From the human T2T-CHM13v2.0 reference genome, Homo sapiens: DNA of 64,000 nucleotides. Below are positions 1 through 64,000 of the stretch, one piece after another. The stretch's first letter is position 1. The number at the start of each line of letters is the position of its first letter. The stretch lies in NCBI RefSeq assembly GCF_009914755.1, contig NC_060932.1; one strand, given 5' to 3'. Both the position numbers and the translations under genes were made by a program. The notes below the pieces were generated by a model that did not search any database, had not been told where the DNA came from, and saw nothing but the letters and a program-made list of their open reading frames with translations.

Positions 1-2632
1 CACAGCCGAATTCTACCAGAAGTACAAGGAGGAGCTGGTACCATTCCTTCGGAAACTATTCCAATCAACAGAAAAAGAGGGAATCCTCCCTATCTCATTT
101 TATGAGGCCAGCATCATCCTGATCCCAAAGGCTGAGAGAGACACAACCAACAAAGAGAATTTTCGGCCCATATCCCTGAGGAACACCGATGGAAAAATCC
201 TCCATAAAATGCTGGCAAACCGAATCCAGCAGCACATCAAAGAGCTTATCCATTATGATCAAGTGGGCTTCATCCCTGACATGCAAGGCTGGTCCAACAT
301 ATGCAAATCAATAAACATAATCCAGCATATAATCGGAACCAAAGACAGAAACCACGTGATTATCTCAACAGATGCAGAAAAGGCCTTTGACAAAATTCAA
401 CAGCCTTTCATGCCAAAAACTCTCAATAAATTAGGTACTGATGGGACATACCTCAAAATAATAAGGGCTATTTAGGGCAAACCCACAGCCAATATCATAC
501 TGAATGGGCAAAAAGTGGAAGCATTCCCTTTGCAAACTGCCACAAGACAGGGGTGCCCTCTCTCACCACTCCTATTCAACATAGTGTTGGAACTTCTGGC
601 CAGGGCAATCAGGCAGGAGAAAGAAATAAAGAGTAATCAATTAGGAAAAGAGGAAGTCAAATTGTCCCTGTTTGTAGATGACATGATTGAATATTTAGAA
701 AACCCCATCGTCTCAGCCCAAAATCTCCTTAAGCTGATAAGCAACTTCAGCAAAGTCTCAGGATACAAAATCGATGTGCAAAACACACAAGCATTCTCAT
801 ACACCAATAACAGGCAAACAGAGAGCCAAATCATGACTGAGCTCCCATTCACAATTGCTTCAAAGAGAATAAAATTCTGAGGAATCCAACTAACAAGGGA
901 TGCGATGTGCGAAGGACCTCTTCAAGGAGAACTACAAACCACTGCTCCACGAAATAAAAGAGGACACAAACCAATGGAAGAATATTCCATGCTCACGGTT
1001 AGGAAGAATCAGTATCGTGAAAATGGCCATACTGCCCAAGGTATATTATAGATCCAATGCCATCCCCATCAAGCTACCAAGGACTTTCTTCACAGAATTG
1101 GAAAAAACTACTTGAAAGTTTACATGGAACCACAAAAGGGCCCCCACTGCCAAGATAATCCTAAGCCAAAAGAACAAAGGTGGAGGCATCAAGCTACCCG
1201 ACTTCAAACTACACTACAAGCCTACAGTAACCAAACAGCATGCTGTTGGTTGCCTTTTTGGTTACTGTAGACCAATGGAACAGAATAGAGCCCTCAGAAA
1301 TAATACGACACGTCTACAACCGTCGGATCTTTGACAAACCTGACAAAAACAAGAAATGGGGAAAGGATTCCCTATTTAATAAATGGTGCTGGGAAAACTG
1401 GCTAGCCATATGTCCGAAGGTGAAATTGGATCCCTTCCTTACACCTTATGCAAAAGTTTATTCAAGACGGATGAAAGACTTAAATGTTACATCTTAAGCC
1501 ATACAAACCCTAGGAGAAAACCTAGGCAATACCATTCAGGACATAGGCATGGGCAAGGACCTCATGTCTAAAACGCCAAAAGCAAAGGCAACAAAAGCCA
1601 ATATTGACAAACGGCATCTAATTACACTAAAGAGTTTCTGCACAGCTAAAGAAACTCCCATCAGAGTGAACAGGCATGCTACAGAAAGGGAGAAAATTTT
1701 TGCAATCTACTCATCTGACAAAGGGCTAATATCCAGAATCTACTAAGAACTCAAACAGAGTTACAAGAAAAACCAAACAACCCCATCAACAAGTGCGGGA
1801 AGGATATGAAGAGACACTTCTAAAAAGAAGACATTTATGCAGCCAACAGACACATGAAAAAATGCTCATCAACACTGGTCATCAGAGAAATGCAAATCAA
1901 ATCCGCAAAGAGATATCGTCTCACACCAGTTAGAATAGCGATCAATAAAAAAGTCAGGAAACAACAGGTGCTGGAGAGGTAGTGGAGAAATAGGGACACT
2001 TTTACACTGCTGGTGGGACTGTAAACCAGTTCAGCGGTTGTGGAAGATAGTGTGGCGAATCCTCAAGGATCTAGAATTAGAAATACCATTTGACCCAGCC
2101 GTCCCATTACTGGGTATACACCCATAGGACTATAAATCATGCTGCTAAAAGGACACACGCAGACGTATGTTTATTGCGGCACCGTTCACAGTAGCAAAGA
2201 CTTGGAACCAGCCCAGATGTCCATCAATGATAGACTGGATTAAGGAAACGTGGCACAAATACACCGTGGAATACTATGCAGCCATAAAAAAGCATGTGTT
2301 CATGCCCTTCGGAGGGACACGGATGAAGCTGGAAACCATCATTCTTAGCAAACTATCGCAAGGACAAAAAAACCAAACACCGCGTGATCCCACTCATAGG
2401 TGGGAATTGAACTAGGAGAACACTTGGACGCAGAAAGGGGAACATCACACACCGGGGCCTGTCATGGGCGGGGGGAGGGGGAGGGATAACATTAAGAGAT
2501 ATACCTAATGTAAATGACTAGTGAATGGGTGCAGCACACCAACATGGCACGTGCTTACATACGTAATAAACCTGCACGTTGTGCACATGTACCCTAGTAA
2601 TTAAAGTATAATTTTAAAAAAAATGGAAAACG
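1..2632 (+). mobile_element. L1PA LINE-1, 3' part (ORF2 RT/C-terminal remnant, 3'UTR, A-rich tail); cut by the window start
   Basis: ORF2 peptides ([32 protein letters not shown]) broken by stops and frameshifts. G-rich 3'UTR, AATAAA, tail, then TSD AAAGTGTGATC at 2633-2643. Confidence 0.97.
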
Positions 2633-2864
2633 AAAGTGTGATCCTAATGTCATGGTGCGGACTGAATGAAGCAGCACATGGCAAGCCTTAAAACGATCGC
2701 ACATAGTAGGTGTTCAATTAATGTTAACTATATTTCTTTTCTATAATAGTTTATAAAGGGAATTCATGAACACTATGTGATTAATCCTTGGAACAACCCA
2801 ACAGGTAGGTAAATAAAGCCTAATTTTATACCTAAAGAAACCATGCGGCTTAACTTGCCCAAAA

Positions 2865-3085
2865 TAATAATGATTGTAATGAGCACTGGCTGTTGGTTTC
2901 TTATGTACTCGGTACTTTGCACGTATTAACCCAGTCAGTCCTCCTAATAGTTGTGAGAGAGATAGCATTCTTATCCCCATTTTACAGATGAGGAACCTGA
3001 AGCCCAGGTGATAAGTAGTTTATCCAAGGTATCATAGCTAGAAGTCGGGTGCAGGCAGTCTGGCTCCAGAGCCCCTGCTCTGTCC
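2865..3085 (-). mobile_element. MIR SINE, antisense (every unit, +12,190n)
   Basis: Core ccccattttacagatgaggaacctga and tctggctccagagccc. Confidence 0.85.
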
Positions 3086-3300
3086 GCTGACCTAGCTGAC
3101 TTCCCAAGAGTCAAAGTGGATTCTTCCCCAAGACCAACCAATTACAATGACTGAATCAGTCAGTCAACTTCGAACTGGGCTCCAAGAGAGTATGAACCAT
3201 CATGCCTCTCTAAATCCTCATTTCTAGTTTGAATCTTCAAGGAGAGATAGACACTAAGTAGCTAGTTTTGCTGGAATGGCTGATTTTATCAATGTTTTCG

Positions 3301-3422
3301 GTGTGTGAGTGTGTGTGTGTGTATATGTATAGAACTAAATTAAACTGATAATTTGAATGCTTACACTTCCATTAGTTCAATTTGTGTATGTGAGCCCTCA
3401 CACACATACATACACACACACA
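3301..3422. repeat. Short (GT)n and (CA)n microsatellites in inverted arrangement (every unit)
   Basis: gtgtgtgagtgtgtgtgtgtgta at 3301; cacacacatacatacacacacaca ending at 3422. Confidence 0.85.
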
Positions 3423-3599
3423 AACTGTTCCAGAACAGTGACTTAGTGAAAAACTGGATTTCCACTCTGTCAGACAAATTTCGGAAAGCACTGAAGTAGG
3501 GCATTTCTGATTGATTTTACCGTTCCCGGAATTTTATTTTCCTTTATCACTTAGACCCCTTCTGTGGGGATTTAATAAATAAACGTCTTTTGTAGTGTA

Positions 3600-4465
3600 T
3601 GTTATTTCATTTTATTTTTATAATTTATATGAATTTTAATTTTAACTTGACAAATAAAAATTATATATATTTATGGCATACAACATGATGTTTCATACGT
3701 GTATACATTGTGGAATGACAAAATCAAGCTAATTAACACACTCGTTTCCTCACATACTGATTTTAATGTGATGAGGACATGTCTAAAATCTACTCTTATA
3801 GCAATTTTCAAGTATACAATACATACTTATACACTGTAGATGCCAGGCTGTTCAATAGATCTCTAGAACCATTCCTCTCTGAAATTTTGTATCATGAGAC
3901 TATCATCTCTCCAGTCCCTCCCTGACCCCTGCCTCGGGTAACCACCGTTCTGCTCTCTACAGCTATGAGTTGCATTGTTTGAGATTGCACATATAAGTGA
4001 GATCATGCAGTATTTGTCTTTTTGTGCTTGCTTTTTAAATCTTTATTATGTAATTATTTATTTTTTGAGACAGGGTCTCAGTCTGTCACCCAGGCTGGAG
4101 TACAGTGACACAAACACGGCTCACTCACCACGGCCTCCACCTCCCGGGGTCGAGAGTTCCTCCCGCTTCAGCCTCCTGAATAGCTAGGACTACAGGCGTC
4201 CAACGCCACACTTGGCTAATTTTTGTGTTTCTTTTAGAGATGGGGTTTCACCATGTTGCCCAGGTTCATCTCCAACTCCTGGGCTCAACGCTTCCACCTG
4301 CCTTGGCCTCCCAAAGTACTGGGATTACAGGCATGAGCCACCGTGCCTGGCCTTTGCTTTCTTTCACTCAGTGTACCATCCTCTAGGCTCATTCGTGTTG
4401 CCAATGAGATGATTTCTTTCTTTTTTAAGGCTGAATTGTGTTCTATTGGGTATATGTACCGCTTT
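3600..4465 (-). mobile_element. Old L1M (L1MA-like) 3' end, antisense, interrupted by an Alu (every unit)
   Basis: tttatggcatacaacatgatg..tacattgtggaat, ataagtgagatcatgcagtatttgtcttt and ttctttttttaaggctgaat are typical antisense L1MA 3' segments. Confidence 0.8.
4035..4352 (-). mobile_element. Alu (AluJ-like), near full length, antisense (every unit)
   Basis: T-rich tail + gagacagggtctc...ctcctgggctcaa...gggattacaggcatgagccaccgtgcctggcc. Short flanking direct repeat ttgcttt. Confidence 0.92.
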
Positions 4466-4693
4466 TCTTTTTATGTTTAATTTTTTTTGGTTTTTTGAGA
4501 CAGAGTTTCGCTCGCGTCGCCCAGGCTGGAGTGCAGTGGCGTGATTTCGAGTCACTACAACCTCTGCCTCCCAGGTTGAAGTGATTCTCCTGCCTCACCT
4601 GAGATTAGAGGCATGTACCGGCATGTCCGGCTAATTTTGTGTTTCTAGTAGAGATGGGGTTTCACCATGTTGGCCAGGCTGGTCTTGAACTCC
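4465..4693 (-). mobile_element. Alu (AluS-like), 5'-truncated with a small internal deletion, antisense (every unit)
   Basis: tttttgagacagagtttcgctc..ccaggctggagtgcagtggc..tggccaggctggtcttgaactcc. Confidence 0.92.
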
Positions 4694-4749
4694 AACAATT
4701 CTAATTCAACTAATTTATTTTATAGAAATATTTATGTGTGAGAAACAAT

Positions 4750-4960
4750 ATTTCCAAGAGTCAAAGATTTAAAACTGCTTAATTGTACATCACTAAGTGG
4801 CTGGCTAATAAATTATAGTACGTTCATCCTTACGGAAGAATACTTTGCAGCTAAAACAGAACGAAAGAGAGGAAACTCTTCAAAATGTTAACTGGGAATG
4901 ACGTTCAAGACTTATTGTTAAATAAAACAAATTGAGAAGAAGAGTCGTTTATTGGTACTA
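4750..4960 (+). mobile_element. Possible ancient L1M (MC/ME-like) fragment
   Basis: ggctaataaattatagtacgttcatccttacggaagaatactttgcagctaaaacagaacga resembles the L1 ORF2 end. Confidence 0.45.
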
Positions 4961-7072
4961 AATTTGTGTCAGTAAAAATGGATTCTATACGTGGGATGGT
5001 TTATAAGTATGTGGAAAAATTCTTTGATGGTTTTTCCTTGAAAAAGTGAAACCTAAATCCACTCCGTTTGGATGTGGGCCTATTTACGGTTGTTGCTTCC
5101 TAAACATAAACTACGTTTAGGCTGATATTTCAGACAATGAAACCTTTGAGTGCCCGTAGCGGGAAGATCTCGGTTGCTGAGTGCAGGGAAGGAGGATGTA
5201 ATTCCATCATATATACTCTCTGTGCCTATCGCATTTGGAACCATGCGAGTGATACCTATTTATAAAATAAAATAAACCAAGCAAAAGTACGAACTTAGCA
5301 ACACTACATTGAGTTAATAGAACGGTATCTTGTATTTCTTCTGTCCAGGTATACTTATAAATGCCTGCAGGGATTTCACCACCTCAGGGTGGAGAGACTG
5401 AATGCTTGTGAGGGAATTAGGATGGTGGAATATTGGTGTTACCAGGGAAGGGGGCGGGATGTTTGAAAATGCTATGTTTACTCGTTCTTGGGTTCCAATA
5501 AAGGAGAAACAGGGCACAGGAGTCGGAAGGACTAGTGGCAATAGTGATGAAAGGACCTCCTTATCATGCTGGCAATGTTAATTACCCAGGTGTAGGAAGC
5601 CATACACTGAGGCGGAAGATCGCAAGTCAGAGTGGCCGGCAGGCACAACCTCCTGGCACACCAGAGGCAGGTCTTCAATACCCACTGGTTTCCCCAACAG
5701 GCTGCGTAAGGGACCCTGAGCCACAGTGAGTTGGTCAAATGCTCCTGACAGTGTGGAGAAACCAACAGGCAAAACGTGGGTGCAAAAGTGATGAGACCCC
5801 ACACTTTACACTCGTGGTGACAATGAAGCTATTAAGTAACAGCTTCTCAACCTATGCTGTTTCCTGTTGGATGCACATAATCCATTTGCACTGCAGACAA
5901 TTTTAGGATGTGGTTTACAGTAAGGTGGATGGTACCTTATGGCAAAAATCTCTCAGAAATTTATGTGTGGTTTTAAAGTCATTCCAGTCCTAGCACGTTG
6001 CGCTTTTCAGAGACGCCATAGCTGTTTTTCCCTTTGTAATATCAAAGCAGTAATATCTTCTCTGGAGGCCTGTTGGGTGAATTTAATGGAATCAAGTTAA
6101 GTAGGTGCCAGAACCATTGCTGTTTTCCCTCCATAGCCCTGCCACCCACTGTAAAAAGGTTGATGAGATTACTTAATGATTTCCAATTAAGTTGTATTTC
6201 CAAATATCATGATTTCCATTTTAATGTAGTTGGTATGGAGCTCTGTGAGTGTGTGCTTCTTTTATTATGGATCACGTTCAGCTTCTTTTTATTTGCCTCC
6301 TAGTCATAATAGTAAAACTCTACTCCTCTACTCCGAGGAGTCCCTACCACCCATCTCATCACTTTCCAGCCCAGCACTCTTCATGCTCATTCCTTTAAAG
6401 CATTCAACATTGTGTAAATGAATCTTGGAAGGCAAAAGCTACTGAATTTAGCGAATTTGTGGAGGCATTGCCACAAATCAGCCAGGTGAAGTTTCACACA
6501 ATCGAAGACTGCACAACTCCTAGAAGGCAGCACTATGCTGCAAACCCAGACGGCCACTCTTCTCACCCCTCGTCCGTTTGCTGTTCTGGATAATGAGGTT
6601 CAAAAGTCACCTAGGCAACTGCCAAAATAGCTGAAATGGAGAAAGGGCTTCAGGCTGGTGACTAGCAGAGGTCCACCTGACCCCCGTAAGCTGCTGAACA
6701 AGTAGGGCTGCCGGAAATGTCCCACTAGGGAATTTGGTAGAGACGAAGACATGCTCACCGGACAAGGGTTCCTCCCAGGATACGCCCGAGCGGAAGAAGC
6801 GGGCTCTGAGCCACGCCCTTTCACCCTCCTCTACCCCGCCCTGGGCTGGTGAAGGTGCGCGCCAGGATGTGGACTACTGAGCCCTGAAGAAATAAGTCCT
6901 TCCACTTTGACCCCATGGAGGATTGCCTGTGAGGAACTTAAACGAGTCTACCAGTGTCTAGACACGGGGGCAGGTCTGTCCGGCACAGCAGCTCCCTCAA
7001 GGAGGAGAAGAGTGAGGAGAAAGGAAACTCAAGTCTCACCATTCTGTCCTGGGAGAGAAGAGGAGGATCTCA

Positions 7073-7138
7073 TCTCTCATCTGTCCAAACAAGGCAAGGA
7101 GACTTTCTCTCATCTTTCCAAGCAAGGCAAGGAGACTT
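7073..7138. repeat. 33-bp tandem duplication (every unit)
   Basis: tctctcatctgtccaaacaaggcaaggagactt followed by tctctcatctttccaagcaaggcaaggagactt. Confidence 0.9.
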
Positions 7139-8020
7139 TTTATCATTAGGAAACAAAAAGAATTTAGAAGGAATGAAAGCAGCCCGTAAGGTGAATTCCT
7201 AAGGACTGCCCATTGAAACTGACAAAATTGCCCTTGTTTGATGAGAGGAATGAGCAGAGCATTGATGTGGTGAACAAGGATCTAGTGAGACTTTCCCAGC
7301 ATGTTTCTACCAAAGCTTTATCTAAGCTTCTCAGAACACTCTCCTAATAAGCAGATGTTTGGCCTTTCAGAAAGTCAACAAGCAAAATGCCTTGAGTGTC
7401 CCAAAACACTGATGTTATGATGTGGGCTCCTGACTGGCCTCCTTTTCCTTTGACTGGACCACTGCCACCTCTTGGTAGCCATCGCTTTCATGATGCTTTG
7501 CCATGGAGATCATATTGGTGAAGCCATGTTCCAACTTCCGCTTACAATTTGTCAGAGGGATGCGTCAGGATCGTGATCCCTCCTGTTTAAAATTTCCACT
7601 GATAGCTCTCGTCGTAACTGCAGCTGATCTGGGCACAGTGGTTTTCACAGCCACTGCAGGATTCATCTTCCACATCTTCTCACCTCTTCTTGAAACAAGC
7701 TATACATTCGTAAAGAGTTCATTTCTTCGGGGTAGTGTCCTTACAAGCTTTTCTTAAAACGTCAATGATTTCTTCAATCTTCCACCCAAGCTTCACCATA
7801 AATTTGATGTTTCCTCTTGCTGCAATTTTCGTGGAATTCATGTTGCTCTGATGGGAGTCCTTTTCAGTGGATGTCTCATCCTTCTTAGTGCCTCAAACTA
7901 GATCTAGTTCAGAAAGGTTATCAGAAGTTAGGACAAGTTTATTTTAGTGCAAACCAGTGGAAATCCATGCATAGTTTCTTCACCATGTGCATTTTCTATG
8001 AACCTTTGTAAGACCACCTG
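7135..8020 (-). mobile_element. HSMAR2 mariner DNA transposon, degenerate (5' ITR present, internal deletion, 3'-truncated)
   Basis: The minus strand reads ITR-like caggtggtcttacaaaggttcatagaaaatgca, then ctagtttgaggcactaagaaggat, then a transposase start MNSTKIAARGNIKFMVKLGW and later ggcattttgcttgttgactttctg and ctcattcctctcatcaaacaagggcaatttt. These match the recalled HSMAR2 consensus. Confidence 0.88.
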
Positions 8021-8225
8021 TGTTGAACATTGCCCAAGTCCTGGGAGAGAAGTGGGTGCGGTCCGCTTCCTGTCCTCAATTTGCCCGCAGCGGCGGAGTG
8101 CACAGAGCAGGGAAAGGCAGCCCCAGAGGGATCCCGCCCTCCAGCATGCAGCAGACTGCTGGCCCAGTCCTGGCTCCAAGGGGTGCTGTGTGGGCCCAAG
8201 CAAGTTGACCAACCTCCCTGAACCT

Positions 8226-8500
8226 TAATTTAATCCTAGGTAGCCCAATTCCAGTAGCCATTATAGGACTGCCCTGCAGGGACAGTTACTTAACTCAGGA
8301 AAAGCAACCTAGCTCCAAGTTTAGCAACCGGGAGTTCCAGTTGATTCCATTAGCGCACCCCCTGAGGCATTCCCAAGCTGGAGTCTGGTGGAAGATGAGG
8401 CTCAGTGTGATTGGACTGAAGCACCAACCTATCAAGGAGAAGTCCCACCCAGTCTGCCCTGTGCCTATATAAAGGCGACAAGTGGCGGCCGCAGCACTCA
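8226..8500 (+). promoter_or_regulatory. Putative Pol II promoter of the REXO1L gene (every unit)
   Basis: TATATAAAGG at 8466-8475, inverted CCAAT (ATTGG) at 8410-8414, Inr-like CTCATT at ~8497, DUX4-type TGATTCCATTA at 8342-8352, TAATTTAATCC at 8226-8236. Confidence 0.7.
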
Positions 8501-8503
8501 TTG

Positions 8504-8917
8504 AAGCCGCCAGTTGGGAGAGGAGCAGAGCCAGGCCGGTGCTCCCGAAGGCAGCAAGATGTTGCGAGCCACAGCTCCCTGCTGGTTCCCCCCTGGATAC
8601 CCAGAAGCTAAGAAGGTGGCCGAGGAGGCGGCCCTGGAGGCAAGCCGCCATTTGGGAGGGGAGCAGAGCCAGGCCGGTGCTCCCGAAGGCAGCAAGATGT
8701 TGCGAGCCACAGCTCCCTGCTGGTTCCGCCCTGGATACCCAGAAGCTAAGAAGCTGGCCAAGGAGGCGGCCCCGGAGGCAAGCCGCCATTTGGGAGCGGA
8801 GCAGAGCCCGGCCGGTGCTCCCGAAGGCAGCAAGATGTTGCGAGCCACAGCTCCCTGCTGGTTCCCACCTGGATACCCAGAAGCTAAGAAGGTGGCCGAG
8901 GAGGCGGCCCTCGAGGC
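8504..8917 (+). repeat. 3 x 138-bp (46-codon) tandem repeat spanning the 5' leader and N-terminus (every unit)
   Basis: aagccgcca at 8504, 8642 and 8780; peptide [10 protein letters not shown](P/R)PGYPEAKK three times. Confidence 0.97.
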
Positions 8918-10586
8918 TCCAGAATTCCCACTGCCCTCTCATCAGCCTGCCCAGAGCTTCGGGCTCTGGGTGCCCCAGATGCACAAGCAGGCCTCAGCAT
9001 TTGTGGACATCCAGGCGGAGCCCCAGAACAGGGGTCCGGCGGTGCCCCCAGCGTGGCCCAAGATGGTGACGGAGTCGTGCTACTTCCCTGCGCAGAGGGG
9101 ATCGGCCTGCCGCTTGCCAGCCGCCCCAAGGCTGACAGAGAGGCCCTCGGGAGTCCGCATCTCAGCCCCCAGGAAGAGGAAGACGATCGCCCACTCTTCC
9201 AGCCCTTGCTTGGTCACAGGTTACACAGATGCCAAGAGAACCCGGGTGGCCAGCAGCAGCCAACGCTCCCGTGGCTCCAAGGTCGGCAGACAGCCAGGGA
9301 AGACGCGCAACAGGTCAGGGATGGCATGCAAGACCACCGCCACCACCAGCTCTAAGCGAATCGTCCGTCGTGCATCCTTACCGAGTTTGAGTTTGAAGAA
9401 ACCCATTATCCTCCGAAGCTCTGGGTGCCAAGTCCCCACCGTCCTCCGCCGAGGCTATCTCCAACTGTTCACCGAAGAGTGTCTCAAGTTCTGCGCCTCC
9501 AAGCAGGAGGCCGAGGAGAAGGCGCTGAACGAGGAGAAGGTGGCCTACGACTGCAGCCCCAACAAGAACAGGTACCTGAACGTGGTCCTGAACACCCTCA
9601 AGAGACTGAAGGGCCTGACCCCCAGCTCCATGCCCGGCCTCAGCAGGGCCGCCCTGTACAGCCGCCTCCAGGAGTTCCTGCTCACCCAGGACCAGCTCAA
9701 GGAGAACGGCTACCCCTTCCCGCACCCCGAGCGGCCCGGAGGCGCCGTCCTCTTCACTGGCCAGGGGAAGGGGCCCGGCGACTCCTCCTGCAGGGTCTGC
9801 TGCCGTTGTGGCACCGAGTACCTGGTGTCCTCCTCGGGCCGCTGTGTACGCGACCAGTTGTGTTATTATCACTGGGGGCGGGTCCGCTCGAGCCAGGTGG
9901 CTGGAGGCCGGGTTAGCCAGTACACCTGCTGTGCAGCTGCTCCTGGCTCTGTGGGCTGCCAGGTGGCAAAGCAGCACGTGCGGGACGGCCGCAAGGAGAG
10001 CCTCGATGGCTTCGTGGAGACCTTCAAGAAAGAGTTGTCCAGAGACGCTTATCCAGGAATCTACGCCTTGGACTGTGAGATGTGCTACACCACGCATGGC
10101 CTAGAGCTGACCCGCGTCACCGTGGTGGACGCCGACATGCGAGTGGTGTACGACACCTTCGTCAAGCCCGACAACGAGATCGTGGACTACAACACCAGGT
10201 TTTCCGGAGTCACCGAGGCCGACGTCGCCAAGACGAGCATCACGTTGCCCCAAGTCCAAGCCATCCTGCTGAGCTTTTTCAGCGCCCAAACCATCCTCAT
10301 CGGGCACAGCCTGGAGAGCGACCTGCTGGCCCTGAAGCTCATCCACAGCACCGTGGTGGACACGGCCGTGCTCTTCCCGCACTACCTGGGTTTCCCCTAC
10401 AAGCGCTCCCTCAGGAATCTCGCGGCCGACTACCTGGCACAGATCATCCAGGACAGCCAGGACGGCCACAACTCCAGCGAGGACGCAAACGCCTGCCTGC
10501 AGCTGGTGATGTGGAAGGTCCGACAGCGCGCCCAGATCCAGCCACGCCACCGGTCCGCCTCTCCCGCCGCCCTGGCCTGTCCTTAG
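8559..10586 (+). CDS. REXO1L1: REXO1-like putative 3'-5' exonuclease GOR, 675 aa, intronless (copy 1; L66)
   Basis: First ATG 8559 (the track starts at upstream TTG 8514). DEDDh motifs [14 protein letters not shown] and [12 protein letters not shown]1-type RVCCRCG..CYYHWG..CC..GC domain. The exact paralog name cannot be assigned; family members are often annotated as pseudogenes. Confidence 0.9.
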
Positions 10587-10710
10587 CCCCAGGCCTCTTC
10601 CAAAACCGCCATCAGTCCCGAGAGCTCACCCTGCCCACCTCGCCGCAAAGCGAAAGAAACTGGAGCAGCCGGCGGCAGGAGAGGGCAAAAAGCCAAGAGT
10701 AACCCCAACC

Positions 10711-10920
10711 CCCCACTCCCGGTCCCCCGGAATCCCTGCCGCGGCCCCTCGGGCCTGTCCACATCCCTCTGCCCCTCCCAGACCTCTGTCCTTCCACCAA
10801 TCGCCTCCCGCAGCCCCGAGCCGCCACTCCCAGTCCCCCGAGTCCCTGCCGCGCGCCCTCGCGCCTGTCCACATCCCTCTGCCCATCCGAGACCTCTGTC
10901 CTTACACCACTAGCCACCCC
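10711..10920 (+). repeat. Diverged ~110-bp C-rich tandem duplication 3' of the stop (every unit)
   Basis: ccactccc at 10713 and 10824; cctgtccacatccctctgccc at 10754 and 10864. Confidence 0.85.
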
Positions 10921-11024
10921 ACGTGGGACTTCCATGGCTTCTGAGTACAAGGCCAGCCCCCCGGCCCACCAGCTTTCGGAATGCCTGCTTACCTCTTTTT
11001 CTGTAGAGGCACCACAGGGAGGTG

Positions 11025-11150
11025 GGTGAAGCACTTCGGCTCTGGAGTTACAGATCTGGGTTCAAGGCCAAATTCCACCACTTACTAGGTTTGTAATATT
11101 GGACAGATAACGTCTTTGCGCTTCTACCTTTTGGTCTTTAAAGTGTGATC
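11025..11150 (+). mobile_element. MIR SINE, 5' half (interrupted by the L1; repeated in every unit)
   Basis: ggctctggagttacagatctgggttcaag..ccaccacttactagg resembles the MIR tRNA-like head. Confidence 0.7.
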
Positions 11151-14100
11151 AAAAGAGACTTAGACTCCCACATAGTAATAATAATAATAATGGCAAACTT
11201 AACACCCCACTGTCAACATTAGACACACCAACGAGACAGAAAGTTAGAAAAGGATATCCGGGAATTGAGCTCAGCTCTGCACCAAGCGGACCTAGGAGAC
11301 ATCTACAGAACGCTCCACCCCAAATCAACAGAATATACATTCTTCTCAGCACCACATCACACTTATTTCCACATTGACCACATAGTTGGAAGTAAAGCAC
11401 TCCTCAGTAAAAGTAAAATAACAGAAATTATTACAAACGGTCTCTCAGACCACATTGCAATCACACTAGACCTCAGGATTGAGAAACTCACTCAAAACCG
11501 CTCAACTGCATGGAAACCGGACAAGCTGCTCCTGAATGAGTACTGGGTACATAACGAAATGAAGGCAGAAATAAAGATATTCTCTGAAAGCAATGAGAAC
11601 AAAGACACAACATACCAGAATCTCTGGGACACATTTAAAGCAGTGTGTAGAGGGAAATTTATAGCACTAAATGCCCACAAGGGAAAGCAGGAAAGATCAA
11701 AAATGCATACCCTAACATCACCATTAAAAGGATGAGAGAAGCAAGAGCAAACACATTCAAAAGCTAGCAGAAGGCAAGAAATAACTAAGATCCGAGCAGA
11801 ACTGAAGGAGATAGAGACCCAAAAAACCCTTCAAAAAATCAATGAATCCAGGAGCGGGTTTTTTGAAACCATCAACAAAATTGATAGACCACTAGCAAGA
11901 CTATTAAAGAATGAAAGAAAGAAGAATCAAGCAGATGCAATAAAAAATGATAAAGGGGATATCACCACTGATCCCCCAGAAGTACAAACTACCATGAGAG
12001 AATACTGTCAACACCTCTAGGCAAACAAACTCGGAAATCTAGAAGAAATGAATAAATTCCTGGACACATGCAACCTCCCCAGAGTAAACCAGGAAGAAGT
12101 TGAATGCCTGAATAGACCAATAACAGGCTCTGAAATTGAGGCAATAATTAATAGCCTATCAAGCAATAAAACTCCAGGACCAGACGGATTCACAGCCGAA
12201 TTCTACCAGAAGTACAAGGAGGAGCTGGTACCATTCCTTCGGAAACTATTCCAATCAACAGAAAAAGAGGGAATCCTCCCTATCTCATTTTATGAGGCCA
12301 GCATCATCCTGATCCCAAAGGCTGAGAGAGACACAACCAACAAAGAGAATTTTCGGCCCATATCCCTGAGGAACACCGATGGAAAAATCCTCCATAAAAT
12401 GCTGGCAAACCGAATCCAGCAGCACATCAAAGAGCTTATCCATTATGATCAAGTGGGCTTCATCCCTGACATGCAAGGCTGGTCCAACATATGCAAATCA
12501 ATAAACATAATCCAGCATATAATCGGAACCAAAGACAGAAACCACGTGATTATCTCAACAGATGCAGAAAAGGCCTTTGACAAAATTCAACAGCCTTTCA
12601 TGCCAAAAACTCTCAATAAATTAGGTACTGATGGGACATACCTCAAAATAATAAGGGCTATTTAGGGCAAACCCACAGCCAATATCATACTGAATGGGCA
12701 AAAAGTGGAAGCATTCCCTTTGCAAACTGCCACAAGACAGGGGTGCCCTCTCTCACCACTCCTATTCAACATAGTGTTGGAACTTCTGGCCAGGGCAATC
12801 AGGCAGGAGAAAGAAATAAAGAGTAATCAATTAGGAAAAGAGGAAGTCAAATTGTCCCTGTTTGTAGATGACATGATTGAATATTTAGAAAACCCCATCG
12901 TCTCAGCCCAAAATCTCCTTAAGCTGATAAGCAACTTCAGCAAAGTCTCAGGATACAAAATCGATGTGCAAAACACACAAGCATTCTCATACACCAATAA
13001 CAGGCAAACAGAGAGCCAAATCATGACTGAGCTCCCATTCACAATTGCTTCAAAGAGAATAAAATTCTGAGGAATCCAACTAACAAGGGATGCGATGTGC
13101 GAAGGACCTCTTCAAGGAGAACTACAAACCACTGCTCCACGAAATAAAAGAGGACACAAACCAATGGAAGAATATTCCATGCTCACGGTTAGGAAGAATC
13201 AGTATCGTGAAAATGGCCATACTGCCCAAGGTATATTATAGATCCAATGCCATCCCCATCAAGCTACCAAGGACTTTCTTCACAGAATTGGAAAAAACTA
13301 CTTGAAAGTTTACATGGAACCACAAAAGGGCCCCCACTGCCAAGATAATCCTAAGCCAAAAGAACAAAGGTGGAGGCATCAAGCTACCCGACTTCAAACT
13401 ACACTACAAGCCTACAGTAACCAAACAGCATGCTGTTGGTTGCCTTTTTGGTTACTGTAGACCAATGGAACAGAATAGAGCCCTCAGAAATAATACGACA
13501 CGTCTACAACCGTCGGATCTTTGACAAACCTGACAAAAACAAGAAATGGGGAAAGGATTCCCTATTTAATAAATGGTGCTGGGAAAACTGGCTAGCCATA
13601 TGTCCGAAGGTGAAATTGGATCCCTTCCTTACACCTTATGCAAAAGTTTATTCAAGACGGATGAAAGACTTAAATGTTACATCTTAAGCCATACAAACCC
13701 TAGGAGAAAACCTAGGCAATACCATTCAGGACATAGGCATGGGCAAGGACCTCATGTCTAAAACGCCAAAAGCAAAGGCAACAAAAGCCAATATTGACAA
13801 ACGGCATCTAATTACACTAAAGAGTTTCTGCACAGCTAAAGAAACTCCCATCAGAGTGAACAGGCATGCTACAGAAAGGGAGAAAATTTTTGCAATCTAC
13901 TCATCTGACAAAGGGCTAATATCCAGAATCTACTAAGAACTCAAACAGAGTTACAAGAAAAACCAAACAACCCCATCAACAAGTGCGGGAAGGATATGAA
14001 GAGACACTTCTAAAAAGAAGACATTTATGCAGCCAACAGACACATGAAAAAATGCTCATCAACACTGGTCATCAGAGAAATGCAAATCAAATCCGCAAAG

Positions 14101-14822
14101 AGATATCGTCTCACACCAGTTAGAATAGCGATCAATAAAAAAGTCAGGAAACAACAGGTGCTGGAGAGGTAGTGGAGAAATAGGGACACTTTTACACTGC
14201 TGGTGGGACTGTAAACCAGTTCAGCGGTTGTGGAAGATAGTGTGGCGAATCCTCAAGGATCTAGAATTAGAAATACCATTTGACCCAGCCGTCCCATTAC
14301 TGGGTATACACCCATAGGACTATAAATCATGCTGCTAAAAGGACACACGCAGACGTATGTTTATTGCGGCACCGTTCACAGTAGCAAAGACTTGGAACCA
14401 GCCCAGATGTCCATCAATGATAGACTGGATTAAGGAAACGTGGCACAAATACACCGTGGAATACTATGCAGCCATAAAAAAGCATGTGTTCATGCCCTTC
14501 GGAGGGACACGGATGAAGCTGGAAACCATCATTCTTAGCAAACTATCGCAAGGACAAAAAAACCAAACACCGCGTGATCCCACTCATAGGTGGGAATTGA
14601 ACTAGGAGAACACTTGGACGCAGAAAGGGGAACATCACACACCGGGGCCTGTCATGGGCGGGGGGAGGGGGAGGGATAACATTAAGAGATATACCTAATG
14701 TAAATGACTAGTGAATGGGTGCAGCACACCAACATGGCACGTGCTTACATACGTAATAAACCTGCACGTTGTGCACATGTACCCTAGTAATTAAAGTATA
14801 ATTTTAAAAAAAATGGAAAACG
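11151..14822 (+). mobile_element. 5'-truncated, defective L1PA (~3.7 kb, starts within the ORF2 endonuclease domain)
   Basis: EN peptides ([14 protein letters not shown]) and RT motifs with multiple stops. Flanked by 11-bp TSD AAAGTGTGATC (11140-11150 and 14823-14833) at a TTT/AAAG L1-EN site. Confidence 0.97.
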
Positions 14823-14925
14823 AAAGTGTGATCCTAATGTCATGGTGCGGACTGAATGAAGCAGCACATGGCAAGCCTTAAAACGATCGCACATAGTAGG
14901 TGTTCAATTAATGTTAACTATATTT
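14823..14925 (+). mobile_element. MIR SINE, 3' half (also 2633-2735 and every unit)
   Basis: gcacatagtaggtgttcaattaatgttaactat resembles the MIR 3' end gcacatagtaagcgctcaataaatgttagctat. Confidence 0.7.
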
Positions 14926-17900
14926 CTTTTCTATAATAGTTTATAAAGGGAATTCATGAACACTATGTGATTAATCCTTGGAACAACCCAACAGGTAGGT
15001 AAATAAAGCCTAATTTTATACCTAAAGAAACCATGCGGCTTAACTTGCCCAAAATAATAATGATTGTAATGAGCACTGGCTGTTGGTTTCTTATGTACTC
15101 GGTACTTTGCACGTATTAACCCAGTCAGTCCTCCTAATAGTTGTGAGAGAGATAGCATTCTTATCCCCATTTTACAGATGAGGAACCTGAAGCCCAGGTG
15201 ATAAGTAGTTTATCCAAGGTATCATAGCTAGAAGTCGGGTGCAGGCAGTCTGGCTCCAGAGCCCCTGCTCTGTCCGCTGACCTAGCTGACTTCCCAAGAG
15301 TCAAAGTGGATTCTTCCCCAAGACCAACCAATTACAATGACTGAATCAGTCAGTCAACTTCGAACTGGGCTCCAAGAGAGTATGAACCATCATGCCTCTC
15401 TAAATCCTCATTTCTAGTTTGAATCTTCAAGGAGAGATAGACACTAAGTAGCTAGTTTTGCTGGAATGGCTGATTTTATCAATGTTTTCGGTGTGTGAGT
15501 GTGTGTGTGTGTATATGTATAGAACTAAATTAAACTGATAATTTGAATGCTTACACTTCCATTAGTTCAATTTGTGTATGTGAGCCCTCACACACATACA
15601 TACACACACACAAACTGTTCCAGAACAGTGACTTAGTGAAAAACTGGATTTCCACTCTGTCAGACAAATTTCGGAAAGCACTGAAGTAGGGCATTTCTGA
15701 TTGATTTTACCGTTCCCGGAATTTTATTTTCCTTTATCACTTAGACCCCTTCTGTGGGGATTTAATAAATAAACGTCTTTTGTAGTGTATGTTATTTCAT
15801 TTTATTTTTATAATTTATATGAATTTTAATTTTAACTTGACAAATAAAAATTATATATATTTATGGCATACAACATGATGTTTCATACGTGTATACATTG
15901 TGGAATGACAAAATCAAGCTAATTAACACACTCGTTTCCTCACATACTGATTTTAATGTGATGAGGACATGTCTAAAATCTACTCTTATAGCAATTTTCA
16001 AGTATACAATACATACTTATACACTGTAGATGCCAGGCTGTTCAATAGATCTCTAGAACCATTCCTCTCTGAAATTTTGTATCATGAGACTATCATCTCT
16101 CCAGTCCCTCCCTGACCCCTGCCTCGGGTAACCACCGTTCTGCTCTCTACAGCTATGAGTTGCATTGTTTGAGATTGCACATATAAGTGAGATCATGCAG
16201 TATTTGTCTTTTTGTGCTTGCTTTTTAAATCTTTATTATGTAATTATTTATTTTTTGAGACAGGGTCTCAGTCTGTCACCCAGGCTGGAGTACAGTGACA
16301 CAAACACGGCTCACTCACCACGGCCTCCACCTCCCGGGGTCGAGAGTTCCTCCCGCTTCAGCCTCCTGAATAGCTAGGACTACAGGCGTCCAACGCCACA
16401 CTTGGCTAATTTTTGTGTTTCTTTTAGAGATGGGGTTTCACCATGTTGCCCAGGTTCATCTCCAACTCCTGGGCTCAACGCTTCCACCTGCCTTGGCCTC
16501 CCAAAGTACTGGGATTACAGGCATGAGCCACCGTGCCTGGCCTTTGCTTTCTTTCACTCAGTGTACCATCCTCTAGGCTCATTCGTGTTGCCAATGAGAT
16601 GATTTCTTTCTTTTTTAAGGCTGAATTGTGTTCTATTGGGTATATGTACCGCTTTTCTTTTTATGTTTAATTTTTTTTGGTTTTTTGAGACAGAGTTTCG
16701 CTCGCGTCGCCCAGGCTGGAGTGCAGTGGCGTGATTTCGAGTCACTACAACCTCTGCCTCCCAGGTTGAAGTGATTCTCCTGCCTCACCTGAGATTAGAG
16801 GCATGTACCGGCATGTCCGGCTAATTTTGTGTTTCTAGTAGAGATGGGGTTTCACCATGTTGGCCAGGCTGGTCTTGAACTCCAACAATTCTAATTCAAC
16901 TAATTTATTTTATAGAAATATTTATGTGTGAGAAACAATATTTCCAAGAGTCAAAGATTTAAAACTGCTTAATTGTACATCACTAAGTGGCTGGCTAATA
17001 AATTATAGTACGTTCATCCTTACGGAAGAATACTTTGCAGCTAAAACAGAACGAAAGAGAGGAAACTCTTCAAAATGTTAACTGGGAATGACGTTCAAGA
17101 CTTATTGTTAAATAAAACAAATTGAGAAGAAGAGTCGTTTATTGGTACTAAATTTGTGTCAGTAAAAATGGATTCTATACGTGGGATGGTTTATAAGTAT
17201 GTGGAAAAATTCTTTGATGGTTTTTCCTTGAAAAAGTGAAACCTAAATCCACTCCGTTTGGATGTGGGCCTATTTACGGTTGTTGCTTCCTAAACATAAA
17301 CTACGTTTAGGCTGATATTTCAGACAATGAAACCTTTGAGTGCCCGTAGCGGGAAGATCTCGGTTGCTGAGTGCAGGGAAGGAGGATGTAATTCCATCAT
17401 ATATACTCTCTGTGCCTATCGCATTTGGAACCATGCGAGTGATACCTATTTATAAAATAAAATAAACCAAGCAAAAGTACGAACTTAGCAACACTACATT
17501 GAGTTAATAGAACGGTATCTTGTATTTCTTCTGTCCAGGTATACTTATAAATGCCTGCAGGGATTTCACCACCTCAGGGTGGAGAGACTGAATGCTTGTG
17601 AGGGAATTAGGATGGTGGAATATTGGTGTTACCAGGGAAGGGGGCGGGATGTTTGAAAATGCTATGTTTACTCGTTCTTGGGTTCCAATAAAGGAGAAAC
17701 AGGGCACAGGAGTCGGAAGGACTAGTGGCAATAGTGATGAAAGGACCTCCTTATCATGCTGGCAATGTTAATTACCCAGGTGTAGGAAGCCATACACTGA
17801 GGCGGAAGATCGCAAGTCAGAGTGGCCGGCAGGCACAACCTCCTGGCACACCAGAGGCAGGTCTTCAATACCCACTGGTTTCCCCAACAGGCTGCGTAAG

Positions 17901-19324
17901 GGACCCTGAGCCACAGTGAGTTGGTCAAATGCTCCTGACAGTGTGGAGAAACCAACAGGCAAAACGTGGGTGCAAAAGTGATGAGACCCCACACTTTACA
18001 CTCGTGGTGACAATGAAGCTATTAAGTAACAGCTTCTCAACCTATGCTGTTTCCTGTTGGATGCACATAATCCATTTGCACTGCAGACAATTTTAGGATG
18101 TGGTTTACAGTAAGGTGGATGGTACCTTATGGCAAAAATCTCTCAGAAATTTATGTGTGGTTTTAAATTCATTCCAGTCCTAGCACGTTGCGCTTTTCAG
18201 AGACGCCATAGCTGTTTTTCCCTTTGTAATATCAAAGCAGTAATATCTTCTCTGGAGGCCTGTTGGGTGAATTTAATGGAATCAAGTTAAGTAGGTGCCA
18301 GAACCATTGCTGTTTTCCCTCCATAGCCCTGCCACCCACTGTAAAAAGGTTGATGAGATTACTTAATGATTTCCAATTAAGTTGTATTTCCAAATATCAT
18401 GATTTCCATTTTAATGTAGTTGGTATGGAGCTCTGTGAGTGTGTGCTTCTTTTATTATGGATCACGTTCAGCTTCTTTTTATTTGCCTCCTAGTCATAAT
18501 AGTAAAACTCTACTCCTCTACTCCGAGGAGTCCCTACCACCCATCTCATCACTTTCCAGCCCAGCACTCTTCATGCTCATTCCTTTAAAGCATTCAACAT
18601 TGTGTAAATGAATCTTGGAAGGCAAAAGCTACTGAATTTAGCGAATTTGTGGAGGCATTGCCACAAATCAGCCAGGTGAAGTTTCACACAATCGAAGACT
18701 GCACAACTCCTAGAAGGCAGCACTATGCTGCAAACCCAGACGGCCACTCTTCTCACCCCTCGTCCGTTTGCTGTTCTGGATAATGAGGTTCAAAAGTCAC
18801 CTAGGCAACTGCCAAAATAGCTGAAATGGAGAAAGGGCTTCAGGCTGGTGACTAGCAGAGGTCCACCTGACCCCCGTAAGCTGCTGAACAAGTAGGGCTG
18901 CCAGAAATGTCCCACTAGGGAATTTGGTAGAGACGAAGACATGCTCACCGGACAAGGGTTCCTCCCAGGATACGCCCGAGCGGAAGAAGCGGGCTCTGAG
19001 CCACGCCCTTTCACCCTCCTCTACCCCGCCCTGGGCTGGTGAAGGTGCGCGCCAGGATGTGGACTACTGAGCCCTGAAGAAATAAGTCCTTCCACTTTGA
19101 CCCCATGGAGGATTGCCTGTGAGGAACTTAAACGAGTCTACCAGTGTCTAGACACGGGGGCAGGTCTGTCCGGCACAGCAGCTCCCTCAAGGAGGAGAAG
19201 AGTGAGGAGAAAGGAAACTCAAGTCTCACCATTCTGTCCTGGGAGAGAAGAGGAGGATCTCATCTCTCATCTGTCCAAACAAGGCAAGGAGACTTTCTCT
19301 CATCTTTCCAAGCAAGGCAAGGAG

Positions 19325-20210
19325 ACTTTTTATCATTAGGAAACAAAAAGAATTTAGAAGGAATGAAAGCAGCCCGTAAGGTGAATTCCTAAGGACTGCC
19401 CATTGAAACTGACAAAATTGCCCTTGTTTGATGAGAGGAATGAGCAGAGCATTGATGTGGTGAACAAGGATCTAGTGAGACTTTCCCAGCATGTTTCTAC
19501 CAAAGCTTTATCTAAGCTTCTCAGAACACTCTCCTAATAAGCAGATGTTTGGCCTTTCAGAAAGTCAACAAGCAAAATGCCTTGAGTGTCCCAAAACACT
19601 GATGCCATGATGTGGGCTCCTGACTGGCCTCCTTTTCCTTTGACTGGACCACTGCCACCTCTTGGTAGCCATCGCTTTCATGATGCTTTGCCTTGGAGAT
19701 CATATTGGTGAAGCCATGTTCCAACTTCCGCTTACAATTTGTCAGAGGGATGCGTCAGGATCGTGATCCCTCCTGTTTAAAATTTCCACTGACAGCTCTC
19801 GTCGTAACTGCAGCTGATCTGGGCACAGTGGTTTTCACAGCCACTGCAGGATTCATCTTCCACATCTTCTCACCTCTTCTTGAAACAAGCTATACATTCG
19901 TAAAGAGTTCATTTCTTCGGGGTAGTGTCCTTACAAGCTTTTCTTAAAACGTCAATGATTTCTTCAATCTTCCACCCAAGCTTCACCATAAATTTGATGT
20001 TTCCTCTTGCTGCAATTTTCGTGGAATTCATGTTGCTCTGATGGGAGTCCTTTTCAGTGGATGTCTCATCCTTCTTAGTGCCTCAAACTAGATCTAGTTC
20101 AGAAAGGTTATCAGAAGTTAGGACAAGTTTATTTTAGTGCACACCAGTGGAAATCCATGCATAGTTTCTTCACCATGTGCATTTTCTATGAAGCTTTGGA
20201 AGACCACCTG
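19325..20210 (-). mobile_element. HSMAR2 remnant (array copy)
   Basis: Same sequence at +12,190. Confidence 0.88.
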
Positions 20211-20748
20211 TGTTGAACATTGCCCAAGTCCTGGGAGAGAAGTGGGTGCGGTCCGCTTCCTGTCCTCAATTTGCCCGCAGCGGCGGAGTGCACAGAGCAG
20301 GGAAAGGCAGCCCCAGAGGGATCCCGCCCTCCAGCATGCAGCAGACTGCTGGCCCAGTCCTGGCTCCAAGGGGTGCTGTGTGGGCCCAAGCAAGTTGACC
20401 AACCTCCCTGAACCTTAATTTAATCCTAGGTAGCCCAATTCCAGTAGCCATTATAGGACTGCCCTGCAGGGACAGTTACTTAACTCAGGAAAAGCAACCT
20501 AGCTCCAAGTTTAGCAACCGGGAGTTCCAGTTGATTCCATTAGCGCACCCCCTGAGGCATTCCCAAGCTGGAGTCTGGTGGAAGATGAGGCTCAGTGTGA
20601 TTGGACTGAAGCACCAACCTATCAAGGAGAAGTCCCACCCAGTCTGCCCTGTGCCTATATAAAGGCGACAAGTGGCGGCCGCAGCACTCATTGAAGCCGC
20701 CAGTTGGGAGAGGAGCAGAGCCAGGCCGGTGCTCCCGAAGGCAGCAAG

Positions 20749-22776
20749 ATGTTGCGAGCCACAGCTCCCTGCTGGTTCCCCCCTGGATACCCAGAAGCTA
20801 AGAAGGTGGCCGAGGAGGCGGCCCTGGAGGCAAGCCGCCATTTGGGAGGGGAGCAGAGCCAGGCCGGTGCTCCCGAAGGCAGCAAGATGTTGCGAGCCAC
20901 AGCTCCCTGCTGGTTCCGCCCTGGATACCCAGAAGCTAAGAAGGTGGCCAAGGAGGCGGCCCCGGAGGCAAGCCGCCATTTGGGAGCGGAGCAGAGCCCG
21001 GCCGGTGCTCCCGAAGGCAGCAAGATGTTGCGAGCCACAGCTCCCTGCTGGTTCCCACCTGGATACCCAGAAGCTAAGAAGGTGGCCGAGGAGGCGGCCC
21101 TCGAGGCTCCAGAATTCCCACTGCCCTCTCATCAGCCTGCCCAGAGCTTCGGGCTCTGGGTGCCCCAGATGCACAAGCAGGCCTCAGCATTTGTGGACAT
21201 CCAGGCGGAGCCCCAGAACAGGGGTCCGGCGGTGCCCCCAGCGTGGCCCAAGATGGTGACGGAGTCGTGCTACTTCCCTGCGCAGAGGGGATCGGCCTGC
21301 CGCTTGCCAGCCGCCCCAAGGCTGACAGAGAGGCCCTCGGGAGTCCGCATCTCAGCCCCCAGGAAGAGGAAGACGATCGCCCACTCTTCCAGCCCTTGCT
21401 TGGTCACAGGTTACACAGATGCCAAGAGAACCCGGGTGGCCAGCAGCAGCCAACGCTCCCGTGGCTCCAAGGTCGGCAGACAGCCAGGGAAGACGCGCAA
21501 CAGGTCAGGGATGGCATGCAAGACCACCGCCACCACCAGCTCTAAGCGAATCGTCCGTCGTGCATCCTTACCGAGTTTGAGTTTGAAGAAACCCATTATC
21601 CTCCGAAGCTCTGGGTGCCAAGTCCCCACCGTCCTCCGCCGAGGCTATCTCCAACTGTTCACCGAAGAGTGTCTCAAGTTCTGCGCCTCCAAGCAGGAGG
21701 CCGAGGAGAAGGCGCTGAACGAGGAGAAGGTGGCCTACGACTGCAGCCCCAACAAGAACAGGTACCTGAACGTGGTCCTGAACACCCTCAAGAGACTGAA
21801 GGGCCTGACCCCCAGCTCCATGCCCGGCCTCAGCAGGGCCGCCCTGTACAGCCGCCTCCAGGAGTTCCTGCTCACCCAGGACCAGCTCAAGGAGAACGGC
21901 TACCCCTTCCCGCACCCCGAGCGGCCCGGAGGCGCCGTCCTCTTCACTGGCCAGGGGAAGGGGCCCGGCGACTCCTCCTGCAGGGTCTGCTGCCGTTGTG
22001 GCACCGAGTACCTGGTGTCCTCCTCGGGCCGCTGTGTACGCGACCAGTTGTGTTATTATCACTGGGGGCGGGTCCGCTCGAGCCAGGTGGCTGGAGGCCG
22101 GGTTAGCCAGTACACCTGCTGTGCAGCTGCTCCTGGCTCTGTGGGCTGCCAGGTGGCAAAGCAGCACGTGCGGGACGGCCGCAAGGAGAGCCTCGATGGC
22201 TTCGTGGAGACCTTCAAGAAAGAGTTGTCCAGAGACGCTTATCCAGGAATCTACGCCTTGGACTGTGAGATGTGCTACACCACGCATGGCCTAGAGCTGA
22301 CCCGCGTCACCGTGGTGGACGCCGACATGCGAGTGGTGTACGACACCTTCGTCAAGCCCGACAACGAGATCGTGGACTACAACACCAGGTTTTCCGGAGT
22401 CACCGAGGCCGACGTCGCCAAGACGAGCATCACGTTGCCCCAAGTCCAAGCCATCCTGCTGAGCTTTTTCAGCGCCCAAACCATCCTCATCGGGCACAGC
22501 CTGGAGAGCGACCTGCTGGCCCTGAAGCTCATCCACAGCACCGTGGTGGACACGGCCGTGCTCTTCCCGCACTACCTGGGTTTCCCCTACAAGCGCTCCC
22601 TCAGGAATCTCGCGGCCGACTACCTGGCACAGATCATCCAGGACAGCCAGGACGGCCACAACTCCAGCGAGGACGCAAACGCCTGCCTGCAGCTGGTGAT
22701 GTGGAAGGTCCGACAGCGCGCCCAGATCCAGCCACGCCACCGGTCCGCCTCTCCCGCCGCCCTGGCCTGTCCTTAG
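20749..22776 (+). CDS. REXO1L1: REXO1-like exonuclease GOR, 675 aa (copy 2)
   Basis: Intact ORF, same as copy 1 except V66. Confidence 0.9.
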
Positions 22777-23340
22777 CCCCAGGCCTCTTCCAAAACCGCC
22801 ATCAGTCCCGAGAGCTCACCCTGCCCACCTCGCCGCAAAGCGAAAGAAACTGGAGCAGCCGGCGGCAGGAGAGGGCAAAAAGCCAAGAGTAACCCCAACC
22901 CCCCACTCCCGGTCCCCCGGAATCCCTGCCGCGGCCCCTCGGGCCTGTCCACATCCCTCTGCCCCTCCCAGACCTCTGTCCTTCCACCAATCGCCTCCCG
23001 CAGCCCCGAGCCGCCACTCCCAGTCCCCCGAGTCCCTGCCGCGCGCCCTCGCGCCTGTCCACATCCCTCTGCCCATCCGAGACCTCTGTCCTTACACCAC
23101 TAGCCACCCCACGTGGGACTTCCATGGCTTCTGAGTACAAGGCCAGCCCCCCGGCCCACCAGCTTTCGGAATGTCTGCTTACCTCTTTTTCTGTAGAGGC
23201 ACCACAGGGAGGTGGGTGAAGCACTTCGGCTCTGGAGTTACAGATCTGGGTTCAAGGCCAAATTCCACCACTTACTAGGTTTGTAATATTGGACAGATAA
23301 CGTCTTTGCGCTTCTACCTTTTGGTCTTTAAAGTGTGATC

Positions 23341-26300
23341 AAAAGAGACTTAGACTCCCACATAGTAATAATAATAATAATGGCAAACTTAACACCCCAC
23401 TGTCAACATTAGACACACCAACGAGACAGAAAGTTAAAAAAGGATATCCGGGAATTGAGCTCAGCTCTGCACCAAGCGGACCTAGGAGACATGTACAGAA
23501 CGCTCCACCCCAAATCAACAGAATATACATTCTTCTCAGCACCACATCACACTTATTTCCACATTGACCACATAGTTGGAAGTAAAGCACTCCTCAGTAA
23601 AAGTAAAATAACAGAAATTATTACAAACGGTCTCTCAGACCACATTGCAATCACACTAGACCTCAGCATTGAGAAACTCACTCAAAACCGCACAACTGCA
23701 TGGAAACCGGACAAGCTGTTCCTGAATGAGTACTGGGTACATAACGAAATGAAGGCAGAAATAAAGATATTCTCTGAAAGCAATGAGAACAAAGACACAA
23801 CATACCAGAATCTCTGGGACACATTTTAAGCAGTGTGTAGAGGGAAATTTATAGCACTAAACGCCCACAAGGGAAAGCAGGAAAGATCAAAAATGCATAC
23901 CCTAACATCACCATTAAAAGGATGAGAGAAGCAAGAGCAAACACATTCAAAAGCTAGCAGAAGGCAAGAAATAACTAAGATCCGAGCAGAACTGAAGGAG
24001 ATAGAGACCCAAAAAACCCTTCAAAAAATCAATGAATCCAGGAGCGGGTTTTTTGAAACCATCAACAAAATTGATAGACCACTAGCAAGACTATTAAAGA
24101 ATGAAAGGAAGAAGAATCAAGCAGATGCAATAAAAAATGATAAAGGGGATATCACCACTGATCCCACAGAAGTACAAACTACCATGAGAGAATACTGTCA
24201 ACACCTCTAGGCAAACAAACTCGGAAATCTAGAAGAAATGAATAAATTCCTGGACACATGCAACCTCCCCAGAGTAAACCAGGAAGAAGTTGAATGCCTG
24301 AATAGACCAATAACAGGCTCTGAAATTGAGGCAATAATTAATAGCCTATCAAGCAATAAAACTCCAGGACCAGACGGATTCACAGCCGAATTCTACCAGA
24401 AGTACAAGGAGGAGCTGGTACCATTCCTTCGGAAACTATTCCAATCAACAGAAAAAGAGGGAATCCTCCCTATCTCATTTTATGAGGCCAGCATCATCCT
24501 GATCCCAAAGGCTGAGAGAGACACAACCAACAAAGAGAATTTTCGGCCCATATCCCTGAGGAACACCGATGGAAAAATCCTCCATAAAATGCTGGCAAAC
24601 CGAATCCAGCAGCACATCAAAGAGCTTATCCATTATGATCAAGTGGGCTTCATCCCTGACATGCAAGGCTGGTCCAACATATGCAAATCAATAAACATAA
24701 TCCAGCATATAATCGGAACCAAAGACAGAAACCGCGTGATTATCTCAACAGATGCAGAAAAGGCCTTTGACAAAATTCAACAGCCTTTCATGCCAAAAAC
24801 TCTCAATAAATTAGGTACTGATGGGACATACCTCAAAATAATAAGGGCTATTTAGGGCAAACCCACAGCCAATATCATACTGAATGGGCAAAAAGTGGAA
24901 GCATTCCCTTTGCAAACTGCCACAAGACAGGGGTGCCCTCTCTCACCACTCCTATTCAACATAGTGTTGGAACTTCTGGCCAGGGCAATCAGGCAGGAGA
25001 AAGAAATAAAGAGTAATCAATTAGGAAAAGAGGAAGTCAAATTGTCCCTGTTTGTAGATGACATGATTGAATATTTAGAAAACCCCATCGTCTCAGCCCA
25101 AAATCTCCTTAAGCTGATAAGCAACTTCAGCAAAGTCTCAGGATACAAAATCGATGTGCAAAACACACAAGCATTCTCATACACCAATAACAGGCAAACA
25201 GAGAGCCAAATCATGACTGAGCTCCCATTCACAATTGCTTCAAAGAGAATAAAATTCTGAGGAATCCAACTAACAAGGGATGCGATGTGCGAAGGACCTC
25301 TTCAAGGAGAACTACAAACCACTGCTCCACGAAATAAAAGAGGACACAAACCAATGGAAGAATATTCCATGCTCACGGTTAGGAAGAATCAGTATCGTGA
25401 AAATGGCCATACTGCCCAAGGTATATTATAGATCCAATGCCATCCCCATCAAGCTACCAAGGACTTTCTTCACAGAATTGGAAAAAACTACTTGAAAGTT
25501 TACATGGAACCACAAAAGGGCCCCCACTGCCAAGATAATCCTAAGCCAAAAGAACAAAGGTGGAGGCATCAAGCTACCCGACTTCAAACTACACTACAAG
25601 CCTACAGTAACCAAACAGCATGCTGTTGGTTGCCTTTTTGGTTACTGTAGACCAATGGAACAGAATAGAGCCCTCAGAAATAATACGACACGTCTACAAC
25701 CGTCGGATCTTTGACAAACCTGACAAAAACAAGAAATGGGGAAAGGATTCCCTATTTAATAAATGGTGCTGGGAAAACTGGCTAGCCATATGTCCGAAGG
25801 TGAAATTGGATCCCTTCCTTACACCTTATACAAAAGTTTATTCAAGACGGATGAAAGACTTAAATGTTACATCTTAAGCCATACAAACCCTAGGAGAAAA
25901 CCTAGGCAATACCATTCAGGACATAGGCATGGGCAAGGACCTCATGTCTAAAACGCCAAAAGCAAAGGCAACAAAAGCCAATATTGACAAACGGCATCTA
26001 ATTACACTAAAGAGTTTCTGCACAGCTAAAGAAACTCCCATCAGAGTGAACAGGCATGCTACAGAAAGGGAGAAAATTTTTGCAATCTACTCATCTGACA
26101 AAGGGCTAATATCCAGAATCTACTAAGAACTCAAACAGAGTTACAAGAAAAACCAAACAACCCCATCAACAAGTGCGGGAAGGATATGAAGAGACACTTC
26201 TAAAAAGAAGACATTTATGCAGCCAACAGACACATGAAAAAATGCTCATCAACACTGGTCATCAGAGAAATGCAAATCAAATCCGCAAAGAGATATCGTC

Positions 26301-27012
26301 TCACACCAGTTAGAATAGCGATCAATAAAAATGTCAGGAAACAACAGGTGCTGGAGAGGTAGTGGAGAAATAGGGACACTTTTACACTGCTGGTGGGACT
26401 GTAAACCAGTTCAGCGGTTGTGGAAGATAGTGTGGCGAATCCTCAAGGATCTAGAATTAGAAATACCATTTGACCCAGCCGTCCCATTACTGGGTATACA
26501 CCCATAGGACTATAAATCATGCTGCTAAAAGGACACACGCAGACGTATGTTTATTGCGGCACCGTTCACAGTAGCAAAGACTTGGAACCAGCCCAGATGT
26601 CCATCAATGATAGACTGGATTAAGGAAACGTGGCACAAATACACCGTGGAATACTATGCAGCCATAAAAAAGCATGTGTTCATGCCCTTCGGAGGGACAC
26701 GGATGAAGCTGGAAACCATCATTCTTAGCAAACTATCGCAAGGACAAAAAAAACAAACACCGCGTGATCCCACTCATAGGTGGGAATTGAACTAGGAGAA
26801 CACTTGGACGCAGAAAGGGGAACATCACACACCGGGGCCTGTCATGGGCGGGGGGAGGGGGAGGGATAACATTAAGAGATATACCTAATGTAAATGACTA
26901 GTGAATGGGTGCAGCACACCAACATGGCACGTGCTTACATACGTAATAAACCTGCACGTTGTGCACATGTACCCTAGTAATTAAAGTATAATTTAAAAAA
27001 AAATGGAAAACG
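23341..27012 (+). mobile_element. 5'-truncated L1PA (array copy)
   Basis: Same element at +12,190; extra stop at 23827-23829. Confidence 0.97.
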
Positions 27013-30000
27013 AAAGTGTGATCCTAATGTCATGGTGCGGACTGAATGAAGCAGCACATGGCAAGCCTTAAAACGATCGCACATAGTAGGTGTTCAATTA
27101 ATGTTAACTATATTTCTTTTCTATAATAGTTTATAAAGGGAATTCATGAACACTATGTGATTAATCCTTGGAACAACCCAACAGGTAGGTAAATAAAGCC
27201 TAATTTTATACCTAAAGAAACCATGCGGCTTAACTTGCCCAAAATAATAATGATTGTAATGAGCACTGGCTGTTGGTTTCTTATGTACTCGGTACTTTGC
27301 ACGTATTAACCCAGTCAGTCCTCCTAATAGTTGTGAGAGAGATAGCATTCTTATCCCCATTTTACAGATGAGGAACCTGAAGCCCAGGTGATAAGTAGTT
27401 TATCCAAGGTATCATAGCTAGAAGTCGGGTGCAGGCAGTCTGGCTCCAGAGCCCCTGCTCTGTCCGCTGACCTAGCTGACTTCCCAAGAGTCAAAGTGGA
27501 TTCTTCCCCAAGACCAACCAATTACAATGACTGAATCAGTCAGTCAACTTCGAACTGGGCTCCAAGAGAGTATGAACCATCATGCCTCTCTAAATCCTCA
27601 TTTCTAGTTTGAATCTTCAAGGAGAGATAGACACTAAGTAGCTAGTTTTGCTGGAATGGCTGATTTTATCAATGTTTTCGGTGTGTGAGTGTGTGTGTGT
27701 GTATATATATAGAACTAAATTAAACTGATAATTTGAATGCTTACACTTCCATTAGTTCAATTTGTGTATGTGAGCCCTCACACACATACATACACACACA
27801 CAAACTGTTCCAGAACAGTGACTTAGTGAAAAACTGGATTTCCACTCTGTCAGACAAATTTCGGAAAGCACTGAAGTAGGGCATTTCTGATTGATTTTAC
27901 CGTTCCCGGAATTTTATTTTCCTTTATCACTTAGACCCCTTCTGTGGGGATTTAATAAATAAACGTCTTTTGTAGTGTATGTTATTTCATTTTATTTTTA
28001 TAATTTATATGAATTTTAATTTTAACTTGACAAATAAAAATTATATATATTTATGGCATACAACATGATGTTTCATACGTGTATACATTGTGGAATGACA
28101 AAATCAAGCTAATTAACACACTCGTTTCCTCACATACTGATTTTAATGTGATGAGGACATGTCTAAAATCTACTCTTATAGCAATTTTCAAGTATACAAT
28201 ACATACTTATACACTGTAGATGCCAGGCTGTTCAATAGATCTCTAGAACCATTCCTCTCTGAAATTTTGTATCATGAGACTATCATCTCTCCAGTCCCTC
28301 CCTGACCCCTGCCTCGGGTAACCACCGTTCTGCTCTCTACAGCTATGAGTTGCATTGTTTGAGATTACACATATAAGTGAGATCATGCAGTATTTGTCTT
28401 TTTGTGCTTGCTTTTTAAATCTTTATTATGTAATTATTTATTTTTTGAGACAGGGTCTCAGTCTGTCACCCAGGCTGGAGTACAGTGACACAAACACGGC
28501 TCACTCACCACGGCCTCCACCTCCCGGGGTCGAGAGTTCCTCCCGCTTCAGCCTCCTGAATAGCTAGGACTACAGGCGTCCAACGCCACACTTGGCTAAT
28601 TTTTGTGTTTCTTTTAGAGATGGGGTTTCACCATGTTGCCCAGGTTCATCTCCAACTCCTGGGCTCAACGCTTCCACCTGCCTTGGCCTCCCAAAGTACT
28701 GGGATTACAGGCATGAGCCACCGTGCCTGGCCTTTGCTTTCTTTCACTCAGTGTACCATCCTCTAGGCTCATTCGTGTTGCCAATGAGATGATTTCTTTC
28801 TTTTTTAAGGCTGAATTGTGTTCTATTGGGTATATGTACCGCTTTTCTTTTTATGTTTAATTTTTTTTGGTTTTTTGAGACAGAGTTTCGCTCGCGTCGC
28901 CCAGGCTGGAGTGCAGTGGCGTGATTTCGAGTCACTACAACCTCTGCCTCCCAGGTTGAAGTGATTCTCCTGCCTCACCTGAGATTAGAGGCATGTACCG
29001 GCATGTCCGGCTAATTTTGTGTTTCTAGTAGAGATGGGGTTTCACCATGTTGGCCAGGCTGGTCTTGAACTCCAACAATTCTAATTCAACTAATTTATTT
29101 TATAGAAATATTTATGTGTGAGAAACAATATTTCCAAGAGTCAAAGATTTAAAACTGCTTAATTGTACATCACTAAGTGGCTGGCTAATAAATTATAGTA
29201 CGTTCATCCTTACGGAAGAATACTTTGCAGCTAAAACAGAACGAAAGAGAGGAAACTCTTCAAAATGTTAACTGGGAATGACGTTCAAGACTTATTGTTA
29301 AATAAAACAAATTGAGAAGAAGAGTCGTTTATTGGTACTAAATTTGTGTCAGTAAAAATGGATTCTATACGTGGGATGGTTTATAAGTATGTGGAAAAAT
29401 TCTTTGATGGTTTTTCCTTGAAAAAGTGAAACCTAAATCCACTCCGTTTGGATGTGGGCCTATTTACGGTTGTTGCTTCCTAAACATAAACTACGTTTAG
29501 GCTGATATTTCAGACAATGAAACCTTTGAGTGCCCGTAGCGGGAAGATCTCGGTTGCTGAGTGCAGGGAAGGAGGATGTAATTCCATCATATATACTCTC
29601 TGTGCCTATCGCATTTGGAACCATGCGAGTGATACCTATTTATAAAATAAAATAAACCAAGCAAAAGTACGAACTTAGCAACACTACATTGAGTTAATAG
29701 AACGGTATCTTGTATTTCTTCTGTCCAGGTATACTTATAAATGCCTGCAGGGATTTCACCACCTCAGGGTGGAGAGACTGAATGCTTGTGAGGGAATTAG
29801 GATGGTGGAATATTGGTGTTACCAGGGAAGGGGGCGGGATGTTTGAAAATGCTATGTTTACTCGTTCTTGGGTTCCAATAAAGGAGAAACAGGGCACAGG
29901 AGTCGGAAGGACTAGTGGCAATAGTGATGAAAGGACCTCCTTATCATGCTGGCAATGTTAATTACCCAGGTGTAGGAAGCCATACACTGAGGCGGAAGAT

Positions 30001-31514
30001 CGCAAGTCAGAGTGGCCGGCAGGCACAACCTCCTGGCACACCAGAGGCAGGTCTTCAATACCCACTGGTTTCCCCAACAGGCTGCGTAAGGGACCCTGAG
30101 CCACAGTGAGTTGGTCAAATGCTCCTGACAGTGTGGAGAAACCAACAGGCAAAACGTGGGTGCAAAAGTGATGAGACCCCACACTTTACACTCGTGGTGA
30201 CAATGAAGCTATTAAGTAACAGCTTCTCAACCTATGCTGTTTCCTGTTGGATGCACATAATCCATTTGCACTGCAGACAATTTTAGGATGTGGTTTACAG
30301 TAAGGTGGATGGTACCTTATGGCAAAAATCTCTCAGAAATTTATGTGTGGTTTTAAAGTCATTCCAGTCCTAGCACGTTGCGCTTTTCAGAGACGCCATA
30401 GCTGTTTTTCCCTTTGTAATATCAAAGCAGTAATATCTTCTCTGGAGGCCTGTTGGGTGAATTTAATGGAATCAAGTTAAGTAGGTGCCAGAACCATTGC
30501 TGTTTTCCCTCCATAGCCCTGCCACCCACTGTAAAAAGGTTGATGAGATTACTTAATGATTTCCAATTAAGTTGTATTTCCAAATATCATGATTTCCATT
30601 TTAATGTAGTTGGTATGGAGCTCTGTGAGTGTGTGCTTCTTTTATTATGGATCACGTTCAGCTTCTTTTTATTTGCCTCCTAGTCATAATAGTAAAACTC
30701 TACTCCTCTACTCCGAGGAGTCCCTACCACCCATCTCATCACTTTCCAGCCCAGCACTCTTCATGCTCATTCCTTTAAAGCATTCAACATTGTGTAAATG
30801 AATCTTGGAAGGCAAAAGCTACTGAATTTAGCGAATTTGTGGAGGCATTGCCACAAATCAGCCAGGTGAAGTTTCACACAATCGAAGACTGCACAACTCC
30901 TAGAAGGCAGCACTATGCTGCAAACCCAGACGGCCACTCTTCTCACCCCTCGTCCGTTTGCTGTTCTGGATAATGAGGTTCAAAAGTCACCTAGGCAACT
31001 GCCAAAATAGCTGAAATGGAGAAAGGGCTTCAGGCTGGTGACTAGCAGAGGTCCACCTGACCCCCGTAAGCTGCTGAACAAGTAGGGCTGCCAGAAATGT
31101 CCCACTAGGGAATTTGGTAGAGACGAAGACATGCTCACCGGACAAGGGTTCCTCCCAGGATACGCCCGAGCGGAAGAAGCGGGCTCTGAGCCACGCCCTT
31201 TCACCCTCCTCTACCCCGCCCTGGGCTGGTGAAGGTGCGCGCCAGGATGTGGACTACTGAGCCCTGAAGAAATAAGTCCTTCCACTTTGACCCCATGGAG
31301 GATTGCCTGTGAGGAACTTAAACGAGTCTACCAGTGTCTAGACACGGGGGCAGGTCTGTCCGGCACAGCAGCTCCCTCAAGGAGGAGAAGAGTGAGGAGA
31401 AAGGAAACTCAAGTCTCACCATTCTGTCCTGGGAGAGAAGAGGATGATCTCATCTCTCATCTGTCCAAACAAGGCAAGGAGACTTTCTCTCATCTTTCCA
31501 AGCAAGGCAAGGAG

Positions 31515-32400
31515 ACTTTTTATCATTAGGAAACAAAAAGAATTTAGAAGGAATGAAAGCAGCCCGTAAGGTGAATTCCTAAGGACTGCCCATTGAAACT
31601 GACAAAATTGCCCTTGTTTGATGAGAGGAATGAGCAGAGCATTGATGTGGTGAACAAGGATCTAGTGAGACTTTCCCAGCATGTTTCTACCAAAGCTTTA
31701 TCTAAGCTTCTCAGAACACTCTCCTAATAAGCAGATGTTTGGCCTTTCAGAAAGTCAACAAGCAAAATGCCTTGAGTGTCCCAAAACACTGATGCCATGA
31801 TGTGGGCTCCTGACTGGCCTCCTTTTCCTTTGACTGGACCACTGCCACCTCTTGGTAGCCATCGCTTTCATGATGCTTTGCCTTGGAGATCATATTGGTG
31901 AAGCCATGTTCCAACTGCCGCTTACAATTTGTCAGAGGGATGCGTCAGGATCGTGATCCCTCCTGTTTAAAATTTCCACTGATAGCTCTCGTCGTAACTG
32001 CAGCTGATCTGGGCACAGTGGTTTTCACAGCCACTGCAGGATTCATCTTCCACATCTTCTCACCTCTTCTTGAAACAAGCTATACATTCGTAAAGAGTTC
32101 ATTTCTTTGGGGTAGTGTCCTTACAAGCTTTTCTTAAAACGTCAATGATTTCTTCAATCTTCCACCCAAGCTTCACCATAAATTTGATGTTTCCTCTTGC
32201 TGCAATTTTCGTGGAATTCATGTTGCTCTGATGAGAGTCCTTTTCAGTGGATGTCTCATCCTTCTTAGTGCCTCAAACTAGATCTAGTTCAGAAAGGTTA
32301 TCAGAAGTTAGGACAAGTTTATTTTAGTGCAAACCAGTGGAAATCCATGCATAGTTTCTTCACCATGTGCATTTTCTATGAACCTTTGGAAGACCACCTG
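31515..32400 (-). mobile_element. HSMAR2 remnant (array copy)
   Basis: Same sequence. Confidence 0.88.
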
Positions 32401-32938
32401 TGTTGAACATTGCCCAAGTCCTGGGAGAGAAGTGGGTGCGGTCCGCTTCCTGTCCTCAATTTGCCCGCAGCGGCGGAGTGCACAGAGCAGGGAAAGGCAG
32501 CCCCAGAGGGATCCCGCCCTCCAGCATGCAGCAGACTGCTGGCCCAGTCCTGGCTCCAAGGGGTGCTGTGTGGGCCCAAGCAAGTTGACCAACCTCCCTG
32601 AACCTTAATTTAATCCTAGGTAGCCCAATTCCAGTAGCCATTATAGGACTGCCCTGCAGGGACAGTTACTTAACTCAGGAAAAGCAACCTAGCTCCAAGT
32701 TTAGCAACCGGGAGTTCCAGTTGATTCCATTAGCGCACCCCCCGAGGCATTCCCAAGCTGGAGTCTGGTGGAAGATGAGGCTCAGTGTGATTGGACTGAA
32801 GCACCAACCTATCAAGGAGAAGTCCCACCCAGTCTGCCCTGTGCCTATATAAAGGCGACAAGTGGCGGCCGCAGCACTCATTGAAGCCGCCATTTGGGAG
32901 AGGAGCAGAGCCAGGCCGGTGCTCCCGAAGGCAGCAAG

Positions 32939-34966
32939 ATGTTGCGAGCCACAGCTCCCTGCTGGTTCCCCCCTGGATACCCAGAAGCTAAGAAGGTGGC
33001 CGAGGAGGCGGCCCTGGAGGCAAGCCGCCATTTGGGAGGGGAGCAGAGCCAGGCCGGTGCTCCCGAAGGCAGCAAGATGTTGCGAGCCACAGCTCCCTGC
33101 TGGTTCCGCCCTGGATACCCAGAAGCTAAGAAGGTGGCCAAGGAGGCGGCCCCGGAGGCAAGCCGCCATTTGGGAGCGGAGCAGAGCCCGGCCGGTGCTC
33201 CCGAAGGCAGCAAGATGTTGCGAGCCACAGCTCCCTGCTGGTTCCCACCTGGATACCCAGAAGCTAAGAAGGTGGCCGAGGAGGCGGCCCTCGAGGCTCC
33301 GGAATTCCCACTGCCCTCTCATCAGCCTGCCCAGAGCTTCGGGCTCTGGGTGCCCCAGATGCACAAGCAGGCCTCAGCATTTGTGGACATCCAGGCGGAG
33401 CCCCAGAACAGGGGTCCGGCGGTGCCCCCAGCGTGGCCCAAGATGGTGACGGAGTCGTGCTACTTCCCTGCGCAGAGGGGATCGGCCTGCCGCTTGCCAG
33501 CCGCCCCAAGGCTGACAGAGAGGCCCTCGGGAGTCCGCATCTCAGCCCCCAGGAAGAGGAAGACGATCGCCCACTCTTCCAGCCCTTGCTTGGTCACAGG
33601 TTACACAGATGCCAAGAGAACCCGGGTGGCCAGCAGCAGCCAACGCTCCCGTGGCTCCAAGGTCGGCAGACAGCCAGGGAAGACGCGCAACAGGTCAGGG
33701 ATGGCATGCAAGACCACCGCCACCACCAGCTCTAAGCGAATCGTCCGTCGTGCATCCTTACCGAGTTTGAGTTTGAAGAAACCCATTATCCTCCGAAGCT
33801 CTGGGTGCCAAGTCCCCACCGTCCTCCGCCGAGGCTATCTCCAACTGTTCACCGAAGAGTGTCTCAAGTTCTGCGCCTCCAAGCAGGAGGCCGAGGAGAA
33901 GGCGCTGAACGAGGAGAAGGTGGCCTACGACTGCAGCCCCAACAAGAACAGGTACCTGAACGTGGTCCTGAACACCCTCAAGAGACTGAAGGGCCTGACC
34001 CCCAGCTCCATGCCCGGCCTCAGCAGGGCCGCCCTGTACAGCCGCCTCCAGGAGTTCCTGCTCACCCAGGACCAGCTCAAGGAGAACGGCTACCCCTTCC
34101 CGCACCCCGAGCGGCCCGGAGGCGCCGTCCTCTTCACTGGCCAGGGGAAGGGGCCCGGCGACTCCTCCTGCAGGGTCTGCTGCCGTTGTGGCACCGAGTA
34201 CCTGGTGTCCTCCTCGGGCCGCTGTGTACGCGACCAGTTGTGTTATTATCACTGGGGGCGGGTCCGCTCGAGCCAGGTGGCTGGAGGCCGGGTTAGCCAG
34301 TACACCTGCTGTGCAGCTGCTCCTGGCTCTGTGGGCTGCCAGGTGGCAAAGCAGCACGTGCGGGACGGCCGCAAGGAGAGCCTCGATGGCTTCGTGGAGA
34401 CCTTCAAGAAAGAGTTGTCCAGAGACGCTTATCCAGGAATCTACGCCTTGGACTGTGAGATGTGCTACACCACGCATGGCCTAGAGCTGACCCGCGTCAC
34501 CGTGGTGGACGCCGACATGCGAGTGGTGTACGACACCTTCGTCAAGCCCGACAACGAGATCGTGGACTACAACACCAGGTTTTCCGGAGTCACCGAGGCC
34601 GACGTCGCCAAGACGAGCATCACGTTGCCCCTAGTCCAAGCCATCCTGCTGAGCTTTTTCAGCGCCCAAACCATCCTCATCGGGCACAGCCTGGAGAGCG
34701 ACCTGCTGGCCCTGAAGCTCATCCACAGCACCGTGGTGGACACGGCCGTGCTCTTCCCGCACTACCTGGGTTTCCCCTACAAGCGCTCCCTCAGGAATCT
34801 CGCGGCCGACTACCTGGCACAGATCATCCAGGACAGCCAGGACGGCCACAACTCCAGCGAGGACGCAAACGCCTGCCTGCAGCTGGTGATGTGGAAGGTC
34901 CGACAGCGCGCCCAGATCCAGCCACGCCACCGGTCCGCCTCTCCCGCCGCCCTGGCCTGTCCTTAG
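32939..34966 (+). CDS. REXO1L1: REXO1-like exonuclease GOR, 675 aa (copy 3; Q565L)
   Basis: Intact ORF; CAA>CTA at 34632. Confidence 0.9.
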
Positions 34967-35530
34967 CCCCAGGCCTCTTCCAAAACCGCCATCAGTCCCG
35001 AGAGCTCACCCTGCCCACCTCGCCGCAAAGCGAAAGAAACTGGAGCAGCCGGCGGCAGGAGAGGGCAAAAAGCCAAGAGTAACCCCAACCCCCCACTCCC
35101 GGTCCCCCGGAATCCCTGCCGCGGCCCCTCGGGCCTGTCCACATCCCTCTGCCCCTCCCAGACCTCTGTCCTTCCACCAATCGCCTCCCGCAGCCCCGAG
35201 CCGCCACTCCCAGTCCCCCGAGTCCCTGCCGCGCGCCCTCGCGCCTGTCCACATCCCTCTGCCCATCCGAGACCTCTGTCCTTACACCACTAGCCACCCC
35301 ACGTGGGACTTCCATGGCTTCTGAGTACAAGGCCAGCCCCCCGGCCCACCAGCTTTCGGAATGCCTGCTTACCTCTTTTTCTGTAGAGGCACCACAGGGA
35401 GGTGGGTGAAGCACTTCGGCTCTGGAGTTACAGATCTGGGTTCAAGGCCAAATTCCACCACTTACTAGGTTTGTAATATTGGACAGATAACGTCTTTGCG
35501 CTTCTACCTTTTGGTCTTTAAAGTGTGATC

Positions 35531-39202
<3,672 letters not shown>

Positions 39203-42200
39203 AAAGTGTGATCCTAATGTCATGGTGCGGACTGAATGAAGCAGCACATGGCAAGCCTTAAAACGATCGCACATAGTAGGTGTTCAATTAATGTTAACTA
39301 TATTTCTTTTGTATAATAGTTTATAAAGGGAATTCATGAACACTATGTGATTAATCCTTGGAACAACCCAACAGGTAGGTAAATAAAGCCTAATTTTATA
39401 CCTAAAGAAACCATGCGGCTTAACTTGCCCAAAATAATAATGATTGTAATGAGCACTGGCTGTTGGTTTCTTATGTACTTGGTACTTTGCACGTATTAAC
39501 CCAGTCAGTCCTCCTAATAGTTGTGAGAGAGATAGCATTCTTATCCCCATTTTACAGATGAGGAACCTGAAGCCCAGGTGATAAGTAGTTTATCCAAGGT
39601 ATCATAGCTAGAAGTCGGGTGCAGGCAGTCTGGCTCCAGAGCCCCTGCTCTGTCCGCTGACCTAGCTGACTTCCCAAGAGTCAAAGTGGATTCTTCCCCA
39701 AGACCAACCAATTACAATGACTGAATCAGTCAGTCAACTTCGAACTGGGCTCCAAGAGAGAACGAACCATCATGCCTCTCTAAATCCTCATTTCTAGTTT
39801 GAATCTTCAAGGAGAGATAGACACTAAGTAGCTAGTTTTGCTGGAATGGCTGATTTTATCAATGTTTTCGGTGTGTGAGTGTGTGTGTGTGTATATGTAT
39901 AGAACTAAATTAAACTGATAATTTGAATGCTTACACTTCCATTAGTTCAATTTGTGTATGTGAACCCTCACACACATACATACACACACACAAACTGTTC
40001 CAGAACAGTGACTTAGTGAAAAACTGGATTTCCACTCTGTCAGACAAATTTCGGAAAGCACTGAAGTAGGGCATTTCTGATTGATTTTACCGTTCCCGGA
40101 ATTTTATTTTCCTTTATCACTTAGACCCCTTCTGTGGGGATTTAATAAATAAACGTCTTTTGTAGTGTATGTTATTTCATTTTATTTTTATAATTTATAT
40201 GAATTTTAATTTTAACTTGACAAATAAAAATTATATATATTTATGGCATACAACATGATGTTTCATACGTGTATACATTGTGGAATGACAAAATCAAGCT
40301 AATTAACGCACTCGTTTCCTCACATACTGATTTTAACGTGATGAGGACATGTCTAAATTCTACTCTTATAGCAATTTTCAAGTATACAATACATAGTTTT
40401 ACACTGTAGATGCCAGGCTGTTCAATAGATCTCTAGAACCATTCCTCTCTGAAATTTTGTATCATGAGACTATCATCTCTCCAGTCCCTCCCTGACCCCT
40501 GCCTCGGGTAACCACCGTTCTGCTCTCTACAGCTATGAGTTGCATTGTTTGAGATTGCACATATAAGTGAGATCATGCAGTATTTGTCTTTTTGTGCTTG
40601 CTTTTTAAATCTTTATTATGTAATTATTTATTTTTTGAGACAGGGTCTCAGTCTGTCACCCAGGCTGGAGTACAGTGACACAAACACGGCTCACTCACCA
40701 CGGCCTCCACCTCCCGGGGTCGAGAGTTCCTCCCGCTTCAGCCTCCTGAATAGCTAGGACTACAGGCGTCCAACGCCACACTTGGCTAATTTTTGTGTTT
40801 CTTTTAGAGATGGGGTTTCACCATGTTGCCCAGGTTCATCTCCAACTCCTGGGCTCAACGCTTCCACCTGCCTTGGCCTCCCAAAGTACTGGGATTACAG
40901 GCATGAGCCACCGTGCCTGGCCTTTGCTTTCTTTCACTCAGTGTACCATCCTCTAGGCTCATTCGTGTTGCCAATGAGATGATTTCTTTCTTTTTTAAGG
41001 CTGAATTGTGTTCTATTGGGTATATGTACCGCTTTTCTTTTTATGTTTAATTTTTTTTGGTTTTTTTAGACAGAGTTTCGCTCGCGTCGCCCAGGCTGGA
41101 GTGCAGTGGCGTGATTTCGAGTCACTACAACCTCTGCCTCCCAGGTTGAAGTGATTCTCCTGCCTCACCTGAGATTAGAGGCATGTACCGGCATGTACGG
41201 CTAATTTTGTGTTTCTAGTAGAGATGGGGTTTCACCATGTTGGCCAGGCTGGTCTTGAACTCCAACAATTCTAATTCAACTAATTTATTTTATAGAAATA
41301 TTTATGTGTGAGAAACAATATTTTCAAGAGTCAAAGATTTAAAACTGCTTAATTGTACATCACTAAGTGGCTGGCTAATAAATTATAGTACGTTCATCCT
41401 TACGGAAGAATACTTTGCAGCTAAAACAGAACGAAAGAGAGGAAACTCTTCAAAATGTTAACTGGGAATGACGTTCAAGACTTATTGTTAAATAAAACAA
41501 ATTGAGAAGAAGAGTCGTTTATTGGTACTAAATTTGTGTCAGTAAAAATGGATTCTATACGTGGGATGGTTTATAAGTATGTGGAAAAATTCTTTGATGG
41601 TTTTTCCTTGAAAAAGTGAAACCTAAATCCACTCCGTTTGGATGTGGGCCTATTTACGGTTGTTGCTTCCTAAACATAAACTACGTTTAGGCTGATATTT
41701 CAGACAATGAAACCTTTGAGTGCCCGTAGCGGGAAGATCTCGGTTGCTGAGTGCAGGGAAGGAGGATGTAATTCCATCATATATACTCTCTGTGCCTACC
41801 GCATTTGGAACCATGCGAGTGATACGTATTTATAAAATAACATAAACCAAGCACAAGTACGAACTTAGCAACACTATATTGAGTTAATAGAACGGTATCT
41901 TGTATTTCTTCTGTCCAGGTATACTTATAAATGCCTGCAGGGATTTCACCACCTCAGGGTGGAGAGACTGAATGCTTGTGAGGGAATTAGGATGGTGGAA
42001 TATTGGTGTTACCAGGGAAGGGGGCGGGATGTTTGAAAATGCTATGTTTACTCGTTCTTGGGTTCCAATAAAGGAGAAACAGGGCACAGGAGTCGGAAGG
42101 ACTAGTGGCAATAGTGATGAAAGGACCTCCTTATCATGCTGGCAATGTTAATTACCCAGGTGTAGGAAGCCATACACTGAGGCGGAAGATCGCAAGTCAG

Positions 42201-43704
42201 AGTGGCCGGCAGGCACAACCTTCTGGCACACCAGAGGCAGGTCTTCAATACCCACTGGTTTCCCCAACAGGCTGCGTAAGGGACCCTGAGCCACAGTGAG
42301 TTGGTCAAATGCTCCTGACAGTGTGGAGAAACCAACAGGCAAAACGTGGGTGCAAAAGTGATGAGACCCCACACTTTACACTCGTGGTGACAATGAAGCT
42401 ATTAAGTAACAGCTTCTCAACCTATGCTGTTTCCTGTTGGATGCACATAATCCATTTGCACTGCAGACAATTTTAGGATGTGGTTTACAGTAAGGTGGAT
42501 GGTACCTTATGGCAAAAATCTCTCAGAAATTTATGTGTGGTTTTAAAGTCATTCCAGTCCTAGCACGTTGCGCTTTTCAGAGACGCCATAGCTGTTTTTC
42601 CCTTTGTAATATCAAAGCAGTAATATCTTCTCTGGAGGCCTGTTGGGTGAATTTAATGGAATCAAGTTAAGTAGGTGCCAGAACCATTGCTGTTTTCCCT
42701 CCATAGCCCTGCCACCCACTGTAAAAAGGTTGATGAGATTACTTAATGATTTCCAATTAAGTTGTATTTCCAAATATCATGATTTCCATTTTAATGTAGT
42801 TGGTATGGAGCTCTGTGAGTGTGTGCTTCTTTTATTATGGATCACGTTCAGCTTCTTTTTATTTGCCTCCTAGTCATAATAGTAAAACTCTACTCCTCTA
42901 CTCCGAGGAGTCCCTACCACCCATCTCATCACTTTCCAGCCCAGCACTCTTCATGCTCATTCATTTAAAGCATTCAACATTGTGTAAATGAATCTTGGAA
43001 GGCAAAAGCTACTGAATTTAGCGAATTTGTGGAGGCATTGCCACAAATCAGCCAGGTGAAGTTTCACACAATCGAAGACTGCACAACTCCTAGAAGGCAG
43101 CACTATGCTGCAAACCCAGACGGCCACTCTTCTCACCCCTCGTCCGTTTGCTGTTCTGGATAATGAGGTTCAAAAGTCACCTAGGCAACTGCCAAAATAG
43201 CTGAAATGGAGAAAGGGCTTCAGGCTGGTGACTAGCAGAGGTCCACCTGACCCCCGTAAGCTGCTGAACAAGTAGGGCTGCCAGAAATGTCCCACTAGGG
43301 AATTTGGTAGAGACGAAGACATGCTCACCGGACAAGGGTTCCTCCCAGGATACGCCCGAGCGGAAGAAGCGGGCTCTGAGCCACGCCCTTTCACCCTCCT
43401 CTACCCCGCCCTGGGCTGGTGAAGGTGCGCGCCAGGATGTGGACTACTGAGCCCTGAAGAAATAAGTCCTTCCACTTTGACCCCATGGAGGATTGCCTGT
43501 GAGGAACTTAAACGAGTCTACCAGTGTCTAGACACGGGGGCAGGTCTGTCCGGCACAGCAGCTCCCTCAAGGAGGAGAAGAGTGAGGAGAAAGGAAACTC
43601 AAGTCTCACCATTCTGTCCTGGGAGAGAAGAGGAGGATCTCATCTCTCATCTGTCCAAACAAGGCAAGGAGACTTTCTCTCATCTTTCCAAGCAAGGCAA
43701 GGAG

Positions 43705-44590
43705 ACTTTTTATCATTAGGAAACAAAAAGAATTTAGAAGGAATGAAAGCAGCCCGTAAGGTGAATTCCTAAGGACTGCCCATTGAAACTGACAAAATTG
43801 CCCTTGTTTGATGAGAGGAATGAGCAGAGCATTGATGTGGTGAACAAGGATCTAGTGAGACTTTCCCAGCATGTTTCTACCAAAGCTTTATCTAAGCTTC
43901 TCAGAACACTCTCCTAATAAGCAGATGTTTGGCCTTTCAGAAAGTCAACAAGCAAAATGCCTTGAGTGTCCCAAAACACTGATGCCATGATGTGGGCTCC
44001 TGACTGGCCTCCTTTTCCTTTGACTGGACCACTGCCACCTCTTGGTAGCCATCGCTTTCATGATGCTTTGCCTTCGAGATCATATTGGTGAAGCCATGTT
44101 CCAACTGCCGCTTACAATTTGTCAGAGGGATGCGTCAGGATCGTGATCCCTCCTGTTTAAAATTTCCACTGATAGCTCTCGTCGTAAATCCAGCTGATCT
44201 GGGCACAGTGGTTTTCACAGCCACTGCAGGATTCATCTTCCACATCTTCTCACCTCTTCTTGAAACAAGCTATACATTCGTAAAGAGTTCATTTCTTTGG
44301 GGTAGTGTCCTTACAAGCTTTTCTTAAAACGTCAATGATTTCTTCAATCTTCCACCCAAGCTTCACCATAAATTTGATGTTTCCTCTTGCTGCAATTTTC
44401 GTGGAATTCATGTTGCTTTGATGGGAGTCCTTTTCAGTGGATGTCTCATCCTTCTTAGTGCCTCAAACTAGATCTAGTTCAGAAAGGTTATCAGAAGTTA
44501 GGACAAGTTTATTTTAGTGCAAACCAGTGGAAATCCATGCATAGTTTCTTCACCATGTGCATTTTCTATGAACCTTTGGAAGACCACCTG
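43705..44590 (-). mobile_element. HSMAR2 remnant (array copy)
   Basis: Same sequence. Confidence 0.88.
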
Positions 44591-45128
44591 TGTTGAACAT
44601 TGCCCAAGTCCTGGGAGAGAAGTGGGTGCGGTCCGCTTCCTGTCCTCAATTTGCCCGCAGCGGCGGAGTGCACAGAGCAGGGAAAGGCAGCCCCAGAGGG
44701 ATCCCGCCCTCCAGCATGCAGCAGACTGCTGGCCCAGTCCTGGCTCCAAGGGGTGCTGTGTGGGCCCAAGCAAGTTGACCAACCTCCCTGAACCTTAATT
44801 TAATCCTAGGTAGCCCAATTCCAGTAGCCATTATAGGAATGCCCTGCAGGGACAGTTACTTAACTCAGGAAAAGCAACCTAGCTCCAAGTTTAGCAACCG
44901 GGAGTTCCAGTTGATTCCATTAGCGCACCCCCTGAGGCATTCCCAAGCTGGAGTCTGGTGGAAGATGAGGCTCAGTGTGATTGGACTGAAGCACCAACCT
45001 ATCAAGGAGAAGTCGCACCCAGTCTGCCCTGTGCCTATATAAAGGCGACAAGTGGCGGCCGCAGCACTCATTGAAGCCGCCAGTTGGGAGAGGAGCAGAG
45101 CCAGGCCGGTGCTCCCGAAGGCAGCAAG

Positions 45129-47156
45129 ATGTTGCGAGCCACAGCTCCCTGCTGGTTCCCCCCTGGATACCCAGAAGCTAAGAAGGTGGCCGAGGAGGCG
45201 GCCCTGGAGGCAAGCCGCCATTTGGGAGGGGAGCAGAGCCAGGCCGGTGCTCCCGAAGGCAGCAAGATGTTGCGAGCCACAGCTCCCTGCTGGTTCCGCC
45301 CTGGATACCCAGAAGCTAAGAAGGTGGCCAAGGAGGCGGCCCCGGAGGCAAGCCGCCATTTGGGAGCGGAGCAGAGCCCGGCCGGTGCTCCCGAAGGCAG
45401 CAAGATGTTGCGAGCCACAGCTCCCTGCTGGTTCCCACCTGGATACCCAGAAGCTAAGAAGGTGGCCGAGGAGGCGGCCCTCGAGGCTCCAGAATTCCCA
45501 CTGCCCTCTCATCAGCCTGCCCAGAGCTTCGGGCTCTGGGTGCCCCAGATGCACAAGCAGGCCTCAGCATTTGTGGACATCCAGGCGGAGCCCCAGAACA
45601 GGGGTCCGGCGGTGCCCCCAGCGTGGCCCAAGATGGTGACGGAGTCGTGCTACTTCCCTGCGCAGAGGGGATCGGCCTGCCGCTTGCCAGCCGCCCCAAG
45701 GCTGACAGAGAGGCCCTCGGGAGTCCGCATCTCAGCCCCCAGGAAGAGGAAGACGATCGCCCACTCTTCCAGCCCTTGCTTGGTCACAGGTTACACAGAT
45801 GCCAAGAGAACCCGGGTGGCCAGCAGCAGCCAACGCTCCCGTGGCTCCAAGGTCGGCAGACAGCCAGGGAAGACGCGCAACAGGTCAGGGATGGCATGCA
45901 AGACCACCGCCACCACCAGCTCTAAGCGAATCGTCCGTCGTGCATCCTTACCGAGTTTGAGTTTGAAGAAACCCATTATCCTCCGAAGCTCTGGGTGCCA
46001 AGTCCCCACCGTCCTCCGCCGAGGCTATCTCCAACTGTTCACCGAAGAGTGTCTCAAGTTCTGCGCCTCCAAGCAGGAGGCCGAGGAGAAGGCGCTGAAC
46101 GAGGAGAAGGTGGCCTACGACTGCAGCCCCAACAAGAACAGGTACCTGAACGTGGTCCTGAACACCCTCAAGAGACTGAAGGGCCTGACCCCCAGCTCCA
46201 TGCCCGGCCTCAGCAGGGCCGCCCTGTACAGCCGCCTCCAGGAGTTCCTGCTCACCCAGGACCAGCTCAAGGAGAACGGCTACCCCTTCCCGCACCCCGA
46301 GCGGCCCGGAGGCGCCGTCCTCTTCACTGGCCAGGGGAAGGGGCCCGGCGACTCCTCCTGCAGGGTCTGCTGCCGTTGTGGCACCGAGTACCTGGTGTCC
46401 TCCTCGGGCCGCTGTGTACGCGACCAGTTGTGTTATTATCACTGGGGGCGGGTCCGCTCGAGCCAGGTGGCTGGAGGCCGGGTTAGCCAGTACACCTGCT
46501 GTGCAGCTGCTCCTGGCTCTGTGGGCTGCCAGGTGGCAAAGCAGCACGTGCGGGACGGCCGCAAGGAGAGCCTCGATGGCTTCGTGGAGACCTTCAAGAA
46601 AGAGTTGTCCAGAGACGCTTATCCAGGAATCTACGCCTTGGACTGTGAGATGTGCTACACCACGCATGGCCTAGAGCTGACCCGCGTCACCGTGGTGGAC
46701 GCCGACATGCGAGTGGTGTACGACACCTTCGTCAAGCCCGACAACGAGATCGTGGACTACAACACCAGGTTTTCCGGAGTCACCGAGGCCGACGTCGCCA
46801 AGACGAGCATCACGTTGCCCCAAGTCCAAGCCATCCTGCTGAGCTTTTTCAGCGCCCAAACCATCCTCATCGGGCACAGCCTGGAGAGCGACCTGCTGGC
46901 CCTGAAGCTCATCCACAGCACCGTGGTGGACACGGCCGTGCTCTTCCCGCACTACCTGGGTTTCCCCTACAAGCGCTCCCTCAGGAATCTCGCGGCCGAC
47001 TACCTGGCACAGATCATCCAGGACAGCCAGGACGGCCACAACTCCAGCGAGGACGCAAACGCCTGCCTGCAGCTGGTGATGTGGAAGGTCCGACAGCGCG
47101 CCCAGATCCAGCCACGCCACCGGTCCGCCTCTCCCGCCGCCCTGGCCTGTCCTTAG
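45129..47156 (+). CDS. REXO1L1: REXO1-like exonuclease GOR, 675 aa (copy 4)
   Basis: Intact ORF; protein identical to copy 2. Confidence 0.9.
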
Positions 47157-47720
47157 CCCCAGGCCTCTTCCAAAACCGCCATCAGTCCCGAGAGCTCACC
47201 CTGCCCACCTCGCCGCAAAGCGAAAGAAACTGGAGCAGCCGGCGGCAGGAGAGGGCAAAAAGCCAAGAGTAACCCCAACCCCCCACTCCCGGTCCCCCGG
47301 AATCCCTGCCGCGGCCCCTCGGGCCTGTCCACATCCCTCTGCCCCTCCCAGACCTCTGTCCTTCCACCAATCGCCTCCCGCAGCCCCGAGCCGCCACTCC
47401 CAGTCCCCCGAGTCCCTGCCGCGCGCCCTCGCGCCTGTCCACATCCCTCTGCCCATCCGAGACCTCTGTCCTTACACCACTAGCCACCCCACGTGGGACT
47501 TCCATGGCTTCTGAGTACAAGGCCAGCCCCCCGGCCCACCAGCTTTCGGAATGCCTGCTTACCTCTTTTTCTGTAGAGGCACCACAGGGAGGTGGGTGAA
47601 GCACTTTGGCTCTGGAGTTACAGATCTGGGTTCAAGGCCAAATTCCACCACTTACTAGGTTTGTAATATTGGACAGATAACGTCTTTGCGCTTCTACCTT
47701 TTGGTCTTTAAAGTGTGATC

Positions 47721-51392
<3,672 letters not shown>

Positions 51393-54300
51393 AAAGTGTG
51401 ATCCTAATGTCATGGTGCGGACTGAATGAAGCAGCACATGGCAAGCCTTAAAACGATCGCACATAGTAGGTGTTCAATTAATGTTAACTATATTTCTTTT
51501 GTATAATAGTTTATAAAGGGAATTCATGAACACTATGTGATTAATCCTTGGAACAACCCAACAGGTAGGTAAATAAAACCTAATTTTATACCTAAAGAAA
51601 CCATGCGGCTTAACTTGCCCAAAATAATAATGATTGTAATGAGCACTGGCTGTTGGTTTCTTATGTACTTGGTACTTTGCACGTATTAACCCAGTCAGTC
51701 CTCCTAATAGTTGTGAGAGAGATAGCATTCTTATCCCCATTTTACAGATGAGGAACCTGAAGCCCAGGTGATAAGTAGTTTATCCAAGGTATCATAGCTA
51801 GAAGTCGGGTGCAGGCAGTCTGGCTCCAGAGCCCCTGCTCTGTCCGCTGACCTAGCTGACTTCCCAAGAGTCAAAGTGGATTCTTCCCCAAGACCAACCA
51901 ATTACAATGACTGAATCAGTCAGTCAACTTCGAACTGGGCTCCAAGAGAGAACGAACCATCATGCCTCTCTAAATCCTCATTTCTAGTTTGAATCTTCAA
52001 GGAGAGATAGACACTAAGTAGCTAGTTTTGCTGGAATGGCTGATTTTATCAATGTTTTCGGTGTGTGAGTGTGTGTGTGTGTATATGTATAGAACTAAAT
52101 TAAACTGATAATTTGAATGCTTACACTTCCATTAGTTCAATTTGTGTATGTGAGCCCTCACACACATACATACACACACACAAACTGTTCCAGAACAGTG
52201 ACTTAGTGAAAAACTGGATTTCCACTCTGTCAGACAAATTTCGGAAAGCACTGAAGTAGGGCATTTCTGATTGATTTTACCGTTCCCGGAATTTTATTTT
52301 CCTTTATCACTTAGACCCCTTCTGTGGGGATTTAATAAATAAACGTCTTTTGTAGTGTATGTTATTTCATTTTATTTTTATAATTTATATGAATTTTAAT
52401 TTTAACTTGACAAATAAAAATTATATATATTTATGACATACAACATGATGTTTCATATGTGTGTACATTGTGGAATGACAAAATCAAGCTAATTAACACA
52501 CTCGTTTCCTCACATACTGATTTTAATGTGATGAGGACATGTCTAAAATCTACTCTTATAGCAATTTTCAAGTATACAATACATACTTATACACTGTAGA
52601 TGCCAGGCTGTTCAATAGATCTCTAGAACCATTCCTCTCTGAAATTTTGTATCATGAGACTATCATCTCTCCAGTCCCTCCCTGACCCCTGCCTCGGGTA
52701 ACCACCGTTCTGCTCTCTACAGCTATGAGTTGCATTGTTTGAGATTGCACATATAAGTGAGATCATGCAGTATTTGTCTTTTTGTGCTTGCTTTTTAAAT
52801 CTTTATTATGTAATTATTTATTTTTTGAGACAGGGTCTCAGTCTGTCACCCAGGCTGGAGTACAGTGACACAAACACGGCTCACTCACCACGGCCTCCAC
52901 CTCCCGGGGTCGAGAGTTCCTCCCGCTTCAGCCTCCTGAATAGCTAGGACTACAGGCGTCCAACGCCACACTTGGCTAATTTTTGTGTTTCTTTTAGAGA
53001 TGGGGTTTCACCATGTTGCCCAGGTTCATCTCCAACTCCTGGGCTCAACGCTTCCACCTGCCTTGGCCTCCCAAAGTACTGGGATTACAGGCATGAGCCA
53101 CCGTGCCTGGCCTTTGCTTTCTTTCACTCAGTGTACCATCCTCTAGGCTCATTCGTGTTGCCAATGAGATGATTTCTTTCTTTTTTAAGGCTGAATTGTG
53201 TTCTATTGGGTATATGTACCGCTTTTCTTTTTATGTTTAATTTTTTTTGGTTTTTTGAGACAGAGTTTCGCTCGCGTCGCCCAGGCTGGAGTGCAGTGGC
53301 GTGATTTCGAGTCACTACAACCTCTGCCTCCCAGGTTGAAGTGATTCTCCTGCCTCACCTGAGATTAGAGGCATGTACCGGCATGTCCGGCTAATTTTGT
53401 GTTTCTAGTAGAGATGGGGTTTCACCATGTTGGCCAGGCTGGTCTTGAACTCCAACAATTCTAATTCAACTAATTTATTTTATAGAAATATTTATGTGTG
53501 AGAAACAATATTTTCAAGAGTCAAAGATTTAAAACTGCTTAATTGTACATCACTAAGTGGCTGGCTAATAAATTATAGTACGTTCATCCTTACGGAAGAA
53601 TACTTTGCAGCTAAAACAGAACGAAAGAGAGGAAACTCTTCAAAATGTTAACTGGGAATGACGTTCAAGACTTATTGTTAAATAAAACAAATTGAGAAGA
53701 AGAGTCGTTTATTGGTACTAAATTTGTGTCAGTAAAAATGGATTCTATACGTGGGATGGTTTATAAGTATGTGGAAAAATTCTTTGATGGTTTTTCCTTG
53801 AAAAAGTGAAACCTAAATCCACTCCGTTTGGATGTGGGACTATTTACGGTTGTTGCTTCCTAAACATAAACTACGTTTAGGCTGATATTTCAGACAATGA
53901 AACCTTTGAGTGCCCGTAGCGGGATGATCTCGGTTGGTGAGTGCAGGGAAGGAGGATGTAATTCCATCATATATACTCTCTGTGCCTACCGCATTTGGAA
54001 CCATGCGAGTGATACCTATTTATAAAATAAAATAAACCAAGCACAAGTACGAACTTAGCAACACTATATTGAGTTAATAGAACGGTATCTTGTATTTCTT
54101 CTGTCCAGGTATACTTATAAATGCCTGCAGGGATTTCACCACCTCAGGGTGGAGAGACTGAATGCTTGTGAGGGAATTAGGATGGTGGAATATTGGTGTT
54201 ACCAGGGAAGGGGGCGGGATGTTTGAAAATGCTATGTTTACTCGTTCTTGGGTTCCAATAAAGGAGAAACAGGGCACAGGAGTCGGAAGGACTAGTGGCA

Positions 54301-55894
54301 ATAGTGATGAAAGGACCTCCTTATCATGCTGGCAATGTTAATTACCCAGGTGTAGGAAGCCATACACTGAGGCGGAAGATCACAAGTCAGAGTGGCCGGC
54401 AGGCACAACCTCCTGGCACACCAGAGGCAGGTCTTCAATACCCACTGGTTTCCTCAACAGGCTGCGTAAGGGACCCTGAGCCACAGTGAGTTGGTCAAAT
54501 GCTCCTGACAGTGTGGAGAAACCAACAGGCAAAACGTGGGTGCAAAAGTGATGAGACCCCACACTTTACACTCGTGGTGACAATGAAGCTATTAAGTAAC
54601 AGCTTCTCAACCTATGCTGTTTCCTGTTGGATGCACATAATCCATTTGCACTGCAGACAATTTTAGGATGTGGTTTATAGTAAGGTGGATGGTACCTTAT
54701 GGCAAAAATCTCTCAGAAATTTATGTGTGGTTTTAAAGTCATTCCAGTCCTAGCACGTTGTGCTTTTCAGAGACGCCATAGCTGTTTTTCCCTTTGTAAT
54801 ATCAAAGCAGTAATATCTTCTCTGGAGGCCTGTTGGGTGAATTTAATGGAATCAAGTTAAGTAGGTGCCAGAACCATTGCTGTTTTCCCTCCATAGCCCT
54901 GCCACCCACTGTAAAAAGGTTGATGAGATTACTTAATGATTTCCAATTAAGTTGTATTTCCAAATATCATGATTTCCATTTTAATGTAGTTGGTATGGAG
55001 CTCTGTGAGTGTGTGCTTCTTTTATTATGGATCACGTTCAGCTTCTTTTTATTTGCCTCCTAGTCATAATAGTAAAACTCTACTCCTCTACTCCGAGGAG
55101 TCCCTACCACCCATCTCATCACTTTCCAGCCCAGCACTCTTCATGCTCATTCATTTAAAGCATTCAACATTGTGTAAATGAATCTTGGAAGGCAAAAGCT
55201 ACTGAATTTAGCGAATTTGTGGAGGCATTGCCACAAATCAGCCAGGTGAAGTTTCACACAATCGAAGACTGCACAACTCCTAGAAGGCAGCACTATGCTG
55301 CAAACCCAGACGGCCACTCTTCTCACCCCTCGTCCGTTTGCTGTTCTGGATAATGAGGTTCAAAAGTCACCTAGGCAACTGCCAAAATAGCTGAAATGGA
55401 GAAAGGGCTTCAGGCTGGTGACTAGCAGAGGTCCACCTGACCCCCGTAAGCTGCTGAACAAGTAGGGCTGCCAGAAATGTCCCACTAGGGAATTTGGTAG
55501 AGACGAAGACATGCTCACCGGACAAGGGTTCCTCCCAGGATACGCCCGAGCGGAAGAAGCGGGCTCTGAGCCACGCCCTTTCACCCTCCTCTACCCCGCC
55601 CTGGGCTGGTGAAGGTGCGCGCCAGGATGTGGACTACTGAGCCCTGAAGAAATAAGTCCTTCCACTTTGACCCCATGGAGGATTGCCTGTGAGGAACTTA
55701 AACGAGTCTACCAGTGTCTAGACACGGGGGCAGGTCTGTCCGGCACAGCAGCTCCCTCAAGGAGGAGAAGAGTGAGGAGAAAGGAAACTCAAGTCTCACC
55801 ATTCTGTCCTGGGAGAGAAGAGGAGGATCTCATCTCTCATCTGTCCAAACAAGGCAAGGAGACTTTCTCTCATCTTTCCAAGCAAGGCAAGGAG

Positions 55895-56780
55895 ACTTTT
55901 TATCATTAGGAAACAAAAAGAATTTAGAAGGAATGAAAGCAGCCCGTAAGGTGAATTCCTAAGGACTGCCCATTGAAACTGACAAAATTGCCCTTGTTTG
56001 ATGAGAGGAATGAGCAGAGCATTGATGTGGTGAACAAGGATCTAGTGAGACTTTCCCAGCATGTTTCTACCAAAGCTTTATCTAAGCTTCTCAGAACACT
56101 CTCCTAATAAACAGATGTTTGGCCTTTCAGAAAGTCAACAAGCAAAATGCCTTGAGTGTCCCAAAACACTGATGCCATGATGTGGGCTCCTGACTGGCCT
56201 CCTTTTCCTTTGACTGGACCACTGCCACCTCTTGGTAGCCATCGCTTTCATGATGCTTTGCCTTGGAGATCATATTGGTGAAGCCATGTTCCAACTGCCG
56301 CTTACAATTTGTCAGAGGGATGCGTCAGGATCGTTATCCCTCCTGTTTAAAATTTCCACTGATAGCTCTCGTCGTAACTGCGGCTGATCTGGGCACAGTG
56401 GTTTTCACAGCCACTGCAGGATTCATCTTCCACATCTTCTCACCTCTTCTTGAAACAAGCTATACATTCGTAAAGAGTTCATTTCTTTGGGGTAGTGTCC
56501 TTACAAGCTTTTCTTAAAACGTCAATGATTTCTTCAATCTTCCACCCAAGCTTCACCATAAATTTGATGTTTCCTCTTGCTGCAATTTTCGTGGAATTCA
56601 TGTTGCTCTGATGAGAGTCCTTTTCAGTGGATGTCTCATCCTTCTTAGTGCCTCAAACTAGATCTAGTTCAGAAAGGTTATCAGAAGTTAGGACAAGTTT
56701 ATTTTAGTGCAAACCAGTGGAAATCCATGCATAGTTTCTTCACCATGTGCATTTTCTATGAACCTTTGGAAGACCACCTG
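55895..56780 (-). mobile_element. HSMAR2 remnant (array copy)
   Basis: Same sequence. Confidence 0.88.
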
Positions 56781-57318
56781 TGTTGAACATTGCCCAAGTC
56801 CTGGGAGAGAAGTGGGTGCGGTCCGCTTCCTGTCCTCAATTTGCCTGCAGCGGCGGAGTGCACAGAGCAGGGAAAGGCAGCCCCAGAGGGATCCCGCCCT
56901 CCAGCATGCAGCAGACTGCTGGCCCAGTCCTGGCTCCAAGGGGTGCTGTGTGGGCCCAAGCAAGTTGACCAACCTCCCTGAACCTTAATTTAATCCTAGG
57001 TAGCCCAATTCCAGTAGCCATTATAGGACTGCCCTGCAGGGACAGTTACTTAACTCAGGAAAAGCAACCTAGCTCCAAGTTTAGCAACCGGGAGTTCCAG
57101 TTGATTCCATTAGCGCACCCCCTGAGGCATTCCCAAGCTGGAGTCTGGTGGAAGATGAGGCTCAGTGTGATTGGACTGAAGCACCAACCTATCAAGGAGA
57201 AGTCGCACCCAGTCTGCCCTGTGCCTATATAAAGGCGACAAGTGGCGGCCGCAGCACTCATTGAAGCCGCCAGTTGGGAGAGGAGCAGAGCCAGGCCGGT
57301 GCTCCCGAAGGCAGCAAG

Positions 57319-59346
57319 ATGTTGCGAGCCACAGCTCCCTGCTGGTTCCCCCCTGGATACCCAGAAGCTAAGAAGGTGGCCGAGGAGGCGGCCCTGGAGG
57401 CAAGCCGCCATTTGGGAGGGGAGCAGAGCCAGGCCGGTGCTCCCGAAGGCAGCAAGATGTTGCGAGCCACAGCTCCCTGCTGGTTCCGCCCTGGATACCC
57501 AGAAGCTAAGAAGCTGGCCAAGGAGGCGGCCCCGGAGGCAAGCCGCCATTTGGGAGCGGAGCAGAGCCCGGCCGGTGCTCCCGAAGGCAGCAAGATGTTG
57601 CGAGCCACAGCTCCCTGCTGGTTCCCACCTGGATACCCAGAAGCTAAGAAGGTGGCCGAGGAGGCGGCCCTCGAGGCTCCAGAATTCCCACTGCCCTCTC
57701 ATCAGCCTGCCCAGAGCTTCGGGCTCTGGGTGCCCCAGATGCACAAGCAGGCCTCAGCATTTGTGGACATCCAGGCGGAGCCCCAGAACAGGGGTCCGGC
57801 GGTGCCCCCAGCGTGGCCCAAGATGGTGACGGAGTCGTGCTACTTCCCTGCGCAGAGGGGATCGGCCTGCCGCTTGCCAGCCGCCCCAAGGCTGACAGAG
57901 AGGCCCTCGGGAGTCCGCATCTCAGCCCCCAGGAAGAGGAAGACGATCGCCCACTCTTCCAGCCCTTGCTTGGTCACAGGTTACACAGATGCCAAGAGAA
58001 CCCGGGTGGCCAGCAGCAGCCAACGCTCCCGTGGTTCCAAGGTCGGCAGACAGCCAGGGAAGACGCGCAACAGGTCAGGGATGGCATGCAAGACCACCGC
58101 CACCACCAGCTCTAAGCGAATCGTCCGTCGTCCATCCTTACCGAGTTTGAGTTTGAAGAAACCCATTATCCTCCGAAGCTCTGGGTGCCAAGTCCCCACC
58201 GTCCTCCGCCGAGGCTATCTCCAACTGTTCACCGAAGAGTGTCTCAAGTTCTGCGCCTCCAAGCAGGAGGCCGAGGAGAAGGCGCTGAACGAGGAGAAGG
58301 TGGCCTACGACTGCAGCCCCAACAAGAACAGGTACCTGAACGTGGTCCTGAACACCCTCAAGAGACTGAAGGGCCTGACCCCCAGCTCCATGCCCGGCCT
58401 CAGCAGGGCCGCCCTGTACAGCCGCCTCCAGGAGTTCCTGCTCACCCAGGACCAGCTCAAGGAGAACGGCTACCCCTTCCCGCACCCCGAGCGGCCCGGA
58501 GGCGCCGTCCTCTTCACTGGCCAGGGGAAGGGGCCCGGCGACTCCTCCTGCAGGGTCTGCTGCCGTTGTGGCACCGAGTACCTGGTGTCCTCCTCGGGCC
58601 GCTGTGTACGCGACCAGTTGTGTTATTATCACTGGGGGCGGGTCCGCTCGAGCCAGGTGGCTGGAGGCCGGGTTAGCCAGTACACCTGCTGTGCAGCTGC
58701 TCCTGGCTCTGTGGGCTGCCAGGTGGCAAAGCAGCACGTGCGGGACGGCCGCAAGGAGAGCCTCGATGGCTTCGTGGAGACCTTCAAGAAAGAGTTGTCC
58801 AGAGACGCTTATCCAGGAATCTACGCCTTGGACTGTGAGATGTGCTACACCACGCATGGCCTAGAGCTGACCCGCGTCACCGTGGTGGACGCCGACATGC
58901 GAGTGGTGTACGACACCTTCGTCAAGCCCGACAACGAGATCGTGGACTACAACACCAGGTTTTCCGGAGTCACCGAGGCCGACGTCGCCAAGACGAGCAT
59001 CACGTTGCCCCAAGTCCAAGCCATCCTGCTGAGCTTTTTCAGCGCCCAAACCATCCTCATCGGGCACAGCCTGGAGAGCGACCTGCTGGCCCTGAAGCTC
59101 ATCCACAGCACCGTGGTGGACACGGCCGTGCTCTTCCCGCACTACCTGGGTTTCCCCTACAAGCGCTCCCTCAGGAATCTCGCGGCCGACTACCTGGCAC
59201 AGATCATCCAGGACAGCCAGGACGGCCACAACTCCAGCGAGGACGCAAACGCCTGCCTGCAGCTGGTGATGTGGAAGGTCCGACAGCGCGCCCAGATCCA
59301 GCCACGCCACCGGTCCGCCTCTCCCGCCGCCCTGGCCTGTCCTTAG
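57319..59346 (+). CDS. REXO1L1: REXO1-like exonuclease GOR, 675 aa (copy 5; L66, A272P)
   Basis: Intact ORF; variants at 57514 and 58132. Confidence 0.9.
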
Positions 59347-59910
59347 CCCCAGGCCTCTTCCAAAACCGCCATCAGTCCCGAGAGCTCACCCTGCCCACCT
59401 CGCCGCAAAGCGAAAGAAACTGGAGCAGCCGGCGGCAGGAGAGGGCAAAAAGCCAAGAGTAACCCCAACCCCCCACTCCCGGTCCCCCGGAATCCCTGCC
59501 GCGGCCCCTCGGGCCTGTCCACATCCCTCTGCCCCTCCCAGACCTCTGTCCTTCCACCAATCGCCTCCCGCAGCCCCGAGCCGCCACTCCCAGTCCCCCG
59601 AGTCCCTGCCGCGCGCCCTCGCGCCTGTCCACATCCCTCTGCCCATCCGAGACCTCTGTCCTTACACCACTAGCCACCCCACGTGGGACTTCCTTGGCTT
59701 CTGAGTACAAGGCCAGCCCCCCGGCCCACCAGCTTTCGGAATGCCTGCTTACCTCTTTTTCTGTAGAGGCACCACAGGGAGGTGGGTGAAGCACTTCGGC
59801 TCTGGAGTTACAGATCTGGGTTCAAGGCCAAATTCCACCACTTACTAGGTTTGTAATATTGGACAGATAACGTCTTTGCGCTTCTACCTTTTGGTCTTTA
59901 AAGTGTGATC

Positions 59911-63584
<3,674 letters not shown>

Positions 63585-64000
63585 AAAGTGTGATCCTAAT
63601 GTCATGGTGCGGACTGAATGAAGCAGCACATGGCAAGCCTTAAAACGATCGCACATAGTAGGTGTTCAATTAATGTTAACTATATTTCTTTTCTATAATA
63701 GTTTATAAAGGGAATTCATGAACACTATGTGATTAATCCTTGGAACAACCCAACAGGTAGGTAAATAAAGCCTAATTTTATACCTAAAGAAACCATGCGG
63801 CTTAACTTGCCCAAAATAATAATGATTGTAATGAGCACTGGCTGTTGGTTTCTTATGTACTTGGTACTTTGCACGTATTAACCCAGTCAGTCCTCCTAAC
63901 AGTTGTGAGAGAGATAGCATTCTTATCCCCATTTTACAGATGAGGAACCTGAAGCCCAGGTGATAAGTAGTTTATCCAAGGTATCATAGCTAGAAGTCGG

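What the first reader, a model, noticed from the sequence alone, without database searches (positions are those of the whole stretch)
8226..8500. DUX4/PRD-homeodomain sites plus TATA: candidate embryonic-genome-activation nuclease gene array
Seen: TGATTCCATTA (= TAATGGAATCA, fits the DUX4 consensus TAAYBBAATCA) at 8342-8352, near-match TAATTTAATCC (contains the K50 homeodomain site TAATCC) at 8226-8236, CCAAT at 8410 and TATA at 8466, all invariant in five copies. Known: DUX4 activates multicopy cleavage-stage gene families (ZSCAN4, PRAMEF, TRIM43, MBD3L, RFPL4). Inference: this supposed pseudogene array could be a copy-number-tuned, burst-expressed RNA exonuclease system in early embryos, germline or FSHD muscle, overlooked because its reads multimap.
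Basis: partly seen in the sequence, partly recalled or inferred. Interest (0 to 1): 0.8.

Follow-up and report, generated by a model that had tools for sequence, protein, structure and literature searches.

The report
Promoter of the GOR exonuclease array
The flagged stretch looks like the ordinary TATA-type promoter in front of each copy of the human REXO1L1/GOR exonuclease gene, which is probably a real gene whose RNA is present in 4-cell embryos, but nothing I could check shows that DUX4 switches it on.

Summary
The window is the human 8q21.2 REXO1L1/GOR 12.19-kb tandem array.

**Observation:** all four motifs sit at the stated coordinates in 5 of 5 window units and 40 of 40 fetched copies. 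Their invariance is uninformative, because copies differ at only 4 of 359 promoter positions.

**Anatomy:** the motifs lie 50-240 bp upstream of a TATA box that is 93 bp before a conserved ATG. This is a CpG-poor promoter unrelated to the parent REXO1 CpG-island promoter.

**The gene:** the 675-aa frame is open in nearly all copies. Anthropoid orthologues share its start, and the DEDDh exonuclease domain is conserved, so "pseudogene" is doubtful.

**DUX4:**
- Only 8342-8352 fits the consensus, and it is not the optimal core.
- 8226-8236 fails at the base read by homeodomain 2.
- The one embryo dataset I could read lists REXO1L1 RNA as strongly decreased from 4-cell to 8-cell. It is absent from both accumulated lists.
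- Unlike 5 of 5 maternal control transcripts, it is also absent from the oocyte-to-4-cell decreased list.
- DUX4 occupancy and induction could not be tested.

**Verdict:** real promoter and likely real gene. The early-embryo link is partly supported; DUX4 control is unsupported.

The parts
8226..8236 (+). TAATTTAATCC. A homeodomain-type site holding the K50-type core TAATCC (8231-8236), 230-240 bp upstream of the TATA box. It has one mismatch to the DUX4 consensus, at the last base.
   Evidence: consensus and the HD2 = TGAT rule from passages of PMC12376486
8342..8352 (-). TAATGGAATCA. An exact match to the DUX4 ChIP consensus TAAYBBAATCA, 114-124 bp upstream of the TATA box. The core GG differs from the optimal CT.
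8368..8373 (+). CATTCC (M-CAT/TEAD-like hexamer). Listed only to show that other factor-like words also occur here.
   Evidence: the motif name is recalled
8410..8414 (-). Inverted CCAAT box (ATTGG), 52-56 bp upstream of the TATA box.
8466..8475 (+). TATA box TATATAAAGG, 93 bp upstream of the first ATG.
8493..8503 (+). Predicted transcription start zone (CA at 8495-8496 and CTCATTG at 8497-8503, 30-34 bp after the TATA box). Inferred, not mapped.
   Evidence: inference from usual TATA-to-start spacing
8504..8917 (+). Three tandem copies of a 138-bp unit. Each holds 5'-leader-like sequence plus an in-frame ATG ([10 protein letters not shown]). The two extra copies add 92 residues that the other primate proteins retrieved do not have.
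8559..10586 (+). REXO1L1/GOR open reading frame, 675 aa, intronless.
9399..9629 (+). Best-matching stretch of the Elongin A binding-protein 1 domain (PF15870, residues 281-357).
10068..10505 (+). DEDDh 3'-5' exonuclease domain (PF00929, residues about 504-649), with the D-x-E, D and H-x4-D motifs aligned to SDN1 and ISG20.
6084..6094 (+). Second, identical TAATGGAATCA, 2.4 kb upstream of the promoter. It heads an AT-rich patch with several TAAT/ATTA cores (to about 6230).
20416..20690 (+). The same promoter segment in unit 2.
32606..32880 (+). The same promoter segment in unit 3.
44796..45070 (+). The same promoter segment in unit 4.
56986..57260 (+). The same promoter segment in unit 5.

Best explanation
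Window 8226-8500 is the proximal promoter that each 12.19-kb unit of the 8q21.2 array carries in front of its REXO1L1/GOR gene.

GOR is an intronless, REXO1-derived gene. It kept the parent's start codon, its Elongin-A-binding domain and its DEDDh exonuclease domain. It lost about 600 internal residues and sits behind a different promoter: CpG-poor, with a strong TATA box and an inverted CCAAT box, as in tissue-restricted genes. The parent has a CpG-island promoter.

The promoter is methylated and presumably silent in somatic-type cells. The gene's RNA is present in human 4-cell blastomeres and is lost by the 8-cell stage. The most economical reading is germline or very early embryonic expression, followed by clearance at the major wave of genome activation. 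It is not induction by that wave.

The two homeodomain-like words upstream may take input from a paired-like homeodomain factor. Töhönen et al. list GSC, OTX2 and PITX2 among maternal factors. DUX4 itself is also possible. Equally, the words may be chance matches in a TATA/CCAAT promoter.

Shown: the motifs, the spacing, the open frames, the domain, the orthologues and the published embryo table entry.
Inferred: the start site, promoter activity, the cell type of expression, and any factor binding.
For: Anatomy:
- The TATA box at 8466 is 93 bp before the ATG at 8559, the inverted CCAAT box is 52-56 bp upstream of it, and CpG o/e in 8100-8500 is 0.06-0.4.
- Promoter DNA 8000-8520 matches nothing outside the array: 72 candidates, 40 scored, all on the chr8 array.
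- It has no internal paralogue in the unit.
- It shows no similarity to REXO1 exon 1 plus 677 bp upstream, best E 0.26. That parental region has GC 0.67, CpG o/e 0.87 and no TATA.

Gene status:
- The 675-aa frame is open in 5 of 5 window units.
- 63 of 66 scored genome copies have no stop.
- Of 40 fetched copies, 38 give 675 aa, one 673 and one 629. The last two carry in-frame deletions of 6 and 138 bp.
- RNase_T scores 33.1 bits against a cut-off of 24. SDN1 matches at E 1.3e-28 and ISG20 at 1.9e-16, with catalytic motifs aligned.
- Chimpanzee, gorilla, gibbon, Aotus, Callithrix, Saimiri and Cebus GOR proteins all begin [13 protein letters not shown].
- Human versus New World monkey identity is 91-93% in the exonuclease domain and 64-66% in the N-terminal part.
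- Variable sites among the 40 copies run at 11-15 per kb in promoter and frame, against 34 per kb in the 3.2 kb upstream. That is 38 observed against 65.9 expected, binomial P 1.6e-6.

Expression:
- Tohonen 2015 Supplementary Data 5 lists transcript end FE527666 (REXO1L1, CDS, gene strand) as decreased from 4-cell to 8-cell, score -67.2, q 0, rank 78 of 1,511. It sits beside WEE2, NLRP4, PATL2 and TUBB8.
- Logsdon 2021 reports the 3-kb REXO1L1 part of each unit as methylated in CHM13.
Against: - No 5' end has been mapped. RefSeq gives only coding parts, and the published transcript end lies inside the coding sequence.
- The embryo evidence is one row in one study, from uniquely mapped reads of a multicopy locus.
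- The REXO1L1 end is not in the oocyte-to-4-cell decreased list, although 5 of 5 maternal control ends are (TUBB8, UHRF1, NLRP4, WEE2, PATL2). So a plain maternal-store pattern is not fully met. New synthesis before the 4-cell stage, or poly(A)-tail effects on oligo-dT capture, remain possible.
- Within the array, non-synonymous to synonymous changes are 21:10 against 1540:485 sites. This does not differ from neutrality (P 0.19).
- Overall human to New World monkey protein identity is only about 80%.
- Other expression reports look like genomic-DNA carry-over.
- Protein evidence is a single peptide with one spectrum match.
Confidence: 0.6

Rival explanations
1. DUX4, or a closely related paired-like factor, binds the 8342-8352 site (and perhaps 6084 and 8226). 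It fires all copies in a short burst around genome activation, in germ cells, or in FSHD muscle. In refined form, the burst falls between fertilisation and the 4-cell stage, when DUX4 protein is present, and the RNA decays by the 8-cell stage.
For: - There is an exact consensus match 114-124 bp upstream of a TATA box and a second identical one 2.4 kb upstream. That is 2 per unit against about 0.1 expected.
- The consensus is confirmed in print.
- The word TAATGGAATCA occurs 37,680 times in this genome against 1,248 for its reversed control. On the first 111 Mb of chr1 it runs at only about 0.9 per Mb, so most copies sit in dense blocks.
- Young 2013 reports HSATII satellites as DUX4-bound and massively DUX4-activated. 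I infer that these dense blocks are such satellites, but I did not test it.
- The REXO1L1 transcript end holds its level to the 4-cell stage, unlike 5 of 5 maternal controls, and then drops.
- Vuoristo 2022 describes DUX4 mRNA enriched in zygotes and DUX4 staining rising to the 4-cell stage, then cleared.
- Multi-mapping reads were discarded in the main ChIP-seq analysis.
Against: - The transcript end is absent from the 32 ends accumulated from oocyte to 4-cell and from the 129 accumulated from 4-cell to 8-cell, where ZSCAN4, LEUTX, DUXA, TRIM48 and PRAMEF1 sit.
- It is absent from the held supplementary tables of the 8C-like-cell paper and from the DUX4-knockdown embryo table, which was cut when stored.
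- Of 7 papers holding both words, none of the 3 I opened names REXO1L as a DUX4 target, nor do the titles or abstract openings of the other 4.
- The core GG differs from the optimal and most active TAATCTAATCA.
- The 8226 site breaks the TGAT half-site of homeodomain 2.
- Only about 1.2% of DUX4-bound regions start a transcript.
- Known targets usually carry several strong sites. This last point is recalled.
Confidence: 0.15
2. The array is transcriptionally inert repeat DNA. On this reading the motifs, the TATA box and the open frames are relics kept alike by recent amplification and homogenisation, and the expression signals are artefacts of a locus with roughly 100-250 diploid copies.
For: - Copies are 99.5-99.9% alike, so open frames could simply be young.
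- The within-array N:S ratio is not different from neutral.
- The gene part is methylated in CHM13.
- REXO1L genes appear in 'up-regulated' lists next to DUX4, DUB3/USP17, TCEB3C, FAM90A and NBPF, the other highest-copy intronless arrays. This is what DNA carry-over would give.
- UniProt evidence level 5 and a single peptide.
Against: - Open frames with the same start, and mostly the same stop, occur in apes and in four New World monkey genera. The catalytic domain is far better conserved than the N-terminal part.
- The embryo transcript end is strand-specific and falls significantly between two stages whose cells are both diploid. DNA carry-over would not do this.
- Diversity in promoter plus frame is lower than in the spacer.
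Confidence: 0.2

Closest known systems
DUX4-activated multicopy cleavage-stage families (ZSCAN4, PRAMEF, TRIM43/48, MBD3L2, RFPL4, KHDC1L)
   Same: A primate-restricted multicopy gene. It has a consensus DUX4-type word close to a TATA-type start, RNA present in cleavage embryos, and somatic silencing.
   Different: Those genes are in the accumulated lists at the 4-cell and 8-cell stages, whereas REXO1L1 is in the decreased list. There is one non-optimal consensus site near the start rather than a cluster. No induction or binding data exist. The tandem array has about 70 near-identical units per haplotype.
ELOA3 tandem retrogene array on chromosome 18 (PMC10664989, passages read)
   Same: Both are intronless copies of a broadly conserved parent (calls ELOA3 primate-specific; REXO1-like GOR proteins also turn up outside primates). 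Both are repeated in a copy-number-variable tandem array, homogenised by concerted evolution, and annotated as pseudogenes yet open. The parents are physical partners by name, Elongin A and Elongin A binding-protein 1 (REXO1). Both arrays are largest in gorilla and chimpanzee.
   Different: ELOA3 has biochemical and genetic evidence of function, and its coding exon is CpG-rich behind an HSMAR2 element. GOR has no functional test and has a CpG-poor TATA promoter. That paper does not mention REXO1 (0 occurrences).
D4Z4/DUX4 macrosatellite
   Same: A retrogene with its own promoter and frame in every unit of a large, polymorphic, somatically repressed array. Its expression is tied to the earliest embryo.
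   Different: D4Z4 units are 3.3 kb and GC-rich, and need a distal poly(A) signal. The GOR unit is 12.19 kb, and its first AATAAA lies about 1 kb after the stop, in repeat-masked DNA that I read as L1-like but did not run through a repeat library, within every unit.
REXO1 (parent gene, chromosome 19)
   Same: It shares the start codon region, the Elongin-A-binding domain and the DEDDh exonuclease domain. Identity to macaque REXO1 is 82% in the exonuclease domain.
   Different: REXO1 is multi-exon, with its first two coding exons 20 kb apart, about 1,180 aa, and a CpG-island promoter. GOR is intronless, lacks about 600 internal residues, and has an unrelated TATA promoter.

Membership tests
Direct DUX4 target promoter | A match to the ChIP-derived site TAAYBBAATCA close to the start site | tested here: met
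   8342-8352 (-) is an exact match, 114-124 bp upstream of the TATA box. The consensus is confirmed in passages of PMC12376486. The 8226 site fails at the last base.
Direct DUX4 target promoter | DUX4 occupancy in ChIP-seq | tested here: inconclusive
   A search of the Young 2013 peak table for chr8 86.4-87.0 Mb gave 0 hits. However, the file text stops at about 4.0 million characters, and phrase matching across cells is unproven. About 12 peaks would be expected there by genome average. That study also dropped multiply-mapping reads.
Direct DUX4 target promoter | Induction when DUX4 is expressed | not testable with these tools
   The two relevant tables of Vuoristo 2022 were too large to read. 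Geng 2012, Hendrickson 2017, Whiddon 2017 and Yao 2014 are not held. No main text links REXO1L to DUX4 as a target.
Direct DUX4 target promoter | Transcript accumulates at the 4-cell or 8-cell stage | tested here: not met
   REXO1L occurs once in the 7 supplementary files of Tohonen 2015, in the list of ends decreased from 4-cell to 8-cell. It is absent from both accumulated lists.
RNA polymerase II TATA/CCAAT core promoter | TATA box about 25-35 bp upstream of the start site | tested here: inconclusive
   TATATAAAGG is at 8466, and initiator-like CA/CTCATTG lies 30-34 bp downstream. No mapped 5' end is available.
RNA polymerase II TATA/CCAAT core promoter | CCAAT box about 60-100 bp upstream of the start site | tested here: met
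   ATTGG at 8410-8414 is about 80-90 bp before the predicted start. The usual position is recalled.
DEDDh 3'-5' exonuclease (RNase T / REX1 type) | Domain match above the curated cut-off | tested here: met
   PF00929 at E 1e-7, 33.1 bits against a cut-off of 24, on residues 481-675. It was not listed when the whole protein was scanned at E <= 0.01.
DEDDh 3'-5' exonuclease (RNase T / REX1 type) | The five catalytic residues D, E, D, H, D | tested here: met
   [16 protein letters not shown] and GHNSSEDA align with the matching motifs of SDN1 (5z9x) and ISG20 (1wlj). They are invariant across the 12 aligned proteins. Which residues are catalytic is recalled.
DEDDh 3'-5' exonuclease (RNase T / REX1 type) | Nuclease activity | not testable with these tools
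Processed retrogene with a recruited promoter | Intronless copy of a multi-exon parent | tested here: met
   The 2,028-bp frame is continuous. The parent's first two coding exons lie 20 kb apart on chr19. D'Apice 2015 calls the transcript monoexonic.
Processed retrogene with a recruited promoter | Upstream DNA unrelated to the parent's promoter | tested here: met
   Best blastn E is 0.26 between 8000-8700 and REXO1 exon 1 plus 677 bp upstream. CpG o/e is 0.24 for GOR against 0.87 for REXO1.
Processed retrogene with a recruited promoter | Poly(A) remnant and target-site duplications | tested here: not met
   No A-run of 8 or more occurs in 10587-12400. Target-site duplications were not looked for. 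Age could have erased both.
Maternal transcript cleared at genome activation | Falls between the 4-cell and 8-cell stages | tested here: met
   Score -67.2, q 0, rank 78 of 1,511.
Maternal transcript cleared at genome activation | Behaves like other stored transcripts from oocyte to 4-cell | tested here: not met
   5 of 5 control transcript ends (TUBB8, UHRF1, NLRP4, WEE2, PATL2) are in the oocyte-to-4-cell decreased list. FE527666 is not.

The most novel reading that the evidence does not exclude
GOR is a copy-number-tuned RNA exonuclease of the human oocyte-to-embryo transition. About 70 promoters per haplotype would fire in a short window before or at the 4-cell stage through paired-like homeodomain input. 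That input could be DUX4 while its protein is present, or maternal K50 factors acting at TAATCC. The resulting enzyme would help clear or trim RNA as the embryo switches to its own genome. It might work together with the similarly amplified Elongin A3 array through its retained Elongin-A-binding domain. Copy number (53-326 per haplotype among humans, higher still in chimpanzee, bonobo and gorilla) would then set the dose.
Probability: 0.12. Interest if true: 0.75.

Novelty: new member of a known kind. Interest (0 to 1): 0.4.

Why it matters
The 8q21.2 array is one of the largest tandem repeats in the human genome. It is a recurrent neocentromere site, and it is labelled a pseudogene cluster.

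If each unit is a working gene with its own promoter, active only around fertilisation, several hundred kilobases to megabases of "repeat" would be a dosage-variable enzyme system. That would parallel the recent reassessment of ELOA3. It would also give a concrete reason to remap early-embryo and DUX4 data to complete assemblies with multi-mapper-aware counting.

As it stands, the DUX4 link is only a motif match. The solid results here are the promoter anatomy, the evidence that the gene is probably not dead, and an overlooked row in a published embryo table.

Tried and rejected
**Sequence leads that led nowhere**
- I asked whether the two TAATGGAATCA sites are arms of an inverted duplication. 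Their flanks are unrelated.
- I asked whether the promoter has an older copy inside the unit. There is none, only trivial 26-27-nt matches. The 24-nt resemblance at 6523-6546 did not extend.
- I asked whether the promoter is a dispersed repeat. There is no match outside the array.
- I asked whether the promoter derives from the REXO1 promoter or leader. It does not.
- The within-array test for coding constraint gave 21 N: 10 S, not significant. A post hoc split by region was not pursued.

**Supplement searches for REXO1L that found nothing or were inconclusive**
- Young 2013: 12 of 19 files searched, and the peak table searched by coordinates (inconclusive).
- Vuoristo 2022: the 5 held files were searched, but Tables S1 and S2 were unreadable and Table S3 was cut.
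- Jagannathan 2019: 1 small file.
- Sha 2020: 4 held files, one of them unreadable.
- Taubenschmid-Stowers 2022: 4 files.

**Papers I could not open**
- Six id look-ups found no held paper. I was aiming at Yao 2014, Hendrickson 2017 (under a PMC id recalled from memory), Geng 2012 (two tries), Whiddon 2017 and Tyson 2014.
- The PIRAT paper was blocked by the cap on papers.

**Full-text searches that gave nothing relevant**
- REXO1L with 8-cell: 0 papers.
- REXO1L with genome activation: 0 papers.
- REXO1L with oocyte: 1 paper, whose title and abstract concern an osteosarcoma pseudogene classifier (not opened).
- REXO1L with embryo: 19 papers; the one I opened (D'Apice 2015) and the titles and abstract openings of the others show no early-embryo expression study.
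- REXO1L with testis: 5 papers held, 4 listed (one is a duplicate version); passages of 3 were read for other terms and did not bear on testis expression of GOR, and the fourth (an HCC methylation study) was not opened.
- 'exonuclease GOR': 6 papers; only the melanoma proteomics paper bears on human GOR (opened), the others judged by title and abstract opening.

**Not attempted**
- I did not score the sites with a DUX4 weight matrix, because no matrix is available offline.
Full report
**What the window is.**
The hub annotation places the window in T2T-CHM13 chr8 at 86.43-86.49 Mb. Tandem-repeat and ORF scans show five head-to-tail units of 12,190 bp. Each unit has a 2,028-bp open frame and a 3 x 138-bp repeat at the frame's 5' end. 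This is the 8q21.2 REXO1L1/GOR array.

From passages of Logsdon 2021 (PMC8099727): the unit is 12.192 kb, the array spans 863 kb with 67 full and 7 partial units in CHM13, humans carry 53-326 copies, the site is a recurrent neocentromere, and the 3-kb REXO1L1 part of each unit is methylated while the rest is hypomethylated. Passages of Brahmachary 2014 (PMC4063668) give 108-266 diploid copies in HapMap samples and about 400-860 in chimpanzee, bonobo and gorilla. Warburton 2008 (PMC2588610) describes the same array.

**The observation.**
- TAATTTAATCC at 8226-8236 (+).
- TGATTCCATTA at 8342-8352, which is TAATGGAATCA on the minus strand.
- ATTGG at 8410-8414, a CCAAT box on the minus strand.
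- TATATAAAGG from 8466.

The pattern TAAYBBAATCA hits 10 times in the window against 0.51 expected. TAATTTAATCC hits once per unit.

A 22-mer around the promoter site is exact at 70 places in the genome, all in the array. All four motifs and the upstream site are present in 40 of 40 copies that I fetched.

The invariance carries no weight. Those 40 copies differ from one another by only about 2-50 substitutions in 5.8 kb. The 359-bp promoter has four variable positions (8269, 8363, 8445, 8513). The chance that four random positions miss all 37 motif bases is 0.65.

**Anatomy of the segment.**
- The TATA box lies 93 bp upstream of the first ATG (8559).
- Initiator-like CA/CTCATTG lies 30-34 bp after the TATA box.
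- The inverted CCAAT box lies 52-56 bp before it.
- The two homeodomain-like words lie 114-124 and 230-240 bp before it.
- The segment is CpG-poor (o/e 0.06-0.4 in 8100-8500). The 3' half of the frame is CpG-rich (o/e 0.6-1.1).
- The 521 bp at 8000-8520 match nothing outside the array: 72 candidates, 40 scored, all in the array.
- They have no second copy within the unit.
- The flanks of the 6084 and 8342 sites are unrelated, so the pair is not a duplication.

This is the layout of a TATA/CCAAT promoter of a tissue-restricted gene. No mapped 5' end was available to me, so the start site is inferred.

**The gene behind it.**
The frame is open in 5 of 5 window units, although RefSeq annotates only two of them, one as a truncated 318-codon piece. 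Genome-wide, 63 of 66 scored copies have no stop. Of the 40 fetched copies, 38 give 675 aa, one 673 (a 6-bp deletion) and one 629 (an in-frame loss of one 138-bp repeat).

The protein carries the Elongin A binding-protein 1 domain (PF15870, E 2e-38) and a C-terminal DEDDh exonuclease domain. That domain scores 33.1 bits on PF00929 against a cut-off of 24. It matches plant SDN1 at E 1.3e-28 and human ISG20 at 1.9e-16, with the D-x-E, D and H-x4-D motifs aligned.

A protein search found GOR-type proteins of 572-690 aa in chimpanzee, gorilla, gibbon, Aotus, Callithrix, Saimiri and Cebus. All of them begin [13 protein letters not shown]. Gorilla and the four New World monkey proteins (Aotus, Callithrix, Saimiri, Cebus) end at the human stop, while the chimpanzee and gibbon proteins read on past it. 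Human versus New World monkey identity is 91-93% in the exonuclease domain, 84-86% in the middle domain and 64-66% in the N-terminal part.

Macaque REXO1 begins MLRSTGFF... and aligns again only from about residue 640. GOR is therefore REXO1 minus about 600 internal residues, with the parental start codon kept.

The parent's first two coding exons lie 20 kb apart on chr19. Its upstream 677 bp is a TATA-less CpG island (GC 0.67, o/e 0.87) with no similarity to the GOR promoter (best E 0.26). GOR is thus an intronless derivative behind a different, recruited promoter.

The two extra 138-bp repeats, absent from the other primate proteins retrieved, turn what was leader sequence into 92 extra residues with two more in-frame ATGs.

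**Selection within the array.**
Among the 40 copies there are 147 variable columns:
- 34 per kb in 5000-8199.
- 11 per kb in the promoter.
- 15 per kb in the frame.

Nucleotide diversity is 0.0057, 0.0015 and 0.0011 respectively. Having 38 variable sites in 8200-10800 against 65.9 expected under uniform density gives a binomial P of 1.6e-6.

This fits constraint on promoter plus frame. Uneven mutation or conversion is not excluded, since 29 of the upstream sites sit in 7400-7800. The coding test itself is weak: 21 non-synonymous to 10 synonymous changes against 1540:485 sites, P 0.19. The case for a live gene rests mainly on the cross-primate frames.

**DUX4.**
A 2025 review (PMC12376486, passages) confirms three points. 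TAAYBBAATCA is the ChIP-derived site. TAATCTAATCA is the optimal and most active sequence. Homeodomain 1 reads TAAT and homeodomain 2 reads TGAT.

The 8342 site fits the consensus but has GG where the optimum has CT. The 8226 site has ...ATCC, which breaks the TGAT half-site. It does hold TAATCC, the K50-type core (that name is recalled).

At one mismatch or fewer the unit has 8 DUX4-like sites against 3.8 +/- 2.1 in shuffles, a modest excess. The exact 11-mer occurs 37,680 times in the genome against 1,248 for its reversed control. On the first 111 Mb of chr1 it runs at only about 0.9 per Mb, so most copies lie in dense blocks. I infer that these blocks are satellites. Young 2013 (PMC3836709, passages) reports HSATII as DUX4-bound and strongly activated, so this variant may well be bindable. 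I did not test that link.

The same paper states that about 1.2% of bound regions start a transcript, that multiply-mapping ChIP reads were removed, and that RNA reads with more than 20 locations were dropped.

**Expression evidence.**
Full-text searches found no paper linking REXO1L to DUX4 as a target. Of the 7 papers holding both words I opened 3, and judged the rest by title and abstract opening. REXO1L with 8-cell gave 0 papers, with genome activation 0, and with oocyte 1 paper, judged irrelevant from its title and abstract opening.

The supplements of Tohonen 2015 (PMC4569847; all 7 files searched) hold one row: transcript end FE527666, chr8:86786050-86787723, minus strand, 'CDS', REXO1L1, score -67.2, q 0. 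The file is Supplementary Data 5, 'significantly decreased from 4-cell to 8-cell'. The row ranks 78 of 1,511, among WEE2, NLRP4, NLRP8, PATL2, TUBB8, UHRF1 and GTSF1. It is in neither accumulated list, which is where ZSCAN4, LEUTX, DUXA, TRIM48 and PRAMEF1 are. So the RNA exists in 4-cell blastomeres and is lost at the major wave. This is the opposite of what an activation-wave target should do.

One detail cuts the other way. Five of five maternal control ends from the same neighbourhood are also in the oocyte-to-4-cell decreased list of 33,793 rows, but FE527666 is not. Its level per cell is therefore held through two divisions. That could mean new synthesis before the 4-cell stage, when Vuoristo 2022 (PMC8990217, passages) describes DUX4 protein rising and then clearing. 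It could also reflect poly(A) lengthening of a stored RNA in an oligo-dT method, or simply low power. I cannot separate these.

Other searches were negative or inconclusive:
- The 8C-like-cell paper's four held files have no REXO1L.
- The DUX4-knockdown embryo table of Vuoristo 2022 has none, but it was cut, and the two DUX4-induction tables were too large to read.
- The Young 2013 peak table gave no hit for chr8 86.4-87.0 Mb, but that search is probably invalid.

**Cautions on other 'expression' reports.**
D'Apice 2015 (PMC4422118, passages) reports RT-PCR signal in cancer lines and induction by X-rays. A PBMC array study and an exosome RNA-seq study list REXO1L genes as strongly 'up' together with DUX4, DUB3/USP17, TCEB3C, FAM90A and NBPF. 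These are the other highest-copy intronless arrays. I read this as genomic-DNA carry-over, not co-regulation. One melanoma proteomics paper reports a single GOR peptide with one spectrum match.

**Verdict.**
The segment is best explained as the recruited TATA/CCAAT promoter of a probably live, REXO1-derived exonuclease gene that is repeated about 70 times per haplotype, with RNA in the earliest human embryo. The specific DUX4 and genome-activation mechanism rests on one non-optimal motif match, and the only stage-resolved data I could read contradict it.

The closest precedent is the ELOA3 tandem retrogene array (PMC10664989, passages). Its parent, Elongin A, is by name the binding partner of REXO1. 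That paper does not mention REXO1.

Noticed in passing
window 8559-10586, 20749-22776, 32939-34966, 45129-47156, 57319-59346: All five units carry an intact 675-aa frame. RefSeq models only two of them in this window, one as a truncated coding part (9630-10586). The annotation of the array is uneven (against the hub table).
   Followed up: yes
window 8504-8917 and equivalents; L014: The 138-bp unit (leader plus ATG plus 26 codons) is present three times in human, adding 92 residues that the chimpanzee, gorilla, gibbon and New World monkey proteins retrieved lack. One of 40 fetched copies has only two repeats, still in frame at 629 aa. Units spaced about 12,050 bp apart elsewhere in the array probably share this.
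   Followed up: partly
window 5000-10800 across L009-L048: Variable sites among copies are 2-3 times denser in the spacer upstream (34 per kb) than in promoter and frame (11-15 per kb). There is a hot patch of 29 variable sites in 7400-7800. The cause could be constraint, conversion tracts or local mutation rate. It was not resolved.
   Followed up: partly
window 647-657 (and each unit): A PU.1-type word AAAGAGGAAGT (motif recalled) sits in a repeat-masked part of the unit. A PNAS 2022 paper on the lincRNA PIRAT mentions REXO1L 18 times according to the search listing. I could not open it. From memory it describes PU.1 being diverted to REXO1L pseudogene repeats in monocytes.
   Followed up: partly
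literature, not a coordinate: REXO1L genes are co-listed as strongly 'up-regulated' with DUX4, DUB3/USP17L, TCEB3C, FAM90A and NBPF in a PBMC array study and an exosome RNA-seq study. These are the highest-copy intronless arrays, so the pattern looks like genomic-DNA carry-over and should not be read as DUX4 co-expression.
   Followed up: partly
window 9399-9629 (Elongin-A-binding domain): GOR keeps the Elongin A binding-protein 1 domain. Elongin A3 is itself encoded by a primate tandem retrogene array. Both arrays reach their highest copy numbers in gorilla and chimpanzee. This may be a co-amplified partner pair. The ELOA3 paper does not mention REXO1.
   Followed up: no
whole genome G000: The 11-mer TAATGGAATCA occurs 37,680 times against 1,248 for its reversed control. 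On the first 111 Mb of chr1 it runs at about 0.9 per Mb, so most copies must lie in dense, presumably satellite, blocks.
   Followed up: partly
window 6084-6230: An AT-rich patch 2.3-2.5 kb upstream of the promoter holds the second exact DUX4-consensus word, a one-mismatch site at 6161 (-), and several TAAT/ATTA cores. It could be an enhancer or just AT-rich spacer.
   Followed up: no
window 10584-10586 and downstream to about 10900: The human stop TAG lies where the chimpanzee and gibbon proteins read on (W) for about 100 more residues, which match the human downstream sequence. New World monkey and gorilla proteins stop as human does. The first AATAAA after the stop is at 11570, in repeat-masked DNA that looks L1-like by eye (no repeat library was run).
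   Followed up: partly
window 8295-8942 (-): A 215-aa antisense frame spans the promoter and the 138-bp repeats in every unit. It is probably a by-product of GC-rich repeated sequence. It was not examined.
   Followed up: no
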